Assembly (NCBI RefSeq): GCF_000372725.1
Contig: NW_005202428.1
Location: 2,469,791-2,533,790, forward strand
Reading direction: 5' to 3'
Length of the DNA: 64,000 nt
DNA from: Emiliania huxleyi CCMP1516
Lineage: Eukaryota
Made by a program: the position numbers and the translations under genes. The notes under the pieces are model-generated. The model saw only the letters and a program-made list of their open reading frames with translations. It was not told the origin of the DNA and made no database searches. Positions 1-64,000 of the stretch are shown here, piece by piece; positions within the stretch are counted from its first letter, which is position 1, and every line of letters begins with the position of its first letter.

Positions 1-474
1 CGGAGGCGGGCGTGCCCGCGCCACTCGAGGCGTTGCCAACACCCGTTGTTGTTGTTTGGTTTTCAAAAAATCTCCTAAAAATCTCTCTGTGTGGCAATGA
101 CATGTCACATGAGAGAGAGCGCGCGCGGGCCGCGGGCGCGGCGGCGCGCGCATGGGGGCATACAAGATACATGCGTGTCCGTGATTCGGTCCGTGCGTGT
201 GGAGTGCAACCTGCGCAGGCGCGCCTCGCAAGAATGAAGAAACACCTTTCCATATCTGACTCAGATGCCAGTACTGTTTCGAAACGACCAAAATGCCCCG
301 GTCCCTTTCGCCTTTGAAGCGCGACGACCCCTGCTAGCTTGTAACTACTGCAGGAGGAGGGACTCGCCTAACGGGACATGCCCCGTGACGTGTCGTGGAC
401 ATGCACATTTGCCTGACTGGGGAGCGTGCCCATGACTGGGGAGCCTCCGGCGGGAGCGGCAGGGAGGTGCGTGG

Positions 475-1449
475 TCACACGCCTCCGCCCTGGCTCTCCC
501 TCTCCCTCTTCTCCTGCAGCACCGCCCGCAGCGTGGCGCGCGGCAGGCTCGCCGGGTCCGCAAAGGCCGCGTGCCAGAGCGCGTTAAGCCGCTCGAAGCC
601 GGCGTGGCAGGGGTGGCGCAGGTCCCACGGCTTGGCCATCGTGAAGTGAAGAATGCGGACCTCCCCCAGCCGGCAGAGGCCGCGGTGCCTCGCGTACAGC
701 CCCTTGGTCGCGTTGAAGCACCATGGCAGCGCCCTCCACGAGCACGGCGGCCCCGCGCCGGCCGCCCCTCGGTCGTGCGCAAAGTAGCGGTTGAGGAAAT
801 CCTGCTCGGCAAAGGCGAACGAGGCCAGGTCCGAGGCGGCGAGGGCGGCCCGCATCGCCTCCGCCGTCGCGCGGCACGGCGAGAGGACCAGCAGCCCTGC
901 GTTGAAGTAGTGGGCAGGTGGCGCTCCCGCTGGCGGCGACAAGTAGGGGCAGCCGCCGCTGCGCCCTGAGACGCAGCTGCACTCGGGAACGGCGTGCAGC
1001 GCTGCGCCGCCGCAGAGCCGGTCGCCAAGCAGCTCGTCGCAGTTTTTGAGCAGCAGCATGTCCGCGTCGAGATAGCACAGCCGCGAAAACTCGTCCTCCC
1101 ACTCCCACATCCGGAGCTTGGTCCAGCAGTGCGCAAAGTGAGCACAGGCATAGTGGGCTGCGCCAGCTGGCAAGTCGGGCGGCGCCACCTCGCGCACCTC
1201 GCAGCGGGCCAGCGCTTCGAGGCGGCCTCGCACTGCCGGCGGCACCGCCGCAGTCACGATCACGACGAGCGGGTAAGCGCTCTCGCTCGCAGTCAGAGAG
1301 CTGTGCAGCGCAATCACACCAGGGAGGTAGCTCGTGTCTGACAGTAGCGTGACGAACGCCCGCCGGGGAGTAGCGGGCGGCGTGATGGCGAGTGCGGCGT
1401 GGCTTTTCTTTTTCAGCGATTGTCGTGAGTATTGGGGGGGGGGGGGCAC
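475..1449 (-). CDS. Glycosyltransferase family 8 protein (galactinol synthase/glycogenin-like); start uncertain
   Basis: Motifs YLPGVIAL, WTKLRMW, YLDADML (DxD), YFNAGLLVL, FAEQDFLN and HFTMAKPW in an uninterrupted ORF. The ORF start is a GTG next to a homopolymer run, so the true 5' end is unclear. Confidence 0.9.
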   Translation of the reverse strand: MPPPPQYSRQSLKKKSHAALAITPPATPRRAFVTLLSDTSYLPGVIALHSSLTASESAYPLVVIVTAAVPPAVRGRLEALARCEVREVAPPDLPAGAAHYACAHFAHCWTKLRMWEWEDEFSRLCYLDADMLLLKNCDELLGDRLCGGAALHAVPECSCVSGRSGGCPYLSPPAGAPPAHYFNAGLLVLSPCRATAEAMRAALAASDLASFAFAEQDFLNRYFAHDRGAAGAGPPCSWRALPWCFNATKGLYARHRGLCRLGEVRILHFTMAKPWDLRHPCHAGFERLNALWHAAFADPASLPRATLRAVLQEKRERESQGGGV

Positions 1450-1770
1450 GAGTCGCTTTGAAGCGACTCCTGTCCGTGTACCTGTGTTTCAGTGCCAGTG
1501 CGCACTCCTCCTCCTCTCTTCCTTGCTTTCGTCTGGAATCGTCTCGGCCTATCGACCTCGGCCGCGCTTCGCCGTAATAAATAAATACAACGGACATCCC
1601 AAGCTAGGGCTGGGTCGAGGACAGACACGTCCCCACCTTTGCAGGATTTTGCAAAAGCGAGGGGGGAGCGCGCTTCGCCGCCCTCGGCGCTTCTGCCCAG
1701 CGCGATTTCTTTTGGTCTTTGTGCTCTTGCTTCCACCGCTAGTCGAGCCTGGCACACGTACGGGCAGCGA

Positions 1771-2086
1771 ATGCCGCTCGCAGCGCTCACGCCCCTCGCT
1801 ATCATCAGCGGCTGCCTGACGGTAGCCGGCGTGGGGATGCACCTGAACCACTGGCTCTTCACCGGCGAGGTGTGCGGCGCCCCCGCTGGCGCTGGCGCGC
1901 GCGCAGCTTCCGCACCCCGCCGCCGCCCCGCCGCACGCACCTGCTCAGCCCGCCCCACGCTGCGCCGCACTCACCCCTCCGTCCGCGCGTTGCCCACTCC
2001 AGTGGAACAGGTCCGACACGGACCGCTGGAAGGAGGGCCTCTGGTCGCGGGACCGCCTCATCAAAAAGGGCTACATTAAGCAGTGA
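1771..2086 (+). CDS. NDUFA1: Small (60 aa) complex I accessory subunit, NDUFA1/MWFE-like; exons 1771-1869 and 2003-2086
   Basis: Manual splice of a GT-AG intron (1870-2002) gives MPLAALTPLAIISGCLTVAGVGMHLNHWLFTGE-WNRSDTDRWKEGLWSRDRLIKKGYIKQ*. It has an N-terminal TM helix with P-L-x-I-I, a His, and the D-x-W...RD pattern of the MWFE subunit. Confidence 0.7.
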
Positions 2087-2442
2087 TCCCCGCCCCCCCG
2101 CCACCTCGCTGTGTACATTAACGTTGCACACCCAGCAGTGAGATTTGGTGTGGCGCATTCTGAATCTACTAGGCCCATATTTAGACGCGCATAAGCGCCG
2201 CACGGTTGCGTCTGCGCCGGCGCGCGCCGCTTCGCTGGGGCGCGCCGTTCTCTCTCGTTACGGGCTGTGTCTTGCGCGCGTGGCCGCGCGACGAAATACA
2301 TGCTGCCGAGTGCCACGGAAAAATCAAGGAGACGCCACACGGATCCGCGGACCGCGCGCCACCACCCCACACCCGCCTGCACCCTGACCCTCGACCCCAC
2401 ATATTACGCAGTCAAAAACGCAACAAGCATCACGCCGTGCCC

Positions 2443-2986
2443 TCATCGCACCTCGCCGGCTGCCTTTTTCTTCGCGTACTGCGCCGGGGTCCACGCCTTC
2501 ACCTGGCGAGAGCCGGGCCGGGCGGCGGTGATGGTGGAGGCGGCGTGGGCGGCGGCGGCGGCGAAGGGTGGCGTTGCACGCACAGGCGGAGAGGGCGGCG
2601 GCGGTGAGGGAGGAGGCGGTGGATGCGGGCGTGCTCGCCTGAAAAGCGTGGATCTCTTTTATCTCTTCCGCCAGCAGGTCCTGCACCGCCCGATGGCGCT
2701 CGAGCAGAGCCACGCCATCAAACGCGCCGGCAACAACGACGCACTGAACCTTCTGGCCGCAGCCATCCCCGTGTGCCTCGACGGAGACGTAGCTCGGCGC
2801 GAGCTCCGATTCATACAGCTTGGCCTTCATCTGGCCAGCGATGCCGCTCGTTGCGGTGTCGCTGCCGCCGTGCGCGTGCTCGCCCGCACCGTGCAATTCA
2901 TGGCTGTCGTGGCTGTGACCGGCGGTGCACGGCCTTCCAGCGTGATCGTGCTCGTGCGCGTCCTCGACGTGCCCGTGCGTCGCCAT
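2443..2986 (-). CDS. BolA-family protein with His-rich N-terminal extension (one GC-AG intron, ~2503-2638)
   Basis: DGCGQKVQCVVVAGAFDGVALLERHRAVQDLLAEEIKEIHAFQ spliced to VKAWTPAQY matches the BolA (BOLA2-type) consensus. Confidence 0.88.
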
Positions 2987-3852
2987 AAGAATTGATTTAG
3001 AAACGCAAGATGCGGCACGCCACACGACCGGATCGGATTCTTGCCGAGTACCGGTAGGGAGATTCACGCGATCTGTCTCGCGTTCCTCAACGCTTGCGAT
3101 TCAGCTGTCGCGCCGCTGGATGATCTTGCTCAGCTCGCCGAGCTCGACCTGAACGCTCAGCGGCGCGACCGCTGAATCGCAGCCGTTCGTGCTGGCACGC
3201 ATGCATCGTTGCAGTTTCAGATTACTTCCCCCCCTCCCTACTCGAGTACCAACGGGAGAGGTTTAAAACCCCCCTCCCCACCCCCTTTGCCCCCCCCCCC
3301 CCCCGCCGCCTTCCTGCTAGCTCCAGGAGGCTGCAGACACCGACACGCACACTAGATACGCGCGGATGGCCGCCGTCTTCCACGCCAGCACCGGCCGGTG
3401 CTCTATACGCGGCAGCGAAGTTGGCAATCGCCTGGCGAGCGGCGGCGCGGACACCCGCGCCGGTCGCCGGCCGTCCCCGCCGGCGGGCGGCTCCGGTGGC
3501 CGCCGCGCCGCCCGCCCCGCAGGCCACCGCACCGGCGAGGTCCTCCATCGGCATCGCCGTGCCGGCGGGTGCCCCTCCGGCGGGTGCCCCCGCCTAGGGC
3601 CCCCGCTCCGGTGGTCGCCTCGAGCGGGTTGGCCGGCCTGCGCCAGCGGCGCAATCTCGGGGGACTTGTAGTACATCCCGAACTCGGCGACGAGGGAGTG
3701 CTCCTCGGGCTCGTCCACGGTGATGCCCCCGGGGCAGCCCTACTGCCCTAGAGCCTAGTAGGGCTCGTCGAGCACCTTGCGCGTGTCGCCGGAGAGCAGC
3801 TTGAAGAGAGCAGCTTGAAGTGCGCCGCGGCACAGAGTCGGTCGCTGGGCAG

Positions 3853-4338
3853 CTTAGGGTACCCCTAGGCTTAAAAGGGTGGGCCCTGGGGCGCCTGCGG
3901 CTTAAACGGCTTAAAACCGGCCTAGGCCGGTTTTAAGAGCTGCTGGGCCTCCGATTCCTTAAACGGTCTTAAACGCTTAAACGCTGCGGGAGAGCTCCCG
4001 AGGTCGATGGTCCGGGAGGCTCCCCACAGACGCCGGAGGCCGGGAAGCTGGCTACAGTCAGCTGGCACGCGTCCCCTATGCGAGTATGGCTCCTGCCAGT
4101 GCACCAGACTTACAGATGTGTCTTCAGAGGCGGGTTTGTGCCTAATAACGGCAGTATTGGAGAAAACGGCGCCGAACGCAGCGACGCGTGCCGGTGAGGC
4201 CGATTTTCTTAAACGGTCTTAAAAGAGGGACCCCCCGTGCCTGCAATCTCTTAAATGACAATTTGAGCCCCCAAACCTCCTCATTTCTTAAAAGGTCTTA
4301 AAAAAATCCGGCCCTCAGAACCCTAGGGGTACCCTAAG
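3853..4338. mobile_element. Non-autonomous DNA transposon (MITE) with 17-bp TIRs and 8-bp TSD, hAT-like
   Basis: TIR CTTAGGGTACCCCTAGG at 3853-3869 with its reverse complement at 4322-4338. Identical CTGGGCAG flanks at 3845-3852 and 4339-4346. Interior is rich in CTTAAA motifs. Confidence 0.85.
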
Positions 4339-4790
4339 CTGGGCAGCGCTCACCCGCATGGCGATGCGGGCTCGGCGGCGGCAGTAGAGGGAAGAGGGGC
4401 CGAGCGGGGACCATACCTGTCACCATACCCCCCCACCCTTTGGGCCGGGATGGCACCATACCATACCCCGCAAAAAGTTGGAATACTGCTGCTATTGCCC
4501 GCCGCAGAGCCGCTTTTCACAGCTGCTCCTGTGGCGAACACATCTCGGGGGGGAGGGAGCGTGAGCAACTCGAGATCCCTCGAGAGTTCACGCGGAGTAT
4601 AGGCTGGGGCTATCCAGATAGCAAGACGACTGTGATGAGGCGAGAAAGAAGCCAAACTCGTACACCGCCCCTGAGATGCCTGCTCTGTTTGTGTCACTGG
4701 GCACGTGGGCACGGGACTGGCAGTCTGGCACACACACACACGCACACTGGCACACTAACACAGGTACACAAAGAGAAACGTCTTTTTCTT

Positions 4791-6286
4791 TTAGGACACA
4801 GTCGGGAACATGTCCTCCACAGACGCCAGCAGGGTCCGGTAGCTGTGACGCGCGTCCCCCGTGTGTTCCGCAGCGGCCTGGGACTGCTGTGGCTGCTGCG
4901 CAACCGCCAGTCGCGTCTCCTTGTCCACAATGAAGATCCGTTCACGCGGGATGCCGGCCGCCTCGTAGGCGCCGAGGTCTGTTGGCCGGTTTCCAAACGC
5001 AGCGTGAAGGGAGCCGGCGTAAAACATGCCAGCCACCTGCGCGGAGCGAGACGAGCTTGGATTGGGCGGGATGCGCGGGAGGGACCTGCTCGCGCCTGCT
5101 CGAGGATGTCAATCTTGAAGAGATGCGCCGTGTGGTCGAACTGGGCGCGGGAGAGGCCGGGAGTGGGCAGAGGTGAAGAGTGGGGAGGGTAGCTCTCCAC
5201 GCCAAGGGTTCGCACCTCCCGGATGAGCGCATCGGCCATCCGGCTCGGAGAGGTGATCACAGGCCCCTCGGGCAGTGAGTCGACCGTCTCGCCGCCAGCG
5301 CGATGCTGCCGCAAGCCGGAGATGTACTGCTTGGTGCGGTCTGCGAGGCCAATGTTGCGACTCGACAAGTAGACCACGCAAAATCCGCGAGCTGCGATGG
5401 CGGTGTACAACTGCGCAACACCCTCGTGCGCGTAGTCGTCCCACCCTGAGGGGGAGGGGGGGGGCGTGCCGACCCGTGTACGAAGGATTCGGTTGAGACC
5501 GGCCTCGTTCACCGATCGCGGGCAGGATGTTGCCACGCACGTCGGAGCGCGTTACGGTGCCGTCGATGTCGCTGATGACCAGTCTCGAGCTTGGCTCCCA
5601 GCTGAAGGAGAGGGACGAGGCGAGTGAGAGATGGCCTTCGGTCTGCTACTAGCCAGCTGGAGGAGAGGGACGAGGTGAGTGAGTGGTGGCCTTCGGTCTG
5701 CTACTAGCCAGCTGGAGGAGAGGGACGAGGCGAGTGAGTGGTGGCCTTTGGTCTGCTACTAGCACTACGCCTCTCCATCTCCGTACTCCTCTCTCCACCT
5801 CCACCTCCGCTACCTGCCATGCAATGACCAATGTCTCCCGGCGCATCTAAGAGCCCGTGACAGGAAGAGGTTCGTCGTGACCTCAGTTTCGCCGTGCAGG
5901 CGCGATCGGACGGAGAAGCACACCTCGTTCCGCCCGCCCTGGAGCCTGAGGCACCTCAGCCAGTCAGGCGGAGGGTGCGCAGCCAGAGCCTGCTCGTCGC
6001 TGCCGCCCGCCACCCCTGGCGCCTTTTGCGCACTGCCGGCGACGAATCGACCCTCTCCTGCAGCGCTCAACACCATGCGACAGCTTTTCTCATCGGCCTC
6101 AACTCCATTGACGCGGATCGTGACGGGACGCTCTCGGCTCTGAACGACCTTGAGCAACCCAAAGCGGACATGCCACGCGGTGGTTGCGAGGGTGCCGTCG
6201 GCAGAGCGCACGGCGATAATGTCGACAGCGCCCGAGAGTGTGGCTGTGTTCGTGTCAGGGAGAATCGCCGAGAGGGCTTGACGCAT
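4791..6286 (-). CDS. PAH1: Lipin/Pah1 phosphatidate phosphatase (multi-exon, compact)
   Basis: N-LIP motifs ATLSGAVDII and HVRFG. HAD motif VISDIDGTVTRSD (~5540-5580). C-LIP motifs YLSSR and AAFGNRPTD. Confidence 0.92.
5599..5762. repeat. Three ~55-bp tandem repeats inside a lipin intron, each including the splice-acceptor context
   Basis: CAGCTG(G/A)AGGAGAGGGACGAGG...GGCCTTCGGTCTGCTACTA recurs at ~5599, 5654 and 5709. Confidence 0.85.
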
Positions 6287-6384
6287 GCCTGAACGAGCGA
6301 GTGTCGGCAACCACGAAGTTGTGGATTGGAGGACGCACGTTCCGGTGTTATCTTTTTCACTGTACGTGTCTCACTTGAGCTTTT

Positions 6385-7450
6385 GAGCACTTGATAGGGT
6401 CGATTCCGCATGGTACGGGACCCCTCCGATCGTCTCGCCCTCCCTCACTGGTGTGTTCATTGGGGGGGGTCATAACAAACACGGTACAGGATCGAGGTGC
6501 ACGCTGCCGAGGCAGTGTCGTCCCCCCTCTCCCCGACGGCGATGGCGGTGTGACCGATCGAGCTACAAGAAGAGCTTGTTCAGCAGGATCCGGGCCGTCG
6601 GATGCACTACCTCACTGGGCCTGAGACCACCGCACGGCCAGCCCTTCACCACTCCGGGTTTGCGTGGAGTCGAACCACTCCGGTATGGGCGAGCCCATTG
6701 TTTTGAGTTGAGTCCCTTCGCACCATTGCTTGAGCACTTGAGCACTGGATAGGGTCGGTTCCGCATGGTACGGGACCCCTCGATCGTCTCGCCCACCCTC
6801 ACTGGTGTGTTCATTGGGGGGGGTCATAACACAAACACGGTACAGGATTGAGGTGCACGCTGCAGAAGCAGTGCCGTCCCCCCTCTCCCCGACGGCGATG
6901 GCGGTGTGACCGATCGAGCTACAAGAGGAGCTGGTGCTGGTTAATTGTCGAAATTCCTGTTGTGCAAGAGGGGAGGGGGCTCTGACGGAGTGTGTGGCGG
7001 GAGAGGGCATGGAATGGGCGCGGGGGAGGGGGGGGGGGGGGGGGGAAGGCTCACCCCTGCCAAAAGCCTCAATTAATAGTAATGAAGAAATATTGCTCGG
7101 CCGTTCCTGAAATCCGTCTCCATCTGGAGGAAAAGGNNNNNNNNNNNNNNNNNNNNNNNNNNNNNNNNNNNNNNNNNNNNNNNNNNNNNNNNNNNNNNNN
7201 NNNNNNNNNNNNNNNNNNNNNNNNNNNNNNNNNNNNAAGACGCACAAGCACAGACAGTCGAGAAGGGGGAGAGACAGCAACGGCCAGTCAGAAAGTCAGC
7301 GCTGGGTCCCCAGGAAGGCGAAATGCGATGACGGCCTGGGAAATGGGCGCGGGGGGGGGGGGGGGAGGGCTCAGCCGTGCAAAAAGCATCAATTAATAGT
7401 AATGAAGAAATATTGCTCGGCCGTTCATGAAGTCCGTCTCGATCTGGAGG
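6385..7450. repeat. Non-coding duplicated segments (6385-6570 vs ~6741-6927; ~7015-7130 vs ~7343-7450) around an assembly gap
   Basis: Near-identical direct repeats visible by eye; N gap at 7137-7236. Confidence 0.75.
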
Positions 7451-9519
7451 AGACGGGTCAACCCCGTGTCCCGTGAGGAACAGATCAGGTTCGCATTGTC
7501 GTAGCCGGAGGGGATGTTGACCTTTAGCTGTTGGGGCCACCCTTGCGCTTTGGTTTTTTCCCCACAGACCACTCGGGCAGCTTTTACCAAATGCCAAAGT
7601 TGCACTTTACCACTCGGGCAGATTCGATTGGATTTTACCACTCGGGCAAACTCGATGAAACGGGCGGACGGAAAACGCGTTCGCGGACGCTCGCCGGAGA
7701 GCTATGCATGAAGCGGCCGGCGCGCCGCCGCAGCTCACCGATGGAGCCTGCGCCGCGGCTCAATCCACTGACGCAGCAGCATTGCGACACATTCTCCAAG
7801 CACGGCCTCTGGCGTTGCGATTGCACAGAGAGCGAGCAATAGTCGCCAAAAACACTGATCTGTGTGCAGTGGATCTCCATGGCGGTCGCGCCCAGGGAGA
7901 GGACAACCGCGGGCCTCGGATGCTCGCCCGGACGCGGACCCACTGTGCGAGTTGCAGACCCGGACGTGGCCGACCCAGCTCACCCCCAGAGAGGCCATGC
8001 CCAGGGTCAGGCATAAAAGGGGGGTGTTTTTCCGTCCGTCCAACTACCGTCGTCTCAGTCTAGCGTCCACCATACCGCTTGGTGTCCAGTCCGAGCCTGG
8101 CTGTTCTTCACCTTCCTAACTAACTAACTAACTAACTCTCTCTCTCAGTTGTACATGTATGTGGCTCTTCCGAACATAGCTCATAGTCCCTACCCGAGAG
8201 GTTTTTTCGGTGTTTCTCGCGAAAGAGAAGGTGGACTGCTGACAGGATTTGCGATGAGGAGCGACTCCGAAGGGTGTCTCTGATTAGTAACCCGATTAAC
8301 CCCTTTCCTTCCTTTTGACCGCGCAAGATATAAAGGGTGGCTAAGGGCTCTGCCCGCAAGGCGCCCGCGTCGCAGACGCGGTACCATTGACAAATCTGCA
8401 ATATACCCCCACACGAACAAATAGCAAAATCCGAATACCGTGCAGAAACCATGTGATCTCGGCCGTGGACGGGGGCAAGCTTTCAGCTCGTGCCAAGACA
8501 TCGCTGGTTTTACGGGAGCACTGCAGCAACCACAGCCGGGGGCTATTGCAACACATATGGAGAGCCTCCTGCGTGACCTCGGGGACGCGCGCGACGCCTG
8601 TAACAAGCTGCCTTTTGACAATGCGCTGCGCGACAAGATAGCTACCGAACTGGATCGCATCGAGGCTGCTCCGCCTCTCGAGCGCATGTTGGTGACGAAG
8701 CCGCGGGTCAAGAGGTGGGCGGAATTGGTCAGCCGGCAGAAGGATCCGTCCATCAAGACGCGTCGTCAGGCTGCGCTCACCGCCATGCTGCGCGTCGTCG
8801 ACCGCCTCCCCGCTCGGGGGCCAAGCCAAGGTGCTGCGTACTCGAGTAGCCTTACTGTAGGAACCTTTCATGCTCCAAGGTGACGCAGCCAGCCCCATCC
8901 GCCCCCCTTGCACAGACTCTTCCCGCTTGACTGAAACCAGAGGGGTGAGGAACCACCCGACCCAGTTAATGGCGCGTCGGGGCCAGCGCCTTCAAATGCG
9001 CCCCAACCCTCCACTGCTGCCGCCTCATCCTGCGCTGCCACCGGTGCGCGCCGGCTCGAGGCTTTCCGGGCACAAGGCGGCAACACTGTCCGCGCAGGTG
9101 TGCGGCGCTCGTCGAGATTGACGGCAGGGCGTTGGGCTCGGCGGCGATGTTGGAGGGTGCGCGTGCGGGTGAGGCGTCCGCGGGTGAGGCGTCCGGCCGC
9201 TAGTGTGCGCACCCTCGAGCCGTCACGACCCCGACCGTCAGTCAGCTTCTCTGCGTGAATGTATGGCTAGCGTGCTTCCACTGCGCGCCCGCGCCTGCGG
9301 CGCCGCCGCGGCTCCCCACCCTTTTGCGCAGCAACACCTTAAACTTTTCAGGCCCTCCAAATTCGGGTCGGAGCGTAGCGGAGTGGGCCCCGAGTTTGAA
9401 AAAGGCGACGGACGCTTGCGTCCTAGCCTCCAACAACGCCTCCCCGGCGCAGAGCCAGAGGGGCCCCCAGAGGGATGCACAACCGACCCTACTGTCTGAA
9501 TTCGCGGAGCGAAGAAAAT

Positions 9520-9980
9520 TTTATACGGAATACGTCCATTTTGGGAGCTTGGAATACGGCGTATTCCATGGAATACGTGGAATACGGGTGGAATACGGCA
9601 GAATACAGGCCTCTGGGAGGTCATTTGGAATACGTGGAAAACGTATTCAGACAGTAGGCAACCGACCCACGCCACGCCGCTTGCGGCGGTCCTCTTCCCA
9701 GCTCCGCTGAGGGCCCGTGCGTTATTTTCAGCTTATTCCGAAGATTGATGCACTTGGAGCACTTGGAGTGCAGTTATCAACCTCGCATCCAGGGCCGGGG
9801 AGCTAATAAGAAGCGCACCAAGCGAGCCGGATGATCGGTATCGGGTTACGGGCTAGAGAGCCCTAGCCCCGGGGGTGCGCGTTCGCAGCATGCTGGAGCA
9901 CTTGGAGCACTTGGAGTGCAGTCATCAACCTCACATCCAGGGCCGGGGAGCTAAGAAGCGCACCAGCAGCCGGATGATCG
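9520..9980. repeat. GGAATACG-motif cluster plus ~85-bp direct repeat (~9750-9835 / ~9897-9980); probable transposon remnants
   Basis: GGAATACG is repeated at least 6 times; GCACTTGGAGCACTTGGAGTGCAG...GGAGCTAA is duplicated. Confidence 0.55.
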
Positions 9981-10063
9981 GCTCAAATCGCGCTGTCTTC
10001 TCTTTCTGGTGCCGTTGGCGGAGGGCTCGAGGGTCGGGCGGCAAGTGGTCGTGGTGATCAGAG

Positions 10064-11783
10064 ATGTACCTTCAGACGCGCAGGTACCTCGGCTCGGCCG
10101 CACAGCTCGGCCAGAGAAAGCTCAGGGCCGCTCAGGCCGAGCTTGCGGCGGCTCAAGAGCTCGGCCAGAGCAGGCTGCTCGCAGCGCAAGAGCTGGGTCA
10201 GAGCAAGCTCACCTCAGCGGCCGAGTTGGGGCAGAGCAAGCTCACCGCGCTGAAAGGCGCTTTGCACTACGAGGTCCCAGACACGACCCTCTTCTCCCTC
10301 GTCGGCACCACGCTCAACCTGCTGAACGGCACGACGGGGCCCGGTCTGCTGGCGCTCCCGCTGGCGTTCGCGCGGTGCGGCTGGCTGATGGGCACGGTGA
10401 TGCTGCTGGGCGTGTTTGCGCTCAACCACGCGAGCCTACTGCTCCTGCTGCGCGCCTGCCTCACCACGCGCGAGCACTCGTACATCGGCCTCTGCTCGCA
10501 CGTGGCGGACGGGATCGCCTCGCTGATCGACTGGTCGTCGCTCCTCTTCTTCTTCGGGTCCTCCGTCTCGTACCTGGTCATCATCGGAGAAGCCTTCACC
10601 GTCCTCACCTCCTCGCTCGGCGACGGTAGCGTCTACGACGGCGGGCCAGTCAGCGACGGCCCGCTCCACTACTCCCTCCTCGCCCTGCTCCTGCTCGTCG
10701 CCTTCACCGCGGTTTGTCTGACGCCGCTCTCGCTCCTGCGCAGCATGGACGCGCTGCAGTGCACTTCCGCCGTCGGGATGGGATGCCTCTTCTTCACCGT
10801 CGCCGTCGTCGCCCTCACCCCGCCGCCGCCCGACGCCGCCGCCGCCGAGCCTCTCCCCGCCGCCATCTTCTCTGCGGAGGCCCTCCTCTCGCTGCCTACC
10901 CTCGCCTTCTGCTTCTCGTCCCAGTCCCTCTTCCCGCCCGCCCTCGAGACGCTGCACCAGCCGGCGACGTACGCTTACATGCACCGCGTCGTCGACACCA
11001 CCATGTACGTCACCCTCGCCCTCCACCTCCTCGTCGGACTCGTCGGCTCGCTCGCGTATGGCAGCGCCGTGCGGCCGAACGTGCTCGACTCTCTGCCGCA
11101 GACGAGCGTCGTGCTCGCCGCCAGGCTGGCGGTGGTCCTCGCCTTCGCCTTCACCTTCCCGATGATGGTCTTCCTCTGCCGCATGCATTTGCGTGCCATC
11201 CTCGCGCGCAGCGAGCTCGTGCCGCGCGCGACCGACGCTCTCGTCGAGCACGTCGATGCGCCGCGCGAAAGGGTCAGCGACCCGTTCCGCCACACCGCCG
11301 TGTCGCTGCTGCTCGTGGGTAGCTCCCTGCTCTGCGCGATCGTCTTTCCGAACATCGACGCGATCTTCGGCTTGCTCGGCGGCACCACGTCGGTCGTCCT
11401 CTCCTTCGTCGCGCCCGCTGTCTTTTGGGAGGCGCGCGCCGCCCCAGTTGCTAATGATCATGGCTTTGAGGAATGGCCTTCGACGAGTTGCTAACGGTGG
11501 ATGGCATATGGTGTGTGAATGACCAACGGCCGCGGTGTGCTCGCAGGCGTGCGTCGGCTACATGTACAACTGGACCCACCCGCGCCGCCTCTTTTGCAAG
11601 CTGCTCCTCGGCTTCTCGGCCTGCACCGCGGCCCTCTCTCCCTCTGACACCCAGATCACGCGAGATCACCCGAGATGAACCGAGATCTAGGCGTGCATCG
11701 CGGCCCTCTCCCTCCCGTCTGTCCTCGTGGCTGTCCTCGACAACCTGCACGCCTCACCAGATGCAACACACCTGCGGGGGTAG
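10064..11783 (+). CDS. Amino-acid transporter (Aa_trans/SLC38-AVT family), with N-terminal 11-aa repeats and 3' introns
   Basis: NLLNGTTGPGLLALPLAFARCGW, PTLAFCFSSQ, AFTFPMMVFLCR and IFGLLGG motifs; about 11 hydrophobic segments. GC donor after FWE (~11432); the last exon ends at TAG 11781-11783. Confidence 0.88.
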
Positions 11784-11913
11784 ACGTACACGTTGTGTCT
11801 TGAATGCGCTGCACGATCCCGTCTCCCCGCCCCAAGGTTGCTGTGCGCTCACCCACTTACCGGAGATCATCCGAGATTTGGCTACCAGGTACGCCACAGC
11901 TTCGTGGGTGCCG

Positions 11914-12385
11914 ATGGCGTCGACCACGGGCACGCTGCAGAAGTGGCGGCCCAAGCAGGAACGGCTCATTGCTCATCCTTGCTCGTGAGATACTCAGGCA
12001 CGCTGCAGAAGTGGAGCGGCGGCCTCGAGCTCGAGCGCGCCGTCAACAGCTCCGCGGCAAGCAGCGCGGCCGAAGGCCCGACGCTCGCCGGCGCGACGCT
12101 TCAAGTGGCGGATTTCAATGCTTACTCATCAAAGTTATTGATCATGAAGGCCCGATGCTCGCTGGCGCGACGCTGCAGCTGGGCAAGGCGCTCCGGGGCG
12201 GCGTCGACTTGAAGAAGCTCGGCAAGGCCCTCAAGGGCGGCATCGACGTCGACAAGGCCTTTGGGCGGAGGCACAAGCAGCGGCCGCCCGCCGGCGGCAG
12301 CAGTGCCAGTGGGGGAGGCGGGCCGGGCAGCAAAGCTCGCGCCCAGCCTCCTGGACGGAAGAAACCTAACGGAGCGGGAGAATAG
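11914..12385 (+). CDS. Possible small hypothetical protein (spliced)
   Basis: Coding-like codon usage (LGKALRGGVDLKKLGKALKGGIDVDKAF), with exon-duplicating introns like those in neighbouring genes. No domain recognised. Confidence 0.3.
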
Positions 12386-12491
12386 CAGGGCGAGCCAACG
12401 CGCTCGAGGTGTTGGTTGCATGTTCCATTTCCAAAATCCAAAACGCAAAATGTATACCCCCCCCCCCCAAGAAACACAGCCCGTGGGTAAC

Positions 12492-13929
12492 CTAGCTCGA
12501 CGGAGAGTCGGAGTCCGACCCGCCGCCGCCCTCCAACCCGCCGCCCCGCAGCAGCGCGGCACGGTGGGCCTCCTCCTGCGCCGGCAGCAGCACTCTCGGG
12601 AAGACCCACTTGCCGCTCCTAGAGGCCGACAGCTGTGAGTCGGCAAACAGAACGCAGTCCAGCTGCCGCCCTGCCCCTTCTCGGACCGCGGCCGGCGCGC
12701 CATCGCGTCGGCGCGGCAGCGGCAATACGCGGCGCGCTGCCCCTCCGGCAGCGCCTGCAGCGCCGCCTCGTGCTCCCGCTCCAGCCGGCCAATCTCGGCG
12801 GCGAGCCGCAGCGGCGCCTCCTCGCCGAAGGCGTGCACCGCGCCGCGCAGCACGTTGAACGAGTTTTGGGCGACGTCCTTCTCGTAATCGAACAGGTCGT
12901 CTGCCACGTCGGTGAGCACCTCGTCCACGCGCAGAAACGCGCGCAGCTGCGGCGAGGGCGGCGCCGCGCTGAGCGAGCCTGTTCACGGCTCCTGCTCACG
13001 GTGAGTGAGGGAGCAGGACGCCGGTGAACTGGACCGCTGGCCGAGCCGAGCAGCGCGTGCAACACTCTGTAGTCGAAGCTCTTGAGCGAGCTCGCCTCCA
13101 GCACCTCCCCCCACCCGACCGGCTCTCGCCTGTCCTCGCAGCGGCAGGCGTGAAGAGACGCTGTTCACGCGCAGCTCCTGCGCCCACCCGACAAGCGGGC
13201 GCCTGCAGGAAGGTTCCGAGACGGCTCCCAGAAGGCTCCGGGCAGCACCTCCTCCGAGCCGACCGGTCGCCGCAGCATCGCCGCACACAGCCGCCGCTCG
13301 AGCGCCCAGTACTCTCTCCCGGCGGCGAGCTCCGCCTCCACCTCGGGCAGCAGCAGCCCCTCGCCCTCGAGCACGGCGCGCAGCGCCGCCTCCGTCGGGC
13401 CAGCCGCCTCCGCCTCTCGCCTTCCCCTCCGCGCGAGCTCCTCATTGTCCTGGTCGAGCTGGTAGATGGCCGCCTCGACAAACGTGAGCTGCGGCAGCCA
13501 GCGGAAGAAGTCGACCTGCGCCAGCCCGTGCAGCGGCAGGTAGAACTTGCTAAAGTCGTCGAGGGTCGTCCGCGCGCGGCGCAGTGAGTCGAACGAGACG
13601 ACGGGCGCATCCACGCCAGGCGGTGCGGCGGCAGGCGGGCCGCTGCGCGCGGCGAGGAAGAGGCGGTGGAGCACGCGCAGGGGGAGTTCAGCGAGGCTGG
13701 CGCTGGGACCGTCCGCGTCGACGAGGCGGCAGGCGAACCGGTCAAAGGTCCGAGCTCTGCCCACCTCGGCCACCACAGCGCTCGCCAGCGGCCCGCACAC
13801 GCTGTCGTCCGGGTAGTGCGGCCGCAGCAGCCGCGAGACCGCGTCGACGCGCTGAAGCTGCGCGAGCTTTGCCATTAAGCTCTCGCCCACGCTTTGTGCG
13901 CTGGGGGCGACGCCCGCCTGCTCGGCCAT
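12492..13929 (-). CDS. Conserved-looking hypothetical protein with Asp-rich DDLFDYEKD motif (possible isoprenoid-synthase-like fold)
   Basis: Spliced exons: FYLPLHGL..FFRWLPQLTFVEAAIYQLD; YWALER; KSFDYRVLH; DEVLTDVADDLFDYEKDVAQNSFNVLR. Confidence 0.7.
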
Positions 13930-14549
13930 GCGAAGCCACCACTGCGGGCGTGGTGGCGGCGACGTCCACAAGCGGCGGCGGCGATGGGGGCGAGGAGGAC
14001 GGCAAAAGTGACGCCAATCCTAGGGGCCGCCCTGGCCCGGAGTCGCCACCGCGGATATCCGCTCGGCCGAGGTAGCAGTGGCCCAGGCAGCCCTTCGCCG
14101 TGCCGCCACGGGCGGTTGCGCGGCGGTTCGAGTGCCTCGAGACGACTCGAAAGCGATCTGTGTCGTCCGATTTCGCGTCGCGATCGACCGTCTCCCTGTG
14201 CGGCTCTCTCAGCGTGTTGTCGAGCAGAGGCGGCCGAGCGCATCCGAGAAACCGCCCTCTCGCGCTCGAAGGGCGCCACCGCCGGCCCAACCGTGCTGTG
14301 CCGGTCGGCTGCGGCGCCGGAGACACCGGGAGCGCCTCGCGAGCGGCGCGCACGACCCGTGCGCCTCTTCCCGCGCGCCGTCACCCCTTCTCGCTCGCCG
14401 CGCCACCTTCTGCTGCCGCAACCTCCCTCCGGAGCCGGCTGCTGCCATTATCCGCCGCCGGCCGGCCCTCCGGTCACCTCGTCGAGTGCTCGCCGCTCGC
14501 GCGAGCTCGAGGCGCCGCCCTCCTTTCGTGCCGGCCGGTGTCCCCGCGG

Positions 14550-16110
14550 GCTCGGGTAGCTTCCCTCTGAGAGAAGTCCGTGCGGGCGGTGAGAGAAGGT
14601 GCCGCGTGTGGCTTTGGTGTACGTATAGAGCGTGCTGTACCAGCTCTCGTGTCCACACAGCAGGACACACACAGCTGCGACATAGCCGAAGCCGCGCCTC
14701 TCCCATCACGCATGCGCGCGGGGCGCAGAGTGTCATCATGCAGTGTTGGTCGGGAAACAGTACAGACGCGTCCGGACCGTATGTACAGAGGGCGACCGCT
14801 CTCACCGCGCGCGCGTCGTGACATGTCGCGCGGGCTGACACGGCGGCCGCGAGGCATGCGCTAATCGGCCTCTGTGCTGCGTGCCACGCCGCCTCCCGGC
14901 CAGCGCGGGCGACCGCGGCGCGCAGCTCGTCTTCCGCGATGCAAGCATCGGGCAGCGAGCGGGCGGTGGGCGGCTGAGGCGGGGCCGCGGGCGGCGGCAT
15001 CACCTGCGGCAAGGAGTGGCGCGAGGGGCTCGAGCTCACGCGAGGTGCAAGCGGCGAAGGCGGAGGAGGGGTCACCAGACCGGCTGCGGCGACCGGTGGA
15101 GGGCGATCACGACAGCAGCCCCGATGAGGAGGACGAAGACGGTCGTCAGCACGTTCGACGCGTGTGTGAAGATGGCCACGCGCTCCTGCTGCAGCTGCGC
15201 GAGCCGCCGTTCGGCGGTGCCGGTGTCGCGCCCGCCGCTGCGGATCGTGCTACGCGCAACGGTGGGAGGCTGTGAGATTAACTTAGTTCGAGAGCTTCTC
15301 CTGCGCTGGAGGCTCACTCGAGGTGTGCTCGCATCTCTTCCCTGTTGGCCGCGTAGTTTGCCGAAGCCATCGAGAGCGCAAAGTCGACGAAGCCCTTCGA
15401 CAGCATATGCAGGCCGGTGGCGTCACCGCCATCACCGCCTCCGCCGCCGCCGCCGCCGCCGTCGCCGACGACGCCGTCACCGCCTCCGCCGCCGCCGCCG
15501 ACGCCGCCGACGATGCCGTCGCCGCCGTCGCCGTCGCCGCCGTCCGCATCGCCGCCGCCAGCATCGCCGCCGCCAGCGACGACCGACACCATCCCGTGTC
15601 CTCCACCGCCCGGCGGCACGAGCGAGGCGGGTGGCACAGCCGAAGAGGCATCGCGCCTCCTGCCCAGAGGCCGGCGACGGGGCTGCAGCGACCCGCTCGG
15701 CACCGACATGGCGTGAGGCGAGCTGATCAGAGTGTGTGCGAGCCCTCTCCCGACCTCCGCCGCGTGCACCCGACCTCCGCGGTACCTGTCGCATGGGGCA
15801 CGCGGGAGGTGCGCCTTCCGTACGGAGCTCGCGCGGCCTGCCGCGCGATGCGCCCGCCGAGCGTGTCTTGCGCGCGAGCGGAGCGGCGCGCCTAGCGCGA
15901 GCGAGCGTAGAGTTGGGATGGAGAGCTCTCGCGTCGCGATCTCAGGGTCGCGAGGGGTCGGCCTAAGCTACCTGCACGCGCCGCGAGCCCGGAGGCTGCA
16001 CGAGAACCCGCGCGGCGAGATGTCTGGAGCCCGGAGCGCCGGCGGCTCGACGAGCCGCTCGCGGCGATGCGCCGTGTGGGAGCACGAGGTGGCCAGGAGC
16101 GCGCTCCTTT
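14550..16110 (-). CDS. Possible multi-exon hypothetical membrane protein with Gly/Asp-rich low-complexity stretch
   Basis: Coding-like segments (LSKGFVDFALSMASANYAANREEMRAHLE; VAIFTHASNVLTTVFVLLIGAAVVIAL as a TM helix). Boundaries approximate. Confidence 0.35.
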
Positions 16111-17878
16111 GAGGGCTCGGCTAGGGGTAGCGAGCTGCCCCTGTCGGCGCGCAGCGGTGCCGCGGCGGTGCGCGTGGAGCGCAGGCCAGCGAAACCTGGA
16201 ATCGCCGATTCCAGGTTTGGGCCACTGCGAGCGCCCGCACGCGGTGGTGCCCAGGCCGGTGGTTTATTTTTTCGCTCGTAGAATTCTTCGTCCGTGCCTC
16301 GTGTCGTAAAAAGAAAGAAAGAAACAGACAACCCAAGGGAGTCGTGCGAGGGAGTTTCGAAATTCAAATTTCTTTTCTAACGCGGCTGGTGCTCGTTGAG
16401 ACTTTGGTGGCATTGCACCGCCCACCAAGGTCCAAGCAGTTTCTCCACGTGTTCGCCAAGGAGGCGGCGGGCAGCAAGACGGACCGGACGGAGTACGGGG
16501 CGGCGTCGGCGAGCGCCTCCTCCTTCGTCGTCCACCACACACAACAGACAACAAAACAACTTCGCTCTCACCTGGCAACCCTGCCTGTGGCTGCACGTCT
16601 CGCGCGCCTGAGTTGGCAAGGTAAGGGGAATGATCAGAATGGCAAGGCTCGGAATGCGTTCTCAGAACGTTCAGAACACCGGCGGCTGGGCCCGCCTGAG
16701 GCGCTGAGACCCGGAGCCTCTCTCTCGGCACTAGCAGCAGACAGGCACAGGGACAGTGACGCGGCTCATCAGTCCTCCCTCAGCCCGACCTCGGACGGAA
16801 GACTACAAAGGTCGCAGGAATGATCAGAACGGCATCCAGGCGGCACCGGCCCTACGACTCGGACCCTGCCACAGCCCATCCCCCCAAGGCAGCCCACCGC
16901 CCACCGCCCGCGGCCCCAGCCGGTCCGACCTCTTCACACGGCGACGATTGCGCCGCCGGCCGCCGCTGGCAGGGCCGCCGCCTCCGTCGGCGCCAGAACA
17001 GGCTCGAGCAGCAGCCACGACTCGTACTCTGCCGACGGCGAGCCGTCGTACATCGACGACTCGAGCGAGAGGTCCGTCGCCGCGCGAGGGTGTCGGATGT
17101 CGTTGGCGTGTTGGCGGGCCCTTTGGTATGCGCGCGGAGCGAAAAAGAAAACGGTCGGGCGCGAGGGCGGCCGCGGAAGGCGGCCGCGGAACCCGCAGGA
17201 CACCGCGAGGGAGGGCACAGGGGGGCAGGGTAGCGAACAGCCCTTATATGCAATACGGGACAGCCACCCACTCAAAGCACTCACCCGGGTTACCCGGCCG
17301 CGCGGCCGGCCACCTGGGTCGGTCCGAGGCGCGAGGGTGTTCCAGGAATGATCAGAATGGCGAGGGCCAGAACGTGTTCATGTACTAGTCAGAACGGACC
17401 CCAGTTGCCGATCCTGCCAACTCAGTCGCGCGCGCGTGAACAGGGCTCCAGGCCCCAAATTACGTGTGAGTGTTAGAGTTGTTTGGTATTGCTAAAAATC
17501 TCTCTCTCCCGCAGCAGATCTCCATGGCGGCGGTGGCGGGCGACGCCGAGAACATCAACAAGCAGGCGCGCAATGTGCGTAAAGACTGGCTCAACTCCCC
17601 AGCGCGTGCCAATTGGGTCAAGAACAAACAAGCAAGTGGCAAACGGCTTCTTACGCTCGGCCCCAGTGGGGGGTGCCCGCGCCGCCTAGCTCTGCGGACG
17701 GCCCCCCCAACCCTTCGTGTAATCATGTAGTCCCCACAATCGCTGACGTGGGATCGCTTGTCATGTGAGATATGCGTTGTGTTCTTGTTTCGTATCGGCA
17801 CTTGGAGCACTTGCGGTCATTAACCTCACGTGACGAGCGGCTTTCTCTTTTCTTCAAGCTCTTGCCTGGCCCAGCGAC

Positions 17879-20289
17879 ATGAGCGTGCCGTTGCTTCTCA
17901 CACAACACAACTTTTCGTCGGCTCTACACGCGCACTCGCCGCTCCTCGTCCTCTACCTGGCCGCCGGCTCGCTCCCGCCAGAGCCGCCAGGCGCTTTGGC
18001 GGCCGCGGCGCAGCTCCTGGGCCATGGCAGCGGGGCCGTGGCGCTGTGCGACGACGAGGTGCTCGCAAGCTCCGCGGGCGTCGTTGCACTGCCAGCGCTG
18101 CGGCTGCACCACCACGCCGTGGACGGCGCGGAGGTGTACAAGGGCAACTTTGTCGCGTGGGAGATGGCGGCATTTGTGAGGCGGCACGCGCGAAGCGAGC
18201 CGCAGGAGGTCAACACCGGGCGCGAGCTGGCGGCGGAGGCGGAGGCCGCGGAGGGCGGCGCGCTCGTCCTCTTCTCGTCCGACTCGTCCGATGCGCCCGC
18301 AGCGCGCCGCGCTCTCGCCGCGCTCGCTGCGGACGGTGCTCTGCGCCGAACCGGCTTCATTGTTGCTCCCGCGGGCCTCTTCTCGAGGTGGTGCCCGCCG
18401 CCGCTCGACAGCGATGCGGGCCCGTGCGAGCCGACGGCGGAGGACGAGCGCCTGCACGCCGCCGCCTCCCTCCCGCCCACGCGCGCCGGCCCACGGCCCT
18501 CGCCCTCCTCCGCACGCGTCGTGCTGCTGCGGAGGGGCGAGGCTGTCGGGTTCGAGGGAGACGTGCGAGACGAGGCGGAGCTGCTAGGCACTTCCGAGGA
18601 CACTTTCTAGACACTTGTTCACTCCCTTCCCACTCCCTCGGCACTCTTCCTGGACACCTCGTGGACACCTCGTGGACACCTCGTGGACACCTCGTGGACA
18701 CCCTCCTCTTCTTAGGCGCAGCTCCGCGCCTTCCTCCGGCGGCACCACACGCCCCTCCTCGCAGAGGTGTCGCCCTCAACCTACGAGCTGTACCGCGCGT
18801 CTCTCTCCGCACCAGCCAGGGGCGAGACCGCCGGCGGCCAGGAGACCGGCGGCGAGGAGGGCGGGGCGGAGGGTGGCGGGGCGGAGGGTGGCGGGGCGGA
18901 GGGTGGCGGGGCGCCCGAGGTCGGGCTTCCGATGGTGTGGCTATTGCTGAATGCCTCTTCGGCCGACGCGCTGCAGGCGTCGCACACTGCGAGGGCGGCT
19001 CACACTGCTGTGGCTCATTCGCAGTCCTGCCTGCTTTGCGATCAGGCGGCGCACACTGCGCGGGTGGGCGCGGTGCTGCGGCGCGTTGCCCTCGCGATGA
19101 GAGGCGACGCCCCCCCTTTGGGGAGGCGGACTTTCTTTTGATGTGGTCACAGCTCCGTTTGTGCACCTGCAGGCGAGGCCCTCTTCGGCTGGATCGACGC
19201 GAACAGGCACCGGCACCACCTGCCAGTCTCCGCACGGATCCCCGCCCTCGCGGCCGACCACGCCAACCTCCACTACGTCTACCCCCTCCCGCTCGACTTC
19301 CTGCCCGCACACACCGCTGCCGCTGCCGTGGCGGCCGACGGCGGCGTCGCGGCAGCAGACTCCACTACCGACGCCGCGGCGCCCGACGCCGGCAAAGAAC
19401 GCGGCGAGCTGTCGCCCCCCCGGCTGCGAGATGCGACTCCTCACAGGCATTCTGCCAAGCAGGCGCCTACCACGGCGAGCTCTACGCGCCGGTGATGCAG
19501 TGGGCCCGCTCGGTCGCCGCCGGCTCGCTGCCGCCGACGCTCCGGTCCGAGGAGCCTCCGCTCGACAACCTGGGCCCTGTGGTGCGGCTGGTCGGCAGCA
19601 CGCTCGAGCCGCTCGCGCTTCGCTCCGCGGCGGACGTGCTGTTGTGCGTGCACGCGCCGTGGGACGAGGTTGCATCGAGCCGAGACCGAGCCAGAGATCT
19701 GGCGGAGGTGTGGCGGAGGTGTGGCCGGGGTGTGCTCGCGCCGCGAGACGAGGGGGGCGAGCCGGAGGCGCTCACACCGCCTCGGACTCGCTGCCCGCAC
19801 CCGCAGGTGGACGTGCTGCCCGAGCTCGAGGTGTTCGCCCGCCTCTGGGCGCACGAGCGGCGCGTGCGGGTCGCATCGATCGACGTGTCTCGCAATGACT
19901 TGCCGCGCCGCCTCCGCCTCGAGCGCACGCCCGCCCTCCTCTTCTTCCGCGGCGACGAGCCCGCGTCGGCGGCGCGACTTCTCCGCCGTCCAGAGGCCCT
20001 CCCGAGGACGCGGGCTTACCCGCGGCCGCCCCCCTCCTAGGCTCCGCGAGACTTCTCCGCCGTCGCGTCGCGCGACGCCCTGATGGAGCACGTGCTCGAG
20101 CACACCTCGATCAAGGGCCTCGAGCGACCCGTCGACACCGAGCAGCTGCGCGAGCTTGTCGGTGCGTTGCCGAGGCTCGCGGCCGACGCGCAGCGGTTGC
20201 TGCAGGAGAACGAGCGCCTCTCCGCGGAGCTGGACAAGGCCAGGGCGCGCCTCGACGCGCACGCGGGTGGCCCCTCGGCGGGCTCCTAG
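17879..20289 (+). CDS. Protein disulfide-isomerase-like multi-thioredoxin-fold protein lacking CxxC, with C-terminal coiled coil
   Basis: LTQHNFSS..LLVLY start; LRSEEPPLDNLGPVVRLVGSTL..DVLLCVHAPWDE..VRVASIDVSRNDL..PALLFF resembles the PDI x-linker and a' domain. Multiple introns. Confidence 0.72.
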
Positions 20290-20686
20290 AGCCATCTATG
20301 GGGGGTCTGGGGAGCGTTCAAACGGCGAGGCAGTCGTCGGCGCATGAGACTGAGCAGGCGCCCGTGCGCCGCCGCCAAGTCTCGCCGTCGGCGTTCCTGG
20401 ACCTTGAGGACACCCGTCCCGCTCCCCGGGGAGCGTGGAGCGCGCGCAGCCCGCAGCGCGCAGGGAGCATCGAGCAAGCAGCCGCATTGTGATTTGTGTC
20501 AGTCGACAGTCCGGAGTCCCAGTGAACTCTTTCAACAATTTCTTGGGATCTGAGAATTTCTTCTCCATCAGCAATCGCGCGAAAATATATCGCACCCCGC
20601 CGCGACCCGGTCTAGAGGGGGGCAAAACCTTCCATGGATCATGCTTCATATGCCCGGAGCACCGTACATCGCATGTAGTGGGACAG

Positions 20687-21238
20687 CTATATCAACGTAC
20701 CTTTTCCAGCTTCCCCTCTCTTGTTCGGAATCGCCGCCTCGCCTCGTCGCCAAAACTCTTTGCCTAACCGCCGGCTCGCCGCCGTCTTGACTCCCGCTTG
20801 GACGTCGGACAGGTAATCCTGAAGAAAGCAGAAATTGCCGAGATAGCACATCGCGCAGAGGATCAGGGCGACGATGCAAAACATTTGCAAGGTTTCTTGA
20901 TCGTCTGCGTGGTGCCGGATCGTCTTCTCCTCCTCTGTCTCATTCGCAAAAATCCGCTCGTCCTCCTCCTCCTTCTTCCTCCTCGATCTCCCAAGCATGG
21001 CGCCGCTCGCAAGCATGGAGCGCGCGTGCTCTGAGCGTACAGCAGGCTCGGAGAGCACGCGTGGCGAGCGCGAGGCGGACGGCTGCGGCGAGAGCGAGGC
21101 GGGCGGCTGCGGCGAGGGCGAGGCGGTCGGCTGCCACACCGCATTGCCCGCGGTCGCACGGACGCTGTCGTCGAACATGAGAGCGACCAGGCATCGGCGC
21201 ATCACGAAGCGAGCCCGCGTGGGTGAGACTTTGGACAT
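20687..21238 (-). CDS. Hypothetical protein with one predicted TM segment
   Basis: ORF with an acidic/basic stretch and a hydrophobic MFCIVALILCAMCYLGNFCFL segment. No domain recognised. Confidence 0.3.
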   Translation of the reverse strand: MSKVSPTRARFVMRRCLVALMFDDSVRATAGNAVWQPTASPSPQPPASLSPQPSASRSPRVLSEPAVRSEHARSMLASGAMLGRSRRKKEEEDERIFANETEEEKTIRHHADDQETLQMFCIVALILCAMCYLGNFCFLQDYLSDVQAGVKTAASRRLGKEFWRRGEAAIPNKRGEAGKGTLI

Positions 21239-21492
21239 GGGCCGCCTCTGGAGGTTCCTCCACTCTTGATTTTGGGTACGGCTTGAGCAGCTCTGGCTTG
21301 AGTGCTCTGAGGTGCGCGAACGCTTTCTTTTTTCGTTGCGTGCGCTTGAGGGGCCGAAAAGGGCTCGCAGGTTTCTTCTTCTCCTTAATCGAACAAATGA
21401 AGTGAGGAAAAAGAAACCGAGGTGAATCGGCCCTCCCTCGGCCTCCACCCCTTGCCATCGCCCAGAGCGATCGGCCTTCCCAAGTTACATCC

Positions 21493-24400
21493 ATGGGCAC
21501 CGCCCAGAGCGCACCCGTGGCTGGCGCGGTTCGCCCGCCCAGCGTGCGTCTCGATGCCAACGATGACGCGCCATACGAACGCGCCATGCTCGCCGCCCTC
21601 GACGCAAAGAAGCCGCTCCCAGTCCGCGCTGTCGGCGGGAAGAGTGCGAGTCTGATGAGGCTGTATTACGCCCGGCGTCTCGTCTTACGTGCCGGGCGGA
21701 TATGCCATCACCGTCGACTTTTTCGCAGAGTGGACTGCCGCTGTGACGGCGTCGAGGGAGTGGGCCGCCGCCGAGCCAAAGCTCGGGACGCCAGAGGGGC
21801 CACGGCTGTGCGTGGGCCTCAAGAGGCTGGCGCAGCGGCTGCCGCTGAGTGCCGCCCAGACCGCGTGCCTCGACACCGTCCGGCGAGCAATGGAGGCGTG
21901 GCCCGGCCGGCTGGCGGCGGTCCGCTCCTCGGCGCCAGAGGAGGACGGCACGGGCGCCTCGTTCGCCGGCGTCTTCGAGACAAAGCTCGGCGTCTCTCCC
22001 GAAGGCCTGGAGGCGGCGGTCCGGGCCTGCTTCGCGTCCGTCTTCGACCACCGCGTGTTCAGCTACGCCGGCGCGCACAAGCCCGCCTTCGCCGCCACCG
22101 TGATGGAGATGGTGGACGCAGCCACCGCCGGCGTGCCCTTCAGCGCCAACCCGCTCATCTCGGACCTCGACGAGATCATCAGTTCGCTGTCAATAGGCGT
22201 CGCCTTCAGTGCCAACCCGCTCAACTCGGACCTCGACGAGATGCTCGTCGACGCGGGCTACGGCCTCGGAGAATGCTTCATCGAGACGTACAGAGATGGC
22301 CTGAGATGAGCCGAGATGTGCCGAGATTAGGCCTCGGAGAAAGCGTCGTCGACGGCAGCATCGTCGCCGACCGCTTTGTGTGGGACAAGGTGGGCCATCG
22401 ATGACAATAGCAATCCTCACAATAGCGGCGAGAATGGCCGCAGTGCTAGTAGCAGACCGGTTCGTGCGGGTCAAGGTGGGCGGCCGGCTGCTCGAGAGCA
22501 AGGTGGGCAGCAAGGCGCAAGAGGTGCGGCTGGCGGCCGACGGCGGCGTCGAGGTGCGGCGCGTGGGTGCGGAGAGGCAGGCGGTGCGGAGCCTGTCCTC
22601 GGGGAACCTCGGGTAATCGGTGGTAATCTCGGGAGGATGGTGAGAGGCAGGCGGTGCGGAGCCTGTCAGACGAGCAGCTGCGGCAGCTGGCTGCGCTCGT
22701 CGCCGCCGTCGAAGGCGCGCGGCAGAAGTAGTCTGCAGCTGCACCGGGCGAGCAGCCATACCTCACCACGCCACGCCGCTCAACGAGGCGCGTACGGACG
22801 GCCGATGGACACCGAGTGGGCGTACACGGAGGCAGGCGAGCTGCGGCTCCTGCAGGCACGGCCAGTCACGACGCTGCACCCGCTCGACGAGGCGATGATC
22901 ACGCCTCCGGGCGAGCCGCGCCGGCTGTACTACGACTTCAACGTCGCGAGCGAGGCGATGCGACCACTTCGCCCCTCACTCTAGCGACGACCACTTCGCC
23001 CCTCACTACGATCGTCCTCGCGCCTTGCCTTCTCATGGAAGAGGCCGCTGCTAGGCGACGACCACCTCGCCCTTCACTTGCCTCGACCTCGCGGTCTACT
23101 CGGACATGTCGCTCGCCTTCCTCGGCCTGGCGGGCGCGCGCATCCCCACCGACCCGGAGCAGGTCTTCTTCAACGGCCAGACGCGCCAGTACATCAACAT
23201 GTCCCACGCCTTCCGCCTCGTCGGGCCGCGCTGGTTCGCGAGCCAGCTCGAGATGGTGTGCGGCCCCTCGGCCAGCCTCTTGCTCCTCTCGGGAGCATCA
23301 CCTGATCATCACGCAGGCCGAGCATCGGAAGTCGAGCCGTCTCTCGGCCTCAGGTGGACGTCTACCTGGCGGCCATCCTGCGCGGGGACGACTGCGACGC
23401 CGCCAAGTGCAAGAGCGCGGAATGAGTACCCCATTTAACAACGACTGATCATTCATCAAGCCGGCAGGTACAAGAGCGCGCGGCTTCCCTCCGGCCTCAG
23501 CTTCGGCAGCGTGTGGGGGCTGCTGCGCCAGATGCCGATGTGGCGGCAGTACCAGCTCGGCTCGCGCTGGGAGCGCGCGCCACTCGAGACCAAGGCGGAG
23601 TGCCGCCAGAGTGCCCGAGATCTGGCCGAGATGCAGCCGAGATGCAGCCGAGATGCAGACGAGATGCAGCCGAGATGCAGCCGAGATGCAGCCGCGTGTG
23701 TGAGCCGCGCCTGTTCATGGCCCGTTCATGGCGTGCGGACACAGGCGGAGTACATCTCCGAGGCGCGCCGCAGCTCGGAGGCGCTGAAGGCGCTCGAGGA
23801 GCGCGGCGTCACCTCGGCGGGCTTCGAGTCCTTCTACGCCGAGCTGCTCGCCGCCGTCTACCCCGTGCTCGAGCTCGAGATGGCGGTGATGCAGGTGGTC
23901 CCGTCTTCGAGGCGATCTCGCGCAATCTCGGGTAACCTCGGGTAACCTCGCGTAATCTCGGGCAGGTGATCATCCCCGTCTTCAAGGCGCTCGACACGGC
24001 GCGCGTCAAGGGGAGGACGGCGCAGGAGGGGGAGGAGGCGGGAGGAGTCGTGCGGTCGAGGTGCGGGCAGCGTCTCTCGACGGCAGCGGCCGAGCCTGTA
24101 GGAGCGGGAGGAGGCGGACGCCTTGTGCGGCGGTTTCGAGGAGGACCCGCTCATGCAGATGAACATGCAGATGTGCGACGACCTCGACCACCGCACACGA
24201 CCCCTCCACACGCGTCTGCCTCCACCTCTCCCCGCCCAACTCGTTCAACAGGTACGACCTCGCGCACTTGCTGCCTCCCTCGGTCTGGGCAGAGTACGGT
24301 GAGGAGGGCCTCCCCGCGCTGACGGGTCGGATCCTCGCCAACGTGGCGCCGCCGCCGGACCGGCCTATGTGACACAGCCCTGGACACACGAGTCGGTTGA

Positions 24401-26216
24401 CGCCTCTCCTGTCCACAGGCGGGCCGCAAGTCCGACCTGCCCGCGCCCTTCGTCGGGGCGTGGGTCTCCTTCATGCGCGAGTACGGCTGGGACGGCGCCG
24501 ACCAGCTGTTTGTGAGCTCTCCCCGCTACGCGGACTCGCCGCACCTCTTGGTTTCCAAGTTGGGCCACAACAGAAGGGGGGCACTTTTTTTTCCCCCCCC
24601 CCCCCCCCTATCCGCCTCCCCTCTCCCTAGAGTACCCCCCCCCCTCTCTGGCAGGCGGCATCAGCAACCCAGCCGACATTCTGAAGGAGCGCGTCGCCAG
24701 TCGGCGCCGCGTGATGCGCGCGCAAGAGGAGCGCGGCGGACGCGGCTCGGGCGGCCTCTTTGCGCGCTGCGCCGGCGCCAGCCTCGAGAATCCTCTCACA
24801 CAGCTTGTTTCTCCGGCCGCATCTTTGCTCTTTTCACAGGCGCCAACCTCGAGAAGCGGAACCTCCACCTCGACCATCTGATGTGGATCCGGAACGCGCC
24901 CAAGCTGCGCATGGCCCGCGTCACCGCCGCTTTCCGCTCGGCGCTGCTCGCGGCGCAGGCGGACCTCCTCGCCGCCGGCCGGCTCGAGGCGCGAGAGGAC
25001 ACGAGATCACGAGAGACCGAGATGACCCGAGATCAGCCGAGATCACCCGAGGGGGGCCTGCTCGGTGCACATGACCTCCTTGGGTCGTCTCGGGCCCCCT
25101 CCCCAGGCGGAGGGAGATGTCTTCCACGTCTCGGTGCAGCAGCTCGACGCGGCCATCAAGGAGAGCAGCTTCGACCTGAGGGCGGCCGTCACGCCGAACA
25201 GGGCGACCTACGCGCGCGCCAAGAGCGCAAAGAGCTGCCCCATGCTCATCGACTCGCGCGGCCGGATCCTCAAGCCGAACCTCGTCGAGGGGGAGCCCGG
25301 CGAGACGCTTCCTAGACACTTCCGGTATACACTCCCTAGACACTTCCTAGACACTTCCTCAAGCCGAACCTCGTCGGGGGAGGCAGGCACGCTCGTCCGG
25401 GGCTCGCCAGCTCTCTCTCTCTCCACACACACACCTTGTCAACCGCTCTCACACCCGTCTATCATCCACAGGCGCTCTCGTCGGGGCGGCGATCTCTCCC
25501 GGCGTTGCGAGCGGGCGCGTGCGTGTCTGCACCTGCTCCACCGACCCGATCGCGCCGGGCGAGGCGCGCCCCTGCGTGCGGTGCGAGAGGAGCGGCTTGT
25601 CCTCGTGCGGGGAGAGCAGGGGCCCTTCACGTAGGTGCTCGTCGCCATCGTCACCGACCCGGCGTGGACGCCGATGTTTGCGGGCGCCTCGGCCGTCGTC
25701 CTCCAGATTGGCGGCGCGCTGCAGCACGGCGCGCTGTGCGCGCGCGAGTACGGCGAGCCGGGACTTGGGCAGGGCAGAAGACCGCAGCCCGGGACGCGTC
25801 CCCGACACGTCCCCGGATGACACGCCCCCCCTGCAGGCAAGCCCGCCGTCAGCGGGATCGACGTGATGGCTTCGCTCAAGACGGGGATGCAGGCCCGGCG
25901 CACGCGTGCGCCTTTCCGCCAGAGGGGAGAGGGGGAGGGGCGGGGAGGGGGGGAGGGATGCCCAGTGCGCAGCAGCCAGAATGTCCCACGCTCTGTCGCA
26001 CACCGCGCGAGGTTCTCATTGGCGACGCCACCACCTGCCCGCTCGCTCCACCCCTACGAGAGGGTGGAGTCTGTTAGTGTCGTCGAGTACTTCCCTCCCC
26101 GCCCTGACTAGGTCACGGTTGACGGCAACACCGGCATCGTCCGGATCGACGAGAGCCTCCGCCGGAGCTTCTCGCGCCGCCTCTCCGATCGGGACCTCCA
26201 GGGCGTCGAGGCCTGA
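21493..26216 (+). CDS. PEP-synthase/rifampin-phosphotransferase-like enzyme (N-terminal ATP-grasp, central domain, C-terminal phospho-His swivel domain), intron-rich
   Basis: VGGKSASL, VPGGYAIT, AVRSSAPEEDG..SFAG, AGVAFSANP, GLGESVVDG, DTEWA..LLQARPVT; C-terminal SPGVASG, VTDPAWTPMF, GGALQHGALCAREYGKPAV, VTVDGNTG. Confidence 0.88.
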
Positions 26217-26506
26217 GAGCATGCCTGCGAGAGCGAACGGGTCTCTCGCTCGAGAGGAGAGAGGAGCCGAGCGACAGGTGACGAGGCCCGCATCGGGTGT
26301 CATACATCGGGGCTCGAAGCCGAAGGGACCAACTCTCTCTCTCGCGCGCGCGCCGTCTGGCCGGCGGGGGTATGGCGTGTTGTGCTTGTTGGACAAGAAT
26401 ACTAACACCCGCGCTCGCTCATGAATCTCCGCACCAAAAGTCAGAGAACGGAGCTGTGAGACAAACACCCTCTGAAGAGACACAATATCGTCGGCGCGCG
26501 CCGCAG

Positions 26507-26914
26507 CTAGCTGCCGCCTCCGCCGCCGCCCGACACTCGTATGACGCGGTGCTCCGCGGCTAGCTGCTGGCCCAGCTGCCACTCCCCCTGGATGCTCGGC
26601 GTCGACCGGAACGGCTTGTCCCACTTGCGCAAGCGCACGGGTCTGCTGTCGCGGAGGAACTGGAGGCGCATCGAGACCTGCTGCCAGCTGAGGCCCTTGA
26701 GCGAGAGGGCTTTGTCGCCATCGGCCAGATAGCGCGCCTTGACGTGAGGGTGCCGGCCCGGCTGCCGCGACGCGATGATCTCGATCTGCGGATTGGCCTT
26801 GGCGAACGGCGCAAGCTGCGTCGAGATCCAATCGCGCACGCCCTGGCTGCTGCCGCCGTAGTCGCAGTACTTGAGCAGCAGCGTGCGGAGCTGCCACACA
26901 CCCCGCGAGCACAT
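26507..26914 (-). CDS. MRPL43: Mitochondrial ribosomal protein mL43 (L51/S25/CI-B8 domain)
   Basis: MCSRGVWQL..YCDYGGSSQGVR..FAKANPQ..PGRHPHVKARY..PSIQGEW. Confidence 0.9.
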   Translation of the reverse strand: MCSRGVWQLRTLLLKYCDYGGSSQGVRDWISTQLAPFAKANPQIEIIASRQPGRHPHVKARYLADGDKALSLKGLSWQQVSMRLQFLRDSRPVRLRKWDKPFRSTPSIQGEWQLGQQLAAEHRVIRVSGGGGGGS

Positions 26915-27199
26915 CTCGGCGCCGAAAAAAGCTGGGTTCGGGTTCCTGGGCACGTGGGGCTTAGGGACCGGCCCCGCTACCGACGGAGTCTACTCAGAGC
27001 GGTGGTTGAGGCCGATTGCCTCAACTGTCAACCACGTGGTTGACAGAGGCCTCAACCCTCAACCAAGTGGTTGACAGACCCCTTCAACCCCTCAACCACG
27101 CGGAATGGCTGTTCACACCCCCCGCGCAAAGGTCTGAACACACATTCTCTGTGAACCATTCATGTCGTCTTCTTTAACGCCTGGATGCTGCATCACACC

Positions 27200-27809
27200 T
27201 CCCATTCACGCACGTAGCTGAAGCAAGTATCGTAAAAACGGCGCGTCGAAGGCCCCCGCACGGGGGGATCCCGGCCGACGTCATGGTCGTCCGCGGACGC
27301 GGCCCTCCGTCTCCGGAGACATTACCGAACTCAAAACTGCTTACCAAAGCCAGATACGAGCCCAGCTCAGTGAGATCTAGCAGCACATACCCTCAGTATC
27401 CAGAATAGCAAAGTCTGAAAAAGTCGGTCCGACCGCGCAGAGCGGTCTGGCTGTCTGCAGAGCTTCCGTCCGAGCCCTGAGAAATGTCGGAGGCATGTCG
27501 GCCCATGTTCGCGATTTTGATGGCGTTGCCCTTATTGCACGTGAAACAGACCGCGCCGGCCACGCACCCTTGTTCCCGGAGGCCAACTCGAACAGGTTTG
27601 AGCAATGGCCGCCTTCCATGCTCGACACGTCCGCCCGCCATCAAGTTGTACGATGAAAAATGCAGCAGGAACTTAGTTGCCTCGAAGGCCGCCCTGCTCG
27701 AAGGCCGCCCTGCTCTCGGCATTGTGTTGTTGACTGATAGCACTGTCTGATCCAACCAGAAAGAGCCGTCGAAGAGCCGTCGAGAGCTACATGAGACCCA
27801 AGTCGTCAT
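27200..27809 (-). pseudogene. Degenerate glycosyltransferase-like (GT32/DxD-type) relic
   Basis: RTDFFR, then after a frameshift AILDTEG and LLDLTE, resembles the xDxxRxxILxxEGGxYxDxD motif. Stops and frameshifts; lower GC than neighbouring genes. Confidence 0.3.
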
Positions 27810-28343
27810 GATGTACCAGAAAACGAAACTAGCGCCAAAATTGAGATCTCAGGATTGACATTAATTTCTCGCGCCTGCTTTCGCTGCTTGAGGCTCGCCA
27901 AACAGATACTGCGTCTATGGCCGTGTGCAACGTCAAGTCGTTATATAACCGCGACAAGACCATCGCGCCAACCGCGACTCTGTTGCTTTTATGCGGCAGC
28001 ATTCACCGTGACTCTTGCCGTGAATGGTTAGTGACCGCAATACTACGCCGTGAGCTGAGCTTCACCAGCCGTTTATCTTCCTTCCCTTGCCTTCTCTTGC
28101 CGTCCGTTCTCTGTGCGCATTCCACTGCATGCGGCAGCACAAGCGTCTTCTGCCGGGCGCGCATCTGAACTCGTACCTGGTAGGCCATCGCTTTGCTGAA
28201 GGATCAGGCGCCTGAATGGCGACAGTGAGCGTCTCCTACTTATGGATTGCGCTCAAGGTACGAGGACCGCAAGAGCGCGCCGCAGGCGAAGCGATTTTTT
28301 TGGCGGCAGGGCTGTTCCAATCTTGTGATCACGCGCGAGCCTC

Positions 28344-29212
28344 TGAGGGAGGGTGTAGAGGATGTAGAGTGTAGAGCGCTGTAGAGCTGTAGAGATGTAG
28401 AGCGCTCTGGAGCGCTGTAGAGCTGTAGAGCTCTACATCCGCCGCGTGACGAGGCGCCTGCGTTGTAGAGCGATGTAGAGCGCGATTTTGTTGTAGAGTT
28501 TGTTGTAGAGGCTCTACAGCCAAACCGCCGGGAAGGCAGTGACTCAAAGAGGTCGAGCCGCGCTAATGGGGTTTTACCGAGCTTAGTGAAGCTCTGATGG
28601 ACAGCCCTGACTATCCCTGACACACAGAGAGTCCCTCTGACGGCACACAACACCCTATAACTGCGTCATGACCAGCCTGCCATGTGTCGCCGGTGCCGCA
28701 TTCGTCGCTGTGCTTCTTTAGCAGGCGGTGGACTGTCGGCTGCGAGGACGGTCGCATTTGCGCGAGGCGAGGCGAGCATTCAGACGCCTTATCTGCGCCA
28801 TGACTCGCGCCAGCGCGTGCGGGAGCTCCTGGCTGAGCGTTGAGTCCAGGCGAGTTGCGCTGGCCACGATCGCTACGCCGAGCCGAGCTGACGCGCCGAG
28901 GCGCCGGCCAGTCGCAGCCGTGAGGCATGCCACAGCAGCAGAGGCATCTGCCACCCATTGGGCGGGCAGACAGAAGGCCAGGGCAGCACTGGCAAGTGCA
29001 ACGCGCCTCATGTCGGAGAGCGACCGTGCCTCGTTCGCCGCTTATGATGTAGAGTTTGTTGTAGAGATTTCACGTTGTAGAGCGCCTCTACATCGCTCTA
29101 CAACGCAGGCGCCTCGTCACGCGGCGGATGTAGAGCTCTACAGCTCTACAGCGCTCTACATCTCTACAGCTCTACAGTGCTCTACACTCTACATCCTCTA
29201 CACCCTCCCTCA
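28344..29212. mobile_element. Non-autonomous element with ~140-bp TIRs built of TGTAGAG units
   Basis: TGAGGGAGGGTGTAGAGGATGTAGAG...GCGATGTAGAG (28344-28482) is the near-perfect reverse complement of ~29083-29212. CTC on both flanks is a possible 3-bp TSD. Confidence 0.8.
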
Positions 29213-29422
29213 CTCAGGCGAGCCTGTGAATAGGCCCCGGAGGCCTCAACCCCCAACTAAAGGGTTGACGGGGGGTCTCAAGCGTCAATCACATGGTTGA
29301 GGGGGGGCCTCAACCCTCAACCCGTCAACCACCCCTCTGAGCAGAACGGACTGACAGCGCTCACAGCTGAGTGGGGGGGGGGGGGGGGGGGCGCGGCAGT
29401 GATCCGACCCAGTGCTACTCGT

Positions 29423-31151
29423 ATGTCCGACTCCGACCCGCTCGCTCGCTGCCTCGAGCTCAAGGACAGCGGCAACGCGGCTCTCAAGGTGGGTGACACT
29501 GCTGAGGCGATCCGGATGTACGAAGAGGCGGCGTCGCTCGCCGAAGCGCATCCAGACAAGAGCGTGCTTGCCGCTGTGTGCTCGAACCTTTCCGCGGCTC
29601 TCCTCCGCGCGGAGCGTGCGGAGGAGGCGCTGGTGGCGGCCGGCCGCTCCGTCGGCGCTCGGGTGGACTGGTCCAAGGCTCACTTCCGGCGCGGCGAGGC
29701 GGCATTCGCGCTGCGGCAGTACAAGGAGGCGCGAGAGTCGTATCGGCACGCGGCGGAGCTGGACGCCAAGGAGATCAAAGAGGCGCACGGCGCGAGCGCG
29801 GTGCCGCAGCGGGCGGACAAGAGCCTCTCTGCGGCGGTCGCCGTCTGCGACGAGGCGATGCCGGGCGGGATCGTGGCTCCGGAAGCTGCTTCACTGATGA
29901 GTTTTAGGGCACGGGCACTAGGCGATGAAGGGCGGGCTGTGGTTCCGGCAGCTGCTTCCGGGCAGAGACGTGGCGCTCGTGCGGGCGGGCGCCAGCCAGC
30001 CGCAGAAGAACCTCTTCCTCGCGGCGGCGAGCATGAAGAACTTTGTCTACCTGGTCGGTGACGCGGCGACGCGCGAGTGCTACGTGGTGGACGGCTGCTG
30101 GGAGGGGGAGGCGCTGCGGACGTGAGCACAGCGTCTCTTCACTCCTCGAGCTGTACACAGGTGGACGGCTGCTGGGACGTGGAGGGCATCGTCGCGCTGG
30201 CGAGGCGGCACAAGATGAGGCTGGTCGGCGCGGTGGGGGCGCACCTCGCCCTCCACCCACACGCTTCGCCTTCTGCGATCCACGCGCGTCTCCTGTAGGT
30301 GGGGACGCACTACCACTTTGACCACGTCGGCGGCAAGGATCGGCACGGCGGGCCAGCGCCCTCCCCCGCACCCCGGGGCGTAATGCCTGCCCCCTGACAC
30401 CGCAAGGTGCCCCCCCGGCTGGTTGCCATGGTGTGCGGCCCCTTCGCGCAAGAGGCGCAGCTGCCAGGGCTGGGGGAGCTGTCTCGCGACCACGGTGTGC
30501 CGCCGCTCGTGCACTCGCTCGAGGTGGGTCGAGGTCACCCGAGGTCACAAGAGGTCACCCGAGGTCACCCGAGGTCACCCGAGGTCACCCGCTCGAGGTA
30601 GGTGGGTCGCGTCGCGAAGCAGTGCAGCCTCGAGCCGGCGGAGGTGCGCCCTCTCGAGCACGGCGCCGTGCTGCCCCTCGGCCCGTCGGCCGGCGAGATC
30701 GAGGTGCTGCACACGCCGGGCCACAGCGGCGGCTCGGTCTGCCCCTCCCGTGCGGCGGCTTCCCATCGCACCTCTCGTCTCGCGATTGCCGCTTCTCCTT
30801 TCCAGGTCTGCCTCTGCGTGAGGCGGCCAGGCGGAGCCGTCGCGTCGGTACTCGTCGGCGACACCATCTTCCCCGGCTCGTGCGGCCGGCGCGACCCGCC
30901 TCCACCTCCTGAGGCTCCTCATCGTGACGAGACACACGTGGCGATCATTCATCCTTATGAGTAGGCTCGACTTGCCGGACTCGGACGTGGACGCGATGTT
31001 CGACTCGCTGCAGCAGCTGCGCGCCCTCGGCGACGACGTCGTCATCTACCCTGGCCACGGGTACAGCGGAGACAGGACGACGGTCGGCAAGGAGAAGGTG
31101 AGCGGCCTCCTGCGCCCCTTCAGCCGAGAGCAGTGGCGCGCTATGCACTGA
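29423..31151 (+). CDS. TPR domain fused to glyoxalase-II-like metallo-beta-lactamase hydrolase (multi-exon)
   Basis: TPR: LKDSGNAALK..CSNLSAALL..WSKAHFRRGEA. MBL: NFVYLVGD, THYHFDHVGG (HxHxDH), HTPGHSGG, GDTIFPGSCGR, YPGHGY. Confidence 0.88.
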
Positions 31152-33313
31152 TCCGCAACAACAACAAATGATGTGTGAGTGTTAGATTTGTTTCGGATTT
31201 GATATTTATTGTGGGATTTCTTGTAAGCTGGCTTTCTCGTAGAAGTATTTAATGTATTAAAAGGATAAGGAAGGTCCCCCGCCATCGGTGCCACCCCTGC
31301 CACTCTGGGGGGGCGCGGGGGCCCTAGAGAGGGTATCCATGCGGGGGGGAGATGGGGCGGTCCGATGGCCTGCCGCAGGCGCCGATTTTTTCGGATTTTT
31401 TCTTTTTTGCGCCATGTTTCACTTGTTTTCATGGGAATTCGGCGTACTTGTGCGGCCATGCTACCACGCCTTGCGACATCCTTTCGGCGCTGCTCTGACC
31501 GTGCCATGCTGCACAATTGAGATCACCTGCATAGCTCGCGGCCTTAGTATCAAGCATTCAGTGACGACCTGATCGTACGACCAGTAGGAAGGTGTCCTTC
31601 CAGCCGCGTGCACGCTTCTGACGCAAAGCCGTCACAAACTGCCTCAGATTGGCTGCTGGCACTCTCGAGGCTATGCCTACACAGCCTCGCGCGCATGGGC
31701 AGTCAAGAGGGACCACGCACCTTCTCCGGACAGCGCCGGTGCCTCTCTCTTGGACCGGCAAACGTGGTGGTCTCGTGTTACCAATGTGGGACCAGTGCGG
31801 CATCGCGCCATCGACAGCTCTGAACTGCGCCTCACCACTGACCGGGAAGGCCGCCAAGTGGGCCAGCACAGGTCGCACATTGTGGCAGCAGTCAGCAGTG
31901 CATGTCTGATAGCTAGAGCAGCAGCGTCAGGGTCTCGCAGGGTCGGATCGTGTCAAGCCTCTCGCCCGGCCGGCCGCGTGCAGACGTCGGCCTGTCTGCT
32001 GTCTGGAGTGATCTGTCGGCGGTCAGTACGACCGATCAGGTCGGAGTTTTCTTATGGTTAGAGGGTCTATCTGTATGTACTCCTCGAGATCTCTCCAAAT
32101 CTGCCCTCTGATCAACCGTGATCATTCGGGAAGTTGGTAGTATGTGAGCGAGTATGAGCGCCGGGGCCCCGTTTCCGCACTGCTGCGCGGCGCACGGTGC
32201 CTCCGGGGGCCCCCGCGCCCCCCCAGAGACCTGCCAGTTTCGGAGGGCAAACCCTGCCCGGCCCCTAGGTGCTAGGAGCCTAGGGACCCCAGGTAAGGCC
32301 CAGGTGTGGCCTAGGGCATCACAAGGGACCAAGAGGAGTCCAGTCTGAGCCATAGAGCCCATATCTTAGCCCCCGAAGGTCGCGTTCAAATGCCCGCGGG
32401 AACGGCCGTGACGCGTCTCAGTGGTGTCCGGCCGGCGCGATCACCGAGCTGTGACGCTCAGGGAAGCCTGATGAGGTGCTGGTTTCTTTGCCCAGGCCTG
32501 GCCTTCCCCCCAGGCTGGATCAGCTGAGCAAGGTTTGGGGAGAATCCTATATTAGGATCTCTCTCGGCATGTGCTGGACGGTGCGCAGTTTTGCTGCCAA
32601 GTGAGGTCTAAGGACCACACGAGGTCGACCCGAGGTCGACGCGGGCGACGAGGCGAGGGGTGGGGTGTCCTGGTGAAAGGGCGAGGGAAGGCCAAGGCGT
32701 GGCGGCGGGCAACGACCCGCGAGCGACATGCCGACATATGTGCATTAAGGGTGTACCTACGGTCTTACGCCTGTGTGGCAGCTCTTCCCCCCGACGTGGC
32801 TCCTGGCTCTGCGCATTTGCGCGCGCCTGCTCACACCGGCCTATGTACATATGTAGATTATGTGGACGTATTTTCTTTGGCGTGGAGATGCGAGGGTCGT
32901 CCCCCCTTGCCCCACCACTTAGCACTTTTGTGTGTGTGGAGACACGATTTTACCGCGGTAAGGCTCGAGTTCACGAACTAGTTCGAGGGTTCGGGCACCC
33001 AAGGGCGAACGACCGAACCGATGCAGCGAACCAAGGGGATGCGTCCAGAGCGAACTCCGAAACCGAACGAACCGCGAGTTTACCGACCGAACCAGTTCAT
33101 GAACCAGTTCGCCAGTTCGCCCGCGAACGTCAAAGGCTGTTGTTGTCACCTACAAAGATTTTTACAACAAAGCTCCCTCGCACGACACTGGGCACGGGAC
33201 TGGCGCGCCCTGGCACTAACACAGTACACCCACCTACTACAAAGAAATCTCGCCGTTTTCGCGCCCTCATTGCAATACACGTGTGCCCGCCACCCGACGT
33301 ACTCGTGTACTTA

Positions 33314-33913
33314 ATGGTTTTCGGCATCGGGTCCCTCTCTGGCGGCTTCGTCAAGCTCAACGCCCTCTTCCCTCCCATCATCGCGGTCGCGGCCGCCTCC
33401 CTCCGCTGGTTTGTCGCCTCGTCCGCGTCGGAAATGGTGCTCGCGGCGCTGCCGGTGCCGGTGGAAAAGGTTCCTTTCCTGGTGGCCGCGTCACTGCCGG
33501 CCCTCATCTTCATCTCGGGTCTCTTGCCCATCATGGGCCTTGCCGCCGCCAAGCCCGACGGCTACGACAACCGCCATCCTCGCCTCATGAAGACGGCCGA
33601 GTCACTGATGCCCAAGTACCCGCTGAATTTCCGGCTGCAGAGCGCGCACAACAACACCATCGAGATGGTGGCAATGGCGGCGCCGGCCTTCTTCGTCGCT
33701 CACGCCCTCGGCCTCAACCAGCTCCTGTTTGCGAAGCTCTCTGTCCTGCTCCTCCTCGTGCGCCTCGTCTACATCCCGCTCTACGCGCTCGACTCAGACG
33801 CCGCACGCACCACCGCTTTTGTCATGGGCGCGTTTTCCATCTTCTCCATCGGGTTCGGCGCGATATTCCCCTCAACGGTCCTGACGCTCTTTGGCATCGC
33901 CGCGCAGGCCTGA
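33314..33913 (+). CDS. MAPEG-family membrane protein
   Basis: GYDNRHPR, RLQSAHNNTIE and VRLVYIPLY motifs with hydrophobic helices; intronless from ATG 33314. Confidence 0.8.
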   Translation: MVFGIGSLSGGFVKLNALFPPIIAVAAASLRWFVASSASEMVLAALPVPVEKVPFLVAASLPALIFISGLLPIMGLAAAKPDGYDNRHPRLMKTAESLMPKYPLNFRLQSAHNNTIEMVAMAAPAFFVAHALGLNQLLFAKLSVLLLLVRLVYIPLYALDSDAARTTAFVMGAFSIFSIGFGAIFPSTVLTLFGIAAQA

Positions 33914-34320
33914 GTTCACCACTCCACGGGCTCGATCGAGCCCCGCAGCGGAGACGGCTGCAGGTGCACAGGCGCAGGACAGACACCCTTTTGAGTAGCT
34001 TGGCTTCAGAGAAGTGACGCTGCCCGATGTCGGCAAATCGGGATCAGACAGGGAAGGCTGCGTGGTCACTAGGTCTAGGAACGTGAGCGTGTGGAAGGAA
34101 GAGAGGTAGGGTAGGTATAGGGGACACGCGGTTCTCGGACGCGTGTGTTGCCGTGTGTTGCCGTGTTTCCCCTTCCACCACTCGTCTTGTGGCATGTAGG
34201 CCACCGATACCTGCACAAAACCCGCAACTGCCTCCATTCTTTCTCTTTTACGTTGATGGCCCAAAGGGTTCCACGCCTTCTCAAAAACCTTCGCTGCTGC
34301 TTCGCACTCTCTCTCTCGAA

Positions 34321-35081
34321 ATGGCAGCCCTTGTCGCTTGCTCCGCGCTCGTCACGTCGTTCGTCGCCCCTGCGGCGCCGCGCGCAAGCTCCCGCTCGTC
34401 CGTCTCTATGTACTACGGCACCGGCACCTACCAGACGCCTTTCACCTTTGAAGGCGGAGACTTGCGCCGTCGCCGCACACTCTCCCGGCAGGCAGCCTCT
34501 CTCTCTCTCAACCTCTGCCCCGGCGCTGCGACAATAGGCAACTCGCAGACCAACGAGTACGTCGGCTACAACGACATGATCCGCAACCGTGGCGATTACT
34601 ACCGCAACGGTGAGTCGCTTCGCGACGCCGGCCGCACCAACGTGTACGCCGGCAACGGAATGTCGCGCTACAGCCGCGCCATGGACCGCATGTACTCGCG
34701 CTCGTACGGGATGGGCTACGGCGGCGGCTACGGCGGCGGGTATGGCGGCATGCGCGGCGGGTATGGCGGCATGCGCGGCGGATACGGGATGATGGGCGGA
34801 TACGGCGGCGGATACGGGATGATGGGCGGATACGGGGGTGTGCCCTCGCCGCCCGCTCACACAGCCCTCTCTCCTCGTCGAGACGGGCGGGCCGTGTCTC
34901 ATCTCTAGGCTATGGCGGCGGCTATGGCCGTGGCGGCGGGTACGGAATGATGGGCGGATACGGCGGGTGCGATGAAGATGCCCGCCCCTCCCTCTTTCCC
35001 AGGCTTGTTCGCTCTCACAGGCCCGCCCCCTTGTCCGCCAGGTACGGCCGCGGCGGCTACGGCGGCTACGGCGGCTACTGA
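34321..35081 (+). CDS. Gly/Tyr/Met/Arg-rich low-complexity protein with probable bipartite plastid-targeting presequence (3 introns)
   Basis: MAALVACSALVTSFVAPAAPRASSRSSVSM followed by YGGGYGGMRGG repeats; ends GYGRGGYGGYGGY*. Confidence 0.7.
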
Positions 35082-35691
35082 GTCGCGTTCGCCATTGCGG
35101 CGGCGAGGTTGCGGCGGTGCCGGTTCGCAAGACTGCCTGGCGCCGCCCGTCGATCAGCCGCCGGGCGCGAGGCATGGGCGGGGCGCGACCGCGCGCATGC
35201 GGGGCGAGAGAGCGCGCACCATAAGGTGCACACTCTGGGCCTTCGGGAGGGGCGTGAGATGATGGCGGTGCGATGCACCGCCAGACGATGGGGCGGTTTT
35301 GCCGGCAGACACTGGACGAGGCGCGGCATAGTGCCCGCGGGGTGTGTAAGAGTCGTGTGTTATCGTTGTTGTCATGTGCTCGAATTACGTATATTTGAAT
35401 GATGTCAAGAGTCGAAGATCGTAGGACGAACGAACGTGATCGTGAAACACAGTGAAACACAGTGAATGTGAAGCACGGAGACGCGATCTTGGGTCAACTC
35501 GAACGAGATTGTTGAAGCTTGAACATGTTCGGCCCGCCGCGTCCTTTGGCCAAAGTACAGGTTTCGATCCGGGCCACCGCAAATTTTGATCAGCAAATTT
35601 CGAGGGGCGGCCGCAAATTTTGAGGTAGATTTTGATTGTCAAAATGTGTCCGTCTTGGCACAGGATAGAGCATATAGGCGGCGAACACCCA

Positions 35692-36350
35692 GGTGCGCAG
35701 GGACATCGCGACTCTGCCCGCTCGCTCGACCCTTTTGCCGCGAGAGGGCGCCGGCCGCGTGTAAGAGGTGGCTGGCGCCCTGAGGCGGCAATTGGTGGCG
35801 TGGGGAGTGCGGAACGCTACTGGCGGCGTGACAGGGCCTCGTTGCGTGTGCCGCCCATCGGCACGCGGGTGCGCAGACATCGCGCGACTCTGCCCGCTCG
35901 CTCGACCCTTTTGCCGCGAGAGGGCGCCGGCCGCGTGTAATCGTGTAAGGAGGTGGCTGGCGCCCTGAGGCGGCAATTGGTGGCGTGGGGAGTGCGGAGA
36001 ACGCTACTGGCGGCGTGACAGGGCCTCTCTCGGTTGCGTGTGCCGCCCATCGGCACGCGGGTGCGCAGACATCGCGCGACTCTGCCCGCTCGCTCGACCC
36101 TTTTGCCGCAAGAGGGCGCCGGCCGCGTGTAAGAGGTGGCTGGCGCCCTGAGGCGGCAATTGGTGGCGTGGGGAGTGCGGAGAACGCTACTGGCGGCGCG
36201 ACAGGGCCTCTCTCGGTTGCGTGTGCCGCCCATCGGCACGCGGGTGCGCAGACATCGCGACTCTGCCCGCTCGCTCGACCCTTTTGCCGCGAGAGGGCGC
36301 CGGCCGCGTGTAAGAAGTGGCTGGCGGCCTGGCGCCCTGAGGCGGCATTT
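35692..36350. repeat. Tandem repeat of ~175-190 bp, 3.6 copies (subtelomere-like satellite)
   Basis: Unit GGTGCGCAGACATCGCG..GACCCTTTTGCCGCGAGAGGGCGCC..GGCAATTGGTGGCG starts at ~35692, 35868, 36060 and 36243. Confidence 0.9.
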
Positions 36351-36446
36351 GGTGGGGTCAGCGTGCGGTGCTGAGTCTTACTCGTCGGCGCTGGGGCCAG
36401 ATCCCAGCGCAGAACTCTGCAACGCTGGCATACAAACACAAGAAGA

Positions 36447-36674
36447 CTAACCCTAACCCTAACCCTAACCCTAACCCTAACCCTAACCCTAACCCTAACC
36501 CTAACCCTAGGTCAGCGTGTGGGGCTGAGTCTTAGTCGTCGGCGCTGTGGGGCCAGATCCCAGCGCAGAACCCTGCAACGCTGGCATATACAGACACAAC
36601 CAGACTAACCTGACCCTAACCCTAACCCTAACCCTAACCCTAACCCTCTAACCCTAATAACCCTAACCTAACCC
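36447..36674. repeat. Interstitial telomeric repeats (CCCTAA)n in two tracts (36447-36509, 36604-36674)
   Basis: About 10 perfect hexamers, then a more degenerate tract, separated by a duplicated ~90-bp spacer. Confidence 0.95.
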
Positions 36675-36890
36675 ACACCCCCCAACTCCACACCGCAAAT
36701 TTGAAAGATCTTGATGAAAATCAGGCCCGACTGCAAATTTCTTCAAAATTTTCGCAGGCGCTCCGCGCCTGCAGATTTTGAAATAAATTCGACAAAATTG
36801 GTACCTGGCCCAACGCGTCCTAGGCCGCGTCTCTCAAGACAACACAAGACTCAAGAGCAGTCTTGTTGTTGTCACAACACGCCGATCCCT

Positions 36891-38302
36891 TCACCCCTCA
36901 TTATCCACCTCTGAGAAGGGGGCCGCCACAGACCGAGGGTCGTAATGCAACAGCGGCACCGTCCTGTTGCTCTGCTCCGCCGCCGCCCACACTGCTCGGG
37001 CGAGCCTCACCGCCATTCCGCTCGCCCTGCTGTCGACAACGACCGCCCGCACGAAGCGCTGGAGCCCGTCGTCGCCGCTGTCCGCAATGTCGAGCACCAG
37101 CTCGTTGTGGCTGAGCGCGCACCAGCGTCCCTCGACGCACCGCTCCGCCTCCATTCCGTCGAGGCACCTACACGCACACACACGCGGAGCTCGACAGCGA
37201 GTCATCTAAACCGCCCCACTCCGGAAAGCACTTGGCCAGCTCATCCGGCTTGTAGGCGCGGGCGTCGCCCTCGAAGCCCCATGGCCGCGCCTCGCGCTGT
37301 GCGTAGTCGCGGTCCCCGCAGCCTGGAAAGCGTGCGGTCAGGAGGGGCGTTGGCCACGGTCCAAGGCTGACGGCAGAGGCTACACGCCGGCCTGGAGTGC
37401 AGCCGGCGCCGCCGCCAAATGTGCCGCAGTGGAGCTTCGTCGAGCCGGCATCGAAGGGATAGCAGCATCGTAATCGACCCCGCAGCACCTTGTGCGGTGG
37501 GGACGCAGGAGGCTAGCCGCTATGTCACGGTCACACGTCTCGGTCGACAGGGCCTCGCCTCGGCGTCGAGCAGCACGGCGGGCAGGTGTGTGTAGCCGGC
37601 CTCCGCGAGCAGCGGCACATTCGAGGCGTCGTAGAGGCCGGGAGAGCGAAGGCTGAGGAGGCTGCAGGAGAGGCGATCACCCCACGGATGGCTGCGGTCG
37701 GGCACGCCGAGAGTGTCCCACAGCGTGCGGGCGGGCGGCGGCAGGCCGCCAGGTGAACCGTTGAAGCCCGACATGTCAATCCCCTGTGAGAGTGGGTGAG
37801 GGCATGTGAGGAGCGAGGAGGGACAAGGTGCTGAATGATGTGTCTTAGAGCTCTCCTGGCCATCCAGCACGTGGGCCAGCACGCCCGCGGCGCCGCCCCA
37901 CTGACCATTCAGGATGGTGACGATGGTCGAGGATGTCGGTGGCGACGGCGGTGGCTGCGGTGGCGGTGACAGAGTTGTCGATGGAGGCGGCTGCGGCGGC
38001 AGACGCGATGGTAATGGAGGCGGCGGTGGTGGCAGAGGCGATGGTAATGGAGGCGGCGGTGGTGGCAGCGGTGGCAGCGATGGAGGCGACGGCAGCACAG
38101 GCGACGGCAGCGCAGCTAGCCACACGAACAGAGGTGTTGATGCAAGGAGCAGTGCGGCTGCGGCATATCCTCTCGAGCAAACAAGCCTGGGCTTGAGGTC
38201 GGTGTCTCCACTGCTGTCATCGAGCGGGACGATGCTGTGGCTCGCGTGCAGGTGCCTGAGCATACGCGCTTCGACGGGCGCTGTGGCGGTTTCCCTCGAC
38301 AC
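36891..38302 (-). CDS. Hypothetical Pro-rich single-pass membrane protein (multi-exon), copy 1
   Basis: TM segment YAAAALLLASTPLFVWLAAL and a poly-Pro stalk, followed by coding-like exons (SHPWGDRLSCSL; RCCYPFDAG; HNELVLD). Confidence 0.55.
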
Positions 38303-38569
38303 TCCCCGCTCATTTCACTCTCTGTCTACTGTCTGTGTCTTGTCCTGGGTGGATCTGTGTGTCGCTCCTGTGGGACCTTCACCGCCCGTCTTGCGTCCAC
38401 CCACATCGAGTGAGAGAGAGAGGGACACACAGATCCGCGCTGGTTGGTGTCCCAGTGCCAGTCCTCTTGGTCGGAAGACTGTGTTTCGCCTTCCTATCAA
38501 TCAAACTGTGTACAAAAGTCCGACGCCCAACCAGCCTTCGCTCTGTCCCCAATCTCTCATGACCCGGCT

Positions 38570-39258
38570 CTAATCCTTCTTCCCCATCGCGGCTGATTGC
38601 GCAGCGGACATAGCAGCCCCGCCTGCGTCCTTCACCTTGTCCATGACGCCGCCGAGGCTGTCGTCGATGGCCGCCTGATAAGGGAAGCAGGTGCAGGTGG
38701 AGAAGGCGCGATGAGAAGACTACACACGCTGTCGGGGCGGTATCTCCGCCCTCGTCTCTCTATGCATCGACCTGGTGCTTGAGCAGGATTGGCCGCAGCA
38801 TCTTGTAGACCAGCTGTGCGGGCAATGGGCCATGAGATGACGCGTGCACGGTATGCAGTCGTACGTGGTTGCACCCCGGAGTGCGGGGGGGGGGCTTGCG
38901 CTTGTGCTTTGGAGGTGTGCATGCAGCCGTACCTTTGCTCCGCCGAGAGCCAGGAAGACGACGGCTCCGAGCTTGATCTCGTTGTAGAAGGGGATGATGA
39001 ATAGGACCTGCCGAGGGTCAGCGCGAAATATGGCTGAGATGAGGCTAGAGGTCAGCCGACACGGCAAGATCCAACTCCACAAAGGGCAAGACCCACGTAG
39101 TCAGCGATGGACTCGATGAAAGCCAGGAGCGAGTACACAAACCAGAAAGTCAGCCATTTGGTGTCGTCGTCGCCCGCCTCGGACTCGAGCGCCTTGAAGG
39201 AGAGGTAGCCGCAGACGAGGAGAATGGCGTTGGTGATGAGGCCGCAGAACGGGATCAT
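38570..39258 (-). CDS. HVA22/REEP/YOP1 (TB2/DP1) family protein, copy 1
   Basis: [40 protein letters not shown] across 4 exons. Confidence 0.9.
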
Positions 39259-40112
39259 GCTGGCTCGTGGCAGGCGCTCGGCGAGTACCACCAGCGGCCG
39301 CGTAAAAACAGCTTGCGAATGCGGCCGTCCAATTTTAGTGTTTTTCAGGTTTTCATCATCACGTTAGTGCACCATTACTCATCTGGCTCTGAACGACTGC
39401 CAAAGGTGAGGTAGGAGTCCACGGTGCTCCCCCCATCTAGCACAGCATCTTGGTAGCTGTGCCTGTGCCCTGTGGCGCGAACAGACAGCTTCGTTCATTC
39501 AGCTTTTCTCGCCCGCCGTCTGCTGAGGGCGAGGCGCCGAGCTACGGTTCCAACGCTGCAGCACTCTCTCTCTATTCACAGTAGAGATGGCGACGCGTCC
39601 TTACGCGCGCGTCCTCCGTCCCCACCTAGCACCTTGCTCTCTGCTTCAACGTGCTGCCATGGAGCCAGCGCGCCTCGCGCCATGATTCAATCCGGATACA
39701 GCGCTCAGCAGGAGTCGGACGACCTTCGACGGCTCTGTATATGGTCTAAATGGAATATGGAAAGCGGGATAACCTTTCTACATATACCTATAGTGCATAG
39801 ACAGAGAGCGCGTGAGCCGTCGGGGCTGGGTGTGGGTAGCCTGTTCTGTAGATCTAAACTGTGTATATGTCACATGATGTATGTCGAGTGCAGAGTGAGT
39901 ATTTTTGGGGTTCATTCGTTTTCGTTAACGTTCTTTTTGTGCATTGTGGCCATTTCGGTTTTCGCATTCGTGTGAATTTCAATTTTGAAATCGACCGTTT
40001 CAAATCTCGAATAATCTCGTGGCAAGACGAGAGATCACAGGCACATGAGACCTTCGGTCGTGCCTCACAGACGCCCAAAACGCGGCCGCGGTGTCCACCC
40101 GTCCTCATCCGT

Positions 40113-40958
40113 TCATGAAGAGCCCACCGAAGCGCCGCCGCGGGAGTACCGCCCCCGCAGATACTCGACAATGTCGGCGCTCTCGGCCAGCTGCACGCCG
40201 CTATTTGGGTCGAGCAAGAAGGGGCATTGGCTCGACCCGCCCGTGAGTATTTTGAGCTCCTCGCGGCGCGGGCTGCCCTTGCCGGCGGAGCGGAGCTCGT
40301 ACGGCAGGTCGAGCTCGCAGAGCACCTGAAGGAGAAGGGAGTGGGATGCTACCAGCTGCGGGGAGAGGGCGGCGGTGGGGCAGCGTGCGGCCCGCGCCTC
40401 TCTCACAAGGCGGCAAAATTGGTTGCCCTCGTACGAGTAGAGGACGAGCGGCCGGTCGGGCGGGGCCGGCAGAGCAGACTTGTCGACCAGCCCCCCGCGG
40501 CCGAGGCGCAGCGCAGAGGCGACGAAGCCGGTGCCGACGCCCGGCACGTCCACGGTTGCGCCGTACTTTGCAATCAGGTGGCGGCAGATTTCTTCCGACT
40601 CAAAGAGCCGAGTATCGCCGTCGAGGAGGAAGGGCACCTGCACATTACTCCCGGCGGCGGCGGCGTACTCGGCGAGAGCGTCGCGGGAGCGAGAGCCGCG
40701 CGCGGACGGGACGAGGTTGACGACCATATCGAGCTCGGTTGCAACCTCTCGCACACGTCGGCAGAAGGGGCAGCCCTCCATGTCGTACAGCGTCGGCGGC
40801 GCTTGGTCTGTCTGGCCGCCGCGGCTGCCCTCAGTGACCGTCACACCTCGAGGCAGGCGTGCAATGGAGGCAAACCCGCTGGTGAGGGTGTCGAGAGGCG
40901 TGAGGTTCGGCACAAGGGCGGCAACAGCCGCAAAGGCAAAGGCTGGTGAGGGTGTCAT
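40113..40958 (-). CDS. Tandem GST-N/glutaredoxin-domain protein (plastid-type), copy 1
   Basis: LYDMEGCPFCRRVRE..QVPFLLD..LFESEEI and LYSYEGNQFCRLVRE..ELDLPY..CPFLLDPNSG..ESADIVEYL; one in-frame intron. Confidence 0.9.
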   Translation of the reverse strand: MTPSPAFAFAAVAALVPNLTPLDTLTSGFASIARLPRGVTVTEGSRGGQTDQAPPTLYDMEGCPFCRRVREVATELDMVVNLVPSARGSRSRDALAEYAAAAGSNVQVPFLLDGDTRLFESEEICRHLIAKYGATVDVPGVGTGFVASALRLGRGGLVDKSALPAPPDRPLVLYSYEGNQFCRLVREARAARCPTAALSPQLVASHSLLLQVLCELDLPYELRSAGKGSPRREELKILTGGSSQCPFLLDPNSGVQLAESADIVEYLRGRYSRGGASVGSS

Positions 40959-40980
40959 TGCACGTCTGCTATGGCAGGCA

Positions 40981-41154
40981 GGGTTCGGACTTTTTGCGGG
41001 GTATGGTATGTGCAAGAGCCGAGACAATTTCCCCCCCGCCTGATGACAGACCTACTTGGGGGTATGGTAGGGCTAGTCTTGGGCGGTCGGGACCAATGAT
41101 CCCCTCTTTGGGCCGCGAGGCTACCATACCATACCCCGGAAAAAGTTGGAACCC
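40981..41154. mobile_element. Small MITE-like element with imperfect 30-bp TIRs (second copy ~59848-60017; half copy ~4449-4483)
   Basis: GGGTTCGGACTTTTTGCGGGGTATGGTATG versus CATACCATACCCCGGAAAAAGTTGGAACCC. Confidence 0.6.
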
Positions 41155-41369
41155 GGTGCGGGAGAGAAGAAGAAGAATTCTAGGTCCCAAAGAATTGCAG
41201 AACAGCTGAGTCGACTCCCATCCTCCCATCCCTCCCTGGGTTCTCTGTTTTCTTTCTTCCCCCCCTCCCTTGGGTTCGCTGTTTTCTTTCTTGTATCCCT
41301 CCCTTGGGTTTTCTCTTCTCTTCTCTTCTCTTTCTTTCTTTAAAGGCTGAGTCGTCCCAAATCAGCAGT

Positions 41370-42134
41370 TCACCCTCGGGTATATGTTCGTAAGAACCAC
41401 ATACACTGAAAATCCTGCTCGCTGCAGGTGGAGCCCGCGCCGCTCTTATCGCAGAAGCCGAAGAGCTCCTCGCAGCGCTCGCGGCGTGGCAGTCCGAGGC
41501 CGCTCCGAGCGCATGCGCGCTCCACCGCGCGGAGCGTCTCTTCGATGTTCAACATCTGATCCCCGTCCGCGTCGTCCGCCGCGAACTCAGCGGCCGCGAT
41601 GCGCCGCCTCTCGTCTGGATTTGCCAGCAGCGCCCGCGCCCATTCGACGCCTGTCTGGTCGGCAAAGCCACCTCTGCCCTCATCGTCAAGGGAGGAGAAG
41701 CGGTTTGGGGACTCGACGGCGGGGGATTCAGGCGCATCTCTGCTCTTGACTGGACGGCGCGGCACCATCCAGCCCGGCTGAAGCTCTGGCCCTGTCTGCA
41801 GCAGCCGAGGCGGCGGCGGCGGCGGCAGCGACTGCTTCTCCACTGTCGCCGTCGGCGGCGCTTCGAGGTCTATCGCAGTAGAGTCACCGGGCATAGGTGC
41901 TCCTCGTGCTGCCGCGCCGCCCGTCTCACCCGACGCCGCTTCACCCTGGCCCCCGGAGAGTGACTCTCCGAGAAAGCAGCCGTTCCAACGGCAGACGAGG
42001 ATGAAGAGGAGGAAAAGCCCGTGGTACAGCACTTCGACGCGGTCGCCGAGGCTCAGTTTGAGACGTAGCGCGGCAAGGGACAGAAGGAGCGCAGCCGCCA
42101 TAGGCCAGCTGCCGCCGCGGCAGAGAGATGCCAT
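41370..42134 (-). CDS. EF-hand protein with N-terminal hydrophobic segments; 3' end uncertain
   Basis: FAADDADGDQMLNIEET and LFGFCDKSG EF-hand loops. Confidence 0.55.
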   Translation of the reverse strand: MASLCRGGSWPMAAALLLSLAALRLKLSLGDRVEVLYHGLFLLFILVCRWNGCFLGESLSGGQGEAASGETGGAAARGAPMPGDSTAIDLEAPPTATVEKQSLPPPPPPRLLQTGPELQPGWMVPRRPVKSRDAPESPAVESPNRFSSLDDEGRGGFADQTGVEWARALLANPDERRRIAAAEFAADDADGDQMLNIEETLRAVERACARSGLGLPRRERCEELFGFCDKSGAGSTCSEQDFQCMWFLRTYTRG

Positions 42135-42362
42135 GGCAATTGAGCGACGAGGCCGACGGTTTTGGTTGATCGCGAAAACGGACGTAAGTACCGCTCGTTT
42201 CATGGGCCGGCGGTACGTCAATGAATAATAAAGAATTAACGGTAAAGAATTAACGGCTACGTGCGGCTGCGGCTGCGAGAGGGGCTGCCGTCGATGACTA
42301 GCCACACCACCTCCTCCGGCAAGTCCTTTCGCCGCCAAAGCGCGTACGTACCGACCGGTATT

Positions 42363-42609
42363 ATGACGATCGGCCGTCGATCCCGAAGGGTCGTCGGTTG
42401 AGCTAGGGAGCCTGGCGATGGACGCCACCGCGACCCCTCGTGGCATCTCTCTCGCCGTCGGCGAGCCGGGGGCTCGCAGACGGCCGACTTTCTATATAAC
42501 CAGTAGGACAGCCGTGAGTGTGAATCGGATAAGGAGTTTGCGTCCGTCCACCGTCTTCGTGGACGTCTGTCCTCGTGACACCCACACCCCACACGGCCTG
42601 TTTTGCTTC
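42363..42609 (+). repeat. Split direct repeat A1 (247 bp)
   Basis: Appears identical to 51841-52087. Confidence 0.95.
42493..42499 (+). promoter_or_regulatory. Putative TATA box in repeat A
   Basis: TATATAA in an otherwise GC-rich repeat, ~270 bp upstream of the gag ATG. Confidence 0.4.
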
Positions 42610-42763
42610 TGTCGTACCGGTATCAGCCTCTCGTTAGAGCATCCGGGACGATCTTGCCATATCCATACCGCACGTGCCGGCTGCGCTCAGGGCTGCAGCA
42701 GCGCCGCTCAGGGCCACGCCGTCGCCAGGAGAGGCGGGCGGCCCGACAGGCAGCGCTTCCGGC

Positions 42764-43855
42764 ATGGTTCTGGCAGAGGTTTCGCCGTCCGGGGACGGCG
42801 GGGTGGCCGTGGGGACGGACGCGGACGCGGAGAAGATCGAGAAGTTGCTGCGATCGGAGCGGGGCGGGACGCGTCTGACAGCTGTCGGCATTGTCGACGA
42901 GAAGATTGGTGACGTCGCTTTTGAGCTGGCAGAAGACATCCCGTTCGCGGCGCTGGAGCAGCGCCTCCTCCACCCTGATGGGTGGGAGGCGCTGGCGGGG
43001 ACGCTGCTCGGGGAGCCCAGCGCGCGGGCTGGCTACCTCATCAAGAGGGACCTCCTCAAGACCTGGTGGCAGGATGCGACACCTGAGCAGCCTCCCACCA
43101 AGGCGGGCGCACCGACGCGCTCGGCGGGCGCCTCAGTAGTGGCGAGCTCGCAGCCGGCCGCGAAACCGGCGGCGATTCTGAGTGCCAAGTACGCCACCGA
43201 GCTCGAGGGGCAGGGACTCGACGAGCCGGGTGCGCTCGCCCTTAGCATTACCCTAGAAATCGGAGGGGTAGTGTCGGCAGAGGAGGCGTTGGCACTGGAC
43301 GGGGCAAAGTACGGCACGTCGCCTGGCCTGGTCAGCAAGGTACGGAAGATGCGGGAGGATGGAGCAAGCCTTTGCCAGGCCCTCAAAGGCGGACGCCGCG
43401 CAGTGCTCGAGCACTGCCGCCGTCTGGAGCAGGACTACATTGAACGGGGCATGCAGACAGAGGCCTCGCTGATGCTCAGCCTGCGGTCTGGACTCATGGA
43501 GTTCAATGACGAGAAGATCCTCCTCACCTACTTCCAGCGGTACCTCCGCAAGTACTCCGGGCGCGGCCTACCGAGCCTGCCCGTCGACAAGGAGCTCCGC
43601 GACGACGTCTTCCGCGAGCAGGAGAAGTCTACGGAGTCGCTCAAGAAGGAGATCGAGGACATCGGGAAGCGGCTCGCCAAGGCGGAGGCGGTGGCGGCAG
43701 AGGCCAAGGCCAAGGCGGCGGCGGCCGAGGAGGCGGCGAAGCGGACGGGCAAGTCCAACGTCAAGACCTGCTACTGGTGCGGCGAGGAGGGGCACGTCAA
43801 GCCTGATTGCCCCGTCTTCAAAGCCGATTTGCCGAAGGTCAAGAAGGGCAACTGA
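42764..43855 (+). CDS. gag: Gag-like ORF1 with coiled coil and CCHC zinc knuckle
   Basis: CYWCGEEGHVKPDC (Cx2Cx4Hx4C) at 43769-43810; first ATG at 42764. Confidence 0.9.
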   Translation: MVLAEVSPSGDGGVAVGTDADAEKIEKLLRSERGGTRLTAVGIVDEKIGDVAFELAEDIPFAALEQRLLHPDGWEALAGTLLGEPSARAGYLIKRDLLKTWWQDATPEQPPTKAGAPTRSAGASVVASSQPAAKPAAILSAKYATELEGQGLDEPGALALSITLEIGGVVSAEEALALDGAKYGTSPGLVSKVRKMREDGASLCQALKGGRRAVLEHCRRLEQDYIERGMQTEASLMLSLRSGLMEFNDEKILLTYFQRYLRKYSGRGLPSLPVDKELRDDVFREQEKSTESLKKEIEDIGKRLAKAEAVAAEAKAKAAAAEEAAKRTGKSNVKTCYWCGEEGHVKPDCPVFKADLPKVKKGN

Positions 43856-43954
43856 TGCCCTCGGGGCCTAGCCCCGCCGACCTGCCTCGCTCGCACCGCG
43901 TGACCCTCACGCACCGCGGGCGGGGCTCGGGACGGTGAGGCGCCCCACCGCGCC

Positions 43955-46900
43955 GTGGCTGCCCGGGCTTATGAAGAGAGAGCCGACGCCCGTAACAGGG
44001 TGGCTCCTTCTCTGATCCCCGCCCGGGCAGCCCGGCGTTTTTCTGTGTTTCCACCTCACAGAGGTGGTGGCGCCTCTCCTCCCCCACACCAGGGCGAGGC
44101 AGGCGTCTCCTCCCCTGGTTGTGGTCGTGTGTTTGGTGCGTCGTCTGTGGTAGTCGTTCGTCCCAGTGACAGAGTTTTGGAGTCAGCGCTGAGTCCGGTT
44201 GTCTCAACTCGTACTGTGGACGATGGTCCGGCCCCGGCGGAAGCCGAGGGCGAGGAGGAGAATCGGCGGGCGAATATCGACTGGGCGGGCTGCCCAGCCA
44301 TCGCCGACTCGGCCCCGCCGAAACGGCCAGCCCTCTCTCAGCTCGTTTTGGGATGCAGTCAGCTCCACGCACCTCGAGGCGTCGCGAGCCGGCCACCGGC
44401 CGCGCCGCCCCCCAGCGGTGTGGCGGGCATCTCAGCCACGAGTGGCGAGCGGGCAGACGAGGAGGCAATCGGCGACGGCGGGAGCCGCCGCCTTCAAGAG
44501 CAGAGCGCGTGGGCCGGGATCGGCCTCGCCGCCGACGAGAGAGCCGTGGCAGCTGCTGGGCTCATTTTGTCGCAGTGGCGGCGCTCGGTGACGCTCCGGA
44601 CGGAGCGGGTTGGTGCGCTCCGGACGGAGCGTGGGGGAGCCGGACGGCTCCTGGATCGGGCAGCCGGACGGCTGCCAGGTGACTGCGCGCTGGCCGGGAT
44701 CGGCCTCGCCGCCGACGAGAGAGCCGTGGCTGCCGCTGGGCTCATCCGTTCCCGGTGGCAGCGCTGGGTGTTGCTCCGGACGGAGCGAGCTGAGGCGCTC
44801 CGGACGGGGCGTGGGGGAGCCGGACGGCTCCCAAATCGGGCAGCCGGACGGCTGCCAGGTGACTGCGCGCTGGCCGGGATCGGCCTCGCCGCCGACGAGA
44901 GAGCCGTAGCAGCCGCTGGGCTCATCCGTTCCCGGTGGCAGCGCTGGATGACGCTCCGAACGGAGCGAGCTGAGGCGCTCCGGACGGGGCGGGGGGGAGC
45001 CGGACGGCTCCCAGATCGGGCAGCCGGACGGCCGCCAGGCGACTCCATGAGTGCGGAAGCGTGGGCCAGAGGCGGCGCGAGCTTCGCCGACGTCGACCGA
45101 CCAGAGCTGGACAGCGTGGTGCGCGCTCGCGCCGCCGGGCTCCTGCAACGACGCTGGAGGAGCAGAGGGCCGCCCGGGACCGGGCGGGCGCCCGGGATCG
45201 GTTGCGGCAGGGAGCGCCCCCTCGCGGAGCCGCTCCCGACATGGGTGACTCGCCTCGTCGTCTCCGCCCAACGTCGATGGCGGCGAGGCCGCCTCACGAG
45301 CATCGAGGTCGGCTGGGATCGACGGCGAGCCCACGCGCTCGGCGCTCTCGAGGCGCATGTGCGCTTCATGCAGCACGTCGTACGATCCTCCATCCGCCTC
45401 GGCCGATGGCGGCGCGGCGGCATGAGAGGAGTCCCCCTCGCGCTTCGTTGGTTGCGTCGTGAACGTCCGCCGTCGTGTGGTGGAGGGCGCAACCTTGCCT
45501 CGGACGAGGATTTTGCGGCTCAGCGTGCCCTCGCCGAAGAGTGGATGGGCTGGTACGACAACTATGTCGCCATCCTCAGGCGGCTTCAGTCGGGCGAGAC
45601 CCCGGGCATTCTCGAGCTCTTCTGCGGCAGCGGCGGCGGCAGCGAAGGCACGAGGAGGTCTGGTGGACGCAGCCACGGTGTCGACCTCTACGACATGCCC
45701 GAGTACATCGACAGATTCGGGCCGGAGGCCTTCACGCGGGGCGACGCGATCGACCACGCTCTCATCGGCTTCTTGCGGCACCAACACCGGGCTCTAGCTG
45801 CGTTCGCCTCCCCCCCGTGCAAGGAGTATAGCACGGCGAGGGACGCGCGAACGCCGGCGAAGCAGCCCGGGCTCATCGACCACACTCGGGACATGCTGCG
45901 CGGGCAGTTCAAGTACTGGTCTATCGAGAACGTGGCCGGGGCGCGCAAGGCCATGAAGGACGCGGTCGAGCTGCGAGGCTCCCTCTTCGGTCTCAAAGTG
46001 GCAAGGCCTCGGCTCTTCGAGTCGAGCTTCGAGCTGGTCGTCGACAGAGCCGTCGCCGAGCCCGCCGCACGGCTCGCCAAGCGGTGCTGCCTCGGGCAGC
46101 GGCGCAGGTGGCGCAGAAGGGACTCGTTCGGCCGGCCCGTGGGGCCGTGCTGCGGGGGCAACATATTCTCGCCCCTAGGGGAGCATCCGATGCGGTGCTC
46201 GGTCGAGCAGTGCGCAGACGCGATGGGGATCGACGTGGGGCACATGTCGTACCCGCGGCTCGCTCAGTCCATCCCTCCCGACTACAACCGGCTCCGCTAC
46301 GCGCAGTGCTGCGCTGCGATAGCCAAGGATCGGTTCGGCGTGCCCTTCATCTCCTTCGACGAGATGCGACGGCGGCCCGCTTGGGCAAAACGTGAGATCG
46401 CCCGCTGGCTCCGTGGCGCCGGCGACGCCGAGCCTGCCGCTGCTCTCGAGTGGCAGGGTAGGGCGGCGGCGCCGGAGCGCGCAGAGGCGCCTCAGACGGC
46501 ACCGGCTGGAGCCGGCTGCGACGGTGAGCGGACATTCACAGACGAGGAGCTCGTCTTCCGCGAGCTCTTCTACTCATATGTCGGCGGCTTCGACCAGCAG
46601 CGCGTTGACGGCGAGGTCAAGGCGGGCTGGCTCGACGAGCTGCTGCCGAATCGACGTCTCGATCGGCTCGAGGCGGGCTCTCTCACCGGGCACAACACGT
46701 ACCTGGACGTGCCCGGCCCGGAGCTGGAGGCGGCGTGGCCGGCCATCGAGGCCGCGCTGGCCGCCCCGGCCACCTCGGTCGTGGTGAGAGTCGACCGCGA
46801 CGTCGCCGAGCGATGGCGAGAGCGGGGCTTCTCTCCCCCCGACGTGCCGGCGAGTTACTGGCGGGGCGGCGCTCCCTCGCCGGGTCTCGCCTCTCGCCCG

Positions 46901-49900
46901 GCCCTGGTCGCGGGCGGTCGCCTGTGGGCGAGCCGGGAGAGCCGTCTCGACCACTCTGAGGCTCGCGAGTACATGGACTGGCGGGATCAGACGGGCTGGA
47001 AGCCAGACGCTCTGGAGAAGGCGGCTGCCACCTACCGTCCTCTCCCACACGCGCCCGAGGCGTGGGCTCACGCCGCTAGGGCCGGGTCGGGCGACCTCGG
47101 AGCTGCCGAGATGGCCAGGTATCCGGTGATGAGGGAGGAGGTCCGGTTAGCCATGACTGAGGGGGTCAGCGTCTCGACCGAGGCCGAGCTGGGCAGGTAC
47201 GAGGTCGCGCAGTACCCCTTCTCCTCCCTCCAGGCCGAGTCGCAGTGCGGCAGGGAGGTGGACCGGGCTCTGTTGGCCGGCCATCTCGAGCCCGTCCCTC
47301 TCTCGGAGTACGACCAGGTGCGCTGCGTGCATCCCTGGACCATCGTGGACCAGGGCGGCGGCAAACATCGAGCGTGTCAGTCGTACGACGTCGGCCTCAA
47401 CCGAGTGACGAGGACGGCTCCGTTTGCCCTCCCTTCGGCTTGGAACGTGGACCGGCTGCTCGGCCCGGATTCGCACTTTGTCAAGCATGACTTGCGCGAT
47501 GGGTTCTGGGGCGTGCGGATCAACCGCGCGTCTCGGAATCACTTTGTCCTGCGCCACCCTATCACGGGCATGCTTGTGCGCTGCACGAGCTTGCCGTTTG
47601 GCTGGGCGGACTCGCCGCGCATCTTCTGCGCCGTCACCGAGACCATCGCGGCTATGGTTCGGCGGCGCTGTGCGGGCCGCGGCGTGCACATTCTCGCGTA
47701 CGTAGACGACTTTTTGATCGTGGGTGACTCCGAGGAGGCGGCGCGCTATGGCGGCGCCGTCTTCGAGGCGGTCTGCCAGGAGATGGGCCTCGAGTGGGCG
47801 CCGCACAAGGCGCGAGGACCGTGCCGGTGCATCGAGTTCCTCGGGCTCCTCATCTGCAACTTCCCAGGCCGCCGATGCATCGCCCTGACCGAGGCGAGGC
47901 AGCAGAGGCTGCAGGGAATGATCACGGACTGGCTGTCGAGGCGCCGACTCGACGGGCGGCCGGCCGAGGCGGAGCCGGTCGAGTTGGCTCGCCTTCTCGG
48001 CCATATGGTCTTCGCCTCGCAGGTCATCCCCGGCGGGCGGACGTATATGCAGGGTACGCTCTCGCAGTTCCAGGGCCTCGAGGTCGACTGGAGACGTGGG
48101 AAGGTGCGGGTGGCGACGCCAGCGCCTGAGCGGCGTCGCCGTCCCGGCCCCACCCCTCGCTCTCCGTGGCGCCAGATCGAGCTGAGCGCGGACTTCTTCC
48201 GCGACCTCGAGTGGTGGTCGGCGATGCTGGCTCGGCGCAACTGCACCGATCTGGACCGGCGGCCTCGCGCCATCGCCGCTATCACAGGTACCGACGCGAG
48301 CGACTGGGGCACAGGCCAGCTCGCCTGGCTCGACGGCCAACGTGCCGAGGTGCAGCTGCAGTTCAGCCCGGTCGAGCAGGCGTGGTCCATCAACGCTCGA
48401 GAGCTGTTCGGCATCCTCCGGGTCGTCCAGTTCTACGGCGAGCAGCTTCAGGGCAGCGCGGTGCTGGTCGAGGGCGACAACACCGCCGCCATCGGCGCCG
48501 CGCAGAACCAGGCGTCGACGGCGGTGTCGATGCAGGAGACGCTGCGCCGGCTGCTCGAGACGGCGGAGAGGTGGGACATCGAGCTCCGCTTCGTCCACAC
48601 GCCGGGCGTGCTCCTCCACCGGCCCGACCAAACCTCGAGAGGCGATCCCATCGAGGAGCCGCGGGTGCGGCTAGCGGCGGCGGAGTTCGCCGCCATCGAG
48701 CGCCTGACGGGACGTTTCACCGAGTTCGTGGGCGCCGAGAGGCGACACGCCGCCGCCGAGGTCGGGGCGCAGCACAAGTGCCCGGGTGGAGGCAGCCCCC
48801 AATCCCCAGGTGGTGAGGATGGGTGCGTCGGTGGCGGGCTGGCCGCCACAGTCGCGGGCGGCAAGCCGCCTCCCCACCTCTGGGTGCACCCCACGCACAG
48901 CACGGTGGGCTCCGCCCTGCGGCGTGTGGGGGAGCGACTTTCAGAGGCGGGCGGTCAGAGGATCAGTGGAGTCGTGGTGGTACCGGACGCACCAAACGCA
49001 GGCTGGTCTCGGCTGCTTCGCCATTTTTCAATATTGGGACGCTATGCCGTCGATGATGGCCCTCAGACCCGGGGGGAGGGGGTAGTCGAGATGCAGCAGA
49101 TGGGGAGATTCGTCAGCTGTCGAGTCCGGCGCCCGACGCTCATCCTGTCTTTTCCCCGGGCGTCAGGCGCGACGCCGGCGCTCCTCCCTTGCGGCCGGCC
49201 ACAGGTCATGATGGCCGGCTCGTTCCTCTGGAGCCCTCCGGGGCCGAAGGCTAAGTCGACGGAGAGAGGCAACCTCGTCCAGGTCGCCTCCACCTTCGAC
49301 CCGTCGGCGGTCGAGCCCGACCGCGGCGGATGGCCCATCGCAGTGGCCGAGCTCTTGGGCGTGCGCGGGAAGCTGCGTACCTTCGAGCTCCTGGACGGCA
49401 GCGCGCGCGGCGGGTGCAGCTACTATGACGGCTCGACTCGCTCGCCATGGGAGTACAACAGTTCGGACCTCGCCAACTACTGGCTCGTCAACGACTTCGT
49501 CACTCGGGAGGATCCCTCGGGCGCCGGGGTCGTAGGCCGCTTCTCCTTCGATTGGAAGGCGGCCGTGCAGCAGCTGGAGAGGTGGCGGGCGCAGAGCGCC
49601 ACGGGCGGTGCCACCCCGCCGACCGACGGCGACGCCACGCTAGCCGAGGCGATTGGGGGCTTGCGGGTCGACGAGGGCGGCAACTCTCCAGACGACGCCT
49701 TGAAGCTGGCTCGTGCCTCAGCGGACGAGGCAGCAGCGGCGCGGAGGCGCGTCGTGCCGAACGCCGCTCCAGCTGCCAGCTCGAAGGACCGAGAGCCGTC
49801 GGTCTCGGGCGCCGTCCAGCACTGCCAGAGCCGCGGCATGACATGCGCGGGCTGTGGAGTTGTGTTTGGGCTGGGCGCCAAGATCGAGCCGCGTGGCGCC

Positions 49901-51622
49901 GGCTTCGTACACGCCGGCCGTGACGAATGCGGCCGAGCCGCCGACGAGAAGGCTCCGGCTGTCATCGAGTCGGTGAGCCGGAGGGAGGCGTCCCTCGAGA
50001 CGGTCCTGGGCGCCGGACGTGTCGAGACGGCGCTCAAGTGCCTCCAAGGGGGGTGCAGTGCCACAGGCGACAAGTACATCTGTGGACGCTGCGGCTCCTA
50101 CGGGCTCCACCGCGAGTGCGCGGGCTTGTCGAAATACCAGGTCGAGCCGGGACAGCTCGTCTGTGCCGTGTGCAGGGCCGAAGCCATGACGCCGGACGGC
50201 CACTCACCCACCGACCTCGTCCTCCGACGCGCCGCTCGGACGATGCTCGCCGAGCTGGGCACCAAGGCGTCCTCCACGTCGAAGAACCACGCGGAGTTCA
50301 CCCGTCTCGAGGAGGTGTGGGCTACGAGTATGGGCGGCGGCGTCGTCCTGCCCCGCTACCGTGTCGAGTCGATGCTCGAGTTTATCAACTGGCTCGCGAT
50401 GGACTCCGGCCGCGCTCGCTCGTTCGAGACGATCCTGAGGGCGGCGGGCGGAGTCATCGCCAAGACCACCGCCAACGGCATAATGTCCGACCCCCGGGTG
50501 AAGGCGCTCCGCGCGAGGATGGTCAGCCTGATCGGCGAGCTCGCGCAGCCGTGCACGCACACCACGCGCAAGCTCGCTCGACTCGTTCTCGACGAGACGC
50601 TCAAGACGTGCTGCACCGGCGCCAAGGCGGAGGCAGTCTACTCGAGTCATCGCGTCATGTTCCTCCTTGAGGTGATGATGGGGTTGCGGCTCGGCGAGAC
50701 GACGGGCCGCCAGCACGGCGTCGCCGCCTGCGACGTGTGGATCGTCAACCCGCTCTCAGAGCGATGTGCCGAGATGGGGACGACTGTTGCCGCCCACCTC
50801 GAGTCCACGAAGACGGCCCAGGGGAAGGGCCGGTGGGCTCACTGTGTGGGCACGTCACTCACCTCTGAGTTCAGCCTCGAGTCTGCCGTGCGGGATCTGT
50901 GGCGTGTGCAGGGGCACTCGACCGAGACGGTCACGGTGGACGGCTTCAAGGTGGAGCGGCCGGACTACTCTGTCGTGCAGCTGCGTGTCGGGGCGAGCCT
51001 GCCAGACGGCGCTTTCGACACCTTCGTCGGGGCCCTCGGCCGGCTGCCGAGTGACCACCCGCTCCGGCCAGCGGCCAAATACCTTGGCCGCACCGCGACT
51101 CAGAAGAGGAGGGCGGCGACCATCGAGGAGGGCGATCGGTACGTCAACCTCGTTGGGGGAGCCAAGGGTTCTGCCAGACTCCGCGCTGCCAGCGAGTGGT
51201 TGGCGGGACTGGGGCTCACCCAGTACGCCGCCGTCGTCAAAGGCCCGCTCATCCGGGCGACAGACGGCGGGCGCCTCACCGATACTCCGCTAGAGACTGG
51301 CTCGTCATATAGCCATTCTACGAAAGCGCTCAAGCTCGCGTACGAGCTCCTCCGCGAGCGCGACGAGGAGGACCTCGAGCTTGCGATTGAGGAGGACGAG
51401 GCGGGCAACCCGATCGTCAAGTTTGCCCACCATTCGAACCGACGGTTCTCGGACAAGGTGGCGCGGGACACGAGCGATGTCACGGGCGCTACCATCACAG
51501 ACATCGACTGCATCTTCGGCTGGAACGAGCAGGAGCGAGAGAGGTCGATGCAGCAGCACTACGCCGGCCTCGATCTCGCCTCGCGCATCGAGCGGCTCGC
51601 GCGAGTGACTATGATGGTGTAG
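43955..51622 (+). CDS. pol: ORF2 polyprotein: 60-aa repeats / C5-DNMT / RT / RNase H / degenerate adenine-MTase-like / PHD / tyrosine recombinase
   Basis: DNMT: ELFCGSGG, SPPC, ENV, RPRLF, LAQSIPP (45608-46285). RT: HDLRDGFW, LPFGW, YVDD (47699-47710). RNase H: TDAS, INAREL, EGDN. PHD: C4HC3 (50039-50173). YR: GLRLGE, HSNR, FGW, HY. Confidence 0.95.
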   Translation: MAARAYEERADARNRVAPSLIPARAARRFSVFPPHRGGGASPPPHQGEAGVSSPGCGRVFGASSVVVVRPSDRVLESALSPVVSTRTVDDGPAPAEAEGEEENRRANIDWAGCPAIADSAPPKRPALSQLVLGCSQLHAPRGVASRPPAAPPPSGVAGISATSGERADEEAIGDGGSRRLQEQSAWAGIGLAADERAVAAAGLILSQWRRSVTLRTERVGALRTERGGAGRLLDRAAGRLPGDCALAGIGLAADERAVAAAGLIRSRWQRWVLLRTERAEALRTGRGGAGRLPNRAAGRLPGDCALAGIGLAADERAVAAAGLIRSRWQRWMTLRTERAEALRTGRGGAGRLPDRAAGRPPGDSMSAEAWARGGASFADVDRPELDSVVRARAAGLLQRRWRSRGPPGTGRAPGIGCGRERPLAEPLPTWVTRLVVSAQRRWRRGRLTSIEVGWDRRRAHALGALEAHVRFMQHVVRSSIRLGRWRRGGMRGVPLALRWLRRERPPSCGGGRNLASDEDFAAQRALAEEWMGWYDNYVAILRRLQSGETPGILELFCGSGGGSEGTRRSGGRSHGVDLYDMPEYIDRFGPEAFTRGDAIDHALIGFLRHQHRALAAFASPPCKEYSTARDARTPAKQPGLIDHTRDMLRGQFKYWSIENVAGARKAMKDAVELRGSLFGLKVARPRLFESSFELVVDRAVAEPAARLAKRCCLGQRRRWRRRDSFGRPVGPCCGGNIFSPLGEHPMRCSVEQCADAMGIDVGHMSYPRLAQSIPPDYNRLRYAQCCAAIAKDRFGVPFISFDEMRRRPAWAKREIARWLRGAGDAEPAAALEWQGRAAAPERAEAPQTAPAGAGCDGERTFTDEELVFRELFYSYVGGFDQQRVDGEVKAGWLDELLPNRRLDRLEAGSLTGHNTYLDVPGPELEAAWPAIEAALAAPATSVVVRVDRDVAERWRERGFSPPDVPASYWRGGAPSPGLASRPALVAGGRLWASRESRLDHSEAREYMDWRDQTGWKPDALEKAAATYRPLPHAPEAWAHAARAGSGDLGAAEMARYPVMREEVRLAMTEGVSVSTEAELGRYEVAQYPFSSLQAESQCGREVDRALLAGHLEPVPLSEYDQVRCVHPWTIVDQGGGKHRACQSYDVGLNRVTRTAPFALPSAWNVDRLLGPDSHFVKHDLRDGFWGVRINRASRNHFVLRHPITGMLVRCTSLPFGWADSPRIFCAVTETIAAMVRRRCAGRGVHILAYVDDFLIVGDSEEAARYGGAVFEAVCQEMGLEWAPHKARGPCRCIEFLGLLICNFPGRRCIALTEARQQRLQGMITDWLSRRRLDGRPAEAEPVELARLLGHMVFASQVIPGGRTYMQGTLSQFQGLEVDWRRGKVRVATPAPERRRRPGPTPRSPWRQIELSADFFRDLEWWSAMLARRNCTDLDRRPRAIAAITGTDASDWGTGQLAWLDGQRAEVQLQFSPVEQAWSINARELFGILRVVQFYGEQLQGSAVLVEGDNTAAIGAAQNQASTAVSMQETLRRLLETAERWDIELRFVHTPGVLLHRPDQTSRGDPIEEPRVRLAAAEFAAIERLTGRFTEFVGAERRHAAAEVGAQHKCPGGGSPQSPGGEDGCVGGGLAATVAGGKPPPHLWVHPTHSTVGSALRRVGERLSEAGGQRISGVVVVPDAPNAGWSRLLRHFSILGRYAVDDGPQTRGEGVVEMQQMGRFVSCRVRRPTLILSFPRASGATPALLPCGRPQVMMAGSFLWSPPGPKAKSTERGNLVQVASTFDPSAVEPDRGGWPIAVAELLGVRGKLRTFELLDGSARGGCSYYDGSTRSPWEYNSSDLANYWLVNDFVTREDPSGAGVVGRFSFDWKAAVQQLERWRAQSATGGATPPTDGDATLAEAIGGLRVDEGGNSPDDALKLARASADEAAAARRRVVPNAAPAASSKDREPSVSGAVQHCQSRGMTCAGCGVVFGLGAKIEPRGAGFVHAGRDECGRAADEKAPAVIESVSRREASLETVLGAGRVETALKCLQGGCSATGDKYICGRCGSYGLHRECAGLSKYQVEPGQLVCAVCRAEAMTPDGHSPTDLVLRRAARTMLAELGTKASSTSKNHAEFTRLEEVWATSMGGGVVLPRYRVESMLEFINWLAMDSGRARSFETILRAAGGVIAKTTANGIMSDPRVKALRARMVSLIGELAQPCTHTTRKLARLVLDETLKTCCTGAKAEAVYSSHRVMFLLEVMMGLRLGETTGRQHGVAACDVWIVNPLSERCAEMGTTVAAHLESTKTAQGKGRWAHCVGTSLTSEFSLESAVRDLWRVQGHSTETVTVDGFKVERPDYSVVQLRVGASLPDGAFDTFVGALGRLPSDHPLRPAAKYLGRTATQKRRAATIEEGDRYVNLVGGAKGSARLRAASEWLAGLGLTQYAAVVKGPLIRATDGGRLTDTPLETGSSYSHSTKALKLAYELLRERDEEDLELAIEEDEAGNPIVKFAHHSNRRFSDKVARDTSDVTGATITDIDCIFGWNEQERERSMQQHYAGLDLASRIERLARVTMMV
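44512..45044 (+). repeat. Three 180-bp in-frame tandem repeats in the ORF2 N-terminus
   Basis: GGCCGGGATCGGCCTCGCCGCCGACGAGAGAGCCG at 44512, 44692 and 44872. Confidence 0.92.
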
Positions 51623-51678
51623 TGGCTGAGGGGCTGTGGGGCAGGGCTCGAGATCATGTTCTACGATGGATGGCGATG

Positions 51679-51840
51679 GGGGTTGGTCCTGCAACGGTGT
51701 CTCGTGCGGAGCAGTGGTGTGCTGTCGCGCGAGGGTTGCAGGCGTGAGGGTCGAGGGTACCTTTTCCCCCCTTTGCTATTAACAATGCTTTGGAATCTAT
51801 GAACATGACCTCGAGTGGAGCCCCAGTCCTCGACAGGCTC
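51679..51840 (+). repeat. Split direct repeat B1 (162 bp)
   Basis: Appears identical to 52126-52287 and abuts A2 directly. Confidence 0.95.
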
Positions 51841-52087
51841 ATGACGATCGGCCGTCGATCCCGAAGGGTCGTCGGTTGAGCTAGGGAGCCTGGCGATGGA
51901 CGCCACCGCGACCCCTCGTGGCATCTCTCTCGCCGTCGGCGAGCCGGGGGCTCGCAGACGGCCGACTTTCTATATAACCAGTAGGACAGCCGTGAGTGTG
52001 AATCGGATAAGGAGTTTGCGTCCGTCCACCGTCTTCGTGGACGTCTGTCCTCGTGACACCCACACCCCACACGGCCTGTTTTGCTTC
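51841..52087 (+). repeat. Split direct repeat A2 (247 bp)
   Basis: Copy of 42363-42609. Confidence 0.95.
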
Positions 52088-52125
52088 CCCACCCACCCTC
52101 CCTATTGTGTGCGCTGTCGCGTTTT

Positions 52126-52287
52126 GGGGTTGGTCCTGCAACGGTGTCTCGTGCGGAGCAGTGGTGTGCTGTCGCGCGAGGGTTGCAGGCGTGAGGGTCG
52201 AGGGTACCTTTTCCCCCCTTTGCTATTAACAATGCTTTGGAATCTATGAACATGACCTCGAGTGGAGCCCCAGTCCTCGACAGGCTC
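52126..52287 (+). repeat. Split direct repeat B2 (162 bp), right end of the element
   Basis: Copy of 51679-51840; separated from A2 by a unique 38-bp spacer. Confidence 0.95.
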
Positions 52288-53376
52288 ACACGTACGTACG
52301 AACCATGGTACGAACAAAAGCCGTTCTTGCCCCGCCGCGGTACGTTTACACGCGCCTGAAAGCGATAACTCGGGCGCCGTTCAAATTAAACCCAACATGC
52401 AACAACTGCACGCGCTCAAATTAAAACATCAGAAAGTCAGGACCTTAAATACGAGCGTCATTTTGTATGCCCACCCACCCTTGTTCGTGGGGACCCCCCC
52501 GCCGGTCGGTGGCCTGCCCCCGAGGTGGACCGGACCCCCCCTCCGGTCGGTCGCTCTCTCGGCGGCGGGAGGTGTGACGACCGACCCCCCCCTCGGTCGG
52601 TGTCCTTGCCGTGAGCCCCCTCAAACGCTCTCTCTCCCTCCTTCTCGCCATGCCGCCACGGGCGCTTCGAAATCGCCGGTTTTCACTATGAAAACTAGTT
52701 ACGCAGCCAAGCGCCAAGGAGACTTCTTCGCCGAGGCCCGAGCAAGCCCGACCCCACACATATGTGGAGCATCTACGCAGTCGCAGGCGGCCTGGTCCTG
52801 CTTGCCGTCTCGCTTTGTACAAGCTCTGGTCGCGCTCAAGCGGCTCGTCAACGGGTACAGTGTGTCGCCGGCGAAGCTAATCGTATGGACGACGACGACC
52901 AGAGTGTGGACATGGACCAGCTCGTGTTCCGACCCAATCCTGAGCGTCTCGGTCTCGTGTCTCGAGCTCAGCCGCCACTCGGACGACGATCGACGAGGAG
53001 TGATTAGACGGGGAGTGAGAGCGAGAGGGCGCTTGGTCTCTGTATTTCGAGATACTAATTTATTCACAGCTGCGGCGAGCGTGTGCGGTGTGTGTGACCC
53101 TCGAGCCAACCCGACCGACCCCCCCTCGGTCTGCGCTCCGAGCGACCGACCGGACCCCCCCTCCGGGCCGTCCGGTCTGCGGTCTTCCGCGGCCCGCGTC
53201 GACCCCGGACCCCCCCCCTGCGGTCGGTCGGTCTCTGCGCTGGGCGCTCAAACCGCAAACTCGGCCTGTTCACTACAAGATGACGCTCGTATAACTAGGA
53301 CATTTTAATCACACACATCACGTCTGAAGAAAATAGGTGGGCGCACACTAATACAAAAATGAAGCTGTGGCTCCCG

Positions 53377-55283
53377 CTAAATGGACCCGAAGGCCCCGGT
53401 AAACGACCCAAAGAGAGCGGTGTCCTTGGTAATGGCGAGGAGCGGACCCGACTCCTCGATCGAGTCTGCAAACTTCTCGTAGTGCGAAGTGTCGTCGCTG
53501 GAGGACACGTCCGGCGCAATGTACGGCTCCATGGTCTTGTTGTACAGCGCCGCCCAGTTGAGCCCGCGGTACCACTTTTGCTTCTTGATCTCCTCCGCGC
53601 CCCCGCCGTTCTTCGTGCTGCCGATGCGCTTTGTGCGGTCGGCGGTGAGGAGCTTGCGAATCAGCTCCTTGGCGGTGGGCTCAAAGTGGCGCGGGCACTC
53701 GTGCCTGCCCGAGGGGAGCCGAGGAGAGCCGAGGTGAGCCGATGCGAGCCGAGGTGAGCGGCTCCTGTAGATGGTGTCGCGCCTCCCCGCGAGGATCTTT
53801 TGGTAAATGCCGAAGGGCGAGTCGTCAAAGAAGGGGGGGTAGCCCGCCTGGGGGGGAGGGGAGGAGCACCGCCGGAGGGGGTGGGAGTGCGACCCCCCCT
53901 GTGAGCCGGACACCGCCGACTCCGAGCGCTCCGCCAACCGCCTGCGGGAGGAGTGGGTGGGTCGCATCTAGGGGCAGCCCGCCAGCATCTCGTAGATGAC
54001 GATGCCGAGCGCCCACCAGTCGACCGCAAAGTTGTGCCTGGGAAAGAAAAGGGGGCGCCGGACTCACAGAAAGCGGTGAGCCGCGCGCGCCGTCGAGTGC
54101 TGCGTCGCCCCCCCTGGACTGGATGATCTCCGGCTAGATCTCGGCCAGATCTCGGCCAGATCTCGGCTAGATCTCGGCTAGAGTCGCGCCCCTTGGACTG
54201 GATGATCTCCGGCGCGAGGTACTCGGGCGTGCCTACAGGGAGGGAGAGAGGCACGCAGTCACAACACGCAGCCACCGGCAGGCAGGCTCGGCTCCTCACC
54301 CGCTGCAGAGATCTCCCCGCAGGCACAGCTCTCCCGAGGTGCTCTGTGCGAGGTGCTCTCGCGTGCCGCACAGAGTGCGGGTGCGGTCCTCTCGGGCGAT
54401 CTCGGGCGATCTCGGGCGATCTCGGGCGTGCCGCAGAGAGTCCAGGTGCGGTCCGCCACGCGCTTGGCGAACCCGAAGTCGACCAGCTTGAGGAAGCCGC
54501 GCCTGAGCAGCGGGGCGGAGCAGCGGGGGCGGAGCAGCGGGGGCGGGTGACTCGCGGGCGAGGGCGAGGAGAGAAGGGAGGGAGGCGAGGGGAGGTGCGG
54601 CCGGATCTCTCGGCGGATCTCGGCGGATCTCGGCCGGATCTCGCCCGTCGAGCAGCAGGTTCTCCGGCTTGAGGTCGCGGTACACGACGCCGATCCCGTG
54701 CAAGTGCTGCACCGCCATCACGGCCTGCGCGAGAGGCAGCAAAGATGCAGCAAAGAGGCAGCAAAGATGCAGCCGAGAGGCAGCCGAGAGGCAGCCGAGC
54801 AGCCGAGAGGCAGCCGAGAGGCAGCCGAGAGGCAGCCGAGAGGCAGCCGAGAGGCAGCCGAGAGGCAGCCGAGAGGCAGCCGAGAGGCAGCCGAGAGGCA
54901 GCCGAGAGGCAGCCGAGAGGCAGCCGAGAGGCAGCCGAGAGGCAGCCGAGAGGCAGCCGAGAGGCAGCCGAGGCCGTGCAGGCGCTGTCGTCGCCTGCGC
55001 GGCGTAGAAGCGCGCGCCCTCGTTGGAGAAGCGCGCGGCCTAAGGGACGGGGACACGTCCGCGACACGTCCGCGACACGTCCGCGACACGCCCGAGCGGC
55101 GCCCCTCTGTGTGTGGGGGGTGGCGGTGTAGCTGGCGGCCGCCTTGCGGAGGTGGGAGAAGAGCTCTCCGCCAGGCACGTACTCGAGCAGCATGTACAGG
55201 CTCCTCTCGTCCTGAGTATAACATAATATAATATAATATATAATAGTACTCGAGCAGCATGTACAGGCTCCTCTCGTCCTGAG
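53377..55283 (-). CDS. cAMP-dependent protein kinase catalytic subunit-like (AGC kinase), 5' part lost in gap; copy 1
   Basis: [66 protein letters not shown]-tail DDTSHYEKF. Confidence 0.93.
54769..54972. repeat. 11-nt intronic minisatellite (GCAGCCGAGAG)n
   Basis: About 18 units here versus about 9 units at 63307-63410. Confidence 0.9.
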
Positions 55284-55410
55284 GGGAGAGGCGGCACAGC
55301 TGGCCGCCCTAGCTCACCGCCCTCCCTCCCGCCTCTTGTGTGACGTCGGCGAGTGCTGTCTCGCTCTCGGGCGGCTCGCGCGGGCTCCTCTCGTCTGGAA
55401 GGCGTGTCTC

Positions 55411-55544
55411 CATGTGCATGTGCGTGTGCATGTGCATGTGCATGTGCATGTGCATGTGCATGTGCATGTGCATGTGCATGTGCATGTGCATGTGCATGTG
55501 CATGTGTCGCGGAGAGAGCGAAGAGAAGGAGAGAGAGGGAGTGG

Positions 55545-55604
<60 letters not shown>

Positions 55605-55621
55605 CAGAGAGAGAGAGAGAG
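55411..55621. repeat. Compound microsatellite (TGCATG)n/(CAGA)n/(GA)n adjoining an assembly gap
   Basis: Directly visible; the equivalent tract is at 63841-64000. Confidence 0.95.
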
Positions 55622-55723
55622 NNNNNNNNNNNNNNNNNNNNNNNNNNNNNNNNNNNNNNNNNNNNNNNNNNNNNNNNNNNNNNNNNNNNNNNNNNNNNNN
55701 NNNNNNNNNNNNNNNNNNNNNCT

Positions 55724-57132
55724 CCCCTCATTATCCACCTCTGAGAAGGGGGCCGCCACAGACCGAGGGTCGTAATGCAACAGCGGCACCGTCCTGTTGC
55801 TCTGCTCCGCCGCCGCCCACACTGCTCGGGCGAGCCTCACCGCCATTCCGCTCGCCCTGCTGTCGACAACGACCGCCCGCACGAAGCGCTGGAGCCCGTC
55901 GTCGCCGCTGTCCGCAATGTCGAGCACCAGCTCGTTGTGGCTGAGCGCGCACCAGCGTCCCTCGACGCACCGCTCCGCCTCCATTCCGTCGAGGCACCTA
56001 CACGCACACACACGCGGAGCTCGACAGCGAGTCATCTAAACCGCCCCACTCCGGAAAGCACTTGGCCAGCTCATCCGGCTTGTAGGCGCGGGCGTCGCCC
56101 TCGAAGCCCCATGGCCGCGCCTCGCGCTGTGCGTAGTCGCGGTCCCCGCAGCCTGGAAAGCGTGCGGTCAGGAGGGGCGTTGGCCACGGTCCAAGGCTGA
56201 CGGCAGAGGCTACACGCCGGCCTGGAGTGCAGCCGGCGCCGCCGCCAAATGTGCCGCAGTGGAGCTTCGTCGAGCCGGCATCGAAGGGATAGCAGCATCG
56301 TAATCGACCCCGCAGCACCTTGTGCGGTGGGGACGCAGGAGGCTAGCCGCTATGTCACGGTCACACGTCTCGGTCGACAGGGCCTCGCCTCGGCGTCGAG
56401 CAGCACGGCGGGCAGGTGTGTGTAGCCGGCCTCCGCGAGCAGCGGCACATTCGAGGCGTCGTAGAGGCCGGGAGAGCGAAGGCTGAGGAGGCTGCAGGAG
56501 AGGCGATCACCCCACGGATGGCTGCGGTCGGGCACGCCGAGAGTGTCCCACAGCGTGCGGGCGGGCGGCGGCAGGCCGCCAGGTGAACCGTTGAAGCCCG
56601 ACATGTCAATCCCCTGTGAGAGTGGGTGAGGGCATGTGAGGAGCGAGGAGGGACAAGGTGCTGAATGATGTGTCTTAGAGCTCTCCTGGCCATCCAGCAC
56701 GTGGGCCAGCACGCCCGCGGCGCCGCCCCACTGACCATTCAGGATGGTGACGATGGTCGAGGATGTCGGTGGCGACGGCGGTGGCTGCGGTGGCGGTGAC
56801 AGAGTTGTCGATGGAGGCGGCTGCGGCGGCAGACGCGATGGTAATGGAGGCGGCGGTGGTGGCAGAGGCGATGGTAATGGAGGCGGCGGTGGTGGCAGCG
56901 GTGGCAGCGATGGAGGCGACGGCAGCACAGGCGACGGCAGCGCAGCTAGCCACACGAACAGAGGTGTTGATGCAAGGAGCAGTGCGGCTGCGGCATATCC
57001 TCTCGAGCAAACAAGCCTGGGCTTGAGGTCGGTGTCTCCACTGCTGTCATCGAGCGGGACGATGCTGTGGCTCGCGTGCAGGTGGTTGAGCATACGCGCT
57101 TCGACGGGCGCTGTGGCGGTTTCCCTCGACAC
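55724..57132 (-). CDS. Hypothetical Pro-rich membrane protein, copy 2
   Basis: Matches copy 1 apart from R>N near the N-terminus. Confidence 0.55.
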
Positions 57133-57399
57133 TCCCCGCTCATTTCACTCTCTGTCTACTGTCTGTGTCTTGTCCTGGGTGGATCTGTGTGTCGCTCCTG
57201 TGGGACCTTCACCGCCCGTCTTGCGTCCACCCACATCGAGTGAGAGAGAGAGGGACACACAGATCCGCGCTGGTTGGTGTCCCAGTGCCAGTCCTCTTGG
57301 TCGGAAGACTGTGTTTCGCCTTCCTATCAATCAAACTGTGTACAAAAGTCCGACGCCCAACCAGCCTTCGCTCTGTCCCCAATCTCTCATGACCCGGCT

Positions 57400-58088
57400 C
57401 TAATCCTTCTTCCCCATCGCGGCTGATTGCGCAGCGGACATAGCAGCCCCGCCTGCGTCCTTCACCTTGTCCATGACGCCGCCGAGGCTGTCGTCGATGG
57501 CCGCCTGATAAGGGAAGCAGGTGCAGGTGGAGAAGGCGCGATGAGAAGACTACACACGCTGTCGGGGCGGTATCTCCGCCCTCGTCTCTCTATGCATCGA
57601 CCTGGTGCTTGAGCAGGATTGGCCGCAGCATCTTGTAGACCAGCTGTGCGGGCAATGGGCCATGAGATGACGCGTGCACGGTATGCAGTCGTACGTGGTT
57701 GCACCCCGGAGTGCGGGGGGGGGGCTTGCGCTTGTGCTTTGGAGGTGTGCATGCAGCCGTACCTTTGCTCCGCCGAGAGCCAGGAAGACGACGGCTCCGA
57801 GCTTGATCTCGTTGTAGAAGGGGATGATGAATAGGACCTGCCGAGGGTCAGCGCGAAATATGGCTGAGATGAGGCTAGAGGTCAGCCGACACGGCAAGAT
57901 CCAACTCCACAAAGGGCAAGACCCACGTAGTCAGCGATGGACTCGATGAAAGCCAGGAGCGAGTACACAAACCAGAAAGTCAGCCATTTGGTGTCGTCGT
58001 CGCCCGCCTCGGACTCGAGCGCCTTGAAGGAGAGGTAGCCGCAGACGAGGAGAATGGCGTTGGTGATGAGGCCGCAGAACGGGATCAT
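57400..58088 (-). CDS. HVA22/REEP/YOP1 family protein, copy 2
   Basis: Same exons as 38570-39258. Confidence 0.9.
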
Positions 58089-58942
58089 GCTGGCTCGTGG
58101 CAGGCGCTCGGCGAGTACCACCAGCGGCCGCGTAAAAACAGCTTGCGAATGCGGCCGTCCAATTTTAGTGTTTTTCAGGTTTTCATCATCACGTTAGTGC
58201 ACCATTACTCATCTGGCTCTGAACGACTGCCAAAGGTGAGGTAGGAGTCCACGGTGCTCCCCCCATCTAGCACAGCATCTTGGTAGCTGTGCCTGTGCCC
58301 TGTGGCGCGAACAGACAGCTTCGTTCATTCAGCTTTTCTCGCCCGCCGTCTGCTGAGGGCGAGGCGCCGAGCTACGGTTCCAACGCTGCAGCACTCTCTC
58401 TCTATTCACAGTAGAGATGGCGACGCGTCCTTACGCGCGCGTCCTCCGTCCCCACCTAGCACCTTGCTCTCTGCTTCAACGTGCTGCCATGGAGCCAGCG
58501 CGCCTCGCGCCATGATTCAATCCGGATACAGCGCTCAGCAGGAGTCGGACGACCTTCGACGGCTCTGTATATGGTCTAAATGGAATATGGAAAGCGGGAT
58601 AACCTTTCTACATACCTATAGTGCATAGACAGAGAGCGCGTGAGCCGTCGGGGCTGGGTGTGGGTAGCCTGTTCTGTAGATCTAAACTGTGTATATGTCA
58701 CATGATGTATGTCGAGTGCAGAGTGGAGTATTTTTGGGGTTCATTCGTTTTCGTTAACGTTCTTTTTGTGCATTGTGGCCATTTCGGTTTTCGCATTCGT
58801 GTGAATTTCAATTTTGAAATCGACCGTTTCAAATCTCGAATAATCTCGTGGCAAGACGAGAGATCACAGGCACATGAGACCTTCGGTCGTGCCTCACAGA
58901 CGCCCAAAACGCGGCCGCGGTAGTCCACCCGTCCTCATCCGT

Positions 58943-59788
58943 TCATGAAGAGCCCACCGAAGCGCCGCCGCGGGAGTACCGCCCCCGCAGATACTCGACA
59001 ATGTCGGCGCTCTCGGCCAGCTGCACGCCGCTATTTGGGTCGAGCAAGAAGGGGCATTGGCTCGACCCGCCCGTGAGTATTTTGAGCTCCTCGCGGCGCG
59101 GGCTGCCCTTGCCGGCGGAGCGGAGCTCGTACGGCAGGTCGAGCTCGCAGAGCACCTGAAGGAGAAGGGAGTGGGATGCTACCAGCTGCGGGGAGAGGGC
59201 GGCGGTGGGGCAGCGTGCGGCCCGCGCCTCTCTCACAAGGCGGCAAAATTGGTTGCCCTCGTACGAGTAGAGGACGAGCGGCCGGTCGGGCGGGGCCGGC
59301 AGAGCAGACTTGTCGACCAGCCCCCCGCGGCCGAGGCGCAGCGCAGAGGCGACGAAGCCGGTGCCGACGCCCGGCACGTCCACGGTTGCGCCGTACTTTG
59401 CAATCAGGTGGCGGCAGATTTCTTCCGACTCAAAGAGCCGAGTATCGCCGTCGAGGAGGAAGGGCACCTGCACATTACTCCCGGCGGCGGCGGCGTACTC
59501 GGCGAGAGCGTCGCGGGAGCGAGAGCCGCGCGCGGACGGGACGAGGTTGACGACCATATCGAGCTCGGTTGCAACCTCTCGCACACGTCGGCAGAAGTGG
59601 CAGCCCTCCATGTCGTACAGCGTCGGCGGCGCTTGGTCTGTCTGGCCGCCGCGGCTGCCCTCAGTGACCGTCACACCTCGAGGCAGGCGTGCAATGGAGG
59701 CAAACCCGCTGGTGAGGGTGTCGAGAGGCGTGAGGTTCGGCACAAGGGCGGCAACAGCCGCAAAGGCAAAGGCTGGTGAGGGTGTCAT
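58943..59788 (-). CDS. Tandem GST-N/glutaredoxin-domain protein, copy 2 (CHFC variant)
   Basis: Same ORF as 40113-40958 with CPFC>CHFC. Confidence 0.9.
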   Translation of the reverse strand: MTPSPAFAFAAVAALVPNLTPLDTLTSGFASIARLPRGVTVTEGSRGGQTDQAPPTLYDMEGCHFCRRVREVATELDMVVNLVPSARGSRSRDALAEYAAAAGSNVQVPFLLDGDTRLFESEEICRHLIAKYGATVDVPGVGTGFVASALRLGRGGLVDKSALPAPPDRPLVLYSYEGNQFCRLVREARAARCPTAALSPQLVASHSLLLQVLCELDLPYELRSAGKGSPRREELKILTGGSSQCPFLLDPNSGVQLAESADIVEYLRGRYSRGGASVGSS

Positions 59789-60231
59789 TGCACGTCTGCT
59801 ATGGCTGCAGCACTGTCAAGCTCTCCAACCGCGGCAGAAGGCAGGCAGGGTTCGGACTTTTTGCGGGGTATGGTATGTGCCACGAGACAATTTCCCCCCC
59901 GCCTGCTGACAGACCTACTTGGGGGTATGGTAGGGCTAGTCTTGGGCGGTCGGGACCAATGATCCCCTCTTTGGGCCGCGAGGGTACCATACCATACCCC
60001 GGAAAAAGTTGGAACCCAGTGCGGGAGAGAAGAAGAAGAATTCTAGGTCCCAAAGAATTGCAGAACAGCTGAGTCGACTCCCATCCTCCCATCCCTCCCT
60101 GGGTTCTCTGTTTTCTTTCTTCCCCCCCTCCCTTGGGTTCGCTGTTTTCTTTCTTGTTACTTGTATCCCTCCCTTGGGTTTTCTCTTCTCTTCTCTTCTC
60201 TTTCTTTCTTTAAAGGCTGAGTCGTCCCAAA

Positions 60232-60620
60232 TCAGCAGTTCACCCTCGGGTATATGTTCGTAAGAACCACATACACTGAAAATCCTGCTCGCTGCAGGTG
60301 GGGGCGACCTTGTGGTCCTCTCCCATCCGCCATCCTCCCTCGTTTGGGACGTCTGTTTTGATTCTTTTTTTCGAGGTTCCCGTCCCTTGGGCTGTCTTGG
60401 AGTACTTGTCTGTTTTCTTTCTTTTCTCGATGGCCCCCGGAGAGTGACTCTCCGAGAAAGCAGCCGTTCCAACGGCAGACGAGGATGAAGAGGAGGAAAA
60501 GCCCGTGGTACAGCACTTCGACGCGGTCGCCGAGGCTCAGTTTGAGACGTAGCGCGGCAAGGGACAGAAGGAGCGCAGCCGCCATAGGCCAGCTGCCGCC
60601 GCGGCAGAGAGATGCCATGG
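60232..60620 (-). pseudogene. Truncated copy of the EF-hand gene (EF-hand region replaced)
   Basis: The N-terminus is shared with 41947-42134, but 515 bp of copy 1 is replaced by an unrelated 129 bp. Confidence 0.5.
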
Positions 60621-61924
60621 CAATTGAGCGACGAGGCCGACGGTTTTGGTTGATCGCGAAAACGGACGTAAGTACCGCTCGTTTCATGGGCCGGCGGTAC
60701 GTCAATGAATAATAAAGAATTAACGGTGGCTACGTGCGGCTGCGGCTGCGAGAGGGGCTGCCGTCGATGACTAGCCACACCACCTCCTCCGGCAAGTCCT
60801 TTCGCCGCCAAAGCGCGTACGTACCGACCGGTATTACACGTACGTACGAACCATGGTACGAACAAAAGCCGTTCTTGCCCCGCCGCGGTACGTTTACACG
60901 CGCCTGAAAGCGATAACTCGGGCGCCGTTCAAATTAAACCCAACATGCAACAACTGCACGCGCTCAAATTAAAACATCAGAAAGTCAGGACCTTAAATAC
61001 GAGCGTCATTTTGTATGCCCACCCACCCTTGTTCGTGGGGACCCCCCCGCCGGTCGGTGGCCTGCCCCCGAGGTGGACCGGACCCCCCCTCCGGTCGGTC
61101 GCTCTCTCGGCGGCGGGAGGTGTGACGACCGACCCCCCCCTCGGTCGGTGTCCTTGCCGTGAGCCCCCTCAAACGCTCTCTCTCCCTCCTTCTCGCCATG
61201 CCGCCACGGGCGCTTCGAAATCGCCGGTTTTCACTATGAAAACTAGTTACGCAGCCAAGCGCCAAGGAGACTTCTTCGCCGAGGCCCGAGCAAGCCCGAC
61301 CCCACACATATGTGGAGCATCTACGCAGTCGCAGGCGGCCTGGTCCTGCTTGCCGTCTCGCTTTGTACAAGCTCTGGTCGCGCTCAAGCGGCTCGTCAAC
61401 GGGTACAGTGTGTCGCCGGCGAAGCTAATCGTATGGACGACGACGACCAGAGTGTGGACATGGACCAGCTCGTGTTCCGACCCAATCCTGAGCGTCTCGG
61501 TCTCGTGTCTCGAGCTCAGCCGCCACTCGGACGACGATCGACGAGGAGTGATTAGACGGGGAGTGAGAGCGAGAGGGCGCTTGGTCTCTGTATTTCGAGA
61601 TACTAATTTATTCACAGCTGCGGCGAGCGTGTGCGGTGTGTGTGACCCTCGAGCCAACCCGACCGACCCCCCCTCGGTCTGCGCTCCGAGCGACCGACCG
61701 GACCCCCCCTCCGGGCCGTCCGGTCTGCGGTCTTCCGCGGCCCGCGTCGACCCCGGACCCCCCCCCTGCGGTCGGTCGGTCTCTGCGCTGGGCGCTCAAA
61801 CCGCAAACTCGGCCTGTTCACTACAAGATGACGCTCGTATAACTAGGACATTTTAATCACACACATCACGTCTGAAGAAAATAGGTGGGCGCACACTAAT
61901 ACAAAAATGAAGCTGTGGCTCCCG

Positions 61925-63712
61925 CTAAATGGACCCGAAGGCCCCGGTAAACGACCCAAAGAGAGCGGTGTCCTTGGTAATGGCGAGGAGCGGACCCGAC
62001 TCCTCGATCGAGTCTGCAAACTTCTCGTAGTGCGAAGTGTCGTCGCTGGAGGACACGTCCGGCGCAATGTACGGCTCCATGGTCTTGTTGTACAGCGCCG
62101 CCCAGTTGAGCCCGCGGTACCACTTTTGCTTCTTGATCTCCTCCGCGCCCCCGCCGTTCTTCGTGCTGCCGATGCGCTTTGTGCGGTCGGCGGTGAGGAG
62201 CTTGCGAATCAGCTCCTTGGCGGTGGGCTCGAAGTGGCGCGGGCACTCGTGCCTGCCCGAGGGGAGCCGAGGAGAGCCGAGGTGAGCCGATGCGAGCCGA
62301 GGTGAGCGGCTCCTGTAGATGGTGTCGCGCCTCCCCGCGAGGATCTTTTGGTAAATGCCGAAGGGCGAGTCGTCAAAGAAGGGGGGGTAGCCCGCCTGGG
62401 GGGGAGGGGAGGAGCACCGCCGGAGGGGGTGGGAGTGCGACCCCCCCTGTGAGCCGGACACCGCCGACTCCGAGCGCTCCGCCAACCGCCTGCGGGAGGA
62501 GTGGGTGGGTCGCATCTAGGGGCAGCCCGCCAGCATCTCGTAGATGACGATGCCGAGCGCCCACCAGTCGACCGCAAAGTTGTGCCTGGGAAAGAAAAGG
62601 GGGCGCCGGACTCACAGAAAGCGGTGAGCCGCGCGCGCCGTCGAGTGCTGCGTCGCCCCCCCTGGACTGGATGATCTCCGGCTAGATCTCGGCCAGATCT
62701 CGGCCAGATCTCGGCTAGATCTCGGCTAGAGTCGCGCCCCTTGGACTGGATGATCTCCGGCGCGAGGTACTCGGGCGTGCCTACAGGGAGGGAGAGAGGC
62801 ACGCAGTCACAACACGCAGCCACCGGCAGGCAGGCTCGGCTCCTCACCCGCTGCAGAGATCTCCCCGCAGGCACAGCTCTCCCGAGGTGCTCTGTGCGAG
62901 GTGCTCTCGCGTGCCGCACAGAGTGCGGGTGCGGTCCTCTCGGGCGATCTCGGGCGATCTCGGGCGATCTCGGGCGTGCCGCAGAGAGTCCAGGTGCGGT
63001 CCGCCACGCGCTTGGCGAACCCGAAGTCGACCAGCTTGAGGAAGCCGCGCCTGAGCAGCGGGGCGGAGCAGCGGGGGCGGAGCAGCGGGGGCGGGTGACT
63101 CGCGGGCGAGGGCGAGGAGAGAAGGGAGGGAGGCGAGGGGAGGTGCGGCCGGATCTCTCGGCGGATCTCGGCGGATCTCGGCCGGATCTCGCCCGTCGAG
63201 CAGCAGGTTCTCCGGCTTGAGGTCGCGGTACACGACGCCGATCCCGTGCAAGTGCTGCACCGCCATCACGGCCTGCGCGAGAGGCAGCAAAGATGCAGCA
63301 AAGAGGCAGCCGAGAGGCAGCCGAGAGGCAGCCGAGAGGCAGCCGAGCAGCCGAGAGGCAGCCGAGAGGCAGCCGAGAGGCAGCCGAGAGGCAGCCGAGA
63401 GGCAGCCGAGGCCGTGCAGGCGCTGTCGTCGCCTGCGCGGCGTAGAAGCGCGCGCCCTCGTTGGAGAAGCGCGCGGCCTAAGGGACGGGGACACGTCCGC
63501 GACACGTCCGAGCCACGCCCGAGCCACGCCCCTCTGTGTGTGGGGGGGGTGGCGGTGTAGCTGGCGGCCGCCTTGCGGAGGTGGGAGAAGAGCTCTCCGC
63601 CAGGCACGTACTCGAGCAGCATGTACAGGCTCCTCTCGTCCTGAGTATAACATAATATAATATAATATATAATAGTACTCGAGCAGCAAGTACAGGCTCC
63701 TCTCGTCCTGAG
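61925..63712 (-). CDS. PKA catalytic subunit-like kinase, copy 2 (5' part beyond window)
   Basis: Same exons and motifs as copy 1. Confidence 0.93.
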
Positions 63713-63937
63713 GGGAGAGGCGGCACAGCTGGCCGCCCTAGCTCACCGCCCTGCCTCCTGCCTCTTGCGTGACGTCGGCGAGTGCTGTCTCGCTCTCGGG
63801 CGGCTCGCGCGGGCTCCTCTCGTCTGGAAGGCGTGTCTCCATGTGCGTGTGCGTGTGCGTGTGCATGTGCATGTGCATGTGCATGTGCATGTGCATGTGT
63901 CGCGGAGAGAGCGAAGAGAAGGAGAGAGAGAGAGTGG

Positions 63938-64000
<63 letters not shown>

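What the first reader, a model, noticed from the sequence alone, without database searches (positions are those of the whole stretch)
42363..52287. Intact split-repeat YR retrotransposon whose single polyprotein fuses a cytosine DNA methyltransferase to RT, RNase H, PHD finger and tyrosine recombinase
Seen: A1-gag-ORF2-B1-A2-B2 layout with apparently identical repeat pairs, and a stop-free 2555-codon frame ordered DNMT > RT > RNase H > MT-like > PHD > YR with catalytic motifs intact. Established: DIRS-order elements normally encode YR in a separate ORF from RT/RH. Where they carry a methylase it is usually an adenine (DAM-like) domain after RNase H; cytosine-DNMT-bearing retrotransposons are known from a few lineages such as Symbiodiniaceae dinoflagellates and charophytes. 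Inference: this is a young, probably mobile element with its own epigenetic writer (5mC) and a chromatin reader (PHD) in one protein. It could methylate its own cDNA circle or new insertions. I do not know of this architecture being described in haptophytes.
Basis: partly seen in the sequence, partly recalled or inferred. Interest (0 to 1): 0.93.

Follow-up and report, generated by a model that had tools for sequence, protein, structure and literature searches.

The report
Algal retrotransposon with phage-type cytosine methylase
This is an intact, recently inserted jumping gene of a marine alga whose one giant protein joins a bacteriophage-type DNA cytosine methylase to its copying and integrating enzymes; it belongs to a large family that standard domain searches miss, and it likely methylates its own new DNA copies.

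Summary
A 9,926-bp element has perfect split direct repeats (A1-gag-pol-B1-A2-B2) and a stop-free 2,572-codon pol frame. The window also holds the empty site (no target duplication), and four sequencing runs bridge it, so the insertion is recent. Pfam sees only RT. The methylase is confirmed by PHROG, phage and homologue searches, and the tyrosine recombinase by fold search and an intact R-K-H-R-W-Y set. The same full domain order sits in one protein in 77 of 120 relatives from metagenomes, so the fusion is not an assembly artefact. The methylase is not Dnmt3, as in dinoflagellate SymbioDIRS: it descends from small phage/bacterial C5 methylases, is conserved like RT and travels with it. So this looks like an independent capture. 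The concept (split-repeat YR element with a cytosine methylase in Pol) is already published. New here: the donor, the RT-YR fusion, PHD and weakly BAH-like modules, and probably the host group. Self-methylation and chromatin reading are inferred; there is no CG mutation footprint. The scan noted the same theme in dinoflagellates, with no sequence look-alike. Verdict: new variant of a known kind, interest 0.62.

The parts
42363..52288 (+). Whole element, 9,926 bp, inserted without target-site duplication (one base, A, shared with the target)
   Evidence: Repeats; filled and empty sites compared; contig joint 42362>52288 in run X3
42363..42609 (+). Repeat A1
   Evidence: 100% identical to A2
42764..43855 (+). 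ORF1, gag-like, 363 aa, CCHC knuckle near the C end
43876..43936 (+). Predicted long RNA hairpin just after the gag stop; gag and pol are in the same frame, parted by two UGA codons 48 nt apart
   Evidence: Frame; fold z -2.7 here, -3.8 in L002, -4.6 after the single UAG of distant relative L007; role inferred
43904..51622 (+). ORF2 (pol), 2,572 codons stop to stop; first ATG at 44948
44505..45044 (+). Three 180-nt (60-aa) repeats in the variable N-terminal part, each with an IQ-like helix motif
   Evidence: IQ-like pattern in 13 of 77 relatives' N-termini against 0.1 expected from shuffles; the IQ label is recalled
45599..46303 (+). C5 cytosine methyltransferase of small phage/bacterial type (motifs FCGSGG, SPPC with C639, ENV, RPR, QSIPP), with a Cys-rich basic insert in the variable region
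   Evidence: phrog_363 E 3e-16; 172 phage records, best 36%; alignment; motif counts
46535..46927 (+). Conserved module X1 of unknown fold between DNMT and RT
   Evidence: Present throughout the family; weak, non-significant likeness to the MT module; Atlas uninformative
47321..47908 (+). Reverse transcriptase (YVDD)
   Evidence: RVT_1 E 3.5e-14; catalytic Asp 119 of 119
48269..48658 (+). RNase H (TDAS...E...DN...D)
   Evidence: RT_RNaseH E 8e-4; four acidic residues 119 of 119
48659..49168 (+). DIRS/PAT-type adenine-methylase-like Rossmann module, catalytic motif replaced by HPT, likely inactive
   Evidence: Fold matches ErmE Z 7.3, KsgA 7.1, cap adenosine MTase 6.6, Dam 6.2 (middling Z); H and P fixed in 77 of 77
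49181..49603 (+). Module X3, SH3-like beta-barrel, weakly BAH-like
   Evidence: Folded alone, pLDDT 85; best match DNMT1 BAH1 Z 5.4, rmsd 3.3, 86 aligned; Foldseek no hit; inconclusive
49823..49933 (+). Zinc module C-x2-C...H-x-C before the PHD
   Evidence: C 77, C 77, H 75, C 74 of 77
50042..50173 (+). PHD-like C4HC3 finger
   Evidence: Seven ligand columns 76 of 76, the fourth Cys offset by one in this copy; weak profile match to a KDM5B PHD, E 0.26
50231..51619 (+). Tyrosine recombinase, core-binding plus catalytic domain (R2262, K2303, H2510, R2513, W2540, Y2553)
   Evidence: Integron integrase Z 15.3 (rmsd 3.9, 272 aligned), Cre Z 15.2, lambda Int Z 13.9; Foldseek Cre E 1.8e-4; motif counts
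51679..51841 (+). Repeat B1
51841..52087 (+). Repeat A2, abutting B1
52126..52288 (+). Repeat B2
60831..60840 (.). Empty site (between 60835 and 60836) in a 99.8% identical second copy of the flanks, probably the other haplotype
   Evidence: bridged by contigs of runs X2, X4, X9

Best explanation
This is a young, intact split-direct-repeat tyrosine-recombinase retrotransposon (PAT-like by structure) whose single pol frame carries a phage-type C5 cytosine methyltransferase that likely methylates the element's own new DNA copy before or during integration. Shown: the layout, the fusion, the intact catalytic residues, the insertion without target duplication, and the long joint descent of methylase, RT and recombinase. 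Inferred from the published model for PAT/Ngaro elements: the RNA is reverse-transcribed with jumps between the A and B repeats, which rebuilds a B|A junction that the recombinase joins to the target. Inferred here: Pol is made by read-through or re-initiation at the structured gag-pol junction, or from gag-less copies that have their own start codon; no protease was detected, so the methylase would stay tethered to RT and recombinase and act in cis; the zinc, PHD and BAH-like modules would hold the complex on DNA or nucleosomes. The likely gain is that new copies arrive already marked like host DNA. I put the identity at about 0.95 and the self-methylation step at about 0.65.
For: Identical repeats and open frame. 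Empty site in the window and in runs X3, X2, X4, X9. Full order DNMT-X1-RT-RH-MT-X3-Zn-PHD-CB-YR in one protein in 77 of the 120 best RT relatives; 102 of 120 carry the DNMT, and the other 18 start too close to RT to hold it. DNMT catalytic C 96, E 100, R 100, R 100 of 100; YR R 95, K 97, H 95, R 97, W 96, Y 96 of 97. Mean pairwise identity DNMT 52%, RT 60%, YR 38%; 35 of 44 supported DNMT splits recur in the RT-RH tree, like YR (36 of 43). Among near copies DNMT has 23 silent to 7 replacement differences against 54 to 62 in linkers, p 0.004. Closest stand-alone relatives are 206-282-aa PF00145 proteins and phage genes; 18 of 18 element DNMTs tested form one side of a 100-support branch. A related element's DNMT methylates CG in yeast (PMC5890265).
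Against: No activity was measured. No mutation footprint: CG observed/expected 1.10 in the element and 1.08 in the host; transition rate at CG 4.7% against 3.8-5.1% at other contexts, p 0.68. SymbioDIRS-Dnmt3 also shows no CG loss (PMC5890265), so this is weak. The target motif of this phage methylase family is not known to me. The PHD is deleted in frame in some copies that keep the YR frame and lacks the Trp before its His. X3 as BAH is below the trust level (Z 5.4). This copy has two in-frame UGA codons and no pol ATG until codon 349, so how it makes Pol is open. 6 of 44 supported DNMT splits conflict with the RT-RH tree. The homologue searches took only proteins of 1,414-4,501 aa, so relatives with split or methylase-free pol could not appear.
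Confidence: 0.7

Rival explanations
1. The methylase domain no longer writes 5mC on the element but is kept as a base-flipping DNA or RNA binding module that holds the nucleic acid for RT or the recombinase, like the dead adenine-methylase module after RNase H.
For: No CG or other context footprint. The same protein keeps a methylase fold with a dead motif at 46% mean identity. The variable region is rebuilt with a Cys-rich basic insert.
Against: SAM-binding glycines, catalytic Cys, Glu and both Arg are kept in 88-100 of 100 relatives, unlike the MT module, whose motif is replaced.
Confidence: 0.13
2. The enzyme is active but works in trans, on the insertion site, on host chromatin or on viral DNA, or methylates the element's RNA, rather than marking its cDNA.
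For: PHD-like and BAH-like modules sit beside the recombinase. De Mendoza 2018 raises RNA methylation for LINE-borne DNMTs and stray activity on the host genome (PMC5890265).
Against: Fusion to RT and YR with no protease detected (0 of 20 by Pfam) favours action in cis. Nearest relatives are annotated phage DNA methylases.
Confidence: 0.14
3. The fusion or the element is an assembly artefact, or the methylase is a passenger or bacterial contaminant.
For: The window holds a haplotype-like duplication around an N gap. No single contig in the laid runs spans the whole element. One cluster member is filed under a bacterial MAG.
Against: Independent metagenome contigs hold 2,425- and 2,513-codon open frames at about 98% identity (L002, L006) and a 2,578-codon frame in a distant relative (L007). 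77 divergent full-length proteins. Congruent trees and purifying selection.
Confidence: 0.02

Closest known systems
SymbioDIRS-Dnmt3 of Symbiodiniaceae (de Mendoza et al. 2018, PMC5890265; parts 1, 2 and 4 of 7 read, plus term searches in text and supplements)
   Same: A-coding-B-A-B repeats, cytosine methylase inside Pol with RT and RNase H, tyrosine recombinase, conserved methylase motifs, no CG depletion.
   Different: There the methylase is eukaryotic Dnmt3 and the recombinase is a separate ORF. Here the methylase is phage/bacterial type, N-terminal to RT, and RT-RH-MT-PHD-YR are one frame. RT relationship to SymbioDIRS could not be tested.
PAT-like YR retrotransposons (PAT, TOC, kangaroo) as defined in Piednoel et al. 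2011 (PMC3266345, passages) and Ribeiro et al. 2019 (PMC6681497, passages)
   Same: Split direct repeats A1...B1-A2-B2, gag with CCHC, RT-RH followed by an MT module, YR, no target duplication.
   Different: Usually three ORFs with YR apart from pol; no C5 methylase, PHD or BAH-like module in the passages read. Piednoel lists one E. huxleyi element of uncertain DIRS1/PAT status, without such description in the passages read.
Ngaro elements of Cafeteria burkhardae (Hackl et al. 2021, PMC8547959, passages)
   Same: Same repeat layout; ORF1-less variants coexist with full copies.
   Different: About 6 kb, three ORFs; Ngaro lacks the MT module (PMC3266345) and has no DNMT.
EpiLTRs of Cymbomonas and Euglena (bioRxiv 10.64898/2026.05.21.726589; parts 1-2 of 5 read, plus term search)
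   Same: One retrotransposon carrying adenine-methylase, cytosine-methylase and chromatin-reader modules.
   Different: LTR elements with DDE integrase and chromodomain; their DNMT is sister to DNMT4; here a YR element, phage-type DNMT, dead adenine module, PHD.
Small phage C5 methyltransferases (PHROG phrog_363; e.g. Mycobacterium phage DmpstrDiver ATN88929.1)
   Same: Homologous over the whole domain, 31-38% identity, with the family's own C-terminal motifs (AMG.D, Q.IPP.Y).
   Different: Stand-alone 206-282-aa proteins; they lack the element's CC...CC...C...C insert.

Membership tests
DIRS order (YR retrotransposons) | RT and RNase H with intact catalytic residues | tested here: met
DIRS order (YR retrotransposons) | Tyrosine recombinase in place of a DDE integrase | tested here: met
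   Fold search Z 15.3 to integron integrase and 15.2 to Cre; R-K-H-R-W-Y; no Pfam hit
DIRS order (YR retrotransposons) | Insertion without target-site duplication | tested here: met
   One shared base only, one site examined
PAT-like superfamily | Split direct repeats A1-[ORFs]-B1-A2-B2 | tested here: met
PAT-like superfamily | MT module after RNase H | tested here: met
   Rossmann N6A-methylase fold at residues 1586-1755, Z 6.2-7.3, in the expected place; middling Z
PAT-like superfamily | Groups with PAT/DIRS references in an RT-RH tree | not testable with these tools
   No named PAT, DIRS1, Ngaro or VIPER reference protein came back from any search
PAT-like superfamily | YR in an ORF separate from pol | tested here: not met
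   Single frame here and in 77 of 120 relatives; typical rather than strict, as two TATE copies are single-ORF (PMC6681497)
Ngaro superfamily | No MT module | tested here: not met
   MT module present
DIRS1-like superfamily | Inverted terminal repeats with an internal complementary region | tested here: not met
   Only direct repeats at the ends
SymbioDIRS-Dnmt3 | Methylase belongs to the Dnmt3 clade | tested here: not met
   Full-length homology to small phage methylases at E 6e-23 and above; no PDB sequence matched the single domain at E 10 and family profiles hit only two chains named cytosine-specific methyltransferase, 372-376 aa; no tree with Dnmt3 references could be built
SymbioDIRS-Dnmt3 | De novo CG methylation activity | not testable with these tools
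   Needs an assay; no CG footprint
C5 cytosine methyltransferase (PF00145 fold) | Motifs I, IV (PC), VI (ENV), VIII (RxR), X | tested here: met
   passes the Pfam cut-off in only 1 of 20 relatives scanned
PHD finger | C4HC3 ligand pattern | tested here: met
PHD finger | Significant profile or fold match, histone binding | tested here: inconclusive
   PHD_2 E 3.5, KDM5B PHD E 0.26; not folded alone; a RING-variant reading is not excluded
BAH domain (module X3) | BAH fold | tested here: inconclusive
   Best Z 5.4 to DNMT1 BAH1; about 10 of 50 rows are BAH-bearing proteins, the rest other SH3-like barrels

The most novel reading that the evidence does not exclude
An old, diverse and overlooked clade of marine-protist retrotransposons took a cytosine methylase from phages and built one unprocessed writer-reader-integrase protein: BAH-like and PHD modules choose the nucleosome context, the recombinase inserts the copy, and the phage enzyme writes a 5mC pattern of its own, so that these elements are an unrecognised source of DNA methylation in coccolithophore-type genomes that lack Dnmt3.
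Probability: 0.25. Interest if true: 0.85.

Novelty: new variant of a known kind. Interest (0 to 1): 0.62.

Why it matters
The captures of cytosine methylases by retrotransposons in the papers I read involve Dnmt3, a DNMT4-sister clade or an orphan dinoflagellate lineage. This one traces to a recognisable phage family, which makes it a further independent capture and a phage-to-eukaryote route for a 5mC writer. The family is large (at least 77 full-length clusters at 90% identity) yet nearly invisible to Pfam (DNA_methylase passes in 1 of 20, Phage_integrase in 0 of 20), so Pfam-based surveys would miss it; one such survey lists no Dnmt3 and no orphan DNMT for E. huxleyi (PMC12344493, supplementary table row). 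An intact, polymorphic copy with an empty allele beside it makes the open question, why retrotransposons carry methylases, testable in a culturable alga.

Tried and rejected
No whole genome was held, so copies and other insertion sites could not be counted. Contig depth over pol was roughly 15 times the flank in run X8 and lower over gag; the tool warns this is no copy number. Pfam and PHROG found nothing for X1, MT, X3 or YR. My idea that X1 is a second dead adenine-methylase fold got only hhalign probability 2.5%, P 0.019, in the expected register; unresolved, and X1 was not folded. Atlas look-ups for X1 and X3 gave scores of 0.80 at best, which is chance level. Foldseek for X3 found nothing. 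No relative in viral contigs with one pattern. A first count of IQ-like motifs (74 of 86) was inflated by a conserved motif next to the DNMT and was replaced by a controlled count. No gag-pol fusion among stored proteins. My early note that the element sits inside a high-copy repeat was wrong: the site is single-copy and the repeat starts about 180 bp downstream. B-A-gag joins in metagenome contigs cannot tell circles or tandem arrays from assembly through repeats. RNA run X10 covers pol with contigs, but DNA carry-over is not excluded. Palindromic 4-mer counts showed no element-specific loss. Prior description was sought in nine literature searches, of which I saw listings; none showed this family. 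Iyer et al. 2011, cited for DNMT-RT links, is not held, and Repbase, Dfam and the bioRxiv supplements could not be seen; any of them may hold the element.


Full report
Observation. The repeats are real and perfect: A1 42363-42609 equals A2 51841-52087, and B1 51679-51841 equals B2 52126-52288. ORF1 (42764-43855) ends in a CCHC knuckle. ORF2 (43904-51622) has 2,572 codons without a stop. Pfam recognises only RT on the whole protein; on segments DNA_methylase scores E 0.32, PHD_2 E 3.5, and the recombinase nothing.

The methylase. Residues 566-800 match PHROG phrog_363 at E 3e-16 and 172 phage records by tblastn, best 36%. Among 523 proteins of similar length (120 listed), the best after a few fragments of the element family are stand-alone proteins of 206-282 aa, mostly PF00145. 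The alignment is full-length and includes that family's own C-terminal motifs; the element version swaps the variable region for a basic insert with conserved cysteines. The single domain matched no PDB sequence at E 10, and family profiles matched only two chains named cytosine-specific methyltransferase, so nothing ties it to Dnmt1 or Dnmt3. In a tree of 18 element and 36 stand-alone sequences the two sets are parted by a branch with support 100. That tree has no eukaryotic references and no root, so the phage-to-element direction is an inference.

The rest of Pol. A model of residues 1586-2572 (mean pLDDT 81) matches integron integrase (Z 15.3), Cre (15.2) and lambda integrase (13.9) across core-binding and catalytic domains, and matches adenine-methylase Rossmann folds (Z 6.2-7.3) over its first 170 residues. 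The latter is the MT module of DIRS/PAT elements, described as likely inactive (PMC4738411, passages); here its motif reads HPT. A beta-barrel after it, folded alone, is nearest to the DNMT1 BAH1 domain but only at Z 5.4. A C-C-H-C zinc module and a C4HC3 finger precede the recombinase. The finger is PHD-like by pattern; the profile support is weak. A conserved module between DNMT and RT stays unidentified.

A family, not an artefact. A search with the DNMT region returned 39 long proteins, all with RT. A search with RT-RNase H returned 192, of which 120 were listed. With profiles built from the family itself, 77 of these 120 have the whole order in one protein and 102 carry the DNMT; the other 18 begin too near RT to include it. 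Catalytic residues are nearly invariant. DNMT, RT-RH and YR trees largely agree, with 3-6 supported conflicts per pair. Both searches were limited to proteins of 1,414-4,501 aa, so split or shorter relatives were not sampled. Metagenome contigs L002, L006 and L007 hold open pol frames of 2,425, 2,513 and 2,578 codons. Among eight near-identical loci the DNMT shows 23 silent and 7 replacement differences against 54 and 62 in linkers.

Recent insertion. The window carries a second copy of the flanks (55724-63997, 99.8% identical over the long blocks) beyond an N gap, probably the other haplotype, without the element. Only one base is shared between element end and target. A contig of run X3 joins 42362 to 52288, and contigs of X2, X4 and X9 bridge the empty site (X9 by 32 bases). 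Near copies vary: many lack gag and start pol with their own ATG after a variant A repeat, some lose the PHD in frame, and some lose part of YR. ORF1-less variants are known in Cafeteria Ngaros (PMC8547959, passages).

Expression of Pol. gag and pol share a frame, parted by two UGA codons here and in L002 and L006, and by one UAG in L007. A strong hairpin follows the stop in all three folded (z -2.7 to -4.6). Read-through or re-initiation is a lead; the hairpin test was prompted by an earlier scan note.

Mechanism. The copying route is taken from the published model for split-repeat elements (PMC6681497, passage). The methylase is most simply a cis-acting writer on the new DNA, as proposed for SymbioDIRS-Dnmt3, whose domain methylates CG in yeast (PMC5890265). 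Against this, there is no CG depletion and no excess of transitions at CG; SymbioDIRS lacks that footprint too.

Host. The flanking genes are eukaryotic and occur in marine protist transcriptome sets; holders are one cultured organism and marine plankton runs. From 65% G+C and the intron repeats I take it to be a coccolithophore of the Emiliania/Gephyrocapsa group; that name is recalled and comes from no call. Hosts of the distant relatives are unknown.

Novelty. The concept is published: de Mendoza 2018 describes the same repeat layout with Dnmt3 in Pol and a separate recombinase ORF, and the 2026 preprint describes LTR elements with two methylases and a chromodomain. PHD fingers occur in other retrotransposons (PMC9940879, passage). 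Nine searches showed no report of a phage-type C5 methylase in a single DNMT-RT-RH-MT-PHD-YR frame, or of such an element in haptophytes; Piednoel 2011 lists one unresolved E. huxleyi element. Repbase, Iyer 2011 and preprint supplements were not seen. The scan's own notes hold the theme in dinoflagellates but no sequence look-alike. I score it a new variant of a known kind, interest 0.62.

Noticed in passing
window 36894-55604 versus 55724-63997: Haplotype-like tandem duplication around an N gap (55622-55721); the copies differ by the element and by a 515-bp segment (41432-41946) replaced by about 130 bp in the other copy, a form also seen in run X1.
   Followed up: partly
window 60816-60848 (empty site): The insertion point lies in the 15-nt spacer of a 9-bp inverted repeat made of GTAC units; one site only, so target preference is untested.
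   Followed up: no
window about 52470-53295 and 61018-61843: A high-copy non-coding repeat of about 0.8 kb starts about 180 bp downstream of the element, with varied flanks in other runs and a CTAG near its right end; possibly a non-autonomous element.
   Followed up: partly
L002 1-11737: Three element pieces head to tail through B-A junctions: a deleted copy, a gag-less full pol copy, and a copy with a diverged gag that shares only its ends with the window's gag; real array or assembly chimera unknown.
   Followed up: partly
proteins P0006, P0007, P0009, P0010, P0013, P0014: A subfamily keeps DNMT-X1-RT-RH-MT, the zinc module and a core-binding-like end but lacks X3, PHD and the recombinase catalytic domain; a separate YR ORF or dependence on other copies was not checked.
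   Followed up: partly
proteins P0037, P0477, P0033, P0486, P0505, P0483: Some relatives carry extra modules: PF08719 (NADAR, name recalled), PF01693, NUDIX, SAP-like.
   Followed up: no
window 44505-45044 and relatives' N-termini: IQ-like helix motifs recur in otherwise unrelated N-terminal extensions (13 of 77, 0.1 expected), hinting at calmodulin or EF-hand binding.
   Followed up: partly
window 41370-42130, minus strand: The element sits about 230 bp upstream of a host gene with EF-hand-like motifs (label from inspection; no Pfam hit), so it may affect that allele's expression.
   Followed up: no
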